Shown here: one piece after another, positions 1 to 64,000 of the stretch | Layout: the number at the start of each line of letters is the position of its first letter | How positions within the stretch are numbered: the stretch's first letter is position 1 | Source of the DNA: an uncultured Methylomirabilota bacterium | GTDB taxonomy: Bacteria; Methylomirabilota; Methylomirabilia; Methylomirabilales; 2-02-FULL-66-22 | Assembly: GCA_963705305.1 (NCBI GenBank) | Contig: OY970067.1 | Coordinates: 896,001-960,000 of the forward strand | Direction: 5' to 3' | Length of the DNA: 64,000 bases | Position numbers and translations under genes: made by a program | The notes under the pieces: generated by a model | What the model was told of the DNA's origin: nothing | The model's input: the letters and a program-made list of their open reading frames with translations, nothing else | Database searches by the model: none

Positions 1-1
1 G

Positions 2-1003
2 GTCCGGCTGGGCAACGCCCTGTGCTGCCTGGACCATCCGCCCATCCGGGCCCTCTTCGTCTACCAGGCCAACCCGGCCGCCAACATCCCGGATCAGCGC
101 CAGGTACGCGCCGGGCTCGTCCGGGAGGACCTCTTCACCGTCGTCCACGAGCAGTTCTTCACCGACACCGCCGATTTCGCCGACATCCTGCTGCCGGCCA
201 CGACCAGCTTCGAGCATACCGACCTGTATCGCAGCTATGGGCACTACTACCTCCAGCTCGCCCGGCCCGTCATTCCTCCGGCGGGCGAGGCCCGGTCCAA
301 CCTGGAGCTGTTCCAGGCCCTGGCCGCGCGCCTGGGCTTTGCCGAGCCGATCTTCCGGAAGACGGTCGAGGAGTTGATCCGGGACCTCCTGGCGGTGCAG
401 CATTCGGATGTGGACGGCCTGTCGTTCGAGCGCTTGGCCTCCGGCCGGCCCGTCCGGGTGAACATTCCTCGCACCGGCAATCCCTTCGGCGACGGCTTCC
501 CGACGCCTTCGGGACGCCTGGAGCTCTTCTCGCAGCGCCTGGCGGCCAGGGGCCTGCCCCCCGTCCCGTCCTACGTGCCGGCGGCCGAAGGGCACGAGCA
601 TGCCACGCCGGAATTTCCCCTGCAGTTGATGACACCCCCCTCCAAGGATTTCCTCAACACCAGCTTCGGGGGGGTCGAGGGCCTGCGGCGCGCCGAGGGG
701 AAGCCCCGCCTGAAGATCAACCCGGCCGACGCCGGCCCGCGCGAAATCGGCGACAACGCGCTCGTCCGGGTGTACAATCCCCGCGGCGAATGCCGTCTTT
801 ACGCGGAGGTGACCGACGACGTGCCCCCGGGCGTCCTGGTGGCCGAGTCGATCTGGTGGGCCAAGCATCATCCGGGAGGTAACGGCATCAATCAGCTCAC
901 CTCCCAACGATTGACCGATCTGGGCGAGTGCAGCACCATCCACGAGAATCTGGTCAACGTCGCCCTCGCCGGCCCCGACCCGGATGCGGCAGGGGCCGCC
1001 TGA
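2..1003 (+). CDS. Molybdopterin oxidoreductase family protein, C-terminal part (5' truncated by window)
   Basis: Frame open from position 2 (VRLGNAL...ALFVYQANPAA...VHEQFFTDTADFADILLPATTSFE), then TPSGRLE and a molybdopterin dinucleotide-binding tail (INPADAGPREIGD...V.VYNPRG). Confidence 0.9.
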   Translation, partial: VRLGNALCCLDHPPIRALFVYQANPAANIPDQRQVRAGLVREDLFTVVHEQFFTDTADFADILLPATTSFEHTDLYRSYGHYYLQLARPVIPPAGEARSNLELFQALAARLGFAEPIFRKTVEELIRDLLAVQHSDVDGLSFERLASGRPVRVNIPRTGNPFGDGFPTPSGRLELFSQRLAARGLPPVPSYVPAAEGHEHATPEFPLQLMTPPSKDFLNTSFGGVEGLRRAEGKPRLKINPADAGPREIGDNALVRVYNPRGECRLYAEVTDDVPPGVLVAESIWWAKHHPGGNGINQLTSQRLTDLGECSTIHENLVNVALAGPDPDAAGAA

Positions 1004-1026
1004 CGCCGCCATCCGGAGCGCTTATC

Positions 1027-1740
1027 ATGATCGAAGAGCGGCTCAGCATTCCGGTGGATGCCGTCGCGCTGGCGGCGGTCCTGCATCTCCCCGCCTCCGG
1101 CCGGGGCCCCTGGCCGTGCGTGATCACCGCGCATGGTCTCCTGAGCTCCAAGGACAGCGACAAGTACCTGCTCATCGCGGCGGAGTTCACGCGGGCGGGC
1201 GTCGCCGTTTGCCGATTCGACTTCCGCGGCTGCGGGGACAGCGGGGGGAGCCTGCTGGAGACTACGGTCGCGCAGTGGGTGGCCGACCTGCGCGCCGTCC
1301 TGGACTGGGCGCGGAAGCACCCCGCCCTGAACGGACGCCTGGGGCTTCTGGGAAGCAGCATGGGCGGCTTTATCTCGCTGTGCCTCGCCCACGAGGAGCC
1401 GGACGTCCGGGCGGTCGCCGTCTGGGCCGCGCCGGCGGACCTGGACGATCTGGGCGTCGGACCCGAGGCGGTCGCCGAATATGGCCTGGGGGCGCCCTTC
1501 GTGGCCGACCTCCAGGCCGGACGGTACCTCCGGGTGCCGCGGGGCACGCGCGCGTGCCTGTTCATCCACGGAGACCAGGACGACGTGGTGCCCGTGGAGC
1601 ACGCGCGGCGCCTGCACAGGGCGGCCCGTGAGCCGAAGCGGCTGGTGATTATCCCCGGCGGCGATCACTCGCTCACGGACACGACGCACCGCCGGGAGGC
1701 GGTCCGCCTGAGCTTGGAGTGGATGCAGCGATTCCTCTAG
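1027..1740 (+). CDS. Alpha/beta hydrolase (OsmC/YcfP-like serine hydrolase)
   Basis: HG oxyanion motif, FDFRGCGDS, nucleophile GSSMGG, HGDQDDVV, GGDH. Confidence 0.9.
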   Translation: MIEERLSIPVDAVALAAVLHLPASGRGPWPCVITAHGLLSSKDSDKYLLIAAEFTRAGVAVCRFDFRGCGDSGGSLLETTVAQWVADLRAVLDWARKHPALNGRLGLLGSSMGGFISLCLAHEEPDVRAVAVWAAPADLDDLGVGPEAVAEYGLGAPFVADLQAGRYLRVPRGTRACLFIHGDQDDVVPVEHARRLHRAAREPKRLVIIPGGDHSLTDTTHRREAVRLSLEWMQRFL

Positions 1741-1912
1741 CAGGCTGCTGAAAAAGGCCCATCTGCCGCGTTGGCGCACTCTCGCGACGCTGCGACGTAC
1801 CCGTAAGTACGCCTCGCGTCTGCACCCATCCTGCGGATGGGTACCCGGCGCGCCGCCTTGCATCTGGACCTTTTTGAGCAGCCTGGGGGAAAGCGGATTT
1901 TTCAGTATCCTG
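1741..1912. mobile_element. MITE-like palindromic element, copy 1, with CTAG target duplication
   Basis: CTAG (1737-1740) + CAGGCTGCTGAAAAA ... TTTTTCAGTATCCTG + CTAG (1913-1916); internal inverted repeat; related copy at 15604-15870. Confidence 0.8.
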
Positions 1913-2198
1913 CTAGGCCACTCGGGGAGCCTCCGGAGATGCCCCGAGGCAGCCGGCCGTGCGGTGGGCCGGTGGTCCGGTCGCCGTCGGGGGCACCCGG
2001 CCCGCAGCCGTGTCCATCCAGATCGCTGGCTGGATCCTTTGGCGAACCGGCGGCGTGGAGGAGTTTCGTCCCACGCGGGGCGGCGACCCGGAGCGAGAGG
2101 CCCCAGGCCAGCAAAGCTGGCCTGCCGTCGCGGCCGGGCGCCCGAAGAGGCAGCTCTGGAGACTCCCCGCCGCCCGCGAGGAGCGTCGAACTGCTGTC

Positions 2199-4913
2199 AT
2201 GAATCTCTTCCAGCGCTTTGAAGAGACGGCCGCACGGCGGCCCGACCGGATGGCCCTCCAGATCAAGGAGGGGCGGGCCTACCGCGGGCTGACCTTCCTC
2301 GAGATCGGCCGGCAGGTGCGGCGGCTGGCCGCCGTCTTGATCCGCCACGGGACGGCCCCCGGCGACCGGGTGGCCCTGGTCAGCGAGAACCGACCCGAGT
2401 GGGCCGTGGCCTACCTTGCCATCACGGCGGCCGGCGCGGCAGCGGTTCCACTGGACACCCAGATGAGCGACGCGGAGGCGGTGAACGTCCTGCGGCATGC
2501 GGAGTGCCGGGTGGCGATCGCCTCCGGCGCGCAGACGCCGCGCCTGGTGGCCGTCGGACGCAGCGGCGCACCGCTTGGTCGAGTGGTCGACCTGGACGCG
2601 GAGTCGGCCTTCGATGACCGGGTGCTGCCGGGCCGCGCCATCCTGATGCACGGCGACGATGCAGTGGCGGCGCTGCCCGCAGTGGATGAGGACGCCCTGG
2701 CCTCCATCCTGTATACCTCCGGGACCACCGGCAACCCCAAGGGGGTGATGCTGACCCACGGGAACTTCCTGGCCAATGTCGAGAGCATCCTTCGCTTCGG
2801 CCTGGTTCGCCCCGAGGATAACCTGCTGGCGCTGCTTCCCCTGCACCACGCGTTCGCATTCATGGTCCAGCTTGTCGTCCTCTGCTCGGGGGCCCAGATC
2901 ACCTTCCCGCCCTCTCTGCGCGGGCCCGACCTTCTCGCGTGCATGGAGGAGACGGGGGTGTCGCTTCTGGTCGGCGTCCCCCAGCTCTTCTACATGCTGC
3001 ACAAATCCATCTTCGACCAGCTCCAGAGCCGGCCGCTCTTGGTCCGGGCGCTGTTCCGGTCCCTGCTGCGGCTGGCGGGGGCGCTCCATTCCCGGGGTGT
3101 CAACCTGGGCCGGACAGTATTCTCGAGCCTCCACCGCCGCTTCGGAGGCCATATCCGCCTCATGGTGAGCGGCGGCGCGCGGCTGGACCCCCTCATTGCC
3201 CGCGATTTCCTGGCTCTGGGCTTCACATTCACCGAGGGCTACGGGCTGACGGAGGCGGCGCCGGTGGTTTGCTTCAATCCCCTGGATGACTTCCGCCCGG
3301 GCTCGGTGGGCGTGCCCTTGCCCGACGTGGAGATCCGGATCCTCGACCGGGGCCCGGACGGGGCGGGCGAGGTCGTCATCCGCGGCGCCAACATCACCCC
3401 CGGATACTTCCGAAATCCCGAGGCCACGGCCGAGGTTCTCCGGGACGGGTGGCTGCACTCGGGCGATCTCGGTTGGCTGGACGAAGACGGTTACCTGACT
3501 ATCACGGGGCGCGCCAAGGAGGTGATCGTCCTCAGCTCGGGGAAGAATATCTACCCCGAGGAGGTCGAGGAGCAGTACCTCAAAAGTCCGTACATCAAGG
3601 AGATCTGCCTCATCCCCCAGGCCACCGACCGGGGCGGGGCCGTCGTGGAGGGACTGCTGGCCTTGGTCCTGCCGGACCTGGACTACTTCCGGACCCAGGA
3701 CATGACCAACGTCTTCGAGACCATTCGCTGGGATATGGAGAACATCAGCCGGAATCTCCCCCCCTTCAAGCGGCCCACGAGCCTCCGCATCGTGAAGGAA
3801 AGCTTCCCCCGGACGCGATTGGGGAAAATCCAGCGCTATCTGGTGCAGCAGCAGGCCGTGGAAGAGGGCCGTGGGGAGACCGAGCCGCGCGATGTCTCGG
3901 CTCCCTCCGCAGAGGACCAGGCCCTCCTGGAGGACCCGGTGGCCCAGCGGATCCTCGTCTCCCTCCGGGAGACCGCCCAGGCACCCAGCCTGAGATTGGA
4001 CGACCACCTGGAGCTGGACCTGGGAATGGACTCGTTGGCGCGGGTGGAGATGCTCGTGGCCCTGGAAGGGATGTTCGGCGTGAAGATCCCGGATGAGGCC
4101 GCGGCCCAGTGCTTCACCGTCCGAGAAGTGATCCAGCGCGTGCGCTCCCTCCAGGGGGCGACACCCGCCCCCGCGACTGCCCCGCCGCGGAGGCAGGGCT
4201 GGGGCGAGATCCTGGCGGCCGATCCGCCGGCGGAGATCACGCGCAGGATCCAGGGCGGCGGGGGAATCTCCGCAGCCGTCGTGACGGCCGTGTCCCGAGG
4301 GTTGTCCGCCCTGATCTTCCGGACCCTGTATCGGCTGCGTGTCGAGGGTCGCGAGCACGTGCCTGCCGGCGGCCCGCTGGTCCTGGTGGCGAATCACTGC
4401 AGCTACTTCGACGCCTTCATTTTGGCCGCCGCGCTGCCGCAGCCGGCCGTCCGGCATCTCTTCTATCTCGGGTTCGAGTGGTTCTTCCGCAACCCGATCC
4501 TGGCCTGGTGGGGGCGCGGGGTCCGGGTGATCCCGGTGGACATGGACACCTACCTGGTCCGCGCCCTCCGGGCCGCCGCCTGCGTCCTGCGCCAGAAGAA
4601 CATTCTCTGCGTCTTTCCCGAGGGAGAGCGATCCGCCACCGGCGAGCTGCGTCCGTTTCGCAAGGGGACCGGCATTCTCGTCCGGGAGTTGCGGGCACCC
4701 ATCCTGCCCGCCTACATCTCCGGATCGTTCGACGCCTGGCCTCGCGGCCAGGCGCTTCCCCGCGTGCATCGTCTGCGCGTCCGCTTCGGGCCGGTGGCGG
4801 TGCCGGAAGAGCTCCTTGCGGGCGACGGGCCGCGCGGGGCAGACGAATACGAGACCGTTGTCTTGCGACTGCAGGAGCGGATGGCCGGGTTGCAGGACGC
4901 GGAGAGGGCTTGA
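2199..4913 (+). CDS. Long-chain acyl-CoA synthetase (AMP-binding) + acyl carrier + PlsC-type acyltransferase fusion
   Basis: YTSGTTGNPKG, EGYGLTE, SGD; ACP motif DLGMDSL; acyltransferase motifs NHCSYFD and FPEGERS. Confidence 0.92.
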   Translation: MNLFQRFEETAARRPDRMALQIKEGRAYRGLTFLEIGRQVRRLAAVLIRHGTAPGDRVALVSENRPEWAVAYLAITAAGAAAVPLDTQMSDAEAVNVLRHAECRVAIASGAQTPRLVAVGRSGAPLGRVVDLDAESAFDDRVLPGRAILMHGDDAVAALPAVDEDALASILYTSGTTGNPKGVMLTHGNFLANVESILRFGLVRPEDNLLALLPLHHAFAFMVQLVVLCSGAQITFPPSLRGPDLLACMEETGVSLLVGVPQLFYMLHKSIFDQLQSRPLLVRALFRSLLRLAGALHSRGVNLGRTVFSSLHRRFGGHIRLMVSGGARLDPLIARDFLALGFTFTEGYGLTEAAPVVCFNPLDDFRPGSVGVPLPDVEIRILDRGPDGAGEVVIRGANITPGYFRNPEATAEVLRDGWLHSGDLGWLDEDGYLTITGRAKEVIVLSSGKNIYPEEVEEQYLKSPYIKEICLIPQATDRGGAVVEGLLALVLPDLDYFRTQDMTNVFETIRWDMENISRNLPPFKRPTSLRIVKESFPRTRLGKIQRYLVQQQAVEEGRGETEPRDVSAPSAEDQALLEDPVAQRILVSLRETAQAPSLRLDDHLELDLGMDSLARVEMLVALEGMFGVKIPDEAAAQCFTVREVIQRVRSLQGATPAPATAPPRRQGWGEILAADPPAEITRRIQGGGGISAAVVTAVSRGLSALIFRTLYRLRVEGREHVPAGGPLVLVANHCSYFDAFILAAALPQPAVRHLFYLGFEWFFRNPILAWWGRGVRVIPVDMDTYLVRALRAAACVLRQKNILCVFPEGERSATGELRPFRKGTGILVRELRAPILPAYISGSFDAWPRGQALPRVHRLRVRFGPVAVPEELLAGDGPRGADEYETVVLRLQERMAGLQDAERA

Positions 4914-5091
4914 GAGCGGGGCGCTTGACTTCCGGCCTTCCGCTGGGATAATCGGCTGTGCCCGCAGGACAGCGTCGCATGAGCAAACGACGTCGTGAGA
5001 CGCGAGACGCCCCGATGATCCACTGTGAAGGTCCTGCGCCAGGATTGCCCGGACCGGGCGGTCCTGGCGGGACAGAGGAGGCTGCCCAAAC

Positions 5092-5763
5092 GTGAAAAAA
5101 GCCCTGCTATCCTGGAGCAGCGGGAAGGACAGCGCCTGGGCGCTGCACCGGCTGCGGGCTCCGGACCTCGAGGTGGTCGGCCTGCTCACCACGCTCAACC
5201 AGGCCTTCGACCGGGTGGCCATGCACGCGGTGCGTCGCAGCCTCCTCGAGGCCCAGGCCGACGCCCTCGCTCTTCCGCTGTGGGCCGTCCCGCTGCCCTG
5301 GCCCTGCTCCAACAGCGAGTACGAGGCCATCATGGAGCGGGTTTGCCGCCGCGCCGTCGGCCAGGGAATCGAGTTCGTGATCTTCGGAGACCTCTACCTC
5401 GCCGATGTGCGCGCCTACCGAGAGCGACAGCTCGAGGGCACCGGCCTGACCCCCCTCTTCCCCCTCTGGGGCATCCCGACCGCGGAGCTCGCGCGGGAAA
5501 TGGTGGCGGGGGGCCTCAAAGCCAAGATCACCTGTCTCGATCCCAAGGTCTTGCCCGCGAGCTTTGCCGGGCGGGACTTCGATGCGAAGCTGCTGGAGGA
5601 GCTGCCGGCGGGAGTGGATCCCTGCGGCGAGCAGGGGGAGTTTCACACCTTCGCCTACGGCGGGCCCATGTTTCGGAAATCCATCCCGGCCGTGAGCGGG
5701 CAGACGCTGGAGCGGGACGGGTTTGTGTTTGCCGATCTGATGCTGGAAGCTCCGCCATCCTGA
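5092..5763 (+). CDS. Adenine nucleotide alpha-hydrolase / diphthamide synthase-like ATP pyrophosphatase (MJ0570 family)
   Basis: PP-loop SWSSGKDS, FGDL, PLWG, DPCGEQGEFHT. Confidence 0.9.
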   Translation: MKKALLSWSSGKDSAWALHRLRAPDLEVVGLLTTLNQAFDRVAMHAVRRSLLEAQADALALPLWAVPLPWPCSNSEYEAIMERVCRRAVGQGIEFVIFGDLYLADVRAYRERQLEGTGLTPLFPLWGIPTAELAREMVAGGLKAKITCLDPKVLPASFAGRDFDAKLLEELPAGVDPCGEQGEFHTFAYGGPMFRKSIPAVSGQTLERDGFVFADLMLEAPPS

Positions 5764-5772
5764 GGCGGGGAC

Positions 5773-6906
5773 TTACGGGGCGTAGGTCCGGGCCGTCTCG
5801 TACATGGCGCAGATGTTTTCCGGAGAGACGTTGGCCTGGATGTTGTGCACCGCACAGAGGACATAGCCACCGCCGGGACCTAGATCGTCGATCCGCTTCC
5901 GCACCTCGGCCGCGACCTCGCCGGGGGTGCCGAAGGGGAGGACCCGCTGCGTGTCGACGGCCCCCCAGAAGGCGAGGTCCTTGCCGAACTCCCGCTTCAG
6001 GCGCTTCGAATCCATCCCCCTGGCGGACACCTGGACCGGATTCAGGGCGTCCACCCCGATCTCAATGAGATCCGGGATGAGGTGCACCACGCTGCCGCAG
6101 GTGTGATACAGGATCTTGGCCGAGGTGCGCGACTTGACGGTGGCGAAGAGCCGCCGGTGGTGCGGCTTGATCATCTTGCGGTACAGCTCCATGGACATCA
6201 TGGGGCCGTCCTGGAAGGCCATATCGTCCCCATAGAAGCAGATGTCGGCGCGATCCCCCGCGGCCTCCAGCAGGTCGACGGCCATGGCGACCCAGAGGTC
6301 GGCCAGCTTTTCCATCAGCGCCTGGAAGAAAGCGGGATCGGCGATGAGGTCCGAAAACCAGTCCTCGAAGCCCCGCAGGAACTGCGCCTGGTGGACGATG
6401 CCGCCTGGCATGTTCAGGACCACCGCATAGTTCGTCTCGTCGTGCAGCCGCCGGGCCTCTTCGGCCAGGCCCCGGCAGCGGCCCGGATCGTGCGGATCCG
6501 GCCAGGGGTAGCGCTCCAGATCGGCCGGCGTCCGATCTCCCCGCAGCGGAGGACGGCTCAGATCGTAGTACAGGCTTCCGGGCGGGCGGCTGCGCACGAC
6601 CCCCCACTCGTCCTGGTAGGAGCCGTCGGGGAAGGTGATGTCCTGGGACCGGTCCGGCGCGCCCTGGCTAAGGCTTCGTGTGTCGATGTCGAAGCGGCGC
6701 AGCACCTCCTCGCCGGGATGGGCGATGTTGAGCCACTTGCTGAAGATCCGGGGGGGCGCATCGATCCCGAGGTGGCGATGCAAATTCTCGTAGGCCTCCA
6801 CCACCAGCGAGGTGCAGCGGGTGGCGCCCAGATCCAGGGGGACCCGGTCCGGCTCCTGGTGACTGAGGGCCCGCTGCACGCGCTCCCGGTGCGTCATGGT
6901 CGTCAT
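5773..6906 (-). CDS. Uroporphyrinogen decarboxylase / MtaA-CmuA family protein
   Basis: T.RERV..AL...EPDRVP, DEWG, GDD, YHTCG, LNPVQ, WGAVDTQ..LP.GT, GGGYV, HNIQ. Confidence 0.88.
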   Translation of the reverse strand: MTTMTHRERVQRALSHQEPDRVPLDLGATRCTSLVVEAYENLHRHLGIDAPPRIFSKWLNIAHPGEEVLRRFDIDTRSLSQGAPDRSQDITFPDGSYQDEWGVVRSRPPGSLYYDLSRPPLRGDRTPADLERYPWPDPHDPGRCRGLAEEARRLHDETNYAVVLNMPGGIVHQAQFLRGFEDWFSDLIADPAFFQALMEKLADLWVAMAVDLLEAAGDRADICFYGDDMAFQDGPMMSMELYRKMIKPHHRRLFATVKSRTSAKILYHTCGSVVHLIPDLIEIGVDALNPVQVSARGMDSKRLKREFGKDLAFWGAVDTQRVLPFGTPGEVAAEVRKRIDDLGPGGGYVLCAVHNIQANVSPENICAMYETARTYAP

Positions 6907-7039
6907 GGCTCCTCCCGCTCCGTGCTTGACGTGGGCTCACGTCAATGATACCGATTCCACGCCTCGGACGCCATCCCGGCAACCGAGGCGCGGCCGGCCG
7001 GTCCTGAGTGGCGGACAAGTGGGGCGACACGGGGGGCCT

Positions 7040-7066
7040 GTCATTCCGGCGAAAGCCGGAATCCAG
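7040..7066 (+). repeat. Palindromic REP repeat GTCATTCCGGCGAAAGCCGGAATCCAG
   Basis: Hairpin; identical copies at about 15899 and 17555, a variant at about 17497, inverted copies at 7392-7418, 7550-7576 and 7588-7614. Confidence 0.9.
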
Positions 7067-7093
7067 TGAAGTCCGAGTTCAGACCCTGAGGCT

Positions 7094-7387
7094 ATGCGAT
7101 TGAAGCAGCCTTGCGTGTACTTGCTCGCAAGCCGCCGAAACGGGACGCTATATGTCGGAGTCACCTCGGACTTGGTCAAGCGCGCATGGGAGCACAAAGA
7201 AAACCTTGCCGACGGATTCACCAGACGGTATGGAGTGCACATGTTGGTCTGGTATGAGCTGCATGAGTCCATGGAAGCGGCCATCCAGCGCGAGAAAGCG
7301 ATCAAGGAGTGGAAGCGACGCTGGAAGCTGGAGTCGATCGAGAAGACGAATCCGAGCTGGCGCGACTTGTACACAGACCTATTGTGA
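7094..7387 (+). CDS. Small GIY-YIG endonuclease (UPF0213/YhbQ-like)
   Basis: VYLLAS.RNGTLYVGVTSDL.KR..EH ... FT.RY.V..LVWYE ... AI.REK.IK.W.R.WK..IEK.NP.W.DL. Confidence 0.92.
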   Translation: MRLKQPCVYLLASRRNGTLYVGVTSDLVKRAWEHKENLADGFTRRYGVHMLVWYELHESMEAAIQREKAIKEWKRRWKLESIEKTNPSWRDLYTDLL

Positions 7388-7391
7388 GGGG

Positions 7392-7688
7392 CTGGATTCC
7401 GGCGTGCACCGGAATGACGGAGGGGAAGGGCTGGCGTGCTGGGCCTTGTCGTCACCCCGGCCCCGGTCCTCATCGGGGGAAATTCCAGCCGCGGTCCAGA
7501 CGGCCTTTCGTCACCCCGGCGGACGCCGGGGTCCAGGATCGGGGCTCAACCGGATTCCGGCTTTCGCCGGAATGACAAGGGGGGACTCTGGATGCCGGCA
7601 TCCGCCGGCATGACGGAGATACGGCAGGATTCTCGGTGAGGGGAGATGGCGGAGGGGGGCTCTGGATATCGGCGAACGCCGGAATGGA
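7392..7688. repeat. Cluster of 5-6 REP palindromes in both orientations
   Basis: CTGGATTCCGGC..GCCGGAATGAC-type copies at 7392, 7550, 7588 and a degenerate one at about 7662; forward variant GTCACCCCGGCGGACGCCGGGGTCCAG at 7510. Confidence 0.85.
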
Positions 7689-7694
7689 GGAGTC

Positions 7695-8087
7695 ATGTCC
7701 ACGGTGAAATTCATCGAGTATGCGGAGGCCAGCGCCGAAGTGCGCACCGTCTTCGACGACATCAAGCGGACCCGCAACGTCCCCGACGTGAACAACTTCT
7801 GGAAGGTGCTGGCCAACCACCCGCCCACGCTGCGCCGCACCTGGGAAAGCCTCAAGGAGGTCATGGCGCCCGGGGCCCTCGACCCCCTGGTCAAGGAGAT
7901 GCTCTACCTCGCCGTGAGCGTCGCCCACGGCTGTGAGTACTGCATCGCCTCCCACACGGCCGGGGCGCGCAAGCGGGGCATGACGGACCAGATGCTCGGC
8001 GAGCTGCTGGCCGTGGTCGGCATGGCCAGCGAGACCAATCGCCTGGTCACCGGCCTGCGCGTCCCCGTGGACGAGGCCTTCCGCTGA
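7695..8087 (+). CDS. Carboxymuconolactone decarboxylase / AhpD-like protein
   Basis: LD...KEM..LAVS..HGCEYCIASH (CxxC). Confidence 0.9.
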   Translation: MSTVKFIEYAEASAEVRTVFDDIKRTRNVPDVNNFWKVLANHPPTLRRTWESLKEVMAPGALDPLVKEMLYLAVSVAHGCEYCIASHTAGARKRGMTDQMLGELLAVVGMASETNRLVTGLRVPVDEAFR

Positions 8088-8277
8088 CCGGAGCAGGGGC
8101 GGCCGGCCGCAGGCGACGGTCCTGCGGGCGCCGCGCCAACGATCGCCGCCCCAGCCGACCCAAACCCTTTCCTTGACAAACCGACGTGTAGATTATAAAA
8201 ACCCCGACGGGAGGGATCTCGCCCGCCGCTGCGTCTTCGTACCTTCTCAGGCCATCCGCGGGTTCCAGGGAGGACTC

Positions 8278-9624
8278 ATGGACGGAGTCTTTCGCTACAT
8301 CGACGAGAACCGCCAGCGGTTTCTCGACGAGCTGTTCCTTCTGCTTCGCCAGCCCAGCATCAGCGCTCAGAACCAGGGCGTCGCCGAGTGCGCAGCATTG
8401 CTCAAGCGGCAGATGGAGACCATCGGCATCCCCACACAGATCCTGCCCACGGCCGGGCATCCGGTGGTCTGCGGCGAGGTGAGGGCGCCCGCCGCCGCGC
8501 GCACAGTCCTCATCTATGGGCACTACGACATCCAGCCGCCGGAACCCCTTGACCTCTGGAAATCGCCCCCCTTCGAGCCGACCATCCGCGACGGGCGCAT
8601 CTGGGGACGGGGGACCGGCGACAACAAGGGACAGCTCTTCGCCCACCTGAAGGCGGTCGAGGCGATCCTGAAGGTCAACACCACCCTCCCGCTGAACGTG
8701 AAGTTCCTCTTCGAGGGCGAGGAAGAGGTCAGCAGCCGCAGCCTCAGGGCCTTCATGGAAGCCAACCGGGCCAGACTTGCGGCGGACTACTGCTTCTGTT
8801 CGGACGGTGGGATGTACCCCGCCGACCAGCCCGTCGTGGTCTTCGGAGTCCGCGGCATCCTCTACGTCGAAGTAATCGCCAGCGGCGCGAACCGCGACGT
8901 GCACTCCGGGAACCTCGGAACGTTCGTGCCCAAGCCCGCCTGGCGGCTGGTCCAGTTCCTCAACACCCTGGCGGACCCGAGCGGAAGGGTTCTGGTGAAG
9001 GGCTTCTACGACGCGGTGGTCCCGCCCAACGAGGTGGAGGCGAAGGCTATCGCCAGAATCCCCTTCGACACCCGGGTCCTCAGGGATCTGGGTGTGCGCG
9101 AGGTGCTGCCGTCCGGCGGCCCCTCCTTCCCCGAGCGGGTTATGTTCCATCCCACGCTGAACATCTGCGGGCTGACCAGCGGCTACGGCGGGCCGGGCAT
9201 GAAGACCATCGTTCCGCACAGGGCCTCGGTCAAGATCGATATGCGGCTGGTGGTGAACCAAGATCCCGACGATATCTTCGAGAAGTTCACGGCCCATGCG
9301 CGCGCCCACGGATACGGTGACCTGCGGATCGAACGGCTGGGCGGCTTCTACCCGTCCCGCACGCCCATCACCCACCCCCTGGGGCGGGCCGCCGTGGCGG
9401 CCGTCCGGCACGGCTTCGGCAAGGAGCCCCTGCTCTTGCCGTGCATGGGCGGCAGCGATCCGGACTACTACTTCACCAAAGTGCTGGGGCTGCCGCGGGT
9501 GAACGTCCCCTACGCCCCCCACGACGAGAACAACCACGCGCCCAACGAGAACATCATGCTGGAGGGATTCTTCAACGGCATCAAGACGACAGCCGCCTTT
9601 CTGTACGAGGCGTCCCGACTCTGA
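8278..9624 (+). CDS. M20/M25/M40 metallopeptidase (dipeptidase-like)
   Basis: YGHYDIQP, GRGTGDNKG, EGEEE, HSG, NHAPNE; SD GGAGG upstream. Confidence 0.92.
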   Translation: MDGVFRYIDENRQRFLDELFLLLRQPSISAQNQGVAECAALLKRQMETIGIPTQILPTAGHPVVCGEVRAPAAARTVLIYGHYDIQPPEPLDLWKSPPFEPTIRDGRIWGRGTGDNKGQLFAHLKAVEAILKVNTTLPLNVKFLFEGEEEVSSRSLRAFMEANRARLAADYCFCSDGGMYPADQPVVVFGVRGILYVEVIASGANRDVHSGNLGTFVPKPAWRLVQFLNTLADPSGRVLVKGFYDAVVPPNEVEAKAIARIPFDTRVLRDLGVREVLPSGGPSFPERVMFHPTLNICGLTSGYGGPGMKTIVPHRASVKIDMRLVVNQDPDDIFEKFTAHARAHGYGDLRIERLGGFYPSRTPITHPLGRAAVAAVRHGFGKEPLLLPCMGGSDPDYYFTKVLGLPRVNVPYAPHDENNHAPNENIMLEGFFNGIKTTAAFLYEASRL

Positions 9625-9670
9625 GATAAGGGGCGGACGGAGGACTGGCTCAGCACTCAAGGAGGATCGC

Positions 9671-11224
9671 ATGATGCGCAAGAGACTGCTCCTGGTCTTC
9701 CTGGCCTCGGTGATCGCGGTGGGGCTGCTGCCGCCGTTTGGCGGGCCGGCCCACGCCGCCAAGGACAGGGTGGTGGTGGCGTTCGGGTCCAACATTCCGA
9801 CCCTGGACCCGCACATGCACACCAGCCGCCTTGCCCACATCGTTGATTATCACCTGTACGATACCCTGCTGTACCGCGACCCCAAGGACAACTACAAACC
9901 CAGCCCCTGCCTGGCCACCTCGTTGAAGAGCCTCAATCCGACCACCTGGGAGCTGAAGCTGCGCAGGGGTGTGAAGTTCCACAACGGCGAGCCGTTCAAC
10001 GCCGAGGCCGTCAAGTTCTCCCTCGAGCGCATCCTCGATCCGGCCCAGAAGTCCCTCATCCGCGGGAATTTCTCCTGGATCAAGGAGATCAAGGTCATCG
10101 ACGACTACACCGTGCAGCTCATCACCGACAAGCCCTTTCCAGCCGCGGCGGAGTACCTGACCCTGGCCTACATCGTGCCGCCCAAGTACCTGAAGGAGGT
10201 CGGGAACGAGGGCTTTTCGAAGAATCCGGTTGGCACCGGCCCCTACAAGTACGTCGAGTGGCGGAAGTCCGAGCACTTGATTCTGGAGGCGTTCCCCGGA
10301 TACTGGAAGGACAGCCCCAAGGGAATGCCCAAGATCAAGACCATCGTCTTCCGGGCCATCCCCGAGACCACGACCCAGATTGCCGAGCTGCTCTCGGGGG
10401 GCGTGGACATCATCCGGAACGTCCCGCCCGATCAGATCCCGCTGATCAAGAGCTCGTCCAATGCCCGCATCTCGGCCACCAAGATCCTGCGGGTCAACTT
10501 CCTGATGCTGGACAGCTTCGGCCGGGCCAGCCAGACCCCCCTCATGAACCAGAAGGTGCGGCTGGCCATGGCTTATGCCATCAATGTGGACGAGATGCTG
10601 AAGCAGATCCTGGGAGGCTACGCCGAGCGGACAGCCGCGGGGGTGAACCCATTGCACTTCGGGTACGATCCCGCCATCAAGCCCTATCCATATGATCCCG
10701 AGCGGGCCAAGAAGCTTTTGGCGGAGGCCGGCTACCCCAACGGCTTCGAGGTCACTCTCAACACCTACGGTGGCAGCATCACGAGCGTGGACCAGATGGC
10801 GGATGCCATCACCGGCTACCTGGGAAAGGTCGGCATCAAGGTCAAACGCCGCCACATCGAGGACGTGGGGCTCTGGACCAGCTCCAACAAGGAGGGCAAG
10901 CTGGAGGGGATGCTCTACTACAGCTGGGGCTCCAACTCCATCTTCGACGCCGACGCCCTGCTCTACGCGCTGGGCTACTCCAAGGAGCCGCTGAGCTACA
11001 TCAAGGACCCCGACCTGGACGCCCTCCTCGACGCGGCGCGCACCCAGATCGATCCCAAGAAGCGGCTGGAGGCCTATTCCAAGGCCCAGAAGCTCATGCA
11101 CGAGAAGGTCTACTGGATCCCGATCAACGTCCAGTACACCATCGAGGGCGTCAACAAGGACCTCAATTACGAGGCCAGCAGCGACGAGATGATGCGGGTC
11201 TACAGCGCGTCCTGGAAGAACTAG
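9671..11224 (+). CDS. Peptide/nickel ABC transporter substrate-binding protein (family 5)
   Basis: Signal peptide, TLDPH, LRRGVKFHNGEPFNAEAVKFS, PVGTGPYK, YDPERAKKLLAEAG. Confidence 0.95.
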   Translation: MMRKRLLLVFLASVIAVGLLPPFGGPAHAAKDRVVVAFGSNIPTLDPHMHTSRLAHIVDYHLYDTLLYRDPKDNYKPSPCLATSLKSLNPTTWELKLRRGVKFHNGEPFNAEAVKFSLERILDPAQKSLIRGNFSWIKEIKVIDDYTVQLITDKPFPAAAEYLTLAYIVPPKYLKEVGNEGFSKNPVGTGPYKYVEWRKSEHLILEAFPGYWKDSPKGMPKIKTIVFRAIPETTTQIAELLSGGVDIIRNVPPDQIPLIKSSSNARISATKILRVNFLMLDSFGRASQTPLMNQKVRLAMAYAINVDEMLKQILGGYAERTAAGVNPLHFGYDPAIKPYPYDPERAKKLLAEAGYPNGFEVTLNTYGGSITSVDQMADAITGYLGKVGIKVKRRHIEDVGLWTSSNKEGKLEGMLYYSWGSNSIFDADALLYALGYSKEPLSYIKDPDLDALLDAARTQIDPKKRLEAYSKAQKLMHEKVYWIPINVQYTIEGVNKDLNYEASSDEMMRVYSASWKN

Positions 11225-11235
11225 GCTAGCGCGGC

Positions 11236-12153
11236 ATGGGTTCGTACGTTCTGAAGCGTCTGGCCGAGGCCGTTGTCGTCTGCTTCGGCATCTCGGTCAT
11301 CACCTTTCTGCTGCTGCACGTGGCGGGTGACCCGATCAACTTGCTCTTGTCCATCGAGTCCAAGGCGGAGGACGCCATCCTCCTGCGGAAGACCCTGGGC
11401 CTCGACCAGCCGCTGTACGTCCAGTACTGGATCTTCCTGAAGGGACTGCTCCGGCTCGACTTCGGGAACTCCCTGTTCATCCGGGAGTCGGCGCTCAGCC
11501 TGGTGCTGGAACGGCTGCCGGCCACGCTGGAGCTGACTGTTGCGGGGATGGTGGTGGCCATCCTGATCTCCATTCCTCTCGGCGTGCTGGCGGCGATCCG
11601 CCGCTACTCCGTTCTGGACAACCTGTGCACCATGCTGGCGGTCTCGGGCCAGGCCATGCCCATCTTCTGGCTGGGCCTGATGCTGATCATCCTCCTGTCG
11701 GTGAAGCTCCATCTGCTGCCTGCTTCCGGGCGCGGCACGCCCCTGCATCTGGTCATGCCCGCCATCACGCTGGGCGCCGCCCTAGCCCCCATCATCATGC
11801 GGATGACCCGCTCCAAGATGCTGGATATCCTCTCCGCCGACTACGTCCGCACGGCCCGGGCCAAGGGCGTTCATGAGCGGCTGGTCTTGTTCAAGCACGC
11901 CTTCCGGAACGCCTCCACCCCGATCGTGACCATCCTGGGCCTCCAGTTCGGTCGCCTGTTGGGCGGAGCCATCATCACCGAGACGGTCTTCGCCTGGCCC
12001 GGGCTCGGGAACCTGGCCGTGACGGCCATCCGGAATTTCGACTATCCCCTGGCCCAGGCCGCCATCCTGACGATGGCCCTGATGGTCGTCCTGGTGAACC
12101 TGGCCATCGACATTCTGGTGGGCTTCCTCGATCCGCGGATCCGGTTCGACTAA
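11236..12153 (+). CDS. Peptide ABC permease (DppB/OppB type)
   Basis: GLDQPL.VQY, YVRTARAKG, ETVFAWPGLG, LDPRIR. Confidence 0.95.
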   Translation: MGSYVLKRLAEAVVVCFGISVITFLLLHVAGDPINLLLSIESKAEDAILLRKTLGLDQPLYVQYWIFLKGLLRLDFGNSLFIRESALSLVLERLPATLELTVAGMVVAILISIPLGVLAAIRRYSVLDNLCTMLAVSGQAMPIFWLGLMLIILLSVKLHLLPASGRGTPLHLVMPAITLGAALAPIIMRMTRSKMLDILSADYVRTARAKGVHERLVLFKHAFRNASTPIVTILGLQFGRLLGGAIITETVFAWPGLGNLAVTAIRNFDYPLAQAAILTMALMVVLVNLAIDILVGFLDPRIRFD

Positions 12154-12166
12154 CGGGGACCCGGGC

Positions 12167-13006
12167 GTGACCTTGCGCAAGGTATGGAAACACCGTGCCG
12201 GCATCGTGGGGCTGCTCATTGTGCTCGGGATGTCCGCGGTGGCCGTCTTCGCCGGCTCCGTGTCCCCCCACGATCCTTACGATCAGAACGTCATGAACCG
12301 GCTCAAGCCCCCCGTGTGGGCCGAAGGGGGGAGCGCGGACCACCTGCTGGGGACCGATCCGGTGGGGCGGGACATCCTGAGCCGGATCATTTACGGATCG
12401 CGGATCTCCCTGGCCACGGGGGCCTCCGCGGTGCTCATCGCCGTCGTCATCGGGGTCCTGCTCGGCCTGGCGGGAGGGTACTACGGCGGCCTGGTGGACT
12501 CGGTCATCAATAACCTGGTCAACATCATGATGGCCTTCCCCTTCATGCTGCTGGCCTTGACCGCAGTGGCCGTCATGGGCCCGAGTTTTCGCAACCTCGT
12601 CATCGTCCTCGGCGTCACCGGCTGGCCCATCTACACCCGCGTCATCCGGGCCGAGGCCTACCACCTGAAGGCCCTGGAGTTCGTATCCGCCGCGCGGGCC
12701 ATTGGCCTCTCCAGCCTGCGGATCATCGGCAAGCACATCCTGCCCAACGTCATCAACACCATCATCGTCACCGCCAGCCTGGAGGTTGCCCGGATGATCA
12801 TCCAGGAGTCCTTTCTCAGCTTCCTGGGCCTGGGGGTGCAGCCTCCGACCCCGTCCTGGGGGGGAATGCTGGGCGAGGGGCGCACCTACATGCTGACCCA
12901 GTGGTGGCTGGCGGCCTTCCCCGGTCTGGCCATTTTCATCACGACCCTCGGCATCAACCTGCTGGGCGACGGCCTGCGCGACCTGTTGGACCCCCACCAG
13001 TATTGA
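12167..13006 (+). CDS. Peptide ABC permease (DppC/OppC type)
   Basis: HLLGTD.VGRDILSRIIYG.RISL, HILPN, LSFLGLG.QPPTPSWG.ML, GDGLRD.LDP. Confidence 0.95.
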   Translation: MTLRKVWKHRAGIVGLLIVLGMSAVAVFAGSVSPHDPYDQNVMNRLKPPVWAEGGSADHLLGTDPVGRDILSRIIYGSRISLATGASAVLIAVVIGVLLGLAGGYYGGLVDSVINNLVNIMMAFPFMLLALTAVAVMGPSFRNLVIVLGVTGWPIYTRVIRAEAYHLKALEFVSAARAIGLSSLRIIGKHILPNVINTIIVTASLEVARMIIQESFLSFLGLGVQPPTPSWGGMLGEGRTYMLTQWWLAAFPGLAIFITTLGINLLGDGLRDLLDPHQY

Positions 13007-13033
13007 GTCCCCGTCTCGCCTCGGGCAAACCGT

Positions 13034-13063
13034 TTGACAGCCCTTTCCGTCCCTGGATACAAT
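13034..13063 (+). promoter_or_regulatory. Sigma70-type promoter, probably leaderless, for glgD-glgC
   Basis: TTGACA (13034-39), 18 bp spacer, TACAAT (13058-63); ATG at 13070 with no SD. Confidence 0.7.
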
Positions 13064-13069
13064 CAAATC

Positions 13070-14332
13070 ATGAACAGGATTCTCGGCATGGTCCTGGCGG
13101 GGGGGCGGGTGGACGAGCTGCTGGTGCTCACGGCCAACCGGCCCAAGAGCGCCCTGCCGATGTGGGGGATGTACCGGATCATCGATTTCGTCCTCTCCAA
13201 CCTGATGTACGCTGGGATCGAGGTCGTCGGCGTCCTGTCGCAATACCGGCCCTATTCCCTGATCACCCACCTGGCCAACGGCGAGCCCTGGGATTACGTC
13301 GGCCGCTCCCGCGCCCTGCGGATCCTGAGCCCCTACAAGGCCGCCGAGGACTCCGACTGGTACAAGGGCACGGCCGATGCCCTGTACCAGAACCTCGGCT
13401 TCATCGAGCGGTACGCCCCCGACCTGGTCCTGGTGGCGTCCGGCGACCACGTCTACTCCATGGACTACCGCCCCCTGCTGAGGCAGCATGCCGCGACCGG
13501 GGCGGACCTCACCATCGCATTCAAGCGGGTCCCCCGCGAGCGCGCCCATCTCTACGGTACGGCCGTCCTGGATCCGGCCGGCCGCGTCGTGACCTATCAG
13601 GAGAAGGTACAGAACCCGGAGGGAGACCTTGCCTCCCTGACCGTCTATGTCTTCAACACGACCTGCCTCGTGGACCGTCTGAAAGAGAACGCCCGCGAGG
13701 GCACACACTTCCAGATCTACTCGGAGATCATCCCCCGCATGGTGGCGGAGGGGGCGCGGGTATACGGGTGGGTGTTCAACGGGTACTGGCAATACGCCCG
13801 GACCCTGGATACCTACTACACCACGAACATGGACATCCTGAGCGACCGCGGCCCCGATCTCTCGGCCTGGCAAGTGCGGACGAATCTCAACCCCGGCACC
13901 ATGGGCGACCGTGTTCCGACCCTGTTCCTGGAATCGGCGCGGGCGAGCGGCTCACTGGTGTGCTGCGACGCCGTTCTGGACGGCAGCGTGGAGAACAGCA
14001 TCGTCTCGCCGGGGGTCGTCATCGAGCGCGGGGCCGTCGTGCGCGACTCGGTGATCATGAGCCGCTGCCGGATCGAGTCCGGGGCCGTCGTGGATCGGGC
14101 CATCCTGGACAAGGGCGTGCGCGTGGGCCGGAACGCCTGCGTGGGCTGGGGGGAGATCGTTCCCCACGATCAGCATGCCCACACCCTGTCCGGCGGGGTG
14201 ACGGTGATCGGTAAGGGCTCCACCATCCCGGCGGAGCGCCGCATCGGCCGCAGCTGCGTCGTCCATCCCGGCCTGCGCGAGGCCGACTTCCCCCGGGCGG
14301 ACGTCCGCTCCGGGACGACGGTGGGCCCATGA
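13070..14332 (+). CDS. glgD: ADP-glucose pyrophosphorylase-like subunit, GlgD type (probably regulatory)
   Basis: GlgC-like throughout (YRIIDF.LSN, WYKGTADA, SGDH, hexapeptide repeats) but has LAGGRVDEL in place of the GGxGxRL loop; adjacent to a canonical glgC. Confidence 0.75.
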   Translation: MNRILGMVLAGGRVDELLVLTANRPKSALPMWGMYRIIDFVLSNLMYAGIEVVGVLSQYRPYSLITHLANGEPWDYVGRSRALRILSPYKAAEDSDWYKGTADALYQNLGFIERYAPDLVLVASGDHVYSMDYRPLLRQHAATGADLTIAFKRVPRERAHLYGTAVLDPAGRVVTYQEKVQNPEGDLASLTVYVFNTTCLVDRLKENAREGTHFQIYSEIIPRMVAEGARVYGWVFNGYWQYARTLDTYYTTNMDILSDRGPDLSAWQVRTNLNPGTMGDRVPTLFLESARASGSLVCCDAVLDGSVENSIVSPGVVIERGAVVRDSVIMSRCRIESGAVVDRAILDKGVRVGRNACVGWGEIVPHDQHAHTLSGGVTVIGKGSTIPAERRIGRSCVVHPGLREADFPRADVRSGTTVGP

Positions 14333-15603
14333 GATCGGCGCGGGATACGCTGGTGATGCTCCTGGCCGGCGGCGTGGGCAGCCGGCTCAACATCCTGGCT
14401 TCCGAGCGGGCCAAGCCCGCCGTGCCCTTCGGCGGCGCCTACCGCATCATCGATTTCACCCTGTCCAACGTCATGCACTCCGGGCTGGAGCGCGTCGGGC
14501 TCCTCACGCAGTACCGCCCCCTCTCCCTCATGGACCACGTGCGCGGCGGGGAGCCGTGGGATCTCATCGGACGCGAGCGCGGCGTGAAGATCCTCCCGCC
14601 CCACACCGGCAAGGAGGATTCGGACTGGTACAAGGGGACGGCCGATGCGGTGTACCAGAACCTGGAGTTCATGGACGAGCACCGGCCGGACAAGGTCCTC
14701 ATCCTGTCGGGCGACCATATCTACCGGATGGACTACGAGCGCATGATCGCCGCCCACGAGTCGCGCGGCGCCAACGTCACCATCGCCGCCATGCCGGTCC
14801 CCTGGGAGGACACCCAGCGCTTCGGGGTGATCGCGGCCGACACAACCTCCTGGATCGTCGAGTTCCAGGAGAAGGTGAAGGACGCCAAGAGCAACCTCGC
14901 CTCCATGGGCGTCTACGTGTTCAGCTACGCCGTGCTGGCGGAGGAGCTCCGGAGCGTGGTCGGAACCAGGACGGGCTTCGACTTCGGCAAGGATATCGTG
15001 CCGGGGATGCTGGGCCGGAGGAAGCTGCTCTGCTACCCCTTCAAGGGGTACTGGCGGGACGTGGGGACGATCAAGGCCTACCACGAGGCCAACATGGACT
15101 GCCTGAACGCCGAGAGCGGCCTCGACCTTCGGCGCTGGGAGCTTCGCTCGGCGCCGGAGGTCCAGCGCTCGGGAGACCGGCCCCCCATCCTGCTGGGCCG
15201 CGCCGCCTCGGTGACCCGCTCACTCGTCGCCAAGGGCTGTGTCATCGAAGGCGGCGTGGAAAACAGCGTGATCTTCCCCGGCGTGCGCATCGGCAAGGGG
15301 GCCCGGGTGCGGGATTCGATCATCATGCACGACAGCGCGGTGGGCGACGGCTGCCGGGTCGAGTACGCGGTCATCGACAAACGGTGCGTGTTGGGCCCCG
15401 GGACCATCATCGGCGAGGGCCGCGCCGACGTGGCCAACCGGAAGTTTCCCGGTCACCTCGACTGCGGCATCAGCGTGGTTGGCAAGACCGTCGTGATTCC
15501 CGGCGGCACGATGGTGGGCAAGAACTGCATCATCGCGCCCCGCGTGGACCTGACCGCGCACGGCGCGGTGCGCCTGGAGGACGGGGAAACCGTCGAATCC
15601 TAA
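14329..15603 (+). CDS. glgC: Glucose-1-phosphate adenylyltransferase
   Basis: LAGGVGSRL, RAKPAVPFGG.YRIIDF, WYKGTADA, SGDH, FQEK, ASMG.Y, DFGKD, YWRDVGT. Confidence 0.95.
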   Translation: MRSARDTLVMLLAGGVGSRLNILASERAKPAVPFGGAYRIIDFTLSNVMHSGLERVGLLTQYRPLSLMDHVRGGEPWDLIGRERGVKILPPHTGKEDSDWYKGTADAVYQNLEFMDEHRPDKVLILSGDHIYRMDYERMIAAHESRGANVTIAAMPVPWEDTQRFGVIAADTTSWIVEFQEKVKDAKSNLASMGVYVFSYAVLAEELRSVVGTRTGFDFGKDIVPGMLGRRKLLCYPFKGYWRDVGTIKAYHEANMDCLNAESGLDLRRWELRSAPEVQRSGDRPPILLGRAASVTRSLVAKGCVIEGGVENSVIFPGVRIGKGARVRDSIIMHDSAVGDGCRVEYAVIDKRCVLGPGTIIGEGRADVANRKFPGHLDCGISVVGKTVVIPGGTMVGKNCIIAPRVDLTAHGAVRLEDGETVES

Positions 15604-15870
15604 CAGGCTGCCGAAAAAGGCCCATCCGCCGGGTACCCATCTGATGGGTGCCCATCCTTCGGACGGGTACCCCGCGCGCTTGGGCACTCGCTGCGGCGTA
15701 GCGGAAGTACGCCTTGACCCGCCTGCGGCGGGTGCCCCGCCCCGGGTACCCATCCCAAGGGGTGGGTGACGCTGCCTTGCCGTTCGGCTTGCTCACGGCC
15801 CCGAGCGACGTCGAGGGGCATCTGGACCTTTTTGAGCAGCCTGGGCGAAAGCGGGTTTTTCAACCTCCTG
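15604..15870. mobile_element. MITE-like palindromic element, copy 2, with CTAA target duplication
   Basis: CTAA (15600-03) + CAGGCTGCCGAAAAAGG ... GCATCTGGACCTTTTTGAGCAGCCTG ... TTTTTCAACCTCCTG + CTAA (15871-74). Confidence 0.8.
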
Positions 15871-15999
15871 CTAAGGGCTGCACTCCAGCGGAATCTCCGT
15901 CATTCCGGCGAAAGCCGGAATCCAGAATTTCCCCCCCTGTCGCTCCGGCGAACGCCGGGCCCGGGATGGCAACGCCGAGAAACCTCCGAAGGCCCTACC

Positions 16000-16680
16000 C
16001 TATCCAAGAGTCCGCTTCAGGCGCGAGGCGCGCCATTTCCAGGGGCGGTCCTCCGCCCGACGGTACCAGGGGGCGGTCCGGTACGAGGTGAAGGCCTCCT
16101 GGAGCGCGGCGCGCGCCTCATCCCGCCTCGCCAGACGATCCAGCGCCTCCCCCAGCTTGTACCAGCCCTCCACGCTGGAGCCGTGTATCCCGGTGGCCTG
16201 ACGGTAGCGCTGGGCCGCCTCCTCCCACTCGCCGCGCTCGGCCCGGAAGTCCCCCAGGCGCAGGTACGGCTCCCCGTAGCCGAATTTGGGATTGATCTCA
16301 AGGGCTCGCTCCACCAGTTGGCGCCCCCGCTCGATGTCGCCGTCGTGCAGCAGACACAGACCCAACCCGTAGTTGGCCTCGGATAGGTCGTCAACGCGCG
16401 GGAAGGCCTGCTCCAGCTCCGCCCGGGCCTCCTTGAAGCGTCCGCGCCGGACCATGATCATCCCCAGGTCGGTCCGGGCCTTCACGTCGTGCGGGTTGAG
16501 GCCGAGCTCGCGCCGGAGCCGCCCCGCCTCTCCCCACTCTCGCATTTTTCGGCTGAGTCGCCAGGCCCAGCGCGAGCCCGCCCACCATCCCGGCAGGGAC
16601 AGGAGGACGAGGACCAGGATCGCCAGGATCGGATTGCCGAGGATCCAGGTGAGCAGGGCGAAGAGGAGGAAGCGACCCAT
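16000..16680 (-). CDS. Membrane-anchored TPR-repeat protein
   Basis: N-terminal hydrophobic segments, then TPR helices (ARTDLG, ANYGLG, YLRLG, WYKLG). Confidence 0.85.
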   Translation of the reverse strand: MGRFLLFALLTWILGNPILAILVLVLLSLPGWWAGSRWAWRLSRKMREWGEAGRLRRELGLNPHDVKARTDLGMIMVRRGRFKEARAELEQAFPRVDDLSEANYGLGLCLLHDGDIERGRQLVERALEINPKFGYGEPYLRLGDFRAERGEWEEAAQRYRQATGIHGSSVEGWYKLGEALDRLARRDEARAALQEAFTSYRTAPWYRRAEDRPWKWRASRLKRTLG

Positions 16681-16825
16681 ACCGACTCCAGGCCGGGGTG
16701 CCGACGCGTTCGCACGCCGGAACGCGTCGCGGCGCCTCCCATTTCGGCTTCCGAGCCCCCGGGCCACATGATGAGAATGGGGACGGAGGTCCCGTCCCCT
16801 ATCGCGCGGTTGTCCTGCGCCAGGA

Positions 16826-17395
16826 TCACGCCGTCAGGATCTCTTTCAAGCGCGCCTTGGAATCTTCCAGAACGACAGCGTGCAGGCTGTTGCCGTGGGC
16901 ATCCATCGTGACCACGGCCGGGAACTCCTTCACCCGCAGCGCCCAGATGGCTTCCGGGCTGCCGAACTGCTCGAGATACACACCCAAGACCTCGGTGACG
17001 CTTTCCGCCAGGACCTGGGCGGCTCCCCCCACGGCATGCAGGTACACGCAGCCCACCTTGGCGCAGGCCTCCAGGGTCTTGGGACCCATGCCCCCCTTGC
17101 CGATCACCGCCCGCAGCTTGAACCGCTCGATCAATTCGCCCTGGAACGGCTCTTCCCGGATCGAGGTCGTCGGTCCGGCCGCCGTGACGACCCACTTGCC
17201 CTTCTGCTTGATCACCACCGGGCCGCAGTGGTAGATCATCTGGTTTTCCAGTGGCACCGGCGGGGGATTTCCCTCGTGCAGGTACTTGTGCACGGCGTCG
17301 CGGCCGGTATAGACCTTGCCGGAGATGTGCACCATGTCCCCCGTCTTCAACGCGCGGATCTTCTCCTCGGTGTACGGCTCAGCCAGCTGGATCAT
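16826..17395 (-). CDS. Class I fumarate hydratase / tartrate dehydratase, beta subunit
   Basis: YTGRDAVH, YHCGP, AGPTTS.R, IGKGGM, MDAHGNSL. Confidence 0.92.
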   Translation of the reverse strand: MIQLAEPYTEEKIRALKTGDMVHISGKVYTGRDAVHKYLHEGNPPPVPLENQMIYHCGPVVIKQKGKWVVTAAGPTTSIREEPFQGELIERFKLRAVIGKGGMGPKTLEACAKVGCVYLHAVGGAAQVLAESVTEVLGVYLEQFGSPEAIWALRVKEFPAVVTMDAHGNSLHAVVLEDSKARLKEILTA

Positions 17396-17416
17396 GATCG
17401 CCCCCTGGGGAGAGAT

Positions 17417-17445
17417 GTCAGTGGTCAGCGGTCAGCGGTCAGCGG
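17417..17445. repeat. Short heptamer tandem repeat (GGTCAGC)n, followed by REP copies at about 17497 and 17555
   Basis: gtcagtggtcagcggtcagcggtcagcgg in the gap between the fumarase subunit genes. Confidence 0.6.
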
Positions 17446-17611
17446 CGCTGGTAATGCAGCGCGTCGGAAATCTCTTGATGTCCTGTCACCCCGGCAGTCA
17501 TTCCGGCGAAAGCGGGGGCCGGAACTACATATCGGCACCTCGATGTCATCTTCCGTCATTCCGGCGAAAGCCGGAATCCAGTCGGACCCGGCCCGCCCTG
17601 GACCCCCGCTG

Positions 17612-18490
17612 CTAATACAGCCACTTGACGACCTTGCCATCCTGGCTCAGTACGTAGCCTTGGCGGCGGTAGGCCCAGCACATATACGACACCGACACGA
17701 AGAAGCTGGCCGGCAGGCGGTTGAGCGCGCCGATCTTGCACCCCAGCAGCGTGGTGGCCCCCCCGAACCCCATCGGCCCGATGTTGAGCTTGTTGGCGCT
17801 GACGACGATGTCCTTTTCCAGCGCCGCCAGCGCGCGATCCGGATTCACATCGTCCAGGCTGCGCAGCAGCTCTTCCTTGGAGTGCAGGTACCCCGTGGCC
17901 CGGTCCCCCCCGATGCAAACGCCCAGGATGCCCGGACTGCAGCCCTTCCCCTGGGCCTGGACCACGGCGTCCAGGATGGCCTTTCGCACCCCATCCAGGT
18001 CCCGGCCCGCCCCCAGCCGCACGTCGGGCAGCGAATACTGGGCCCCCACGTTCTCGCAGCCGCCGCCCTTCAGGACCAGGCGCACCTCCAGCCGCGTCCC
18101 CCGGTGCTGGTGAAAGTGAATGACGGGGCTCCCCGGCCCCAAATTGTTGCCCGTGTTCTTCCCGGTGATCGAGTCGACCGAGTTCTGGCGGAGGAACCCC
18201 TTGGCCGTGGCCTCCGCCACGGCGCCGGCCGCCGCCTTCTCGAAGGCCAGCTGGTCGAAGCCGACGGGGGCCTTCACGAAGAACAGAATGCTTCCCGTAT
18301 CCTGGCAGAGCGGGGCCGACTTCAACTTGGCCAGATCGATATTCTTCACGATGATGTTCATCGCGTAGCTGCCGCGGCTGCCCTCCGTCTCCTCGGCGGT
18401 GCCGCGCTGGACGGCCTGGACGACGTCGTCCGGCAGCTCGGCCGAGGTTCGGCGGACCAGCTCCAACAGGTTGGCCTGCAGATTTCGCAT
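17612..18490 (-). CDS. Class I fumarate hydratase / tartrate dehydratase, alpha subunit
   Basis: PLCQDTG, LRQN, KGGGCEN, GCSPG, IGPMGFGG.TT, CWA.RR (Fe-S ligands). Confidence 0.92.
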   Translation of the reverse strand: MRNLQANLLELVRRTSAELPDDVVQAVQRGTAEETEGSRGSYAMNIIVKNIDLAKLKSAPLCQDTGSILFFVKAPVGFDQLAFEKAAAGAVAEATAKGFLRQNSVDSITGKNTGNNLGPGSPVIHFHQHRGTRLEVRLVLKGGGCENVGAQYSLPDVRLGAGRDLDGVRKAILDAVVQAQGKGCSPGILGVCIGGDRATGYLHSKEELLRSLDDVNPDRALAALEKDIVVSANKLNIGPMGFGGATTLLGCKIGALNRLPASFFVSVSYMCWAYRRQGYVLSQDGKVVKWLY

Positions 18491-18712
18491 ACGAACTCTC
18501 CCTTCTGACGGGCAGAGCCCGACACCACTCCGGTATTCTGCCGCTCCGTTGACGAATTGTATGCCCTTGAGCAGGAGGCTGTCAACGCGGGGAGGCCGCG
18601 ACATCATGGCGTCCCGGCGGCTGACATGGTAGAATTTGCGTCGTTGCGGCGCCCGGGGGTATCTCCCGGAGCGCTCGAGGAATGCCCCTCAGGAGAAAGG
18701 AACAGCGGTTCC

Positions 18713-19249
18713 ATGGCCATCCTCAAGATAGCCGTCCTGGGCAATCCGATCCTGCGCGTCCCGGCGGAGCCAGTGAAGAATGTCCAGGCGTCGGACATCC
18801 AGCGCCTGATCGATGACATGGTCGAGACCATGCGCGAATACCGTGGCGTGGGCTTGGCGGCCCCCCAGGTGCATCGATCCCTCCAGATCGTCACCATCGA
18901 GGCGGACGAGGACCAGCGCTCTTCCAAGGTTCAGTCTCCACCCACCGTCCTCATCAATCCGCGCATCGTGCCGGTCACGGACCGGCAAGAAGAGGACTGG
19001 GAGGGCTGCCTGAGCGTCCCGAATCTGCGGGGAAAGGTGTCGCGGCACACCGAGATCGAGGTCCAGGCCTCCGATCGCCGGGGCAAGCCCGTGCACCTGA
19101 AGGTGGGCGACTTCTTTGCCCGGGTGGTCCAGCACGAGTATGACCACCTGATCGGCACAATGTTCCTCGATCGCATGAAGAGCCTGGAGACCCTGACCTT
19201 CCTGGACGAATACGCCCGGTTCTGGGCCCGGAAAGAGGACGAGGAGTGA
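18713..19249 (+). CDS. def: Peptide deformylase
   Basis: [22 protein letters not shown]. Confidence 0.97.
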
Positions 19250-19761
19250 CCACTCCGCCGGACTATCGTTTCTGCCCCCGCTGCGGGGGATCGCTCGATC
19301 GGCGGGTCCTTCGCGCCGGCGAGCCGCCCCGGCTGGTCTGCCAGGCCTGCGGGTTCGTGTTCTTCCTGGATCCCAAGGTGGCCACCGGAACGCTGTTCCG
19401 GCTGAACGGCGGGGTCCTGCTGGTCCGGCGCGCCATCGAGCCCAGCTACGGAAAGTGGGTGTTCCCGGGAGGATACGTGGATCGCGGCGAATCGCTGGAG
19501 GCGGCCGCCATCCGCGAGGCAAAAGAGGAGTGCGGCCTGGACGTCCGCCTGGTGCGACTCCTGGGGGCCTATTCCTACACCGGTAACCCGGTCATCCTGA
19601 CCGTCTACGAGGGCGAGGTCACGGGCGGGTCCCTCGCCATCGACGACGAGAGCCTGGATGCCCGATCCTTTCCCCCGGCCGAGATCCCCTGGGACCAACT
19701 CGCCTTTCCCAGCACCCGCGCCGCCCTGCAAGACTACCTGGGTCTCCCCAGGACCCCCTGA
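19246..19761 (+). CDS. NUDIX hydrolase with N-terminal zinc ribbon
   Basis: FCPRCG...[29 protein letters not shown]. Confidence 0.93.
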
Positions 19762-20299
19762 CGCATGGCCTGATCTTCCAGCCCGATGGACCCATGAGAC
19801 TTCGATTCCTTCCCCCGGCACCCCAATTGTGCAAAACAGTCCGCCGCCCTAAGGAGTCCATTCGGCTCTGCCTCTCCAGCGCCTTCCGCTTTGGACGGCA
19901 CCGATTCGCCTTATTATGGTCCGCCCCCCGGCACCCCAATGGAGACATGGTTCCTTTCCTCCAGCCAGAGCAGGGTCCCCTCCATCCGGAACAGTCTTGT
20001 CGAGTCGAGGATCGGCGCAGTACTCCGTGGATCCGGGTTGTCCGGTAAGACTCCGTCCGGCCCTTTCCTGCCTGAAGTAGGTACGTCCGACCAGCCATAC
20101 CAGCACACCATCTTCAGGTTCTCTTGACCGGCCGGAGCGGTCCGGAGTAACCTTCGCCTGATTGCCCCTCGCCGTGATGATCGTCGGAGGAGGCCCAATG
20201 GGATCGGTTACGGACAATGCTCCGGACCCGAGGCGGGCAGGCGGCCCGATATACCCGTCACTGTCCACACGTCCGAGTCCCCGGCCCGTTTTATCTATC

Positions 20300-20599
20300 G
20301 CTCCCAGGAGTTCGCCCCGTTCCCGTTGCGCGCGCCAGGTCGTCAAGTTCGTGGAGTACAGCCCCTCGCGACGGAGCAGGGCCCCGAACTCTCCCGGCTG
20401 CGTGCACGCCTCCGCTTCGCGCAGGATCTTGAGCTTGTACTCGCCCGAGAACCGTCGCCGAGTGGCCTTGGCCAGCACCTCGACCTCGTTCGCCGTCTGT
20501 CCCGGGACCACGACTCCATTCGGGGCACTCATCGCCCACTTCCTCCCCGCCCTCTACCCTAAACTCTGAAGCGGGGAGTGTCTCACTCATATTGGCACA
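20300..20599 (-). mobile_element. IS3-family remnant (left end plus truncated orfA)
   Basis: RRRFS.EYKL.IL.EA..C..PGE.GALLRREGLYS..L..WR; terminal TGTGCCAATATGAGTGAGACAC read on the minus strand from 20599. Confidence 0.85.
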
Positions 20600-20663
20600 G
20601 AGAGCCAACTCCATCATGGCCACACCGAAGACCTCCCACAGTCTAGAGGTAAATCACACGAAG

Positions 20664-21959
20664 ATGATAGTGATAAAAGGCGGGCGACTACTTGACGGAA
20701 CGGGAAGAGCCCCCTTTGAGAACGCGATCGTGATCGTCGAGGGGTCGAGAATTACATCTGTGGGTCCGGCCGAAGAGGTGCCTGTCCCCAGCGGGGAGGG
20801 TGTGGAGATCGTCGAGGTTACGGGCAAGACGGTGATGCCGGGATTGATCGACAGTCATGTTCACATCTACTCTAACGGGGAGTCGAGCGAATTCGCTTCC
20901 ATGCCGATCCGCGACAATCCGCTGTCGCGTGCCATGATGGCAGTCCCCCGCTTGAAGCGTACCCTCGAAATGGGCATTACCACGCTGCGGGATGGTGGGT
21001 CGGGGTGGGGATGGCTGGAGGTAGCCCTTCGGGACGCGATCCTCCGCGGTGATATCGTCGGTCCACGGTATTTTGCCACTGGATATCACCTGACTGTCAC
21101 TGGAGGGCATGGCTTCTTCCTCCCCCCCTGGCTCGCAAACATGCCGATCCACCCAACGCAATCGTCGGTGCATTGCGACGGGCCCGACGAGTGGCGGAAG
21201 GCTGCTCGAATGCAGATCTATAACGGAGTCGACTGCATCAAGCTTGTAGCCAGTCGCGATGTGATCAGTCCGGGTCTCGCCACCGCGCCGCAGGCGACGC
21301 TCGACGAATTGCGCGCGGCCGCTGAAGAGGCGCATAAGATGGGCAAAAAGGTGCTGGCCCATGCCCAGGGCCACAAGGCCATTATGCGATCCATCGAGGC
21401 CGGTGCTGACTCGATCGTCCATGGCTTCTGGATTGATGAAGAGTGTGCGGATCTGATGGTCAAGCGGAACGTGTTCTTGGAGTCGACCAACCTGTATGTA
21501 CGAGGCATCGTGGACAAGGGCGCTGGTGATCTTCCCGACTGGATGGTGCAAAAGGCGGTCGCGTGCTGGCAAGATAAGAAAGAGAATTTCCGGATGCTGT
21601 TGGACAAGGGCGTCAAGATATCCTTCGGCTCCGACGCCGGGGTTCCCTACGTTTATCACGGAGAGAACGCCAAAGAGTTAGCCATGTTTGTCGAGTTGGG
21701 GATGTCACCTGCCCAGGCGATCGTCGCGGCCACCAAAACCGCAGCCGAGGCCGTGGGCCTGGGCGACCAAGTCGGCACACTAGAGGCAGGCAAGGTTGCG
21801 GATATCATCGCTGTAGAGGGTGATCCGTTACGCGACATTGATCTCTTGCATCGGCCCGATGCGATCAAGATGGTGATGAAAGACGGATTGATTGTACGGA
21901 CTCGGCCCTCGAAGATCAGCGGAACGCCGAGTGGTGTGCGCGACACACCGACCTCTTGA
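20664..21959 (+). CDS. Metal-dependent amidohydrolase (Xaa-Pro dipeptidase-like)
   Basis: PGLIDSHVH, G.D.IK, AHA, HG, GSDAG, G.LE.GK.AD.I.V.GDP. Confidence 0.92.
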   Translation: MIVIKGGRLLDGTGRAPFENAIVIVEGSRITSVGPAEEVPVPSGEGVEIVEVTGKTVMPGLIDSHVHIYSNGESSEFASMPIRDNPLSRAMMAVPRLKRTLEMGITTLRDGGSGWGWLEVALRDAILRGDIVGPRYFATGYHLTVTGGHGFFLPPWLANMPIHPTQSSVHCDGPDEWRKAARMQIYNGVDCIKLVASRDVISPGLATAPQATLDELRAAAEEAHKMGKKVLAHAQGHKAIMRSIEAGADSIVHGFWIDEECADLMVKRNVFLESTNLYVRGIVDKGAGDLPDWMVQKAVACWQDKKENFRMLLDKGVKISFGSDAGVPYVYHGENAKELAMFVELGMSPAQAIVAATKTAAEAVGLGDQVGTLEAGKVADIIAVEGDPLRDIDLLHRPDAIKMVMKDGLIVRTRPSKISGTPSGVRDTPTS

Positions 21960-21980
21960 CCTCAGAAAGGAGGACTTACG

Positions 21981-23270
21981 ATGAGAAGCACGAACAAGGG
22001 AACTTCACGTAGGGTTTTCCTGAAATATGGGGCTTCCGCCGGCCTCGGGATGATGGCACTGACAAGAAGCTCCTTCGCCGCCGCCCAGGCAAAGAAGCCG
22101 ATCCTCATCGGGCTCACTAGCGACGCGAGCGGTACTTATGCGCCGGATGGCGCGGATGAGCGACGTGGCATGCTGATGGCCATCGAGGAGTGCAACGAGA
22201 AGGGCGGAGTGCTTGGAAGAACAATAGAGTACAAGCATGAGGACACGGAAACGAATCCTTCCACGGCAGCCCGCAAAGCCGAGCGACTGATCCAACGCGA
22301 GCAAGTTGATTTTCTGGTCGGCGCCTGCAGCAGCGACTGCGCCAACGCGATCTCCGAGATCGCACAGCGAAACGGCGTTGTCTTCTTCAACTCCAATAGC
22401 AGTGCCGACTCGGTCACGAATGAACACTGCCACCGGACGAATTTCGTCGTCGATGCCAACAACCACATGTTCATCTCTGCCTTGGGTCCATGGGTTGCGA
22501 GAAACGTTGGGAAGCGCTGGTATTTCGTCACTCACGACTATACCTTTGGAAGGACCGGCACGGCGGAGTTTCGGAAGGTCCTGGCTGCCGAGAATGGCGT
22601 CGAGCTCGGCGAGGTGCTGATCCCTATGGGGACCAGGGATTTCAGCGCCCAAATTATCAAGATCCTGGCGGCCAAGCCAGATGCGGTCATGACGACAGTT
22701 GCCGGTGACGACGCGGCGGCTCTCTACTCGCAGGTGAAGGAGTTCGGAGCCGACACGAAAGTGCAGTGGTGTCTCGCGTGCAAGGATTGGCCCATCATTT
22801 GGGCCCTCGGCTGGGACAAAAACTTCGGGGTGTTCGGCTTAACGTGGTATCACAAGCAAGATTACCCGGGGATCAGGGAGTTCGTCGCAAGATACAAGAA
22901 GCGGTGGCCCAATGCGTCGGTTCCCGTTCCCGGGAACGAGAGTTACAACGGCTACATGTCGATCCGCGAGTTGTTGCGAGCTGTCGACCGTGCTGGAACG
23001 ACGCGCAATCACGAGGTCATCAAGGCCCTCGAGGGGTGGGTGATCAAGGACAGCATGAAGCATGACCCAACAACCATCCGGGCCCTTGATCACCAATTTC
23101 AGGCGACGATATACATCGCCCGGCAAAAGCCGAAGGACAAGATGGAAGACGAGACGGATATATGCGAGATCATCGGCATGGTCAAGCCTGAAGAAGCGGT
23201 CATCAAGCCAGCGGATAGTAAGTGTAAAATGGAAGCCCTTGCCGCCACCCCGGTGTATTGGAAGAATTAG
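21981..23270 (+). CDS. Branched-chain amino acid-type ABC substrate-binding protein, Tat signal
   Basis: SRRVFLK Tat motif, N..GGVLGR.IE, DY.FG, DFSA.I.KI. Confidence 0.9.
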   Translation: MRSTNKGTSRRVFLKYGASAGLGMMALTRSSFAAAQAKKPILIGLTSDASGTYAPDGADERRGMLMAIEECNEKGGVLGRTIEYKHEDTETNPSTAARKAERLIQREQVDFLVGACSSDCANAISEIAQRNGVVFFNSNSSADSVTNEHCHRTNFVVDANNHMFISALGPWVARNVGKRWYFVTHDYTFGRTGTAEFRKVLAAENGVELGEVLIPMGTRDFSAQIIKILAAKPDAVMTTVAGDDAAALYSQVKEFGADTKVQWCLACKDWPIIWALGWDKNFGVFGLTWYHKQDYPGIREFVARYKKRWPNASVPVPGNESYNGYMSIRELLRAVDRAGTTRNHEVIKALEGWVIKDSMKHDPTTIRALDHQFQATIYIARQKPKDKMEDETDICEIIGMVKPEEAVIKPADSKCKMEALAATPVYWKN

Positions 23271-23533
23271 AGGCTGCGAGTAAGCATGTTTAGAGCTCCC
23301 CCGCGACGTTTGCACGGCTTTCCGGTCGCGGGACGGTCTTCCGCCTGTGGCCCGGCCTCTATAGTCGCGCGGTCGGAGGATAGCGTTGTGATAATCAACG
23401 AGCGGGTTCGTGCCCCGCCTGAATTTGAGAATGATGGTACACGCTCCCCGAAAGCCTACGTATGAATCGATAGTTACACACGACCATTTTGGCCTTTCTA
23501 TGTATCGCGATCGGAGCGGCGGCGACTACCGCT

Positions 23534-23860
23534 CAAGGGCGAGGATGCGCTTCGGGGCCGGGATCTCGAGCGTTTTCAGCAAGGCAACGACGGCCGGGTT
23601 GGCATGCGTGCTTTGAACAATAGGTCGTCTCTACGACCCGGTAGCGGACGGCCTTGAGCGCGTCCGGGACCAGGCGGATATTGGGCTTGGTGTCCCCCGC
23701 CCGGATCTCGGCCGGCCGCTCGAGAAGCAGGGCGAGGCCACACAGTTTGATGTGACTAAGGATCCGGTGGGCGGTCCAGGGGTCGACAGGCCGGATGCGG
23801 AGCCCCGTGGTCTTCATCCGGCGGAAGCATGCCTTGATGGGCATCATCCCTTTGTACCCC
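23534..23860 (-). pseudogene. IS1634-family transposase C-terminal remnant
   Basis: FRRMKTTGLRIRPV..WT..RI.SHIKLC.LALLLER; truncated and degraded. Confidence 0.8.
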
Positions 23861-23953
23861 TGTGCGGCACCGGCTCGTTTTATCGGTAGTGTTTGCGATA
23901 TCAGCAGGTGCCCCGATGGAGCCGGCGAGCCGGAACCCAAGAGGAGTGCGGCG

Positions 23954-24826
23954 ATGCCAAGTTTTGTGGAGTTCTGTACGCAGTTGTTGAACGGCGTGGT
24001 ATTGGGGCTGCTTTACGCCTTGGTCGCACTAGGCTTCATGCTCATTCTCGGCTTCATGGAGGTCATCAACTTCAGTCACGGCATGCTGTTCGCGTTTGGA
24101 GCTTATTTCGCCATCACGCTTATTCCTGTCGTAGGTTTCTGGCCAGCGTTCTTAATCGGCCCCGTCATCGTTGGCATCATGGGAGTCTTGCTCGAGTTTG
24201 CGGTACGACGGACGTACGGCAAGGATCCCCTTTTCGGGCTTCTCCTCACGTTCGGCGCCGCGATGGCCCTGGAGGAAATTGTTAAGATAATCTGGGGGCC
24301 GGGCAACTACTCGATGATGATTCCCGCGTTCGCGCAAGGACCGATCTCCCTCGGGTTCATCACCTACTCTAAGTACCGCGCTTTCCTCGCCGGCCTCGCG
24401 ATCCTATTCATTGCTCTGACATGGCTTTTTCTCGAGAAAACGCCCTATGGCGCCCTCATCAAGGCGGGCGCCTTCGACAGCGAGATGGTCATGGCGATGG
24501 GTATCGACCTGAGGAAACTGAGGACCGTGGTCTTTGGCCTCGGATCCTTGCTGGCCGCCACTGCCGGCATTGTGGCCGCCCCCCTGTGGAGCGTGAAGCC
24601 AACGATGGGTACAGATGTCATCATGCCCGCTTTCGTTGTCGTGGTGATCGGGGGGGTCGGCAGTCTGTGGGGGTCGGTGATTGGCGGGTTGCTGGTTGGC
24701 GTGCTGACTGCCATCAGCGTCATGTTCATGCCAAGAACCTCCAGTATCACCATGTATATCCTTATGGCTATTATCCTGCTGGTTCGGCCAAGAGGCCTGA
24801 TGGGCGAAAAGAGCATCCTTGATTGA
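23954..24826 (+). CDS. livH: Branched-chain amino acid ABC permease LivH
   Basis: Q.LNG..LG..YALVALG..LI.G...INFSHG; AFVVVVIGG.GS..G; RP.GL.G. Confidence 0.92.
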   Translation: MPSFVEFCTQLLNGVVLGLLYALVALGFMLILGFMEVINFSHGMLFAFGAYFAITLIPVVGFWPAFLIGPVIVGIMGVLLEFAVRRTYGKDPLFGLLLTFGAAMALEEIVKIIWGPGNYSMMIPAFAQGPISLGFITYSKYRAFLAGLAILFIALTWLFLEKTPYGALIKAGAFDSEMVMAMGIDLRKLRTVVFGLGSLLAATAGIVAAPLWSVKPTMGTDVIMPAFVVVVIGGVGSLWGSVIGGLLVGVLTAISVMFMPRTSSITMYILMAIILLVRPRGLMGEKSILD

Positions 24827-25830
24827 CGGAACTGACGGAGGAACCAGTGAACAACGCTGCGTCGAGAGTTGTCCGCCACCCTATGCTGTGGGTTTTTGCA
24901 CTCTTTTTGGTTCTTCCATATTTTTTGCCGTTCTTGGGCGGTTATACCTACCTTGGCGTGGAAGTCCTTATATGGTCCATTTTTGCGCTCGGTCTGAACA
25001 TTATCGTCGGGTACACAGGGTTGCCCTCCTTTGGCCACGGTGCGTTCTTTGGCGTCGGCGCGTTCGTTTTGGGGATTGTCCAACTCCGCGTTACCCACGG
25101 AATGTGGGTTCCGCTGCTCGCCGCCATTCTCGCCGCTACCCTCTGTGGCGCCATGGTGGGGCTGTTCGTCGCGAAAAAGCGTGGGATCTACTTCGCGCTT
25201 CTTACGATCGCGTTCAGTCAGATGTTTTGGTTCGTCGCGTGGGGGTGGGATTCGGTCACAGGCGGTGAAGGTGGTCTCCTCGGAATTAATCGGCTCCCCG
25301 TAGGGGTTCCGGGCCTGTTCAGCGTCGGTATCGACAGCATTCTTCATTATTACTACTTTGTCTATATCATCTTTATTGCCTGCGTCGTGTTGATCTGGAT
25401 TGTTGTTCACTCACCGTTTGGCCGAACCCTGCAATCCATCCGCTATAACGATACGCGCGCAAGGTGCATCGGATACAACATTGCCTTCTACAAATGGATC
25501 GCGTTCACCCTCTCATGCGCATTTTCGGGGCTCGCAGGCGCCCTCTATGCGTTACTGAGAAATGCTGCCTTCTCGGACGTGCTCCACTGGACTAGGTCGG
25601 GTGATGTCATCCTGATGATTATTCTGGGTGGCGGCATGAGCAATTTTTTCGGTCCTATTCTCGGCGCGACCGTGTTCATTGTCCTGCGAGACCTATTCAG
25701 CACCATCACCGAACATTGGCTCTTGATTTACGGTCTGCTGTTCATGGCCGTGATTATATTCGTGCCGGAAGGACTGCTGACCATTTTTCAAGGCTGGACA
25801 AAGCGGAGGCTCACTGGACCTGAGAAATAG
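24823..25830 (+). CDS. livM: Branched-chain amino acid ABC permease LivM
   Basis: GYTGL.SFGH.AFFG.GA, G.YFALLT.AF, TGGE.G, SPFGR.L. Confidence 0.92.
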   Translation: MTELTEEPVNNAASRVVRHPMLWVFALFLVLPYFLPFLGGYTYLGVEVLIWSIFALGLNIIVGYTGLPSFGHGAFFGVGAFVLGIVQLRVTHGMWVPLLAAILAATLCGAMVGLFVAKKRGIYFALLTIAFSQMFWFVAWGWDSVTGGEGGLLGINRLPVGVPGLFSVGIDSILHYYYFVYIIFIACVVLIWIVVHSPFGRTLQSIRYNDTRARCIGYNIAFYKWIAFTLSCAFSGLAGALYALLRNAAFSDVLHWTRSGDVILMIILGGGMSNFFGPILGATVFIVLRDLFSTITEHWLLIYGLLFMAVIIFVPEGLLTIFQGWTKRRLTGPEK

Positions 25831-25840
25831 GGAGCAGATT

Positions 25841-26587
25841 GTGGACATCCTGACAACTCAACACTTAAGCAAGCGTTTTGGCGGACTAGTGGCGGTAAAC
25901 AACGTCAGTCTGAAAGTAAGACAGGGCTGTTTAACATCTCTGATTGGACCCAACGGGGCCGGGAAGACGACGCTGTTTAATCTTCTGACGGGATTAATGA
26001 AACCGGATGCGGGGCGGATCCATTTTCAGCAAGTCGATATTACGGCCTACCCCCCCCATCGGATTGTGAAAGTAGGGGTAGGCCGGTCTTTCCAAATTGT
26101 GAATATCTTCGGGGAACTGACCCTTCTGGAAAATGTTCGCCTCGCAGTTCAGGCGCAAAAGGGTCATGGTCTCGAAATGTTCACGTCCGTCAACTCGTCT
26201 GGCTTTCATGAAGTGAATGAGCAGGCCGCAGCAATTATCAGGGCGACCGGCCTGGGGGGCAAGGAACGGATCATTGCAAAGAATCTGTCATACGGAGACA
26301 AGCGCTTGCTGGAAATCGCCATCGCGCTAGGATCGAAGCCGCGCCTGCTCTTGATGGATGAGCCCACTAGCGGATTGGCCAGCAGAGAGACTGCCAGGAT
26401 GAGGGAGTTCATTCAGAATCTCGCGAAAGAGCTGACAATTCTGCTTATCGAGCATGACATGAACATCGTGCTGTCCATTTCTGATCATATTGCCGTGCTT
26501 CACCAGGGGCGAGTGATAGCGGAAGGAGAGCCGGACGCGATACGACAGAATGCAGACGTGCAGGAGGCATACTTGGGGGGATTATGA
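25841..26587 (+). CDS. livG: ABC ATP-binding protein LivG
   Basis: GPNGAGKTT, LSYG, LMDEP, IEHDM, VQEAYLG. Confidence 0.93.
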   Translation: MDILTTQHLSKRFGGLVAVNNVSLKVRQGCLTSLIGPNGAGKTTLFNLLTGLMKPDAGRIHFQQVDITAYPPHRIVKVGVGRSFQIVNIFGELTLLENVRLAVQAQKGHGLEMFTSVNSSGFHEVNEQAAAIIRATGLGGKERIIAKNLSYGDKRLLEIAIALGSKPRLLLMDEPTSGLASRETARMREFIQNLAKELTILLIEHDMNIVLSISDHIAVLHQGRVIAEGEPDAIRQNADVQEAYLGGL

Positions 26588-27285
26588 GGATGCTTTGTGT
26601 GGACCGAATCAACACATTTTACGACGAGGCGCAGATTCTGCACGACGTGTCGCTAACCATCGCCCGGGGCGAGATCGTCGCGCTCCTCGGACGGAACGGC
26701 GCGGGGAAGACCACGACTTTGAGGAGCATTCTGGGGTTGACTCCGGCGAAGCAGGGCAGGATTTTGTTCAAGGAAGAGGAGATCACGAGGCTACTGCCAC
26801 ATCTTATCGCCCGAAGGGGTATCGGCTGGGTTCCCGACAACCGCAGGATCTTTCCGACGCTCACCGTTCAACGGAATTTGGAGATCGCGCAAAAGAACGG
26901 TACCCATCGGGAGTGGGACCTCAAGCAAATTTATGAACACTTCCCCACGCTGGAAAGATTCAGGGGCCACAAAGGGGAATATCTGAGCGGCGGCGAACAG
27001 CAGATGCTGGCGATTGCCAGGACGCTGATGGGGAACCCGGACCTCCTCCTCTTGGACGAGCCGTCCCAAGGGCTCGCGCCGAAAATCGTTAAGGAAGTGA
27101 TGAAGATCATCATGGAGTTGAAACGGAAGGCGATCTCAATCTTGCTCGTGGAGCAGAACTCTGTAATGGCGTTGGCAGTGTCTGACCGATGCTATGTCCT
27201 CGACGACGGGCGGATTGTGCACGAAAGCACGGCGGAGGACCTGGATCGGAACGAGGGACTGAAGAGAGAGTTCTTGGGGATATAG
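26584..27285 (+). CDS. livF: ABC ATP-binding protein LivF
   Basis: GRNGAGKTT, LSGGEQQMLAIAR, LDEPSQGLAP, VEQN. Confidence 0.93.
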   Translation: MRMLCVDRINTFYDEAQILHDVSLTIARGEIVALLGRNGAGKTTTLRSILGLTPAKQGRILFKEEEITRLLPHLIARRGIGWVPDNRRIFPTLTVQRNLEIAQKNGTHREWDLKQIYEHFPTLERFRGHKGEYLSGGEQQMLAIARTLMGNPDLLLLDEPSQGLAPKIVKEVMKIIMELKRKAISILLVEQNSVMALAVSDRCYVLDDGRIVHESTAEDLDRNEGLKREFLGI

Positions 27286-27477
27286 TGGGAGAGAAGATTC
27301 ACTCCTCGGATCGCTGCCCCTGATCTACCGGAAAACCGAACCGCCGCGAATGCGGGTGCGACGTGGGATGCCGTAAAATCCATGTGTCTGGAGTACAAGC
27401 GGAGCCGAGAGTGAGATTGACCCGACGGGGCGCGTGGCCTCTTGGGCGCAGATCGGGGCGGGGGGAAGGAGACTGGG

Positions 27478-28545
27478 ATGGAGTACCGGAAGGTCGGGCG
27501 GACGGGGCTAAAGGTGTCGGCGTTCTGTCTGGGGACGATGACGTTCGGTCGTCAGGTGAATGAGCAGGAGTCCCTGCGGATCATTCAGCGAGCCATCGAC
27601 GCGGGGGTCAACTTCATCGACACCGCCGACATGTACGACAACGGCGGGACAGAGTTGATTGTCGGGAAAGCGATCCATGGGATGCGGGACTCGCTTGTCA
27701 TCGCGTCGAAGGCGGGGCATATCCGACGATTGGGAAAGAAGTATGGCGAGCAGAAGATCGCGGGCCCGATCGATCTGCCGCGGCCACGGGCCTTCCATCC
27801 CTGGCCGGCAGGCGAAGACATCAGTCCGAACGACACGGGCCTCTCACGGAAGAATATGATGAAGGCGATCGAGGGGATCCTGCAACGCCTCCGTACCGAT
27901 TACCTCGACATATACTATGCCCACATGCCGGACTATGACACGCCTCTCGACGAAACTCTCCGCGCCATGGATGACCTTGTGCGTCAGGGAAAGGTCAGAT
28001 ATCTGGGCTGCTCTAACTTCCGTGCATTCCAGCTCTGCAAAGCGCTCTGGATCAGTGACTCGCACAATCTCGCCCGCTGGGACATCATCCAGCCGCCCTT
28101 CAACTTACTCGCCCGAGATATCGAGTACGAACTGCTACCGCTCTGCCTCGAGGAAGGCGTCGGTGTCGCAGTGTTCAGTCCCATGGCCGCCGGGTTCCTC
28201 TCGGGCAAGTACGAGAAGGGGAAGCCGCCGATCGAGGGGCGACGGTTCGCCCTGTCGTCGCGGGGGTTCCGCTACAATGAGAAATTCTGGACGGACATCG
28301 ATTTCGAGGCTGTGGTTAAGCTGAGGAAGATTGCAACGGACCACGGCAGGAGCTTGTCCCAATTTGCCCTCGCGTGGGTGCTAAACAAAAGGGGGATTAC
28401 CTCAATCGTTTGCGGCGCAAGCGCCATCGAGCAGCTAGATGAGAATTTGACGGCGGTCGGAATCCGGCTTTCGCAGGAGGAACTCGACGCATGCGATGAA
28501 GTGTGGCATGAAATCCATCCCCCGCGATTGTTTTACGGAAGGTAG
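27478..28545 (+). CDS. Aldo/keto reductase
   Basis: GTMTFG, NFIDTAD.Y, RL.TDY.D.Y..H, GKVRY.G.SN, SP.A.G.L.GKY. Confidence 0.95.
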   Translation: MEYRKVGRTGLKVSAFCLGTMTFGRQVNEQESLRIIQRAIDAGVNFIDTADMYDNGGTELIVGKAIHGMRDSLVIASKAGHIRRLGKKYGEQKIAGPIDLPRPRAFHPWPAGEDISPNDTGLSRKNMMKAIEGILQRLRTDYLDIYYAHMPDYDTPLDETLRAMDDLVRQGKVRYLGCSNFRAFQLCKALWISDSHNLARWDIIQPPFNLLARDIEYELLPLCLEEGVGVAVFSPMAAGFLSGKYEKGKPPIEGRRFALSSRGFRYNEKFWTDIDFEAVVKLRKIATDHGRSLSQFALAWVLNKRGITSIVCGASAIEQLDENLTAVGIRLSQEELDACDEVWHEIHPPRLFYGR

Positions 28546-28899
28546 CGGCGCACGCGATAGCGACGAAACGGAAGACAACACCAGGCCCAGAGATGTCGTG
28601 CTGGCCATCGGCACAGTGACTTTCTCCTTGTGGAGTGTTACTTTAAAGATACTGCCGCCCGTCTTGTGCAAGTCTCCACACATTGTTGTTGGACGGATCG
28701 AATGTTGCACTACCTCCGATTGACTCATGGAAGTGTGAAAGAAAGGGGGCGAATGCGACCTGATGCGCCAGAAATTGGACCGGGGTGCTTCCGTTAGGAA
28801 GCTCTCGGCCGTCGGCCAGCATCAATCGCGTCATCCGCAGGCCAAGGAGGCCCACCGCGTGGGTGTGAAGAGTCTCTTGTCCGGCTGAAGGAGTTGTTA

Positions 28900-30414
28900 A
28901 TGGTGAAACGACTACAGTGCTTGATAAGCGGGGAATGGCAAGATAGCCAGGGCGGCAAATACCTGTCAGTGCATAACCCGAGCACCGGTGAGATCATGGC
29001 CGAGGTCCCCCGGTGCTCTGCTGGCGAGGTGGATGCGGCCGTCCAGGCGGCAGCTGACGCCTTCCCTGCCTGGCGCGACACGCCGGTCACTCGGCGGGTT
29101 CATGTGATGTTCAAATTCCGAGAGCTTCTTAATCACCACTTGCACGACCTTGCGATCCTTCTGGCCACTGAGATGGGGAAGACGTATACGGAAGCCCGAG
29201 GGGACGTGTTGAAGGCAATCGAGGTCGTCGAACTGGCTTGCGGGATCCCGGCCATGATGCAGGGCGACGCGCTGATGAACGTGTCCGCGGGATTCGATAC
29301 AGTAAGTTACCGCGAGCCCCTCGGCGTCTGCGTAGGTATTGCCCCCTGGAACTTCCCAGCGATGATTCCCATGGGCTGGATGACTCCTCTCGCGCTGACC
29401 ACGGGAAACACCTACGTCCTGAAAGCGGCCAGCTTCGTCCCGCAGACAGCCATGCGCATGGCCGAGTTCCTGCTCCAGTCCGGACTCCCAGCGGGAGTAT
29501 TCAATCTGGTGACCGCAGGCCGCGCGGAGGCAGAGTTGCTGCTAAGCCACCCCCGGGTACGAGGGGTGACGTTCGTTGGATCGACCAGTGTTGGCCAGCA
29601 CGTCTACGCGGTTGGGGCAGCGCACGGAAAGCGCGTGCAGTGCCTGACAGAGGCCAAGAACCATGCCCTCGTCTTGCGAGACGCCCCGATCCGGGCGACG
29701 GCTCAGCGCATCATCAACTCAGCCTTCGGGTGTGCGGGCGAGCGCTGTATGGCACTCCCGGTCATTGCGGTCGAGGAACCGATCGCGGACGAACTTGTCG
29801 CGACGATCTGCGCCTTCGCAAAGCAGCGGAAACTCGGGCCAGCCTGGGAGGAGGCCACCGAACTCGGGCCGCTTGCCACCGGTGAGCACAAGGCCTTCGT
29901 GCTCGACTGGATCAAGAGATCTCTCGAAGAGGGCGCAAGGCTGGTCCTAGACGGCCGCGGCGTCTCCGTCCCCGGCTGCGAGGGTGGCTACTTCCTCGGG
30001 CCGACCGTCTTCGATCATGTGACTCCAGAGATGCGCTGCGGGTGGGAGGAGGTATTCGGCCCCGTCCTGTATGTCAAGCGGGTCCAGGGATTCGAGGAGG
30101 GCGTGGAATTGATCAACGCCAGCGCCTTCGCCAACGGCGCTTCTATCTTCACGCGGAGCGGCCATTACGCCCGGGAATTCGCCCGACGCATCGACGGCGG
30201 AATGGTTGGGATCAACGTGGGGATTCCCGTTCCCTTCGCTGCTTTTCCCTTCTGCGGGCACAAGCAGAGTTTCTTCGGTGACCTCCATGTCTTGGGGATG
30301 GACGGTATCGCGTTCTTCACGGAAACCAAGGCTGTCACCAGCTACTGGTTTGGCGACGCAGACCTGAAAGGCGAGCAGGTAGGCACGTGGGAAGGGACGG
30401 TTAGCCGCTCCTGA
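28900..30414 (+). CDS. mmsA: CoA-acylating (methyl)malonate-semialdehyde dehydrogenase
   Basis: PWNFP.MIP, FVGST.VG, AKNH, SAFGCAGERCMA, EE.FGPV, GINVGIPVP, SFFGDLH. Confidence 0.9.
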   Translation: MVKRLQCLISGEWQDSQGGKYLSVHNPSTGEIMAEVPRCSAGEVDAAVQAAADAFPAWRDTPVTRRVHVMFKFRELLNHHLHDLAILLATEMGKTYTEARGDVLKAIEVVELACGIPAMMQGDALMNVSAGFDTVSYREPLGVCVGIAPWNFPAMIPMGWMTPLALTTGNTYVLKAASFVPQTAMRMAEFLLQSGLPAGVFNLVTAGRAEAELLLSHPRVRGVTFVGSTSVGQHVYAVGAAHGKRVQCLTEAKNHALVLRDAPIRATAQRIINSAFGCAGERCMALPVIAVEEPIADELVATICAFAKQRKLGPAWEEATELGPLATGEHKAFVLDWIKRSLEEGARLVLDGRGVSVPGCEGGYFLGPTVFDHVTPEMRCGWEEVFGPVLYVKRVQGFEEGVELINASAFANGASIFTRSGHYAREFARRIDGGMVGINVGIPVPFAAFPFCGHKQSFFGDLHVLGMDGIAFFTETKAVTSYWFGDADLKGEQVGTWEGTVSRS

Positions 30415-31029
30415 TTGGCTCGATAAAGGCGCTCGGCTACAGCTTCGACAAGAGGGACCTTGAGCGTCTGTCCTACATCCCAAGCGGATACGTCGACAAC
30501 GAGAACAGGGAACGGCGTATACAGGATTTGCTCACGCAGATCCTGGAGGGCACCCGGACGTTCCCCGTGCCGATAGGCCAGCCACCGGGACCGACGAATC
30601 CCTTCCCGCCTCCCCCATAACCCGGTGAGGAGCTTGGAGGAAACCTTCCGGCGTCCTCAATCACGTCTACCCGCCTGTGGTCGGCAATGATCTCGTCTCT
30701 CGATAGCTAATCTATCGATTCTAATGGAATCCGGGACGTTGCCATGTATGGCATGTTGCGTGAGGATAGCGTCACCATGGCCTGCCAGGCGCGCCTCGGC
30801 GTGCTGGCGCCGGCCGTCTGCCAGGCCGTCGGCCTGTTGGCCGATTCTCTTTGGAGCGGTGGCCGACGTGCGCCGGTGCACGGCGATCCGTCGGCGCCAG
30901 GCAGTGTGCCGACAGCCCGATGGAGGTCGGGGTGCCGCGTGAGCGAACCGTCTCACGGTGGTTATGGATGCAGGGACAAGACGAATTCCCTTGCACGTGA
31001 CGAACATGGCAACGTCCCCTATTACACCT

Positions 31030-31244
31030 ATTACACGCACATCTCCCTGACCGCCGTCGCCGAGGGGCTGGGCAGCGGCATCATCGGCTTTGGCGGGGAG
31101 GAGAAGAAGGCCGTGGAGGCCCTCCTGGGGCTGCCCGCCGGCTACGAACTGGTCTGTATCATGAAGTTCGGGGTGCCCGCAGGGCCCGTCACGAAACCGC
31201 CGATGCGACGCGAATTCAGCTGGCTGCACACGAACACGTTCTAG
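31030..31244 (+). pseudogene. Nitroreductase C-terminal fragment
   Basis: HISLTAVAEGLGS......V..LLGLP.GYE.V.....G.P; no recognisable N-terminus. Confidence 0.6.
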
Positions 31245-31346
31245 CGGCAGGGGACCGGGGCCCTGGCCAGGGCCTGGCCGCTCTCGGGCCGCCAGGCCGG
31301 GGCAGCAGTCGCAATCGCCTGGAGGGAGCCTGGAGACGAGCCCGCG

Positions 31347-31610
31347 ATGCCCACGATTGTGACGTACACGGATGCGAAACCTCCCATCAATCGCTTCCCC
31401 CGGCGGATCATCTCACCCACGCGCTCGGGCCCCTGCTGCTTCTCGGCGATGGAGGACCTCGGGCCGGTCCGGCACGCGGACCGGTACGAGTACGCCTACC
31501 GGCGCTGCCGGACCTGTGGGTTCACGGTGCGGGTGATCGTACGCTCCCTGCCCGACCAAGTGCGGATCGCCAAACTCCAGAAGCTCTTCGCCACCGCGCT
31601 CAGCCGGTAG
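31347..31610 (+). CDS. Small hypothetical protein (CC...CxxC)
   Basis: 87 aa, host-like GC3 usage, GGAG upstream, PCC and CRTCG. Confidence 0.65.
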   Translation: MPTIVTYTDAKPPINRFPRRIISPTRSGPCCFSAMEDLGPVRHADRYEYAYRRCRTCGFTVRVIVRSLPDQVRIAKLQKLFATALSR

Positions 31611-32108
31611 CCTGCGAGCGGCGCCCCTGGTTTGGCCACTGACCCTCGCGTTGGAAGCCAGCCTCACCCATCTGGAGACCACTGTCGCGGGTCCCGGCGA
31701 CTTGCCGGATCGCCCCCGCCCCCTTGGCTCAGTCACCGAGTCCTGGTGTGAGCCTATCCGTAAGCAACCGGCTTCTCCGAAAGCCACCAGACCCGTGGTC
31801 TCCGGCCCGAGGGCGCTTCGAAGCCATCATAAACAACCGTCTCCCTTGAAAACAACCGACCGGTTGTTTACACCGCGGCGCTCCCTCTGGTCTGAATTTC
31901 GTTCCCATCCGGCCCCTATAGGGGCGGGGTGGAAAATCCAAAAATCGCCGCTCGCCAACTCATTCCCCGGGCCATCCTCAATCTTCTTGTCGAAGTCTCC
32001 CACGCAGAGGCCCTCGGCCTGACCTACCAGGCGTTGGTGGGCGTCATCGGCACCGCATCCCTCCTGTATCGGCACCCCCGTGTTACTAAGACGGCGCCCT
32101 AATTGTCA

Positions 32109-32137
32109 TTGACACTCCCCCAACCCTTCGATAGGCT
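32109..32137 (+). promoter_or_regulatory. Sigma70-type promoter of the TIR-like gene unit
   Basis: TTGACA (32109-14), 17 bp spacer, TAGGCT (32132-37). Confidence 0.6.
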
Positions 32138-32270
32138 CTCGCAGGCTAAATTCTGCATTCCAGCTCCCGATTCCGGGCGTCGCGTGCGGCGCGAGGGTAT
32201 TCATTGCTAATACGCCGAAACCCTCATCGCGTGCGTTGCATCCGATCGCAAGCCTACAGGAGGAATGCGA

Positions 32271-33365
32271 ATGGCACTCCCAATTCGAGCCACACTTGAG
32301 GACGTGAATCAAACCTGTACCTATCTCGCTACCAAGCCCACGGGCGCAACACTAAAGGATATTTCTGGTGTGCTTGGTGACAAACTCGCTGACGCCCGTC
32401 GGATCAATGCTCTCGAAATGTGGGGCTTAATTCAGGCCCAGGACGAAGGCCGGTACAAAGTAACAGAAGATGGCCGAAGCTGTGCCAGAGGCGAAGACGA
32501 CAAGAGGGCCGTTCTCCAGGCCGTAATCCGCCGCATACCAGCATATCTAGCCATTATCGAACGCGCCGCTCATCGACGAGAAGACGCCCTCACAACGGCA
32601 GACGTTGGCTCCCACTGGCACGACCATTTCAAGGAACAAGCCAGTGAATCAGAGGACCAACTAAAATTGCAGGCTATCTCCTTTTTCCAAGTTGCTGAAG
32701 GTGCAGGACTCGGTACGATGATTATCGGCCGGCGCGGTGCCCCTACTAGATTCAGCTTCAATACTGCGGCACTCGCCCAATTCGTCGGTGCTGCGCCGCC
32801 GAGCATCAAAGACGCGCCAACCTCAACGCCAGCTGCCACCACAACCTCTCAGCTCACTCCAGACACAGAAAAAGGTGACATTACACCCCGCACCACGCCT
32901 AGCCCCGGTGCTGGAACCGTTCCCCGCACCGGACAAGGAATCTTCATCGCGCATGGCAAGAACAAGAAGCCGCTGGAGCAATTGAAGAAGATCCTGGAGC
33001 AGTTCAAGATTCCCTACAAGATCGCCATCGAAGAGCCGAATCTCGGACGGCCGATCAGCGGTAAAGTCCGGGACATCATGGAATCCTGCAACTGCGCAAT
33101 ACTCGTTTTCACCGCTGACGAAGAACTCAAGACAAAGGCGGGTGAAACGATTTGGCGACCCAGTGAGAATGTCGTGTATGAACTTGGCGCGTCTGGTTAC
33201 CTGTATGACAATCGAATCGTGATTATGAAGGAGGAGGGGGTTACGTTCCCGGCCAACTTCAAAGATATCGGATACATCTCTTTTGACAAGGACCAGCTCG
33301 ACGCGAAAGCGATGGACATCTTGAAGGAGCTTATTGGTTTCGGCATCGTGAAGGTTTCGACATGA
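32271..33365 (+). CDS. TIR-like nucleotide-binding domain protein (PF10137 / Cap12-type TIR) with N-terminal helical/wHTH region
   Basis: C-terminal IFIAHG...P...AILVFTADE...RPSENVVYELG...E.GV.FP.N...I.YI.F; P/T-rich linker; SD AGGAGG. Confidence 0.85.
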   Translation: MALPIRATLEDVNQTCTYLATKPTGATLKDISGVLGDKLADARRINALEMWGLIQAQDEGRYKVTEDGRSCARGEDDKRAVLQAVIRRIPAYLAIIERAAHRREDALTTADVGSHWHDHFKEQASESEDQLKLQAISFFQVAEGAGLGTMIIGRRGAPTRFSFNTAALAQFVGAAPPSIKDAPTSTPAATTTSQLTPDTEKGDITPRTTPSPGAGTVPRTGQGIFIAHGKNKKPLEQLKKILEQFKIPYKIAIEEPNLGRPISGKVRDIMESCNCAILVFTADEELKTKAGETIWRPSENVVYELGASGYLYDNRIVIMKEEGVTFPANFKDIGYISFDKDQLDAKAMDILKELIGFGIVKVST

Positions 33366-33439
33366 GATAGGAAACCGTCCGGCCGACGCATTGAGCCTGC
33401 TCGATACAAGCGACTTGGGTGGAGGCTCGGTCAGTGACG

Positions 33440-33841
33440 ATGGAGGTTTTCGAAAGAGCGGTGGCAGCCAACGCCCTCTGGCTTGTGCCTGTCGTGCTCC
33501 TCCTTCTCCAGTTCGCTATGAAGCTATGGATCGGGGAAGGAATTAGCGGACTTGCTACATGGAGACAACTGCTTCAGTCTCCCGTGGAGATAGGTTTTCT
33601 TGCCCTGTCGTTCGTCGCATCCTTGGTAATTTCCAGTCCGACGAGAGCCAATCCAGCGTTTGTTACCTGCTTGATTTTCTTTGTCTTGCTCTTCGCCTCC
33701 ATTCTAATCTGGAAGCTATCACCAATCGCACTGAACGCTAGAGACATCAAAATTTCTTTCGCCCTATTTGCCCTCAACTCAGCCATCACAATTCCAATGC
33801 TTGTCTTTAGCATCAACATGCTAGTCGAGGGCAGGCCATGA
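33440..33841 (+). CDS. Hypothetical integral membrane protein (about 4 TM)
   Basis: Four hydrophobic segments; stop overlaps the next ATG (ATGA). Confidence 0.75.
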   Translation: MEVFERAVAANALWLVPVVLLLLQFAMKLWIGEGISGLATWRQLLQSPVEIGFLALSFVASLVISSPTRANPAFVTCLIFFVLLFASILIWKLSPIALNARDIKISFALFALNSAITIPMLVFSINMLVEGRP

Positions 33842-34536
33842 GTGCCAATGACTTGCTTCTATACACGCTTCCGGCTCTAGTCGTTGGCCTAGTTGCTCTT
33901 CTCTTCTATGCGATTCGCCTCTCCGCACACTCCCGAGCAGAGTTAGAGTATCGCAGCGATACATTTAGACTTTCAATTGAAAAGCAAATCCAGCAACTCA
34001 CCGAGCAACTCCTTCAGAGTCGAGCTAGGTTTGAGAGCCTGAATCATCTACTTCTTGAAGCACAGCGCAGCCGCCGCGAACACCCCGCGTCTATAGCTGT
34101 TTCCACCTCGTTTTTCGAGGATCTAGGTGTCGACATCACCGCTTCAGTTGATCCCCGCCTTGTGTTCGTTCTTACGCCGTTCCACCCGGACTTTGATGAA
34201 GACTACAAAGTTATCAAACGCGCGCTGACGGATCAGCAATTCACCTGTACTAGAGGTGATGACGATCCCCACTCATCCAACATCCTGCCTTACGTTCTCA
34301 AGCAAGTAGCGAAGGCGCGCCTTGTAATCGCGAACATTTCAGGTCGAAATCCCAACGTCATGTACGAGCTCGGCATTGCGCACGCAATGGGAAAGCCGGT
34401 CCTCATGGTCTCCCGTAGCAGCGACGACATTCCCTTCGACCTCGCTAGCACCCGAATCCTGACCTACGAGGATTCATCCGACCTCGAAAAGGGACTCCGG
34501 AATTGGGTCGTCCATTCACTCGCCCGGTCGGCCTAA
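33838..34536 (+). CDS. N-terminal TM + coiled coil + nucleoside 2-deoxyribosyltransferase-like (TIR/NDT-fold) protein
   Basis: VFVLTPF...RGDD...A.LVIANISGRNPNVMYELGIAHAMGKPV...IPFDL...RIL.Y. Confidence 0.82.
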   Translation: MSANDLLLYTLPALVVGLVALLFYAIRLSAHSRAELEYRSDTFRLSIEKQIQQLTEQLLQSRARFESLNHLLLEAQRSRREHPASIAVSTSFFEDLGVDITASVDPRLVFVLTPFHPDFDEDYKVIKRALTDQQFTCTRGDDDPHSSNILPYVLKQVAKARLVIANISGRNPNVMYELGIAHAMGKPVLMVSRSSDDIPFDLASTRILTYEDSSDLEKGLRNWVVHSLARSA

Positions 34537-34600
34537 ACAGCAACTGATCTGACCGTTGGACCATTCGCCCTCACCGTAGCCGCTCATCGCGGACGTAGCC
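34531..34600 (+). other. Degenerate attC-like site
   Basis: GCCTAAAC...GACCGTTGG...CATTCGC...GCCGCTCATCGCGGACGTAGCC, colinear with the attC-like site at 52479; overlaps the preceding stop codon. Confidence 0.55.
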
Positions 34601-34791
34601 CTCACTCCAACGAAAGCTCTTCATCCCAGCATCCGGATTCGCCCGCATGGCGAGCCATCCACAACCCGAACCGAGTTCCTCATATTATCGATCCAAAAAT
34701 CATTCTCCCGTATTCTAGTCATACCCAGTTATTGACCACTCCCCGTCCCGTAACCACATGATTAAATTGGCGAAAACGTGGTCGCAGCATA

Positions 34792-34822
34792 AACGCGGGT
34801 TCGAATCCCGCTGGGGACACCA
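34792..34822 (+). other. 3' fragment of tRNA-Glu (att-site-like remnant, not a full tRNA)
   Basis: AACGCGGGTTCGAATCCCGCTGGGGACACCA: T-arm, GGGGAC acceptor strand and CCA; no 5' half upstream. Confidence 0.75.
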
Positions 34823-35313
34823 AGCATATATACCCCCATGTTGTCACTGAATCGCATTGCGAAATTTCGAGGAGTCGTGGCGGCATAGCGCGCCGGAGGT
34901 CCGGAGCGAATACGCTCGCCGAAAGCGCCCATTCACGTCAAAGGACCATCGAGATGAAGAGGACGAAACGACTCCGAAAGCAACCAACGCATATCGAACT
35001 CCGCGTTGTCCTCACGTCGAACAGCGCGGCGGCAACGATTTCAGGAGACGGATCGTTCCACCAGATGCGCTTCAATGTATCCGGCGAGAAAGCTGCCGTC
35101 GAGTATCTCGGCCGAATGTTCGCAGACGAGGGCTGGTCGGGCTACGCGCCATTGGTCGGCGGTCCCTGGGGCGGGAAGATCGGACAGAGTCTCCCGAAGC
35201 TGCTCGAACGTCCTCGACCAACTGAATCACGACACGCCAGCCCGACTGCGCCAAGTGCCGTGCGCCACAGGTCAGCGTCCCGACGCACGGGGAGATGGCT
35301 GGCAGATTTCCCC

Positions 35314-35456
35314 TTGACGCGGCCGGGCGGGGGGTGCTAGCGTCCCAGCCGTTCGTTTTGCCCTGCTGTGGTTCCCCCGGGTTGGCCCCACCACGGCCGT
35401 TCCTGCTTGGCCGGCCGTGGTTGTCAAGCCGGGCCGGTTTTCCAACTTCCTATCCG
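35314..35456 (+). mobile_element. IS91/ISCR-type oriIS end, orphan copy 1
   Basis: Ends in GTTTTCCAACTTCCTATCCG (identical at 48582-48601), resembling the ..TTCCTAT.. oriIS consensus; TTGACG-18-TAGCGT upstream. Confidence 0.6.
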
Positions 35457-35679
35457 TTGGTCTTGCGGGTGACGTTGAATTGCGCTGCGAGCTCGTAGTC
35501 GCTGCCCGTGACCTTCTGGATCGCGGCGCGTGTCGCGGGCGTGGTCGTCGCGTTCTTGTGCAAGGCAATCATCATGTTCGGCCCCTCCTGTCGCATCCTA
35601 CCATGACAGCAAAGAGAACCTCTCAACCCATCAACAGCGGACGCTTGGATTGTAGAATCCAATCATCCGGAACTTGACA
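35457..35679 (-). mobile_element. IS481-family remnant (end plus transposase N-terminus)
   Basis: MMIALHKNATTTPATRAAIQ....ELAAQFNVT..T; TGT terminus at 35679 on the minus strand; cut at the oriIS. Confidence 0.75.
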
Positions 35680-35996
35680 GGTAGCAGACGAGCCTTATCG
35701 CGACAAAACCGTCGAAATCGCCTTGCTGGTCGTTTCCATCGCCTCTGTCCTCAACGGGTTGCAATGGAGGCGGAACTTATCGATATCGCAGCGTCATTTC
35801 ATGCAGATTTGGGTACCACACGAGCAATTCGAAGCGGCCCAGAAACCGCGGTGACGGGGTGTCCACCGAATCCTGGGAACTCCAGACCGGAGCAAGTGCG
35901 AGCAATAGGACAGTCGTCAGTCAGACTGTCCCCAGCGCTCATAATCGACGGAAGCCGAGTGTCAGCGCTTACTGCGCGCCGCAAGAAAAAGAGCAC

Positions 35997-37379
35997 ATGA
36001 AACGCCAACTCGCTGGAGGGATCTTAGCCAAAGAAGGTCGAGTACTGCTCGTCAGACCAGAGACAGGCAATCCAGCTGTAGATGAGATGTGGTCGCTGCC
36101 AACGGGAGAGATACGGGAACATGAGAGCGGTGAGCAGGCGTTGCTTAGGGTCGTGGAGGAGACGACAGGCCTGGATGTTCATATCTCTCGAGCGCTACTT
36201 GTACACGAATCGCCGGAGTTAGCGATCGCGCTATTCGAGGCGTCGATACTTGACAGCTCGCGCGCGCACGACGCGAGTCCTTTAGAGTGTGGCCTCTTTG
36301 CGTTCGATGATCTGCCGCAGCGAATCCTTATCGACAGCATGTTGTGCATTGCGAAATACCAAGTCATCAGCGCACACTTAGGTGAACACCCATTCAACAT
36401 CATTGATAGAGTGTTCGCGTCAATCTTTTACTCCCACTTAGCTCCACATCTTGGGCACTTCCGTCTCACAAACGACATCGAAGTCTACAAGTACATTGTA
36501 CTCAGCACGCCATATCGCAAGTTCAAGTCGGTCGTGCCATTTCTCTTGTCCAGGTGCGACGTTGCCAAGAACTATTTGTTTCTGATACCAGAGTTTTGTT
36601 TTGCAATATGGACGCTCTTGGATGATTGTCACGATGAGACATCGCACAGATATGGTCACAAGAGCGCGTTGCTGAACTTTGGCAAGCGAGCGTCATTGAT
36701 CGCATTGTTTAGATCGCTCCACAACATGACGGGCCTGCTCGATGGCGAGCTGTCATCACCAAGTGTAACGAAAATAGTCTCTGCCCTGAGTCAGTCCGCA
36801 TCGGTGCTACAACAGAGAGGCCAGAATGGCCTTGAAACAGACATCGACGCCTATCTGGGCCAGAGCACTGACAGGACAGAGTTCCTGCGAGCTGCGTGGG
36901 TCGGCGTGTTGGAGGAGACCGGCTACGACCCGGAGAAGCGCGACATACTCTGCGATGTTCAAAGGCGCTCTTCACGGATCGGTCAATTGATCAACGATTA
37001 CTTCGATATTGAACGAGACCAACTGCAGGACTTCGAGCAGAAGATAGCAAGCGCCCACTGGTTGTTGCTCTGCCGTCAGGCCGCTGAAGAAGACAGAGCC
37101 TTGTTACGTCAGCTATGGTCAGGAGTGGAAGGCGGCAGAGAACAATACCTCGCTCTCCTGGACAAGTACGACATAAGAAGTGTGTTGCGTCAGATGATTA
37201 GGGACGCGCTAGTCCGGATCGTCAGCCGCATTGAGGAGTCGGGGCTTGACACAGATGAGAAAGCCATTTTGATCGCTTGGCACCAGATGTCATTTGTCCA
37301 TTTCTACCGAGAGATCGATGACGTGAGTGTGTTGTCGTCCTTTCTTGCGTCGGTTGAGAACCTCTTGATCAAACGCTAG
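35997..37379 (+). CDS. NUDIX domain fused to class I isoprenyl-diphosphate-synthase / terpenoid-synthase fold
   Basis: WSLPTGEIREHESGEQALLRVVEETTGL (degenerate Nudix box); LLDDCHDETSHRYG (FARM-like); GQLINDYFD (SARM-like). Confidence 0.75.
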   Translation: MKRQLAGGILAKEGRVLLVRPETGNPAVDEMWSLPTGEIREHESGEQALLRVVEETTGLDVHISRALLVHESPELAIALFEASILDSSRAHDASPLECGLFAFDDLPQRILIDSMLCIAKYQVISAHLGEHPFNIIDRVFASIFYSHLAPHLGHFRLTNDIEVYKYIVLSTPYRKFKSVVPFLLSRCDVAKNYLFLIPEFCFAIWTLLDDCHDETSHRYGHKSALLNFGKRASLIALFRSLHNMTGLLDGELSSPSVTKIVSALSQSASVLQQRGQNGLETDIDAYLGQSTDRTEFLRAAWVGVLEETGYDPEKRDILCDVQRRSSRIGQLINDYFDIERDQLQDFEQKIASAHWLLLCRQAAEEDRALLRQLWSGVEGGREQYLALLDKYDIRSVLRQMIRDALVRIVSRIEESGLDTDEKAILIAWHQMSFVHFYREIDDVSVLSSFLASVENLLIKR

Positions 37380-37446
37380 CCTCTCTGAGGTGCTCACGTG
37401 CCACCCACGGTGTTCGCTAGCTTAGCCAAGACTAGGAGGCACATTT

Positions 37447-40400
37447 GTGCCTATGGATCATAAGTCAGATCTAGGAGCTAAGATCCGCGCAGGTCGAGCC
37501 ATCCTCATCGCTGGCACCGGTGTCTCTATCGCAGCCAGCGTCGATGCTAGGACGAATCGATCACATCCCCAGGCATCGTGGGCCGGACTTTTGGAAGACG
37601 GGTTGGAGTGGCTCAAAGAGCACAAGCACATGGACCCTGAGGAGGCCGATGCCCACTTGAAGCTGCTCAGGACGAATCCGAAGACCCACCGTTTCATTTC
37701 CGCAGCCGAAGACATTACGGTCCGAATGGGTGGCGCTTCGTCGGATCATTTTAGGGACTGGCTTGCGCGAACCATTGGCACCATCGAAGGTCACGATCGG
37801 AGTGTTCTCGATGCCTTGCATGAGGTTCGACAGCATGGAAATCTACTAGCCACGACCAACTACGACAGCCTACTGCTTGGTGATTCGCCGACGCTCAACC
37901 CCATCACTTGGCAAGAAACCGACGCCCTCATCGGCGCGGTCCGAGACGGGCAGACGGACAAGATCATCTTCCTCCACGGCTGGTGGCGCAAACCCGAGTC
38001 CGTTATCCTCGATTGGAGATCGTATAACCAGATCACGCGCAACGATGTCTACCGCGAAGATTTGGCGGCATTCTGGAATACGAATACGTGGGTGTATGTC
38101 GGCTGCGGCGTCAATGGCCTGTCCGATCCCGACTTCGGTCTTCTGTTGGAACGCTACGGCGAGCGCGCTCGTAATGCCCAGCATTGGGACTTCTGTTTGG
38201 TGTGCGGAGAAGCTCAGCGGTGTGAGTTTCAGGCACACTTCGATACGTGCAGATTCAACATCCGCGCCGTCTCGTATGGCGAGAGCCGTTCGGACTTGTC
38301 CGCCTATCTCCGCTCGCTCCTGCAAGCACCAATCAACACAACGATTCCGGCACCGGCAGATCCCCTACGCGATGAACTGACCAAAGACTTTCCGCTTCAA
38401 GAGTACTACAAGATCACGACATCCCTGACACCATTCCCTGGTCTCGGTCATTTCAAGGAGGAGGACGCGCGGCTGTTCTTTGGCCGCACAGCCGAGACGC
38501 TGAGGCTCTGGCGAGCCGTGCAGGGGTTTCCTTTGGTGCTTCTATACGGCCAGTCCGGTGTTGGTAAGTCCTCGCTCCTCCGCGCAGGCTTTGTTCCGCG
38601 CGTCCCACCCGATACCAAGCTAGAATGCCTCACCCGAAACAAGTCTGTCGGATACCACAAACAACTGGCCTCGCTTCTGGCCGCACTCGGCCGAGGACGG
38701 ACGGTGGTGGTGCTTGACCAATTGGAGGAAATCTACATCGATAGGGGGGACGACTGGAGGAGTGAAGCAGCTGAATTGTGGCAGACACTGGCCAAGGGAC
38801 TATCCGACCACCCGTTTTTGACGACCCTCTTATCGTTTCGTAAGGAATATTATGCGGACGTACGGGATTCCCTCAACCAGCACGAGATCTCTTGGAGAAG
38901 CGAGCAGGAGATACACCTTTTGCCGCTCAATGCCGAAGGGATTCGCGAAGCCATTGAAGGGGTTGCGAAAAATCAGTATTTGCAGAATCTTTTTCACCTA
39001 AGGGTCGGCGACGGTATGGCCGACGCCCTGGTGGCCGACTTACTCGACGACGAAAGCTTAGAATCGCCCATTGGACCCCTCCTGCAGTATCAGCTAAGCA
39101 AGCTGTGGGACGATGCCCGGTCGAAACGCCGAAGCGACGCCGACTGGATCGACCTTAGCCTCGATCAGTATAGGTCCCTGCGCAGCAGGACGCTCGATGA
39201 TCTGCTTGATGATCAGCTGGCTGAAGTTGCATCCGCATGGCCCACATTTGTGACCAACGGCCTAGCGTTGGATGTGCTGCATTCCTACACAACCGACCTG
39301 GACACCGCCAAGGCTCAGGTCGAGCAAGACGTTGAGAACCGCTACAGCCACATTGAAGGCATCCCAGACTTCTTCGCGTGGTTGACGAAGAACCTGCTCT
39401 TGCTACTGCACGATGGGACTAGTGAGAGACGAACTGTTCGGCTTGCACATGACTGCCTCGCGCCCGTGATTCGTCGACGCTTTCAATGTTCGAATGCGCC
39501 CGGACAGCGAGCCGCTAGACTCGTGAAGGCCAAGCCCGGGGAGGTGACGTTCAGTGAGTCTGACGTTGAGACGATCCGCAAGGGTCGACTTGGCATGGGC
39601 AAGATCGATGCTGAGGTCATGCTCCAGGTGGAACGAGACGCGTCGAAATACCGCGATCAGCGGCGGCGGCGAGTCCACGACGCGATCCAGAACGCGGAAG
39701 TGTGCCTACAACAGCTGCGATTCAAACAAAGCTTGAGACACCTCCAGGAGGCCGTCTCAGTTGGAGAGCCTGATCAGAGGATCTGGGACGTGGCTCTGGA
39801 GTTGACGTATCCATTGAGGGATCTCGATTGGACAAGCGAGTTGGAGGAGACGATCGCCTTGCTAGGAGAGCACGGCTCGAGGCCGCTGGCCGAAAGCGCA
39901 ACGGTGGACCGGTTCTACCCAGTGATGGTCTACGTCACGGGCGGCGACTTCAAAATGGGGAGCGAGGACGAACTAGCCTACGAGGACGAAGGACCCGTCC
40001 ACGACGTTCATCTGAGCAGCTTCCTCATGTCTGCGACGCCGGTCACGTGGTGGCAGTTTGGCCTGTTCTGTCTGCGGACCGACCGCCCGCTTGCCAGCGA
40101 CGCCGGATTCGGACGAGGAGAAAGGCCAGCGATCAACGTGAAGTGGCTCGATGCCGTTGACTATTGTATTTGGCTGACGAAGACAGTAGGGGAAGTCGGA
40201 GGGAAACAGCTGCAGCAGGTCTACACGAGAGACGGAAAGAACGTAACAGCCGACTTCGACCAGAACGGCTTCCGCCTGCCTACGGAGGCTGAATGGGAAT
40301 ACGCTGCGAGAGAGATGGGTCAAACCAAGCGCTTTGGTAACGGAATGGATGTGGCTGATCCGGCACAGATGAATTTCGACGCCGGGCATGAACTAAATGA

Positions 40401-40731
40401 ACGGACGCCGGGGTGGTGCAGGCAAGGTAAGTCGCTCGACATGACGACCGTAGTCAGAAATTATAAGCCCAATGCCTTGGGATTGTACGACATGAGCGGT
40501 AACGTGTTCGAGTGGTGCTGGGATTGGTGGAGCAAGGGAGACGACACTCCCTTTTACCGCACGAAAGACGCAGCGTGCGATCCACTAGATCCAACGTCTA
40601 AAGAGCGCAGAGTGGTTCGCGGAGGGTCATGGCAAAGTACCGCCTTCCTTTGCCGGTGTTCGTACCGATGGAGGTTCAATCCAGCGCATAGGTTCAGTAA
40701 TCTCGGATTCCGGGTCGTTCGCCGGCCGTGA
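37447..40731 (+). CDS. SIR2-like domain + STAND-type P-loop NTPase + C-terminal FGE-sulfatase (CLec) domain
   Basis: AGTGVS, ASW.GLL, TTNYD.LL, LHG, VGCG..GLSDP; PFPGL..F...DA.LFFGR, GQSGVGKSS, LDQLEE, LAHD; RLPTEAEWEYAAR, PN.LGLYDMSGNV.EW, RGGSW, GFRVV. Confidence 0.9.
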   Translation: MPMDHKSDLGAKIRAGRAILIAGTGVSIAASVDARTNRSHPQASWAGLLEDGLEWLKEHKHMDPEEADAHLKLLRTNPKTHRFISAAEDITVRMGGASSDHFRDWLARTIGTIEGHDRSVLDALHEVRQHGNLLATTNYDSLLLGDSPTLNPITWQETDALIGAVRDGQTDKIIFLHGWWRKPESVILDWRSYNQITRNDVYREDLAAFWNTNTWVYVGCGVNGLSDPDFGLLLERYGERARNAQHWDFCLVCGEAQRCEFQAHFDTCRFNIRAVSYGESRSDLSAYLRSLLQAPINTTIPAPADPLRDELTKDFPLQEYYKITTSLTPFPGLGHFKEEDARLFFGRTAETLRLWRAVQGFPLVLLYGQSGVGKSSLLRAGFVPRVPPDTKLECLTRNKSVGYHKQLASLLAALGRGRTVVVLDQLEEIYIDRGDDWRSEAAELWQTLAKGLSDHPFLTTLLSFRKEYYADVRDSLNQHEISWRSEQEIHLLPLNAEGIREAIEGVAKNQYLQNLFHLRVGDGMADALVADLLDDESLESPIGPLLQYQLSKLWDDARSKRRSDADWIDLSLDQYRSLRSRTLDDLLDDQLAEVASAWPTFVTNGLALDVLHSYTTDLDTAKAQVEQDVENRYSHIEGIPDFFAWLTKNLLLLLHDGTSERRTVRLAHDCLAPVIRRRFQCSNAPGQRAARLVKAKPGEVTFSESDVETIRKGRLGMGKIDAEVMLQVERDASKYRDQRRRRVHDAIQNAEVCLQQLRFKQSLRHLQEAVSVGEPDQRIWDVALELTYPLRDLDWTSELEETIALLGEHGSRPLAESATVDRFYPVMVYVTGGDFKMGSEDELAYEDEGPVHDVHLSSFLMSATPVTWWQFGLFCLRTDRPLASDAGFGRGERPAINVKWLDAVDYCIWLTKTVGEVGGKQLQQVYTRDGKNVTADFDQNGFRLPTEAEWEYAAREMGQTKRFGNGMDVADPAQMNFDAGHELNERTPGWCRQGKSLDMTTVVRNYKPNALGLYDMSGNVFEWCWDWWSKGDDTPFYRTKDAACDPLDPTSKERRVVRGGSWQSTAFLCRCSYRWRFNPAHRFSNLGFRVVRRP

Positions 40732-40827
40732 GCTCACTTTATCCCTGCATTGTCTGCTTGACGTGCGAGTCGGGTGGTCGTGGCACCGTACCTCAGCCCT
40801 CTCCCCGGACAGCGATGTGTGATCGTC

Positions 40828-41862
40828 ATGGATTTCTCGAGAGCTTCGTTTGATAGACACAAGCACGTTTTTGTGTCGCTAAATGATCATTGCAACAGGC
40901 GATGCACCTATTGTTACCTGACTGAGGAATCACTATCTCGCTCGAAGCCGGTTGACGCGTCGGCGTTAATCCGTGGTCTGACTCGTCTATATAAAGAGCA
41001 TGAGTTTAGGCTCGTCACAATCGCTGGTGGCGAGCCCGGCCTCGTGTCTAACGTCTCGACGGTGGTTGAGGCAATAGCCGATATCGGGTACAGCGTCATT
41101 ATTAACACGAATGGCACGTTGGGCCCTAAAGGTATTCGTGAGATTCGGAAGTGCAACATAAAGGCAATATCCTTCAGCCTTGATAGTTGTGATAGAGGCG
41201 TCAACGACCGGCTGCGTTTCTCTGGCAGCTGGGACCTGGTTCAGAAAGGCGTGCTGCGTTGCAAGGAGGAAGGAATTCCGGTACGAATCTCGGCTGTGGT
41301 GTGCACGCTGAATCAGCACGAGGTGTCTCGCCTGTTCGAGTGGTGTAACGCCGTGGGTGTTGAGGTGTTGAACATCCACGAGTTGGACATTTCGGTAGAT
41401 CCGCAGTTTCTCGGGCCACTGAAACTGTCGCCGGCTGATTGGCGAGAGTTGGTGCGCAAGCTAGTGGTTGAGTTACGCGACAAACAAAGTTACACCGCGC
41501 TGAGAATGCCGATTTCGTACCTTACAGAGTTGGAGTCGAAGCGCATCGCTGAACATCAGCTGTCATGTCCCGCGACACACAACGACACGTTGTGCGTGTC
41601 GCCACATCTGTCGACGTATCGGTGTCCCTTGCTGATAAATCGGCGCAAAGTATCGTACAAGGAGCTCGACGATGCATTGGAGACGGAGCCATTGGACGGA
41701 TTGGAAGCGAACTATGGCTCCGCGCGCTGTCCGTTGTCCGGAGCGGGAGGCGGCGATGCACCTGGGCTGATCGATGCGTGCAAGTTGGTAAAAGTGACAA
41801 TCAACCGAGCCGGCGGTGCTTCGAATACACCGATGTGGGCTGACATCCTAGGACAGTTCTAG
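40828..41862 (+). CDS. Radical SAM protein with C-terminal Cys-rich (Twitch/SPASM-like) extension
   Basis: CNRRCTYC, GGEP, NTNG, SLDS; further Cys residues CPA..LCV..RCP..CP..CK. Confidence 0.88.
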   Translation: MDFSRASFDRHKHVFVSLNDHCNRRCTYCYLTEESLSRSKPVDASALIRGLTRLYKEHEFRLVTIAGGEPGLVSNVSTVVEAIADIGYSVIINTNGTLGPKGIREIRKCNIKAISFSLDSCDRGVNDRLRFSGSWDLVQKGVLRCKEEGIPVRISAVVCTLNQHEVSRLFEWCNAVGVEVLNIHELDISVDPQFLGPLKLSPADWRELVRKLVVELRDKQSYTALRMPISYLTELESKRIAEHQLSCPATHNDTLCVSPHLSTYRCPLLINRRKVSYKELDDALETEPLDGLEANYGSARCPLSGAGGGDAPGLIDACKLVKVTINRAGGASNTPMWADILGQF

Positions 41863-42032
41863 GGTGCGTCTTGCCCGAATAGTTCTCCGACAGCAGCTCG
41901 CAGTGTGTTACCTGGATCCGTGTTCGCGCGCACCGAGGCGCCTACCCCGTGCGTCCAGCGCTCGGGAGACCTCATCGACCGCGTCGAGCACGTTCTGCGC
42001 GAAATCAGTAATCCGGGACGTTGCCAAGCAAT

Positions 42033-42580
42033 TCACGGAGCGGCCGTGAGCAGTCGCTCCCACCGCGCGCGCTCCACGCGGCCGCGCGCTACCGCCTGGG
42101 ACACCGCCTGGGGGGAGACCCCGAGGACGGGAGCCCGGGGCCCCGCGGGGTGCCCGCCCACCGCCACCCAGCGGGAGGCGATGCCGGCCCGGGCGCGCGC
42201 CACCGCGCCGGGGCCCCCCCGCCAGGGCAGCCCGCCCCAGACCGCCCTGGCGGCAGCCCCGGGCCGTGCGGGGCGCCCCCCGGAGGGCGGGTCTGCGGAC
42301 CGGGGCGGCCGACGCCCCCGCCGGCTGCCGCTGCGCCGCAAACGCCGCCCGGCCGCGGATCCGCGCATCCCCGCGATCCGCCGCGCGCGGGCGGGGGCCG
42401 CACTGCCCAAGGCTGGTCCGCGTGTCTCGCCAGGCCCGGGGGCCCGTTCCCCCGAGCGCGCTGTGGCCGGTCCAGGGGCAGCGGGCGAGCGTCCGGAGCG
42501 CGGGCACGCCGTTCGCGCGGCGCGGGTGGAGGTGCAGGTAGCGGACGCGGTCCCGGAGGGAGGGCGCCGCCGCCACCACG
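42033..42580 (-). pseudogene. Y1 (IS200/REP-associated) tyrosine transposase remnant, C-terminal half with HTH
   Basis: VRYLHL.P.RA..V..L..L...PWTGHSAL and LGVS..AVS.AV.RG; homologous to 49600-50040. Confidence 0.7.
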
Positions 42581-42658
42581 AAGGACGTGTCGCGGTTCTG
42601 GGGAACGCCCGATGATTATAAAGGCTGTGTTCGGAGGACGAAACCCTGTGGGGCCAAC

Positions 42659-43723
42659 CTAATTATGAGCGATTTCTTTGAGGGAAATGGGTAACACTCT
42701 GTGGTTCTGAGTGATGCTTATGACCCCGTGTTTTTGTAACCAGGCTTCCACCGCCAGCCGCCGGGCCGTTCCGGCGTGACGGGGGGTGCAATCCGTCTGG
42801 GCCTCCATGAGCGTCCGGGTCAGGGCATTGATCTCCTCGAAGACCTCCCGTCGCTTGCGGCGAGTATACGCCTTCAGGGCTGGCCTGGCATCCTGAAACA
42901 CCCGGCAGGCCACGTCCCCCTGGAGAGAGCGACGGCGGCGATGGTTCAGGTCATGCGCCAAGAGGGCCGCCCAGCTCTGCACTTGGGACTCCGGGATCGG
43001 ACCGCTGGCGCGGAGCTTCGCCACCAGCGGCGTCTTGAGTTCCCGCACCGCGCGTTCCATCCCGCCGGTGTCGGGCGGATAATGCGGGGGCGAGTTGAGT
43101 GGCAGGACCCCGTACCGGGCCAGCACCTCCTCGACCGCGTGCTGATTGAGATTGCCCCCGTTGTCCCGCTTGAGCACGAGCGGCGGGCCATGCTGCACGA
43201 AGAGCTGTTCCAGGCGAAGCGCCACGGTCTCTCCTAAGATCCGCTCCCCCACCCAGGGGGGGAACTTGTAGCGCGAGGCGAGATCCTGCACCTGCTGGAG
43301 GCGCAGGAGAGGCGAACTCCCTCGCGCCAGTTCCGCGTCGTCCAGGGACCAGACCAAGCCGGGTACGTGCCAGGTGATGTGGCGGCAGGCGGCCTGGCGC
43401 TGCTGGGCCCGCTGCCGCCGCAGCGTCGCGGTCAGCGCCTGCAGCGTGCGGCGGGAGACCTGCGGGTGGAACTGCCGGTACACCGCCCCGACGCCTCGGC
43501 TGCGCCGGCGGCCGTGGTGCAGGCGGGCTACCTCCCCGCGCAGCTCCTCGAGGGTCAGGGGGGCCACCTTCTTGGGCCCTGGCCGGAGCCGGGCGGGCTG
43601 GCCGCGCTCCAGGCGCTGCTTCCACCGCCGGAAGGTCCTATAGGGCACCCCCAGGACCCGGCAGAGGCGCTCGTAGGGCCAGCGCACGTCGTGCTTCAGC
43701 TGGGTGAAGGTCGGGATCAGCAT
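42659..43723 (-). pseudogene. Integrase-core (rve) transposase orfB, degraded
   Basis: WSLD, DLASRY, G.PL.LK.DNG, NSP...P...G..ER...E.K, LN...R..L.G. Confidence 0.75.
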
Positions 43724-43733
43724 CGCGGCCACC

Positions 43734-44069
43734 TCAGGGGTTTTTTTTATCCGGCTGCGCGAGCACCTGCCGGAGCCGCTCCGTCTGCTGCAGGACGGTG
43801 AGCTGGGCCTGCAGCTCCTGGGTCTGGCGTCGGAGGGCCGCCTTCTCCAGGTCGTGCGGCTGCGCCGACCGCCCCTGGCCCCGGTTGCCCAGGGCCGCGA
43901 CCATCGCCGCCAGGGCCCGGCGCTCCCACTTGGAGTCCGTCTTGCGGGAGACCCCCAGCTGCCGGGCGGCTTCCTGGGCACTCACCACCCCGCTCCGCGC
44001 CTGCATGATCAGCTGCGCCCGTTGCCGGGCCAGGGCTTGCTGGTGGGGACTGGCCGTCGGCTCGCGCAT
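43734..44069 (-). CDS. IS-associated HTH protein (orfA-like)
   Basis: SA.EAARQLGVSRKT..KWE.RAL; ends at A-rich AAAAAAAACCC, a possible frameshift site into the downstream integrase-core ORF. Confidence 0.65.
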   Translation of the reverse strand: MREPTASPHQQALARQRAQLIMQARSGVVSAQEAARQLGVSRKTDSKWERRALAAMVAALGNRGQGRSAQPHDLEKAALRRQTQELQAQLTVLQQTERLRQVLAQPDKKNP

Positions 44070-45633
44070 CGCGTCCTCCCGCCCCGCGGGCCTTCTCTAC
44101 TTGGTGGGCGGCGGTGGGGCTTTCGATTCCTGGAGCTTGGTGAGCCGCTGCTCCAGTCGGGCCAGGCGGCTCTGCTGCTGCAGGGCTTGCCGCGCGAGCA
44201 GGCGCTCCAGCTTCGGGCTCAGCGCGGGGCCCGGGTCGCGGCGCGTCGGCGCCGCCAGCGCCTGGAGCATCGCTGCTAGCGCCCGCTGTTCCCACTGGGC
44301 GAGCACCTTCGGGCTGATCGCCAGCTCCTGGCAGACCTCCCCCGGGCGCCGCCGCTCGGTCCAGAGCGACAGCACCGCCTGCACGCGCTGCTGGGCATTG
44401 TATCGCAGCGGGTCCGGTTTGGCTGGGATTTCCGTGCTCACGGGCCCCTCCTTCCAGGTCGTAGGTCACCTCCTGCTGTGGTCGCGATTCCTCGCCATCG
44501 ACGAGCATCTTCACGCGGCCCTTCTCCGCCCGGATCACCACCGACTGCTCGCCCAGCCGGCCCACCATGTAGAAGGGGCTCTGGGGCTGCCCGCGGAGCG
44601 CGAGCTCGAGCACGTTCTCCTGGATGCCCCGCTCGATCACCTGCCGGAGCTCCTGGGCGATGCCGAAGAAGCGATCCGCCGGGCAGAGCCCCTCCAGGGC
44701 CTGGTGGGGCCGCCGGTGGTTGTCGTGCGTCCCCCAGAGCCGGATCCGCTCGCCGGCCGCCTCGAAGCTCTCGAACTGGGCGCGCGCCAGGAACTCCTCC
44801 CAGATCGTCTTCCAGAAGCGCTCCAGCTTGCCCAGGGTCATGGGGTGGTGCGGGCGGCTCTTGATGTGGTGCACCCGATCCTTCCGGAGCTCCGCCTCGA
44901 ACCGGGTGGTCCCGCGCCAGCTGGAGAACTGCCGGCCCTGGTCGGAGAGCAGCTCCTTGGGGACCCCGTACTCCGCCACCGCCCGGCGGTACACTTCCAG
45001 GACGTGCTCCGCCGTCTGGCTGCGGAAGACGTCCAGCCCCACCACGTAGCGGGAGTGGTCGTCGAGGAAGCCGATCAGGTAAGCGTTCTTGCCGCCCAGG
45101 CGGAAGGTGAAGATGTCGGTCTGCCAGAGCTGGTTCGGCGTGGCGCGCTCGAAGAAGCGCGGTCGGGCCGGGTTCCGCTGGGGTTTGGGGCGTGGCTTCT
45201 TGAGGAGCTGGTGCGCGTGCAGGGTGCGGCGCACCGTCTCCCGGCTCACCGGCAGGCACAGCACGCGCCGCAGGAACTGGCTGATCTTCTGGATCCCCGC
45301 CTCGGGGTGGCGCCGCTTGAGGGCGACGACCTCCGCCTTCACCGCCGGGGCCACTTTCGGGCGCTGCCGGTGCGGCCGTGTCGGCTTCGCCTGCAGGCCC
45401 GCTTCCCCCTCGGCGCGATACCGGCGCACCCACGCCCCGAGCGTACTGAAGCCGACGCCGAGTTCGCGGGCGACCTGCTTGGGGGGGAACCCTTCCTCCA
45501 GGCAGAGCTGCACCGCTTTGCGCCGGACCTCGAACGGGTGGACGTGGGGGTGCGCCCCACCCGCCCGCCGCGTTGCCTTCCGCGGCCCCCGGCTCTGCTT
45601 CCGCCTCCCTCCTGCCTTGCCGATCCTCTCCAT
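43747..45633 (-). CDS. IS481-family DDE transposase (HTH + rve), degraded, with a long C-terminal tail overlapping downstream ORFs
   Basis: PNQLWQTDI, FLDDHSRY, SDQG.QF, HP.TLGKLERF, N..RPHQ.L. Confidence 0.85.
   Translation of the reverse strand: MERIGKAGGRRKQSRGPRKATRRAGGAHPHVHPFEVRRKAVQLCLEEGFPPKQVARELGVGFSTLGAWVRRYRAEGEAGLQAKPTRPHRQRPKVAPAVKAEVVALKRRHPEAGIQKISQFLRRVLCLPVSRETVRRTLHAHQLLKKPRPKPQRNPARPRFFERATPNQLWQTDIFTFRLGGKNAYLIGFLDDHSRYVVGLDVFRSQTAEHVLEVYRRAVAEYGVPKELLSDQGRQFSSWRGTTRFEAELRKDRVHHIKSRPHHPMTLGKLERFWKTIWEEFLARAQFESFEAAGERIRLWGTHDNHRRPHQALEGLCPADRFFGIAQELRQVIERGIQENVLELALRGQPQSPFYMVGRLGEQSVVIRAEKGRVKMLVDGEESRPQQEVTYDLEGGAREHGNPSQTGPAAIQCPAARAGGAVALDRAAAPGGGLPGAGDQPEGARPVGTAGASSDAPGAGGADAPRPGPRAEPEAGAPARAASPAAAEPPGPTGAAAHQAPGIESPTAAHQVEKARGAGGRDARADGQSPPASPGPATGAADHAGAERGGECPGSRPAAGGLPQDGLQVGAPGPGGDGRGPGQPGPGAVGAAARPGEGGPPTPDPGAAGPAHRPAADGAAPAGARAAG
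44097..44441 (-). CDS. IS-associated HTH protein
   Basis: AVLSLWTERR.P.EVC.EL.I...L.QW..RAL..ML.AL. Confidence 0.65.
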   Translation of the reverse strand: MSTEIPAKPDPLRYNAQQRVQAVLSLWTERRRPGEVCQELAISPKVLAQWEQRALAAMLQALAAPTRRDPGPALSPKLERLLARQALQQQSRLARLEQRLTKLQESKAPPPPTK

Positions 45634-46378
45634 GGGTCACACTCCTTTCGGTTCCCCCGGGGAACCTCGGTGTCGGAGTGTCACCCATTTTCCTCACGGA
45701 CTTTTGCTCATGATCTGGTCGTTAGCCCACTTATCAATTATTGGAGTGCACCGAAATTTTGCTCCGCTTGACCTTGTTCAAGATTCTTGAAGACCCAGCC
45801 CTTATGAATGCCTTCCGCGACTCTGATCGACTTGATAAGTATTTCTGCGGCTAACATGCATGGCGGGGATGCTTTACGAACTGCGGGTCAGGCAAAGCCT
45901 CCCAACATTCATACCAGCCAAATCCTCTCCTCCCAGTGCGGGTGCGCAGATTCGCCCTGTCCGGGGAGCCGCGCCGGACTCGAACGGGGCACCCCATCAG
46001 GCGGATAGCCAGGAATACCCTCCGAATTTCCGCCCGCGCCCCCTCTATAGGGCCGGGGGGAAATTAAAAATCGCTATGGCCTGAACCCAGCCGCTTCTGG
46101 CGCTGGCGTTAGGAGCCGGCTTGAGCTAGCATTGCGGGCGGACCAATCAATGGGGCCAGGCCAGTCCCGCCTAGATCGGGCGACCTGAAAGGAATGGCAT
46201 TCTCTGCGAAAACGCCGCAGGAGGCAGAACGGCAGGCGAAAGCATATCTGGAATACTCCAAACCAGTGAATTGATAGAGGATAGGAACCAATAAACCCGA
46301 GGCGGATGCCCAATGAACGGCAGTGAAGGCAGGGGACATGCTCCACACCGATGGGAGGGTGAGGAGGAGGGCAACACA

Positions 46379-47683
46379 ATGACACACGCGGAGTTCTGCG
46401 CATCACGGCGGAAGTTCTTGCAGACGCTGGCCGCCTCGGGGGCCATTGCGGCCAGCGATCTCGCCTGGTGGGAGGCCCCGTTCCTCTCGCCCCGCAAGGC
46501 CTCAGCCGCGTCCCCCGTGCGGTTCCAGTTCAGTGTCCCCGAGCCCCTGCGGATCGCCTTGATCAGCTCGTTGGTTGAGCGCTTCAACAAGTCCCAGTCG
46601 GAATTCGAGGTGCAGGTGGAGTTCGTCCCTCAAGCGCAGGCGCGGCAGCATCTCATCACCGCCATCGCCGCCGGAAACCCGCCGGACTGTACCATGATGT
46701 GGGACTTCTGGCTTGGCCAGTTCAACGGCATGGGCGCCGTGGAGGATCTCACGGACCGGATGAAGACGTGGAAGTTCTACGCCACCACCGTGCCCACGGC
46801 GTGGCAGTGCGTCACGGAGCGGGGGAGGATCATCTCCTTCCCGCTGGGCCTCACCAACGACGCGATCTTCGTCCGCACGGACCGGATCAAGGAGTACGGT
46901 CTCAAGATGCCTACTCCCGACTGGACCTGGGACGACTTCCTCACCCTTGCCAAGGGCCTCACCAAGCCAGAGCGGAACGAGTACGGCTTCGGGATGCGTG
47001 GGGCCGGCAGCTGGGCCGTCCTGTACGCCACCGAGTTCATGTACGGCAACGGCGCCCAGGTCCTGAAGGATGGCAAGGTCGCCATCAACTCGCCGGAGGC
47101 GGTGGCGGCGTTCGAATGGTACATCGACCTCATCCGGAAGTGGAAGGTCACGCCGCCCAGCGCTCCCACCGACGGCTACCGCCAGATGGTCGAGGCGTTC
47201 GGCCGCGGCGTGACCAGCATGTACCTCCACAACTGCGCCTCGATCGAAGAGCAAAAGAAATTCGTGGGCGAGGCGAACTTCGCGACGCTGCCCAGTCCGA
47301 TCGGTCCGGCCAAGAAGCGCGCGAGCTTTTTCTCCGCCGAGACCCTGACCATGTTCAAGGCGGCGAAGAACAAGGAGGGGGCCTGGAAGTTCATGACCTG
47401 GATGATGGACGACGAGCAGCACTACGAGTATTGCAAGACCCTCGGCTCGCTCCCCACCCGGCAGAATCTCACCGACCGTCCACCCTTCAACGGGGCGCCG
47501 TACGCGGGCTTCATCAAGTCCTTCCCCTTTTCGATCGTCGTCCCCTACCTGGTCTACCCGGGGTGGGGCGGCAAGCTCGACTCGGACGGGGTGCCCCTGT
47601 TCCAGCAGGCGATGGTCGGCCAGCTCGGACCGAAGGAATGTCTGGACAAGTTTGCCGACATGCTGACGAAGAACATGATGTGA
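46379..47683 (+). CDS. Carbohydrate ABC substrate-binding protein (family 1), Tat signal
   Basis: SRRKFLQ, AGNPPD, WTWDDF, NSPEAV.A, K.KE.AWKF..W. Confidence 0.9.
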   Translation: MTHAEFCASRRKFLQTLAASGAIAASDLAWWEAPFLSPRKASAASPVRFQFSVPEPLRIALISSLVERFNKSQSEFEVQVEFVPQAQARQHLITAIAAGNPPDCTMMWDFWLGQFNGMGAVEDLTDRMKTWKFYATTVPTAWQCVTERGRIISFPLGLTNDAIFVRTDRIKEYGLKMPTPDWTWDDFLTLAKGLTKPERNEYGFGMRGAGSWAVLYATEFMYGNGAQVLKDGKVAINSPEAVAAFEWYIDLIRKWKVTPPSAPTDGYRQMVEAFGRGVTSMYLHNCASIEEQKKFVGEANFATLPSPIGPAKKRASFFSAETLTMFKAAKNKEGAWKFMTWMMDDEQHYEYCKTLGSLPTRQNLTDRPPFNGAPYAGFIKSFPFSIVVPYLVYPGWGGKLDSDGVPLFQQAMVGQLGPKECLDKFADMLTKNMM

Positions 47684-47708
47684 GGCGCCGCCTCATTGCC
47701 CAGCAGGT

Positions 47709-47744
47709 GGCCCCGGGATCTCCCCGCATCGGGGACCCGGGGCC
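47709..47744 (+). terminator. GC-rich hairpin after the substrate-binding protein gene
   Basis: GGCCCCGGGATCTCCCC ... GGGGACCCGGGGCC inverted repeat; weak U-tract. Confidence 0.45.
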
Positions 47745-48458
47745 GTACCTTCCTCGGTATTCTTGACGAAGTCTCGCACGCGGAAATCCTCGGCCTGACC
47801 TACCAGGCTTTGGTGGGCGTCCTCGGCGCCGCACCCCTCCTGTATCGGCAGCCCCCATGTTAATGGACCGGGGGGCGTTTGCGGTTGACAGCCCGTGCGT
47901 CCGGTGTGTCCCGTCCCACCGCCGCAGTTTCCGAGCGGGCGGCCCGACGGCCGGAGATTCGCCGCGCGACGTTGGCTCAGGTTGCCCGATCGCCGCTCGG
48001 CCCTGGTCTGGATACCCCCGATTCTCGGACCGGACCTCCCTCCTCCCTGGTCGTGTATCCGTAGCTTCCCCGTGTTACCGAGACGGCGGGTCCGGCTTTC
48101 AAAGTTAGAGCGGGCACCCGCTGTTGCCAACGATCGCTTCCAGTGATACTGTTTAAACATGATACGCCTCTTCCACATCGAAGCACAAATCCCGCTCTGT
48201 GGTGACGCGTCCCAAGACCATACGCCTTCCCGCCAAGTTATCTGACTGCAGGTGGTCACCCTCGCCTGGATGCTGGTCGAGTGCGGCATCGCCCTGGTCT
48301 CGGCCTGGCGGGTGACCACCCCCGCGACTGGTCCTACGAGCCGTACTTTGACGACCTCCCCGTCCCCGATCTTGTGATGGCATGATCGGAAGGCCCCAGG
48401 GCTGGCCTGTCCGGCCCCACCGCTCGCTGGTGCAGCGCCCCCGTTTATGTTTATCGCC

Positions 48459-48601
48459 TTGACATCCCGAGCCGGCTGGCGGTAGAGTTCCTACTGTCTG
48501 GGTTTGCTCGCGGTTTCCCACCTCGGTTCGGCCGCCCCCTGGCCGGTCCGTCTCCTTCGGCCTTGACGTCCAGCCGAGGGTGTTTTCCAACTTCCTATCC
48601 G
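48459..48601 (+). mobile_element. IS91/ISCR-type oriIS end, orphan copy 2
   Basis: TTGACA-18-TAGAGT, then GTTTTCCAACTTCCTATCCG identical to 35437-35456. Confidence 0.6.
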
Positions 48602-48867
48602 GTCGGGAGAGAAGTCGTTGGGACACCAGAATCTGACTCAGGGCACGCTCTGGGGGGCCTACGTCGAGGACTTCCTCGAAGAGCTCCCGTGAGTGCGCAG
48701 CCCCCGGCCGGGCCGAGGCCTGCCGGCTGCCCGCGCACCCAAGCGCGGCCCAACCGAGGGGAGGTGATGTCCGTCGCGCCGCCGTCCTCAGGCCTCCCGA
48801 ACCTGGGGAACACACGAGGCCGAGAGTGGGGAACCTTGAACCGGCGTGGACACTCAGGGAGGGTGCC

Positions 48868-49251
48868 ATGAAATCGCTGTACAAGTTGGGCCTGGTGCTG
48901 CTCGCAGGCGTTGCAATTGGCGCCGCCGCGGACAAGGGGCTAAACGCGCAGACCAGCCCGCCCGCCTACTACCTCGCCGAGGTCTTCGAAGTGACCAATC
49001 CGGACGAGTTTAAGACCTATGCCGCGGGTGTCGCGGCGACCGTCGAGAAATACGGCGGCCGTATCCTCGTCCGCGGGGGCAAGGCGGATGCGCTCGAAGG
49101 CGATCCCCCCAAGCGTATCATCGTCTTCGCCTTCAAGAGCATGGCAGACGCACACAAGTGGTACGATTCCCCCGAATATTCGGCGATCAGGCCGATCCGT
49201 CAGCACTCGGCGAAGGCGCGCAATTTCATCGTCGAGGGCCTGCCGGAATAA
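48868..49251 (+). CDS. DUF1330 domain protein with signal peptide
   Basis: Y......V.KYGGR.LVRGG....LEG.PP.R.....F.S...A..WY.SPEY..I...R. Confidence 0.88.
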   Translation: MKSLYKLGLVLLAGVAIGAAADKGLNAQTSPPAYYLAEVFEVTNPDEFKTYAAGVAATVEKYGGRILVRGGKADALEGDPPKRIIVFAFKSMADAHKWYDSPEYSAIRPIRQHSAKARNFIVEGLPE

Positions 49252-49599
49252 TGTGAGCTGCGCGCGGGGCCGCGCGTCCTGGGCAAGGGGCCGTGGTCGA
49301 CCTTATAGGCTTATTGCGGGAGGGGCTGAGGCCCGCGGGGTAGGGTCCCCATGCCCCGCGGCTTCCGCTTCGACGCTACCGGCGTCCTCCCCGCCTGGGG
49401 CGGGCAAGCACCACATCATGGTGCGCGGCATCGACCCCTTCTCGACCGGCCCCCAGACGTTCGAGGTCTTCACGCTCACGCGGCCCCCCGGGCCGGGCGG
49501 GCCGGGGCGCAGATCGAGGGCTGGATTCTGGGGATCAGGTGAGGAGGCCACATACCGCGCTCATAATGGGGGACGTTGCATTATCTGTCACATCTTGCT

Positions 49600-50040
49600 A
49601 TCATCCCCTCCATCATTCCTCAGCAAGCACGGCTGGATGCCCCCGGAACCCTCCACCACGTGATGGTGCGGGGGATCGAGCGCACCGTCATCTTCCGGGA
49701 TGACACCGACCGGGCCGATTTCGTCACCCGCCTCGCCGCCCTCGTGGAGGCTGGAGCCCTCACCGTCTACGCCTGGGCCCTCCTCCCGAACCACGCCCAC
49801 CTCCTGGTCCGGACGGGGTCACGCCCGCGGCCCCGGAGCATGCGGAGCCTCCTCACGGGGTACGCCGGCGCCTTCAACCGGCGCCACCGCCGCGCCGGCC
49901 ACCTCTTGCAGAATCGGTACAAATCCATCGTCGTGGAGGCAGAGCCCTACCTCCTGGAGCTGGTCCGCTACCTCCACCTGAACCCTCTGCGGGCCCAGGT
50001 CGTCCCCGACCTCCGCGCGCTGGCCCGCTACCCCCTACCT
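49600..50040 (+). pseudogene. Y1 tyrosine transposase (RAYT-like), truncated; an extra N-terminal fragment lies at about 49351-49435
   Basis: RLDAPG.LHHVMVRGIER..IF.D..D, NHAHLL (HUH), GH..Q.RY.S, YLHLNP.RA. Confidence 0.85.
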
Positions 50041-50767
50041 CCCCGGGAAGATCACCCTCGAAATCACGTGCTACGCCGGAGATTTCCGGGCAAAACGGGG
50101 CTCCCTGGCGGGCACCCTGCCTGTTTTCCCCGCCCCCGCCACCCGCGGGTATCCCGGAAGGGAACGGCGGGCAGCCGGCCCGCATCCCTTTGCATCTCCG
50201 GGAGTTACCGGGCACGGTAAAGGCATGAAGGCTGAACGGGGGGTGGAGAGGTCTCTCTCTCCCCTCTACCGGGCATCCAGCGTTTGTTCGGAAAAGGAGA
50301 ACGCCCCAAGAGGTCACTCCCGGGGCGTCACTCGGCTACGTGACAATCTCCGGCTCCCCTCCTGGCCGTCATTCACGCCGCCACCTCTCCTTCGAACGGG
50401 ACGGTGAGGTCCAGAGTGCAGACCCCACTATATTTGAGAAAATTCCCCCTGAGGGTTCGAACCCCATTGAGTGGGCGTTTTGCACAATTGTGGGTCCGCT
50501 CCCCCGGACCGCCAATTGAGCAAAAGTCGGCCCTTCCCGGACACCGTTGGACATTGGCTGGAGACCGGCGCGTCAGAGGAAGGTCGGGGCCCCCGCTGCT
50601 CTCATCGGGGGTTTGTCCCGGATGCGGTCTGCCCGTCATCGCACCTCCCCGACGTGCCTGTCCGCGCTGAGGTCCCCCGGGCCTCCGGCCGTGCTCCCGA
50701 GCGGAGGCAGGGGGCCGGAGGGCCGGCGAGGACCCGTGGAACCTCGGACCCTCGCCGACCGAGGGGG

Positions 50768-51010
50768 TCACTGTGACTTCTGCTCCGGCGTCCCGCTGGG
50801 GGTCGCCGCGGGGGCCTCGGCGGGTTGGGGCACCGGGGCCGGCACCGCGGCGAGCTTCGCCTTCAGATCCGCATTCTCCTGCGTGAGCTGCTGGACCTGC
50901 GAGTTGAGGTCCGCCACCTGCGCCGCCTTGGTGCCCCAGACGCCATAGCCAACCACCACGCCGACCACCAGAGCGACGATCATGAGCCCAATCCAGAATC
51001 CGCGCTTCAT
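50768..51010 (-). CDS. Small membrane-anchored coiled-coil protein
   Basis: TM segment, heptad stretch, P/A-rich tail; SD AGGAGG. Confidence 0.7.
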   Translation of the reverse strand: MKRGFWIGLMIVALVVGVVVGYGVWGTKAAQVADLNSQVQQLTQENADLKAKLAAVPAPVPQPAEAPAATPSGTPEQKSQ

Positions 51011-51239
51011 CGCTCTCACCTCCTTGTTCGAGCGCTAGCGCTTCCCTGGCCTGTTCCAATTGAGTCCCTTCGCGGCGGCGGTCCTTCGCCGGCCGCCCCC
51101 GCTCCACTGCGCGAAGGGCTGCCCCTGGCCCGGGAGCACCCTCACGCTCGGCCCGGTGGGGATCGTGGCGCAACTAGCCAGGCCCACGCCCGCGATGAAA
51201 GGCAGCCGGTGCCCCTCCGTCCTCCGGCGCGGCCTCCTC

Positions 51240-51659
51240 CTACGGAGTCGGCCCGCGTGGCGGCGCCGTCGAGGGGGGGACGACGGTCAACCAACCCGGT
51301 GGGCACGCCTGGATGTACGGGTAGTAGCCCTGGGGATTCGGGCAGTAGTACCAGTAGGCGGGCGGTGGCGGTGGCCCGGGCTGCTGCTGGAGGTACACGG
51401 GCGGGGACTGCGGGGCCACCACCGGTGGCGCGTAGTAGGGGTAGGCGTAGTCCGGGTCGGCATAGTACGGGTACCCTGGTCCCCACCACGTGGAGCCCCA
51501 CCAGAACCCGGGGCCGATGACGACGGCGCCCCCGCGCCCGCCGTCCCCACGGAACCCCCCGTGCCCCCATCCCCCGCCTCCCCGTGCGAACGCCGGCGGT
51601 GCCGGGCCGAGCAGGAGGGCTGTCGTCAGCAAGACCGTCGCCATGAGCCACTTCCGCAT
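51240..51659 (-). CDS. Secreted Gly/Pro/Tyr-rich protein
   Basis: Signal peptide, GGWGHGGFRG, YWYYCPNPQGYYPY...CP.GW. Confidence 0.75.
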   Translation of the reverse strand: MRKWLMATVLLTTALLLGPAPPAFARGGGGWGHGGFRGDGGRGGAVVIGPGFWWGSTWWGPGYPYYADPDYAYPYYAPPVVAPQSPPVYLQQQPGPPPPPAYWYYCPNPQGYYPYIQACPPGWLTVVPPSTAPPRGPTP

Positions 51660-52478
51660 CTTCCTTCCCCCTTCGTCGGCCTCGGTGCGACCGCGGCTGG
51701 CCAGGTATTGGGAGGCTCGACCCTCCCGGGCCTGGACTGTCCGAGCGCCGCCGCCCTGTCGCCCTCGCCGCGGGGCGCCCTGCACGCCGTCCCGGGACGC
51801 TGCGCGTCCAGGGACAACGGCACCCGTGGCCTCCCCCACCGGGATCGTCCAGCGGTCCCCAGATAGCATAGTATAGAGCACGCGGTGAGCATGACCAAGG
51901 CAATTGCAGGCATTACTGCACGGAAGGCAACGACGATCCTCCGTTTCCCCGATTCCGACGGCGTGACATTCCCCGTTGGCCGGTGGCTGTGCCGCAGCCG
52001 CGGGGCGTTCCGACCGAGCGCCCCCGGGGGAATCCGGCGAGGATTCGCGCCCCCTGAACGATTTCCCCCGGCGGCATCTGTCGCACCACCCGACACCATG
52101 GTCCCACTTCTCGGCCGTGCCTGTCAGGCATGCTGAGGGGGTCCGGCGCCTGGGCGGAGCGCCGGCGGCGCGGATCAGCTTGGGGTGGGATCGGGGTGGA
52201 GCGCGGCGTCGCGACCATGCGGAGGGCGCACGAGGTGCGTCGTGGCCCAAATGCGCCTTGACATTCTGCGCGAGGCAGCAGATAAGGGAGCAATCCCATC
52301 CGAATGAGTCTCCGCCTTGCCATCGCGCGGGTCGGCACGTTCCGAATCGAGGGCGCGCTGAGGATCTGTGCCGACACCGCGGGCAGGGTGCGGACGATCA
52401 TCGGGGACCCACCCCGCGACAGCGCCGCCGCCCTGGCGCGAGCCAGACCATGAAGTACGCAGCGGTTTGCGACGGCGG

Positions 52479-52550
52479 GTCTAACTCCGCCGTCGAACGG
52501 ACCGCTGGCTCGCATTCGCTTGCCCCGGCCGCTCACCGCGAACGTTCGGC
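52479..52550 (+). other. Integron attC-like site
   Basis: GTCTAAC ... imperfect palindrome ... GTTCGGC, 72 bp. Confidence 0.7.
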
Positions 52551-52596
52551 GGACAAGAGAGGCATCAGTCCTCAAGGAGGGGAGCACCGAGCGAGT

Positions 52597-52865
52597 CGTT
52601 CCCGGCAGACGTAGCGCGCAAGCTGAGGTGCCACGCCTACAGACTGATCGACCCGCGAAACGGAGAGACCCTCTACGTCGGGAAGGGCCAGGGCAATCGC
52701 GTCTTCTCCCACCTCCGTGCCGAGCAGGGCCTCGCAGGCGCTGATCTCGACAACAAGAGTAGACGCAGAAGGGAGAGACGCCTTGCCGGTTGTGAGGTTG
52801 CTCCTGTGATTCCTCGGCACGGCATGGACGCGAAGACAGCGACCGAGGGTGAGGCGGCACTCAGC
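52597..52865 (+). pseudogene. LEM-3-like GIY-YIG protein remnant (cassette relic)
   Basis: [21 protein letters not shown] ... RHGM....A.E.EAAL; frameshifted. Confidence 0.65.
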
Positions 52866-53025
52866 GCACTTCCCCGGCCGCGAAGATGTACCTGGGCGTC
52901 TTGGCGGTATTGGCCGTGAGGCCCCCCCCCGAAATCCGTCGGTTGTATGGGGGCAGGCGTGCGCCTGACGAATACCGACAGCGTGGTGTCCCGAAGCCGA
53001 TCACGGACCCCGGGAAAGGGGAGAG

Positions 53026-54621
53026 ATGAATCTATTCCTGGCCCATATCGCCGATGCCAATTACTCGCGCCTTCTGCCTGACAGGCTGAATCGAGCCACG
53101 GAGGACACTGGGCGTGTCAAGATCATGGCGTTTCCGCCGCTGGGGATCCAGACATTGGCGCCGGTGCTGCGGGAGCGCGGACATGGAGTTCGCCTGTTTG
53201 ACACGGGCCATCCGCAGATGAAGCCGCAGCACATCGCCCAGGAGGCGCAGCGGCAGCGCCCGCATGCGATCGGGCTTTCGTTTGTCTCCACGACGACTTA
53301 CCCGGCGACCAAGGAGGCGGCGCGGGTGCTCAAGTCGGCGGCGCCGGAGATTCCGATCATCATCGGCGGCGCGTTTGCGACCGTGAACGCGGACCGCATC
53401 CTCACCGATTGCCGGTGCATCGACGCCGTGGGCGTCGGCGAGGGTGAGGAGCTGCTGCCGGAGTACCTGGAGCATCTCAATACCCCCGGGAGCGTGGCGG
53501 GCCTGGTGTGGCGCCGCGGAGAGGAGGTCATTCGCAATCTCCCGCGGCCTCTCTTGCGTGACCTGGACAACTATCCGTATCCCGATCGAACCAGCCTGCC
53601 GATCGACTACATCGAGTCGCTGCCGCTGGATGTGCCGGCGGCATTGTCGCTGGACAAATTCTGCACGATGCAAACGTCGCGGGGCTGTCCGTATCACTGC
53701 ATTTACTGCGATATTCCGTCGCTGTCCGAGGGCAAATGGCGCAGCCGCTCGCCCGAGCATGTGCTGGGAGAGATGCAGCAGATCAACGACCTGGGCTATC
53801 GCTCGGTGTACCTCACCGACGACCATTTCCTGATCAACCGCCAGCGCATCAGCGCCATCTGCGACGGCATCGTCAGTCGCAAGCTCGAATTCCGCTGGGG
53901 CTGCGAAGGCCGGGTCGATGCCGGCGCCGTCGACCAGTTGCCCGCCATGAAGCAGGCCAACTGCGGAGCGCTGGCGTTTGGCGTGGAGGCGGGCACGCAG
54001 AAGATCCTCGACCGCCTGCGGAAAGATCAGACCCTGGAGCAGGTCGAGCGCGCCGTGAGCGAGGCCAAGCGATCGGGGATCAGGTGGCTTCACGGGTTCT
54101 TCGTCCTGGGCTGTCCGGATGAGATCGCCGCCGACATCCGCGCCAGCTTCCGGTTCGCCGCCCGGCTGCAACTCGACACGTTCGGCTTCAACCGCCTGTG
54201 CGCCTACCGGGGCACGCCGCTGTGGCAGGAGTATGTCGACCGCGGGATCATCGATGACGATCGGGACTGGCAGAAGTGGTTCAAGTGCTCGGACATCGAT
54301 CCGACGGCGCTGCCGGGCGAAGAGGTGAACCGGCTGCGGATGACGGGATATGCGTCGCTGTTTGCGCGGCGGAGCATCAGCCGGCCCATCCGCACGTTCC
54401 AGCTCATCCGGAGCTTTGAGCGGCACATGGAGACGAGGGATCTGATCACCCTGCTGGGCTCGCCGTTCCGCCGGCGCCGGCTGACGCGCGAGCCCGACCT
54501 GCCGGCAAAGATGCTGGACCAGGGATTGAAGGCGCCGATTCGCGGGGCGGGGGCGTCGAACCATGCCCTCGGAAGGAATGGCGGGAAGGGGAGCCAGGGG
54601 AATGCGCCGCTTGGCGGTTGA
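53026..54621 (+). CDS. Cobalamin-binding radical SAM protein
   Basis: PPLG, IGG...T, GEGE, P.PDR, TSRGCPYHCIYC, RS...V..E, DD.F, GVE.G, GF..G.P.E. Confidence 0.93.
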   Translation: MNLFLAHIADANYSRLLPDRLNRATEDTGRVKIMAFPPLGIQTLAPVLRERGHGVRLFDTGHPQMKPQHIAQEAQRQRPHAIGLSFVSTTTYPATKEAARVLKSAAPEIPIIIGGAFATVNADRILTDCRCIDAVGVGEGEELLPEYLEHLNTPGSVAGLVWRRGEEVIRNLPRPLLRDLDNYPYPDRTSLPIDYIESLPLDVPAALSLDKFCTMQTSRGCPYHCIYCDIPSLSEGKWRSRSPEHVLGEMQQINDLGYRSVYLTDDHFLINRQRISAICDGIVSRKLEFRWGCEGRVDAGAVDQLPAMKQANCGALAFGVEAGTQKILDRLRKDQTLEQVERAVSEAKRSGIRWLHGFFVLGCPDEIAADIRASFRFAARLQLDTFGFNRLCAYRGTPLWQEYVDRGIIDDDRDWQKWFKCSDIDPTALPGEEVNRLRMTGYASLFARRSISRPIRTFQLIRSFERHMETRDLITLLGSPFRRRRLTREPDLPAKMLDQGLKAPIRGAGASNHALGRNGGKGSQGNAPLGG

Positions 54622-54718
54622 GACCGGGGGCGACACGACGAAGAATGCAACGGAGAGCACGTGGCATGGGTACTCGTGCGGGCCAAACCAACAGCGCGAG
54701 CGGCCGCACCTGAGTGCC

Positions 54719-54815
54719 GCCGAACCAGCCGCTGCAGCCGACCGGGCTGGCATGATGGCTCTCCAAGGTATGAAGTCCACACAGCCGGCCCGGCGGCTGA
54801 GCGGTGTCGTTAGGT
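54719..54815 (+). other. Integron attC site
   Basis: GCCGAAC-CAGCCGCTGCAGCCGACCGGGCTGGC ... GCCGGCCCGGCGGCTGAGCGG-TGTC-GTTAGGT, a typical attC palindrome. Confidence 0.8.
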
Positions 54816-54841
54816 GGAGCTAATGGACGGAGGAGAAAGCA

Positions 54842-55246
54842 ATGAAGACAAAAGTAGGTGTGTGGATTGACCATAGGAAGGCGGCCATCGTGGCGGTGAC
54901 GGACAAAGGGGAAGAGATAGGACTGATAATATCGAAGGTCGAAACACAGCTCCGCCGTTCTGGTGATTCACCTCTTAAGGGTCCCTATGAACCACTGCAA
55001 GTACCGGCAGATGATAGCCGCCAGAGAACGCTGACGGGGCATCTCAACATATACTACGATGCGGTAATTGCGAGTATTCGTGAGGCTGAATCTATTCTGA
55101 TATTTGGTCCTGGTGAGGCAAAAGACGAGCTGAAAGCACGTCTTGAAAGAAACAACCTCGGTGGACGCATCGTAGGTATTGAAGCAGTTGACAAGATGAC
55201 GGATCGGCAGATTGCGGCGAAAGTTCGACAGCGCTTTTCCAGATAG
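54842..55246 (+). CDS. Host-attachment / eRF1-domain-2-like protein in a gene cassette
   Basis: GVWIDH.KA, YY..V...I.....ILIFGPGEAK.EL, DKMT..QI.AKVR; low GC; directly after an attC. Confidence 0.8.
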   Translation: MKTKVGVWIDHRKAAIVAVTDKGEEIGLIISKVETQLRRSGDSPLKGPYEPLQVPADDSRQRTLTGHLNIYYDAVIASIREAESILIFGPGEAKDELKARLERNNLGGRIVGIEAVDKMTDRQIAAKVRQRFSR

Positions 55247-55266
55247 CGTTCGGCAATAGGATGGAG

Positions 55267-55336
55267 GTATAACCACCTCACCAAGGAGTGCCCGCGGCAT
55301 CGCCACCCGCGCCGCGCCTGACACCTGACGTTAAGT
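55267..55336 (+). other. Degenerate attC-like site
   Basis: GTATAAC ... GTTAAGT, 70 bp, just after the cassette stop codon. Confidence 0.4.
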
Positions 55337-55599
55337 GCCGATCACCTTCCATTGCCTGCCGGTGGCGGACCGGAGGGTCCACTCCAGTATGGGTCCGTTT
55401 CGCCGGGCACTCCAATTGCGCATAACAGTTTGAGCCCGTGGGCATGCAGCAGGTGCGGTCGATCAGGGCCGTCACTCCGCGCGGCCGAGCTGGCGAATCG
55501 CCGCATGGATAGCAAATGCGCGACGCGGAGGAGCTGGCATGGGTGCGTCCTTACGCCGGCCGATTCCCATTCCCAGGATAGACGGCTTCGGCCCTCAGT

Positions 55600-56263
55600 A
55601 TGGGACAGGGACGCCTCGGCGTGCAGGGAGTGGCCGTCCCACTCCCCGGCGTAGAGAGCGAGGATCCGCCCGGCCTTGCGGGCGAAGGCGGGGTCGCGGG
55701 GGAAGATCCACGCACGGTGCTGCCCGGGGCGGATGGCATCCTCGGAGAGCCAACGCCACACGGTCGTGCCGCTCACCGTGGCGATGAGGCCGGTCCGTTG
55801 CGCCTCGCGCGCGATGTCGGCGCAGCTGAGGCGGGACAGGGCGAGCCCCCGGGTGGCGGGCAACTCACACGCGAGGGCCATGACCTGCACCCCAACGTCC
55901 GGGGGGGAAACCCCGCGGCCGGCCCGGCCGCGCCCGCTCCGCCAGGCCGGGTAACCGGTAGGAGAAGAAGCGCTTGCGCCAGACGCTGACCACATCGCGG
56001 CCCACCGCGAGCGCCGCGGCGCTCTCGGCATTGGACCAGCCCTCGGCGGCCAGCAGGATCATCTTGGCCCGGAGCACCTCGAAGTACGGCAACATATACT
56101 TCCGGGCCCGGCTTTCCAGGATGTCCCGTTCGTGCGGCGAGAGGTCGATGACGTACGGGCTCTGCCGTGGCATCTCGGCGCTCCTCCTCGCCCACGGAGG
56201 ATAACCGAGGAGCCATAATCTGGCAGGAACAATACGTTGCCATATTTAAGCCGATAAGTACTA
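55600..56263 (-). mobile_element. IS630-family remnant (orfA, frameshift, truncated orfB)
   Basis: RAKMILLAAEG.SN...A..L....VS.WRKRF; GGTTTCCCCCC slip site; LACELP, IRP.QHR.WIFPRDP.F; TA-GTAC terminus. Confidence 0.85.
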
Positions 56264-56695
56264 AGCAGGATTGGAAGCAGCCTACTTCTTCTTGTATCCC
56301 TTCCTCGGTTTGCCTCCCTTCGTTACCAGTCTGTGGGGTGGCTTGATCTTGAGAAAATCAGAGACGGCCTCGTCAGGCGTGATCGGATGAAGCGAAACGG
56401 GAACAGGACGCTTCGGCTTCCGTGCGGGTTCCATCGTCAGCCCTCCTCCCTATTGGAGAGTATAGAACGAGCCCGTTCAATCCGCCCGTCCAGAACCATG
56501 CACGTCCGGAGTACATGGAACCACCAATCAACAAACACACACTGACTTGTCACCTTATGGACTTGATGGGTACGGCCTGATATAAATCCGCTTCTTGGTG
56601 CGCCAGACGCGACCAAGTTCGTCGATGCAAAGGGCACCACTTCGAACGCGCCCGAGAAACGCCTCCCCTGCTACCTTCACGTTCTTCGGAGCTCC

Positions 56696-57184
56696 TCAAC
56701 TGCGGCCCCAACAACCCTCCTCGATCCACTCATTCCGATGGAGATGGGCGGTCTTGGCCGGCGTGGGCTGGTGACAGATACTGCATGCCACGGTCGCGTC
56801 GTCCTCCGGCCGCATCCGCGTGGTGATCCCGAGGGCCGTGCGGACCTTCTCCCGCCACATCGAGAACCATTCCACCAAATCGCCACCACTGACCTCGGCC
56901 TAGCCGGACCCCGGGGTACCGGGCGGCAGGTCCATGTCGTAGTCGAACTGCGGGAATGCGTCGACCGCCTCCTCCAGAAGCCCGCGGCACCGTTCCGGAT
57001 CGGACCGCTGGGCGATCCCCACCTCTCGGGCGAGCCAGCCGAGCGCCTCATTCGCCCGCTCCAGCCCCTGCTCCTCACTCCGCATCTGCTCTTCACCGAG
57101 CAGCGGGCCAGGCTCAAACAAGACATCGGTATTCCCCACATCCGCCACCACCGCTTTCGCAGCAGCTAGCAGGTAACTGCCCAC
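56696..57184 (-). pseudogene. Phage/ICE-type hypothetical protein with an internal in-frame TAG (56900-56902)
   Basis: LLEEAVDAFPQFD...PGSG*AEVSGGDLVEWFSMWREKVRTALG..CSIC; homologous to the ORF starting at 58895. Confidence 0.6.
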
Positions 57185-57187
57185 CGC

Positions 57188-57397
57188 TCACCTCCTCGCT
57201 ACCTCCCGGCGGGCGGCCTCCAGCACTGCCTGCCACTCACCATGGGTCAGCCGCTCGCTCGTCGGTCGAATCTTGCTCGGGCTCTCCCCTTTCTCCAGGG
57301 CAGCCACCGCCACCTGGAACGCCGCCTCGATGGCGCCAAGCCACTCCTCCTGCGCGGTGAGCGTTGGGATCGGCCGCGCCTCGACGACGGCCGTCAT
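57188..57397 (-). CDS. Small hypothetical protein
   Basis: 69 aa, SD-like upstream, tightly packed with its neighbours. Confidence 0.5.
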   Translation of the reverse strand: MTAVVEARPIPTLTAQEEWLGAIEAAFQVAVAALEKGESPSKIRPTSERLTHGEWQAVLEAARREVARR

Positions 57398-58137
57398 GTC
57401 ACCCGCCTCGATTCATCCATCCGCCACCCCCCTTCAGGGATCGTAGTCCTGCCCGTCCCGAACCACGACGGTCGCGGGCCACTTGAACCGACATTTCCCA
57501 TCCGACATGCGCCCCGCGACCATCGCGGGCCATTCAGCCTCATTGGCGAACACCATATCATCTCTGACAGTGTCTGACAGTGCCGTCAAGCCTTTTTGCG
57601 GCTCCAAGACTGGATTCCCGACTCCGGGATGCCCTCTTCGCCCCCCCGGCACCCTGAATGTGCAAAACAGCCGTCTGCACCAAACGGCGGACTAACCCCC
57701 GTGGACTTCAGCCACAACAAGGCCATATCTCAGCCTCCACCGCCTATCTGGGTCAAGCGCAAGAGTCCCGATCCTGGAGACGCCAAGAAATGCCTTCGCT
57801 CATCGGGAGACTCGGCGATTGAGGCGCGGTGCCAACACACGGGACAATCGGTTCGCGCAGCCTCGCTGTTCGTCGCCCTCCCCCTCCGAGTCTTCGGAGG
57901 TGCTCCGATATACCGTGCAATTCCCGCCCCTACCGCCCCCGAGGGGATAGGGCAGCATCGCCCTCAACCACGTGATTCTATGCGACGGAGACCTCCGGAG
58001 GCCACGGGAGCGCCGAGTGGATACGGCCTTGCATGTTCCCTTAAAAGGGGGCTCTGTTCGGAGAAGCCCGAGGAGGTTGAGGCCGGTCTTGAGGGAACCG
58101 CGTCACCCACGGAGGAGGAGACTATGGAACAAGATAA

Positions 58138-58254
58138 ATGGTGATTCTCCGTGGCAGCGTAGGCAACTTGGCAGAGTGTCAGGAAGCTGAGTACGCTGCT
58201 TGGTCAGCTCCCGGCGTGTCTGAAGTCGAGAACAAACTAACGGTTACAGGTTAG
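58138..58254 (+). pseudogene. BON-domain fragment
   Basis: V.LRGSV....[20 protein letters not shown]. Confidence 0.65.
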
Positions 58255-58286
58255 ACAGCGGTGGCCACAGGCAAGGGGGAACACAC

Positions 58287-58673
58287 ATGGCGCACCACCA
58301 CGGGAGTGAATACCAGGTCAGAATTGTTCACGAGGACGGAACGGAGGACCTGAGCGGGTGGATGCAGAGCGAAGAGCAGGTGGCTCCAGCGCTGGCTGCC
58401 ATCCACCGGCCGCACGGCACCGCGTACTGGCTTCGGGCACGAAGCGTTCGCTGTCCCGACTGCCTCGAGAGGGACCAGGGCATCTGGGAATGTCCCCTGA
58501 CGGGTATCCCGTCTTCCCGATGCAGCCCCCACGACTCCGAGTATCTGCTCGCCGTGGGGTGGAGGAACCGGACCGAGGTGCCCCAGCAGCGGCGAACCAT
58601 TCCCGCACGCGAAACGACGACGTTGTATGCAATGGCATTGGAGATTGTCGGCTCCGCACAGCGAGCGGCGTGA
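58287..58673 (+). CDS. Hypothetical protein (CxxC)
   Basis: 128 aa, SD-like upstream, RCPDC and ECP. Confidence 0.55.
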   Translation: MAHHHGSEYQVRIVHEDGTEDLSGWMQSEEQVAPALAAIHRPHGTAYWLRARSVRCPDCLERDQGIWECPLTGIPSSRCSPHDSEYLLAVGWRNRTEVPQQRRTIPARETTTLYAMALEIVGSAQRAA

Positions 58674-59031
58674 GGGTCGGGGAGTACACCTGAACCCCCT
58701 CACGCCGCCCTCCGCCGGCGGCCGGGGCTCCGGGAGCCCCAGCGCCGCCCGGACGGCCGCGCGCCATGTCGCGAACCAGTCGACCAGGGCGCTCCCACTG
58801 GCCTCGCCCTCCCCGTCGAACTGCGGCCAGTCGTCGACCGCCTGTTCCAGCAGCCGGCGGTACGCCGTCTCCTTTGACTCCGCCTCATCGCACATCCGGT
58901 CCCCTCCTTCCGGGCCCCCCTCTGCCGGGCGGCCTCCTCAGTCTTGGGCAGGGGTCATGATCGTCACGCACGGCTTCCCGGCGTCGTCCGGCCCGCGGTC
59001 AGGTCCGCCTGACACGGGGGGCGGTGAGCCG

Positions 59032-59286
59032 CTACGCTTGTTCCTCGTGCACCGTCTTCTGGTCGATGTATTCTTTGGCGGCCTCAACGGCCTCATCCTC
59101 CGAATCGTATTCTCCTGGGATCCGCATGGCTGCGTCCGTCAGGGAATCCTTGGTGGGCATCTTCCGCGGTCCGAGATTCACGATGGAAACGAGCCAGGAT
59201 CCCCTGGACAATTCCATGGTATGGATCCGGTGCTGTTTGTAGACTGGACTCTCCTTCAATTCGCTTGAACCTCCTTGCTCATTCAT
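59032..59286 (-). CDS. Small hypothetical protein
   Basis: 84 aa, ends in EAVEAAKEYID. Confidence 0.55.
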   Translation of the reverse strand: MNEQGGSSELKESPVYKQHRIHTMELSRGSWLVSIVNLGPRKMPTKDSLTDAAMRIPGEYDSEDEAVEAAKEYIDQKTVHEEQA

Positions 59287-59343
59287 GCCGGCAACTCCCC
59301 CCGCCTTCTCGCACTTACCTTCCGCGCCGCGAGCGCTGCCCCT

Positions 59344-59586
59344 TCAAAACTTCCGGACCACAACCAGCCCCCGGCGTGCCGCCCGGAATTCCACGCCGTG
59401 GGTGTGGTCCGCATCGAAGAAGCGCAGCCGCTCTTCGCCCGTCGATGGGTCGTGGATGAGTTGAGCGTTCCCCTCCTCGATCGCTCGGCAAAAGAAGGTC
59501 CGCAGCTGCGCGGGCAAAGTCAGCAGGAAGGAATCTTTCCGCACGCCGGGGGACGTGTTGCGGTCCTCAGCCATCGGCTTCCCCAC
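59344..59586 (-). CDS. Small hypothetical protein
   Basis: 80 aa, tightly coupled to the upstream ORF. Confidence 0.5.
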   Translation of the reverse strand: MGKPMAEDRNTSPGVRKDSFLLTLPAQLRTFFCRAIEEGNAQLIHDPSTGEERLRFFDADHTHGVEFRAARRGLVVVRKF

Positions 59587-59588
59587 CT

Positions 59589-59933
59589 TCAGCCTTTCAC
59601 GAAGGCGAACTTTACTCCGCAGCGTTCGCAGTGGGTCAGCACTTCGTAGCGTGCCCGGTCATACTGCTTGACCCAGTCGAAAGTGGCATCGTCAGTCTGC
59701 TCTGCTGCCTCCGGACGGCCAGCCTGGACCCAGCAGTCGTGGCACAAACTGATGGGTTGGTTCGGCGCATGCGGCGAGGGGATCTCCGGGACGTCGTAGG
59801 CAGCCACGCGATTCTCTGTGGCGGCCTCACTTCCAAGCCCGGGATGTTCGAGGTTGAAACGATCCGCTGCGTCCTGCCCGGGAAAGGCAGCGTGCTCTGC
59901 CTTCGCCAACTCTTTCCTCTCCACCTCATCCAT
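59589..59933 (-). CDS. Hypothetical Zn-finger protein
   Basis: CHDC ... CERC; strong SD GGAGGAGG. Confidence 0.6.
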   Translation of the reverse strand: MDEVERKELAKAEHAAFPGQDAADRFNLEHPGLGSEAATENRVAAYDVPEIPSPHAPNQPISLCHDCWVQAGRPEAAEQTDDATFDWVKQYDRARYEVLTHCERCGVKFAFVKG

Positions 59934-60208
59934 TTCGCTCCTCCTCCTCCCGCCGCTGCCAAGCGTCACCTTGGCGGCGGCACCGCCGCGCTGGCCCCGC
60001 TGCTCATCGCCTCTCTGCCTCCAGCTCTGACGCGGGCATCTGACGGGCCCCGGCCATCGGCACGGCACCCCGGGCATCCCGGAGGGGCCAGAGCGGATCC
60101 GTCGCCCGGCGGGAAGCGTGCTCCCGGGCGGCCTGCAGCTGGCGGAGGGGCTCACCGCGCTTGCGCGGGAGAACCCCTTCCGGAGTGAGAGCCTGCTTGC
60201 TCACGGCT

Positions 60209-60415
60209 TCACTCCACCAGGTCGGCAATCGACACGCCGAGGGCCTTGGCCAGCCGGACGGCCACGGCAAGAGACGGATTCAGCTTCGACCCAGTCTCCA
60301 GGCGAGCTACATACTCTTGGCTGATCTCTGCTTTCTCGGCGAGTTGCACCTGGGTCAATCCTTTCTTTTCGCGGATCTTCCGGAGCTGCATGCCGAACCC
60401 CTTGATAATACCCAT
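60209..60415 (-). CDS. XRE/Cro-family HTH regulator
   Basis: LRKIREKKGLTQ.QLAEKA.IS..YV..LE.G...NPS......LA.ALGV. Confidence 0.92.
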   Translation of the reverse strand: MGIIKGFGMQLRKIREKKGLTQVQLAEKAEISQEYVARLETGSKLNPSLAVAVRLAKALGVSIADLVE

Positions 60416-60707
60416 TGGTAATATCCCCCCTGGTTCTAGACTTTCCAGGGGTTATTTTGGGCTTCCTGTCGATTTCTCACCTGCTCCATCAGATCCCGCT
60501 TCCCCCGCCGGATCAGTTTCTTTTCTGGCCTTTGGGCCGCCTCCCGGAGGCCCGCGGCGGACCGGACGGAGCAGCTCCAGGATGCGGTCGAACTCCTTGG
60601 CATCCGCCATGAGCCTCGATTTCGAGACGCTCATGATTTCTCTCTCCCCCTAGAGGCTTTCGAGAGTCGTTGCGACAGGGACCGGAGATCACGCAGCCTG
60701 TTCGCCT

Positions 60708-61040
60708 TTACCGGAGTCGGACCTGGCTAGTATGGCCCCCGCCGGCCTGGATGTGGAGGCGCACCGTCTTCACTTTCGCCAGTTTGTCACGAACGGCCTC
60801 CGGGTCCCATCCGCCTCCGGTCTCAGCATAGCGCGTGAGCCGCTCTTCGACCCGTCCGAGCGCCCGGCATACCTGGTCTTTGTCCTTTTGCTCCAGTCGC
60901 ACAGACCCCCCTTCGGCCTTCGCCTTGCTGAAGGCCGCGTTGAGGATCCGGCCGGCCTCCTCCTCGACACCGTCTCGTTGGAGTGCGTCCAGGCCCCACT
61001 CTGTCAAGCTACGTGAGAGGTTAACCCCTGATTCGCCCAT
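60708..61040 (-). CDS. Hypothetical protein
   Basis: 110 aa helical protein, SD AGGGGGAG. Confidence 0.55.
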   Translation of the reverse strand: MGESGVNLSRSLTEWGLDALQRDGVEEEAGRILNAAFSKAKAEGGSVRLEQKDKDQVCRALGRVEERLTRYAETGGGWDPEAVRDKLAKVKTVRLHIQAGGGHTSQVRLR

Positions 61041-61182
61041 CGCGTCAAGCTCCCCCTTTACCTTTCGTCTGCCTATCGCCGCATCCGTCCCTGGATCAGG
61101 CCAGGTGCTCCAGCTGTAGGCCCGCCTTCCCCGCCGGGACTTTTACCGATCCCACGAGCCGGACGTCCCTGTTCGCCTGAGC

Positions 61183-61668
61183 CTAGGCTTTCCAGTGCTG
61201 GCTGCGAGGGTCCTGGGACGTGTCGGTGCCGGCTTGGGGCCCGGGTCGGGCTCCACTCCCCTGGGCTTTCATCCTGTGCTTCCGCTGGCGCTCCGCGCTC
61301 CCGAGGGTCGCCCGGATGACGGCGAGGAGGGCCTCGAGGCGAAACGGCTTCGCGAGGCACGCCGCGGCCCCCGACTGGTAGGCAAAGCGGCTCAGGGCGG
61401 CGTCCTCGCCCAGCGTCAGGAAGACCACCGGGATCGGCGCGGTCAGGGGATTCGCCTTCAGCTGCCGGAAGACCTCGTAGCCGTCCAGGTCGGGCAGCCG
61501 GACGTCCAACAGGATGAGGGCCGGGGCCAGACTCGCCGCCGCGGTGAGGCCCTCCATCCTGTCGGCGGCCTCGAGGCTTTCATGGCCGGCGATGCGGAGC
61601 ATCTCCCGGATGGCCATCCGCAGATCGGCGTCATCACCCACGATCAACACGCACTTCTTTCCCGCCAT
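61183..61668 (-). CDS. Response-regulator receiver domain protein, possibly degraded; a second receiver fragment lies at about 61690-61800
   Basis: VLIV.DD, P.LILLD..LP.LDG.EV...LK....T..IPV.FLT, KPF. Confidence 0.85.
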   Translation of the reverse strand: MAGKKCVLIVGDDADLRMAIREMLRIAGHESLEAADRMEGLTAAASLAPALILLDVRLPDLDGYEVFRQLKANPLTAPIPVVFLTLGEDAALSRFAYQSGAAACLAKPFRLEALLAVIRATLGSAERQRKHRMKAQGSGARPGPQAGTDTSQDPRSQHWKA

Positions 61669-62334
61669 GGTTGCTCTGTGTCCTTTCATCCAGGAGGACC
61701 AGCGCCGGGCGCTCCCTGCTGGCCATCATGCGCCCGTCCAACCCATCTGGGGACACGGCGACCCGATAGCCGTGGGCTTCCAGCCGCTCGCGCACCCTAG
61801 GTTTCGGTCCACCCAGTGATCTGTCCATATCGCGACCTGATGTGCTCTTTGGCGGCATCGATCACCGTCTGCAGGACAGCGCTCTGAAAGTATGCCGGCT
61901 CATCATGTTTGACTGTGGGGAGCCCTTTACCGCGCTCTTCCCGCGCGGCAAGCGATGTGTGGAGGATGTCCACTCGCGCGCTAAAATCAATCCCTGACCG
62001 AATGACAGTTATTGAAAATCGAATCCCGCCGATAGGTCCTGCGCTCCGGCATCACCTGCGATGGTCTTGATTGTTGTCATTTTCAGGAGCCTCCCCGTTT
62101 TTTGCACGCAGCAGCCCCTCATAGAATATTACTGTCTGGAGGATCTAAAAATCACCCTCGATGCCTTCCATGGGGCCTCCTCTCCCACGGTGGTCAACGT
62201 CATAATGATCACGCGTCCCGAAGACGCTCCAGCGTCGCCTCGAGGAGCCATCCCAAGTCCTGCTCCTTGGCTGCTTGACGCCTGTTTCGCTTCCGCCGGC
62301 TGAGGGCTACCCGGCAGCGACCGAAGCACGCCGC

Positions 62335-62637
62335 TCAGGACTCCGGCAAGGGGAGTTCCCGCTCCCCGATCTGAATCAAGGGGGAGCCGTCGGGCCGAAG
62401 GCCGATCCGGAGGCGCTCCTTCCCCAGGCGGTCGTAGAAGATCACGTGTGGCGCGTGCGCGTCGATGTCCAGCCGGGCCCGGATCTCGCCGCGCTCATCC
62501 TGCACCACAAATTCTCGCGCCTCCACCTTCCGGCTCGTGACGAGGGCGCGCACCTGGACTTCCACGTTCTTCAGGCGGTCAACGATCATGTCCAGCCGGG
62601 CGGTCAGCCCTCTGTGCTCGGGTGCTTCTGGGGTCAT
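62335..62637 (-). CDS. Hypothetical protein with beta-repeat units
   Basis: VEAREFVV.D..G..RA.L ... FYD..G..RL.IG...DG.P; same repeat as the ORF ending at 63405. Confidence 0.65.
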   Translation of the reverse strand: MTPEAPEHRGLTARLDMIVDRLKNVEVQVRALVTSRKVEAREFVVQDERGEIRARLDIDAHAPHVIFYDRLGKERLRIGLRPDGSPLIQIGERELPLPES

Positions 62638-62688
62638 CGCTGGTCCTCATCGTTAGAGCCGGCGCTCTCTTCGTGTCCGGCAGGCTTC

Positions 62689-63153
62689 TCAGGCGAAGCC
62701 CTCGGTACCCAACCCCGCCTGCTCTGCCAGGATCTTCAGGAGCTCCCTCAGCCGGTTCGCGCGGTCTTCCCGGCAGAGCGGCTCCGCCATGCCCCAGGTA
62801 TTCACCTCGGCAACGATCTTCAGAGCGGCCGCAAGACCCCGCACCTGCTGGGGGCTCATTTCGCTGAAGAGGATACCGCTCTGGTACTCTTCCGACTGAG
62901 GTCGTTCGGCAGGGTACTCCCAGGTGGAAGGCCGCGTCCAGACGATCCGGCCGGACAGGTGTAGCCGACCCAGGGCCCAAGGGAGGTCTACGGTGCAGGG
63001 CTGTCCCTTCTCGAGGAGCGCCTCGTGTGCGATGCGCGTCCCTTTGATACTTAGGTCCAGGAGGGTCGGGGCCTGGAAACCCGGCTCGGGACAGCCAAGG
63101 TCGTGCGGGACGGGGAGGCGTATGAATTGGCGGCGCTCGACTCTTCTGCCCAT
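62689..63153 (-). CDS. PilZ-domain protein
   Basis: ERRQFIR (RxxxR), DLS.KG (DxSxxG), GRIVW, GI.F. Confidence 0.8.
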   Translation of the reverse strand: MGRRVERRQFIRLPVPHDLGCPEPGFQAPTLLDLSIKGTRIAHEALLEKGQPCTVDLPWALGRLHLSGRIVWTRPSTWEYPAERPQSEEYQSGILFSEMSPQQVRGLAAALKIVAEVNTWGMAEPLCREDRANRLRELLKILAEQAGLGTEGFA

Positions 63154-63404
63154 GGTCCCCTCCACTTCTCTCCCCCGTGGGGATCCACGCCGGGCGGACG
63201 TGAGGTCCGACGCCTGAGGAATCAGGCGAAATCCTCCGGCCCTAAGCCCGCCTGCCTGGCCAACACCTTCACCAGCTCCCGAAGACGGATCTCTTTGTCC
63301 GTCCGAGCCTCCAGACGCCTGCGCCGACTGAGAGCTGCCAGAATCTTTCCCGAGCACCATCGCTCGCTCCAGGGTCTCCGCCTAATTAACCAAGCCAAAC
63401 GTTT

Positions 63405-64000
63405 TCATGGCACCGACCAGATCTCCTTGCCGGTCTCATCGCGCAGCTGCAGCGTCGGCCCGTCCTTGGTCACGCCCAGCGCGGCGCGGTTCTTGCTATT
63501 CTCATCGAGCAGGGTAAAGAATGGTGAACCGTTGCCCCTCACAAAAAGCGCCGCACGTGTCTTCGCAACACTGTCAAATAGACGAAGGCCCGGCGATCCA
63601 TCAGGAGCCACGAGTAACCAGGCCCGAGGGGTTCCAGACTTATCTATGAGCATGAGGCCCGGCCCTCCATCGCGCCCGACATCGGCCCGCACAATCAACC
63701 CCAAACGTATGTTCCCGTTCTGGTCGAACAGACGCAGCCTTGGTTCGTCCTCTTTCAGGTCCAATGCGGCGCGGTTCTTTCCATTCTCATCGGACAGATT
63801 TAACACCGGCCCGGCCTTGGACACGCCCAGCCCAATGGTGGTCTTGCCGATCTCGTCGGACAGCAGCAGCATTGGCCCGTCCTTGCCCACGGTCAGCATG
63901 ACGCGCGGCTTCCCGTTCTCATCGAGCAGGGACAACCCCGGCCCATTCTCGTCCACGTCCAGCATGGCGCGGACCTTGCCCGCCGCGTCTTTAACGACAA
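63405..64000 (-). CDS. Repeat-rich beta-strand protein (5' truncated by window)
   Basis: About 8 tandem units of ~22 aa, GP.L.L.D..GK.R..L.V..D. Confidence 0.75.
   Translation of the reverse strand, partial: VVKDAAGKVRAMLDVDENGPGLSLLDENGKPRVMLTVGKDGPMLLLSDEIGKTTIGLGVSKAGPVLNLSDENGKNRAALDLKEDEPRLRLFDQNGNIRLGLIVRADVGRDGGPGLMLIDKSGTPRAWLLVAPDGSPGLRLFDSVAKTRAALFVRGNGSPFFTLLDENSKNRAALGVTKDGPTLQLRDETGKEIWSVP

Follow-up and report, generated by a model that had tools for sequence, protein, structure and literature searches.

A candidate conflict module in an uncultured Methylomirabilota bacterium: a SIR2-nSTAND1-lectin-fold protein with a NUDIX-prenyl-synthase-like fusion and a radical-SAM enzyme

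STAND/NLR-like proteins are usually seen as self-contained sensor-effector machines, and to our knowledge the sole studied exception with enzyme-like accessories is KpAvs2 with Avap1 and Avap2, which is itself unexplained. Antiviral proteins that join SIR2 to a STAND NTPase are of the AVAST/Avs type with a SIR2 effector. Conflict systems in which an effector or EAD is combined with a STAND NTPase (nSTAND1 or NACHT) and an FGS domain have been described computationally (Kaur, Iyer, Burroughs, Aravind, eLife 2021, PMC8195603), and STAND-FGS proteins have been reported as targets of DGRs (Dore et al., PNAS 2024, PMC10907252). The association of effector-nSTAND1-FGS systems with DGRs is described as frequent and not obligatory (PMC8195603), and the predicted logic of STAND-FGS systems has the lectin-fold domain recognise the invader, upon which the effector brings about cell death (PMC8195603, PMC10907252). 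The supplement of the former paper also has a row, uncommented there, in which NUDIX genes lie beside two STAND-FGS genes (KAB2905607.1, Anaerolineae). KpAvs2 is encoded in an operon with Avap1, a radical-SAM protein, and Avap2, a DUF6375 protein (Bechon et al., Nat Commun 2024, PMC11564622); it has been reported as a tripartite antiviral STAND protein that needs both accessory proteins, and Avap1 resembles pVips, with a product and a role that are unexplained (PMC11564622). SIR2 NADases include ThsA and FAM118B (PMC12700824).

This work concerns a window of 64,000 nucleotides (positions 896,001 to 960,000 of contig OY970067.1, assembly GCA_963705305.1) from an uncultured Methylomirabilota bacterium, within which three adjacent genes, here called g1, g2 and g3, form the locus of interest. 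We estimate at roughly 0.55 the probability that the locus is a horizontally acquired and integrated three-gene conflict module, most likely anti-phage, with a pair of accessory enzymes. As its domains suggest, the TvpA-type CLec/FGE domain of g2 would bind a determinant of the invader, the nSTAND1 NTPase would then oligomerise, and the FAM118/ThsA-type SIR2 domain would hydrolyse NAD+, by which the infected cell would be arrested or killed. The products of g1 and g3 would be the dedicated accessory enzyme pair of g2 and may make or transform a diphosphate-bearing small molecule, such as a short prenyl or nucleotide-prenyl compound; by analogy with Avap1 and Avap2 for KpAvs2, this molecule might support, broaden or restrain the STAND response.

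Organization and acquisition of the locus

The three genes are intact, co-directional open reading frames on the plus strand and together occupy 5.9 kb. The first, g1 (35997..37379, stop codon included), encodes a 460-residue fusion of a NUDIX domain and a trans-prenyl-diphosphate-synthase-like domain, the second, g2 (37447..40731, stop codon included), a 1094-residue SIR2-nSTAND1-CLec/FGE protein, and the third, g3 (40828..41862), a 344-residue radical-SAM enzyme. The start of g1 is the ATG at 35997, from which 12 of 12 homologues align though the ORF is open from 35859, and that of g3 is the ATG at 40828, where 10 of 11 homologues begin though the ORF is open from 40774; g2 starts with a GTG located 7 nt downstream of AGGAGG. 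The intergenic gaps are 67 bp between g1 and g2 and 96 bp between g2 and g3. The same gaps had been given in an earlier note on this DNA, made from the letters alone, and its domain calls (NUDIX with prenyl synthase, SIR2-STAND-FGE, and radical SAM) all hold in Pfam and Foldseek. Its observation that the genes are lower in GC than the host was also borne out, with 52.1% for g1, 57.0% for g2 and 53.5% for g3 against 66.1% for the 5.65-Mb genome.

Among 40 related genomes, 20 from the same genus and 20 from the same order, g1 was found in none, which fits horizontal acquisition, as do the low GC and the IS element at the flank of the three-gene module. This IS481-like element (42647..45729, minus strand; 3083 bp; rve/HTH domains) forms the downstream boundary of the island, outside the system, and it is multi-copy, with copies elsewhere in the genome at 100%, 97.7% and 93.8% identity. 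A 594-bp repeat at 42005-42601, downstream of g3, likewise has copies elsewhere at 99%. The locus had been described as surrounded by decayed IS relics, and these two elements agree with that description on the downstream side; however, the IS481-like element is not decayed, since an identical copy exists elsewhere in the genome, and no transposase domain was found upstream of g1 (34537-35996). The same upstream stretch contains a 168-bp repeat with 77% identity elsewhere in the genome, as well as a tRNA-like fragment on the plus strand (34795..34822) that consists of the T-arm, the acceptor 3' half and CCA. Neither ARAGORN nor Rfam called a complete tRNA gene at this fragment, which is possibly an att remnant. 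TIR-type candidate defence genes are located directly upstream of the three-gene locus.

Co-inheritance of the three families

Homologues of g1 and g3 were searched for among 5.8e9 protein clusters. For g1, 13 proteins were found at E<=1e-3 among 8000 scored candidates, the window's own included, of which 10 had 44-69% identity and two (P0012 and P0013) had 32-33%; for g3, 16 proteins were found among 3904 candidates, including the window's own and 10 at 53-78% identity. Both families are very small: of the 5.8 billion clusters, about 10 are close to g1 and about 10 to g3. Being so rare, with a handful of loci in billions of proteins, the module has limited ecological weight. For the metagenomes, co-occurrence was judged from the homologues' contigs having the same size in bp and the same source. 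By this measure all three families are present not only in the window but also on four of the four metagenome contigs with a close g1 and a length of 10 kb or more, namely contigs of 14819 bp (P0007 for g1, P0021 for g3 and P0031 for g2), 43072 bp (P0009, P0022 and P0033 in the same order) and 10914 bp (P0010, P0024 and P0037) from the lgn source and one of 11739 bp (P0011, P0023 and P0035) from the jgi source. Part of what the earlier note had given as refuting its reading was that the homologues never co-occur, and the opposite was found, with the families together on all loci long enough to judge. A contig of 4289 bp (lgn) carries P0008 (g1) and P0020 (g3), both complete, so that a whole g2 would not fit between them and the gene order differs from that in the window. 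Short metagenome contigs (<=334 bp) from three studies also match the locus genes: the pieces of one set (X1) are identical and fall on g1, g2 and g3, those of a second (X2) differ at 2-10 positions each and cover g1, g3 and, within g2, the FGE part, and those of a third (X3) are identical and cover just g1 and g2.

The four g2 partners are found among the 7 best non-self matches of 1051. These seven have 47-52% identity to g2 (E 1e-136 to 1e-141), and the next match has 40% (E 1.8e-102). The effector is SIR2 in the window and in P0034, and the other six proteins of this clade are TIR-nSTAND1-FGE proteins. At a further metagenome locus (L002), a g1 homologue with 66% identity precedes an alpha/beta-hydrolase-EAD8-nSTAND1 gene truncated by the contig edge. 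Thus, g1 and g3 are inherited with one nSTAND1-CLec clade whatever its effector, be it SIR2, TIR or alpha/beta-hydrolase-EAD8. The independent lineages are few, consisting of the SIR2 clade, L002 and the TIR clade, and the loci of the TIR clade have pairwise identities of 64-85% for g1, 67-86% for g3 and 61-76% for g2. Because the effector is freely exchanged while the enzyme families are almost private to the STAND clade, the enzymes would belong to the sensing or regulatory core of the system or form a parallel metabolite arm.

The locus might instead contain two systems that travel together, a self-sufficient defence based on an antiviral metabolite made by g1 and g3, with viperin-like logic, and an independent single-gene STAND defence with which it was co-mobilised in a cassette of a defence island. 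This would agree with the closeness of g1 and g3 on the 4289-bp contig without a full g2 between them, with the core of g3 being nearest to pVip models and to radical-SAM enzymes acting on nucleotides or nucleosides (BlsE, MoaA and viperin-like enzymes), and with the description of STAND-FGS proteins, in the computational survey of these systems, as acting alone or with EAD partners (PMC8195603). In addition, g1 relatives without a STAND neighbour exist. For instance, no g2 or g3 homologue was found within 10 kb of the g1 relative (29% identity) of Streptomyces sp. RG80, nor was a close g3 homologue found in that genome (best E 2.7e-14). The contigs of P0012 and P0013 have no length in common with those of the listed g2 or g3 homologues, the g2 list being the best 120 of 1051 matches. 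However, a close g1 or g3 on a long contig without the g2 clade was found in 0 of 4 cases, the g2 partners group tightly into a single clade set apart from about 1000 other nSTAND1 proteins, and the association has persisted through about 50% divergence and across three effector types. Neighbours in defence islands usually stay together for less divergence than this trio. We therefore regard two co-travelling systems as rather unlikely.

The same association bears on the suggestion, made in the earlier note, of a small-molecule cluster into which a conflict gene was inserted. A terpenoid or nucleoside secondary-metabolite cluster with an unrelated conflict gene, or a chance adjacency, is in our view highly improbable, since the association outlives divergence of about half of the protein sequence as well as swaps of the effector and the three genes are together in five of five long loci (the window and the four contigs of the same bp size and source). 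Moreover, no further biosynthetic genes were found beside the trio in the window, where TIR-type genes and IS elements flank it. This stands against the fact that typical natural-product enzymes include those of prenyl-synthase fold and those of radical-SAM type, and that the neighbours of the Streptomyces g1 relative are a membrane methyltransferase of the ICMT/PEMT family and a MerR regulator instead of defence genes.

Predicted functions of sensor, effector and enzyme pair

Within the proposed conflict module, g2 carries the effector, the NTPase and the sensor. The SIR2 effector domain of FAM118B/ThsA type (residues 17-291; 37495..38319, plus strand) has 32.6 bits with PF13289 (cut-off 24.5) and matches human FAM118B over residues 17-291 in phmmer with E 9.7e-14, the match to ThsA being weak. 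The TTNYD and LHG motifs of g2, which contain N138 and H177, correspond to TTNFD and IHG in FAM118B, and we take these two residues to be active-site residues with a catalytic role. The nSTAND1 NTPase (residues 329-671; 38431..39459, plus strand) has 103.4 bits with PF20703 (cut-off 27.1), and 8 of 8 orthologues keep its Walker A (G368-S376, including K374) and Walker B (D424) unchanged. At the C-terminus, the sensor domain of C-type-lectin/FGE fold (residues 825-1092; 39919..40722, plus strand; PF03781, 173.4 bits) is TvpA-like, the nearest solved chain being Treponema denticola TvpA (2y3c, E 2.9e-25) in an alignment that reaches the last residue. The possibility of a catalytic FGE was rejected, since of the two active-site cysteines of the FGE chains 6s07 and 5nxl only the first has a counterpart in g2 (C1069), an Arg standing in place of the second. 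With PADLOC-DB v2, no Avs/AVAST model matched g2 at E<=0.01, and the only match at this threshold was LmuA (2e-4), in the SIR2 part.

It had been proposed in the earlier note that the CLec/FGE domain senses the product of the enzymes, in which case a modified nucleotide or isoprenoid made by g1 and g3 would be the ligand of g2 and the domain would be a second-messenger receptor. Outside its tail, this domain is the best-conserved part of g2 (55-63% identity among orthologues versus 49-53% for the NTPase), and g1 and g3 track the sensor part of g2 and not its effector, both of which would suit such a receptor. Furthermore, no DGR diversifies the domain in this genome: neither a second copy of the g2 tail nor a DGR template repeat was found in the 5.65 Mb, and all five of the five RT loci (4 distinct ORFs checked) carry a GIIM domain and are group II intron maturases. 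In contrast, the closest solved structure, that of TvpA, belongs to a variable protein of a DGR, and about half of the positions equivalent to its variable region differ between g2 orthologues while the scaffold is invariant. This is as expected of an antigen sensor and suggests different ligands in each lineage, not a receptor for one conserved, common metabolite. No CLec/FGS-STAND protein is known to bind a small-molecule signal, and the literature considered here proposes that such proteins recognise invader macromolecules. Sensing of the enzymes' product thus finds no support here, and we consider it quite unlikely.

The AF2 model of g1 (pLDDT 88.3, pTM 0.90) comprises two domains. The NUDIX domain (about residues 1-125; 35997..36371, plus strand) is of the MutT/NTP-pyrophosphohydrolase type, with 31.3 bits for PF00293 (cut-off 21.1) and with MutT or (d)NTP diphosphatases as its best PDB and NCBIfam matches. 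The glutamates of the NUDIX box (REUxEE) are catalytic residues; one of the three is kept in the window's g1, none or one in the 5 other close relatives and none in P0003/L002. The TIR-linked clade has a canonical box, as do most of the distant g1 members. The loss of these glutamates in the SIR2-linked clade suggests that the domain probably only binds a nucleotide-like moiety there, and the decay of the box implies that at least one predicted activity of g1 is dispensable. The prenyl-diphosphate-synthase-like domain (residues 130-460; 36384..37376, plus strand) was assigned from Foldseek, profile comparison and invariant motifs. It has an all-alpha IPPS fold in the AF2 model and Foldseek, whose top PDB matches are GGPP, octaprenyl and decaprenyl synthases and the prenyltransferase Ord1 (target TM 0.62-0.77, E 1e-7), and the g1 profile matches GGPPS at 5.8e-5. 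With PF00348 (gathering threshold 27 bits), the window's g1 gave no match at E<=0.01 and its homologues gave 23.1-27.8 bits. The first Asp-rich motif is DDxxD-x4-RYG, in which the D209, D210, D213, R218 and G220-type columns are all invariant, and the second is NDxxD (N333, D334 and D337) and not the canonical DDxxD. By these, g1 retains intact the Mg2+/diphosphate motifs of trans-prenyl-diphosphate synthases. NDxxD is present in 13 of 13 close g1 members and ND in 41 of 42 aligned family sequences; NUDIX-less versions of the domain exist, and a distant one (P0160) has Cys at the last Asp of the second motif. An RKFKS loop is also present, and the bulky Trp at position -4 of the first motif predicts a short pocket.

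The NUDIX domain raises the alternative of NAD+ or ADP-ribose housekeeping, in which this domain and the radical-SAM enzyme would process ADP-ribose-type products of SIR2 and TIR or intermediates of phage NAD+ salvage. Eight of the nine known partner effectors consume NAD+ (2 SIR2 and 6 TIR), NUDIX domains are tied to NAD+/ADPr conflict systems in parts of the literature, and one source labels g1 homologues 'ADP-ribose pyrophosphatase'. However, it is precisely the SIR2-linked clade that has lost the catalytic glutamates, MutT or (d)NTP pyrophosphohydrolases and not ADP-ribose hydrolases come out as the best NUDIX matches, g1 is paired with an alpha/beta-hydrolase effector at L002, and the invariant prenyl-synthase-like domain would be left without a role. 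Such housekeeping is therefore very unlikely.

The radical-SAM domain of g3 has 74.4 bits with PF04055, and its CxxxCxxC motif is intact (C40, C44 and C47 in the numbering of the ORF). The nearest PDB chains, BlsE, SkfB, MoaA and viperin-like enzymes, match the core only. The private C-terminal domain, which is predicted at pLDDT <50, contains four conserved cysteines (C265, C284, C319 and C336) that may serve as ligands of an auxiliary cluster. Even at E<=10, g3 had no match to a SPASM or twitch Pfam domain. Its best PADLOC matches are pVip models (E 3.9e-20; 6.2e-23 for the homologue P0021). The viperin comparison drawn in the earlier note fails at the family level, g3 having 59.3 bits with NCBIfam NF038283 against a cut-off of 180 and aligning in the core region only.

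A more specific and tentative version of the accessory-enzyme reading, to which we give a low probability, is that g1 and g3 make a hitherto undescribed nucleotide-isoprenoid or short prenyl-phosphate metabolite that is obligatory in an NLR-like immune response. The NUDIX domain would hold the nucleoside-diphosphate end and the synthase-like domain the prenyl-diphosphate end, and g3 would modify the alkene or the ribose. The metabolite might then act on the nSTAND1 sensor as a co-activator or licence, or be released by the sensor as a second effector arm that works through a metabolite. If true, this would be the first link of isoprenoid-type chemistry to bacterial STAND/NLR immunity. More generally, the product of g1 and g3 could reveal a new immune chemistry based on a prenyl- or nucleotide-derived molecule, and could explain the need of some bacterial NLRs for radical-SAM partners. 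The module is directly testable because it is small and has clear catalytic residues to mutate.

Comparison with described systems

The trio was found neither in PADLOC nor in the searched literature, in agreement with the earlier note, whose author knew of no named system of this composition. The architecture of g2, however, is already described, and a STAND protein with a radical-SAM partner has an experimental precedent. All three features of the class described by Kaur et al. (PMC8195603) are present in g2, namely an N-terminal effector, an nSTAND1 NTPase and a C-terminal FGS domain, and its relatives exchange the effector (TIR, EAD8) as described for STAND-FGS systems (PMC8195603, PMC10907252). 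In contrast, SIR2 is absent from the effector list in the passage of the former paper on these systems, and the genome of g2 is without a DGR, unlike the frequent DGR link of that class. The main text of the same paper has 0 occurrences of Nudix, radical SAM and prenyl, and partners of the g1 and g3 type are unmentioned in it.

The locus resembles the KpAvs2 operon, as reported (PMC11564622), in having three genes and in combining a STAND protein with a radical-SAM accessory, g2 and g3 being 96 bp apart on the same strand; the likeness of g3 to Avap1 is one of description. The two differ in that g2 consists of nSTAND1, SIR2 and CLec whereas KpAvs2 consists of Avs2, a nuclease and a terminase-type sensor, and in that the second accessory is the NUDIX-prenyl-synthase fusion here and the DUF6375 protein Avap2 there. 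PF19902 (DUF6375) had no match in any of the three proteins at E<=0.01, and none in g3 even at E<=10.

Like SIR2-STAND proteins and SIR2 NADases, g2 has, joined to a predicted oligomerising NTPase, a domain of SIR2_2 type that retains the conserved Asn and His, from which NAD+ depletion would be expected on sequence grounds. It differs from Avs/AVAST proteins by its lectin-fold sensor in place of TPR-like repeats, by the lack of a match to a PADLOC Avs/AVAST model at E<=0.01 and by its two conserved enzyme partners. Finally, g3 is similar to pVips in the core of the same broad radical-SAM subgroup, in the defence-island context and in its top PADLOC models, but its alignment is limited to profile positions 4-189 of 257, its Cys-rich C-terminal domain is different, and it is always paired with a prenyl-synthase-like protein.

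Gene limits and genomic setting of the module

The three genes of the module, which encode a NUDIX and prenyl-synthase-like protein (g1), a SIR2-nSTAND1 protein ending in a domain of C-type-lectin (CLec)/FGE fold (g2), and a radical-SAM protein (g3), are located on the + strand at 35997-41862, and all of their open reading frames are intact. The g1 gene (460 aa) begins with the ATG at 35997 in a frame that is open from 35859, and this start was fixed by the alignment of 12 out of 12 homologues at that position. The deposited g1 protein (P0001) has only 346 aa, whereas the longer form of 460 aa is backed by all of the homologues aligned. Since P0001 starts at residue 115, the NUDIX domain encoded at the start of g1 (35997-36340) is absent from the deposited annotation. 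The g2 gene (37447-40731, 1094 aa) has a GTG start codon with AGGAGG 7 nt before it, and g3 (344 aa) begins with the ATG at 40828 in a frame open from 40774, with a Met start in 10 of 11 homologues. With the starts so assigned, the intergenic gaps are 67 bp (g1/g2) and 96 bp (g2/g3). The GC contents of g1, g2, and g3 were 52.1%, 57.0%, and 53.5%, in contrast to 66.1% for the single 5.65-Mb contig, which confirmed the description of three intact, co-directional, GC-poor genes in the earlier note. The g1 gene was found in none of 40 related genomes (20 of the same genus and 20 of the same order, many of them incomplete MAGs). Rfam gave no match at E<=1 over 30000-46500 and no riboswitch, the counts from the promoter/terminator scan of the locus were at shuffle level, and no RNA dataset was among the listed public runs matching the locus.

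The end of g3 is adjoined by a 594-bp repeat (42005-42601), which recurs at two further sites in the genome with 99% identity, and by an IS481-like element of 3083 bp (42647-45729), whose copies elsewhere in the genome are 100%, 97.7%, and 93.8% identical. Judging from these copies, the element was recently active. Upstream of g1, no transposase was found; the sequence there holds just a fragment resembling a tRNA 3' end and a weak repeat of 168 bp. Therefore, the decayed IS relics that had been noted on both sides were overstated: an insertion element is indeed present downstream, but it has a 100% identical copy, and upstream none was found. The 168-bp stretch (34648-34815) shares 77% identity with genome positions 1595067-1595232, and 34795-34822 resembles a tRNA T-arm and acceptor 3' half with CCA; tRNA scans and Rfam around 34795-34822 gave no complete tRNA or tmRNA gene. 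The fragment or the 168-bp stretch is possibly an attachment-site remnant at the island boundary.

The three + strand genes directly upstream (32265-34536) are as GC-poor as the module and carry TIR-type candidate defence domains. The first (366 aa) has a C-terminal CAP12/Pycsar-type TIR domain (PF10137, 4e-16; PADLOC PDC-S35, 8e-19), the second is a 140-aa open reading frame that gave no matches, and the third (232 aa) has a nucleoside 2-deoxyribosyltransferase/TIR-like C-terminus (PADLOC TIR effector, 1.8e-9). A weak CARF-like N-terminus was also seen in the first. The three probably form a candidate defence module of their own within this island.

Co-inheritance of the three families

The g1 search, in which 8000 candidates out of 5.8e9 protein clusters were scored, gave 13 matches (the window's own, 10 at 44-69% identity, and 2 at 32-33%), and the g3 search gave 16 matches among 3904 candidates (the window's own and 10 at 53-78% identity among them). 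Both families are tiny. One contig is on record per protein cluster, and genes were assigned to the same contig by matching recorded longest-contig size and source. By this matching, which uses contig records and not contig DNA, all three families were present on every contig that is 10 kb or longer and carries a close g1 homologue (4 of 4), namely those of 14819 bp (lgn; g1 P0007, g3 P0021, g2 P0031), 43072 bp (lgn; P0009, P0022, P0033), 10914 bp (lgn; P0010, P0024, P0037), and 11739 bp (jgi; P0011, P0023, P0035), as well as in the window. The neighbourhood check for co-occurrence that the earlier note had proposed thus came out in favour of the trio. A contig of 4289 bp (lgn) has g1 (P0008) and g3 (P0020) and no g2, for the whole of which it is too short; because a whole g2 cannot fit between these two genes, the gene order there is unlike that in the window. 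The contigs of the remaining close homologues measure just 1.7-5.2 kb, which does not allow a judgement.

The g2 partners were sought with the nSTAND1 region, for which the best 120 of 1051 matches were listed. On the four long contigs they are TIR-nSTAND1-FGE proteins of 965-970 aa and fall within the 7 best non-self matches (47-52% identity, E 1e-136 to 1e-141), the identity dropping to 40% (1.8e-102) at the eighth. The TIR-clade loci are distinct lineages that have diverged in parallel, with identities of 64-85% for g1, 67-86% for g3, and 61-76% for g2. Two separate systems that were merely co-mobilised are an unlikely explanation for the trio, and a metabolite cluster or chance adjacency a scarcely credible one. 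Furthermore, in a metagenomic locus (L002), the gene after a g1 homologue (66% identity, essentially P0003) encodes an alpha/beta-hydrolase-EAD8-nSTAND1 protein; this gene is cut by the contig end, and a PADLOC effector model fits its hydrolase part at 1.4e-48. A further g2 orthologue of the SIR2 type is P0034 (55% identity over the aligned SIR2 part). The SIR2, TIR, and alpha/beta-hydrolase-EAD8 partners indicate that the enzymes follow the nSTAND1-CLec core across three effector kinds. In addition, short contigs (up to 334 bp) in three metagenome studies are 95-100% identical to parts of the locus, covering all three genes in two studies and g1 and g2 only in the third; they are too short for linkage and indicate that the genes exist beyond this assembly.

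A g1 profile search of 1.84e9 representatives recovered 32 proteins at E<=1e-30, among which were approximately 20 further full-length NUDIX-synthase fusions and several versions that have no NUDIX domain, and NCBIfam holds no name for this wider family beyond the NUDIX part. Scans with the g1 pattern found 1 locus in genomes and 2 in metagenomes. The sole genome match (L001 9259-12554) is from Streptomyces sp. RG80, the only one with a match among 401 genomes sampled from the genus. There the g1 relative (29% identical) lies between the gene of an ICMT/PEMT-type membrane methyltransferase, immediately upstream, and a MerR gene on its downstream side, close to a DDE transposase, with no g2 or g3 homologue within 10 kb and no close g3 in the genome. 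The NUDIX-synthase fusion is therefore an accessory enzyme of old age and sporadic occurrence, and one of its branches came to be linked, together with g3, to the STAND clade. Since the ICMT/PEMT family acts on prenylated or lipid substrates, the methyltransferase neighbour at this one locus is a weak hint that the g1 family has a substrate of the isoprenoid type. Viral contigs gave no relatives of g1 or g3 and, for g2, only FGE-domain matches to approximately residues 740-1094, and therefore no sign of the trio being phage-borne.

Domain architecture and proposed action

Residues 17-291 of g2 are a SIR2_2 domain with N138 in a TTNYD motif and H177 in an LHG motif, and residues 329-671 are an nSTAND1 domain (103.4 bits) with invariant Walker A and B motifs. 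The closest solved relative of the SIR2 domain (37495-38319) was human FAM118B (E 9.7e-14, over the whole domain), and ThsA was far more distant (E 0.18); the available text of PMC12700824 describes FAM118 proteins as sirtuins resembling bacterial antiphage sirtuins. Residues 825-1092 have the FGE-sulfatase fold (173.4 bits). Among solved structures, the nearest is TvpA, a DGR variable protein (E 2.9e-25), with an alignment that runs to the final residue of g2, and the position of the second active-site cysteine of true FGEs is occupied by Arg; the domain is therefore a lectin-fold binder and not an enzyme. In the last 40 residues the scaffold is invariant in 8 orthologues, while about half of the positions in between differ; the remainder of the CLec domain is the best conserved region of g2 (55-63% identity vs 49-53% for the NTPase). 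Diversification of the tail by a DGR was rejected for the host genome, in which no template repeat was found and all reverse transcriptases are of the group II intron type: the five loci (364023, 1126176, 1877069, 2700471, and 4099634; RVT_1 + GIIM) hold 4 distinct maturase ORFs, two of the loci scoring identically. The earlier note had proposed that the g1/g3 product is the ligand sensed by the FGE/CLec domain. The TvpA-like and lineage-variable nature of the binding tail disfavours this model, which we consider quite improbable.

In g1, residues 1 to ~125 form a NUDIX domain (PF00293, 31.3 bits), for which the best matches were MutT or (d)NTP pyrophosphohydrolases, and the rest has a trans-isoprenyl-diphosphate-synthase fold (model pLDDT 88.3, pTM 0.90), with GGPP, octaprenyl, and decaprenyl synthases and the prenyltransferase Ord1 as top Foldseek matches (target TM 0.62-0.77). 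PF00348 was seen on g1 homologues, the family profile matched GGPPS at 5.8e-5, and ESM Atlas gave just generic radical-SAM and polyprenyl_synt clusters. The RKFKS loop, DDxxD-x4-RYG (D209, D210, D213), and an RT motif are invariant, and the second motif is always NDxxD in the alignment (N333, D334, D337). A Trp stands four residues ahead of the first Asp motif; under the IPPS rule, a short pocket is expected when this position is aromatic. Most distant g1 members, like the TIR-linked clade, have a canonical NUDIX box, whereas in the window's clade most or all of its glutamates have been lost (1 of 3 kept in the window, none in P0003/L002, and 0-1 in P0002, P0004, P0005, and P0006). Therefore, NUDIX hydrolysis is dispensable there, unlike the synthase-like site. 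An NAD+/ADPr role for the enzymes is very improbable, because the NUDIX box is dead in the SIR2 clade and L002 also speaks against it.

The radical-SAM core of g3 (74.4 bits) contains CxxxCxxC, whose cysteines are C40, C44, and C47 in ORF numbering (C22, C26, and C29 of the 344-aa protein). The families and structures closest to g3 are MoaA, BlsE, SkfB, SuiB, and viperin-like enzymes, all of which matched over the core only. Membership of the viperin family was rejected, as g3 scored 59.3 bits against a family cut-off of 180. Four Cys (C265, C284, C319, C336; ORF numbering) are conserved in the C-terminal 100-170 residues, and the C-terminal half gave no Pfam model, SPASM and twitch included, and by itself no PDB match, both at E<=10; the AF2 model (pLDDT <50 in the C-terminal part) is too poor to interpret past residue 260. 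The FGE-fold domain in g2 had prompted the idea of an anaerobic sulfatase-maturating enzyme (anSME), which the A2 profile matched at E 3.2e-10 over 292 positions; it was rejected as unsupported because the C-terminal half has neither the PDB match nor the SPASM/twitch model.

Domain content, motifs, joint inheritance, exchange of effectors, and an island setting are all observed here. We infer that g1-g2-g3 are an integrated module that combines STAND defence with a small-molecule enzyme arm, and to this reading we assign a probability of approximately 0.55. The g2 protein would act as described for STAND-FGS and Avs proteins, in that its lectin-fold tail would bind an invader determinant, the nSTAND1 NTPase would then oligomerise, and the SIR2 domain would deplete NAD+, while g1 and g3 would form an arm acting on a compound that carries a diphosphate. 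The two enzymes go with the sensor/NTPase part whatever the effector is, and for this reason they probably regulate, license, or complement the STAND response rather than process NAD+ products. A complex prediction of g1 with g2 residues 301-824 scored 0.00 without controls and weighs neither way.

Comparison with known systems

The effector-nSTAND1-FGS architecture of g2 belongs to a class described in the available texts of Kaur et al. (eLife 2021, PMC8195603) and Dore et al. (PNAS 2024, PMC10907252), and no PADLOC Avs/AVAST model matched g2. The main text of Kaur et al. has no mention of Nudix, radical SAM, or prenyl. In its supplementary file 1, the row for KAB2905607.1 (Anaerolineae MAG) shows two STAND(NACHT)-FGS genes, each followed by NUDIX genes, with genes lacking annotation in between, and carries no comment in the paper; this locus may be a related module that was left undiscussed. 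No paper was found on a NUDIX-prenyl-synthase and radical-SAM pair with a STAND, in agreement with the earlier statement that no named system has this composition; the supplement check covered file 1 of Kaur et al., and an unremarked listing elsewhere is possible. As far as the available text of Bechon et al. (2024, PMC11564622) goes, the closest functional precedent for accessory enzymes of a STAND is KpAvs2 with Avap1 and Avap2, in which Avap1 is a radical SAM protein that is needed against some phages and for which no pVip products were detected. The three-gene module is real, conserved, and rare: what is known in it is the kind of STAND sensor represented by g2, and what is new is the family-specific enzyme pair of g1 and g3.
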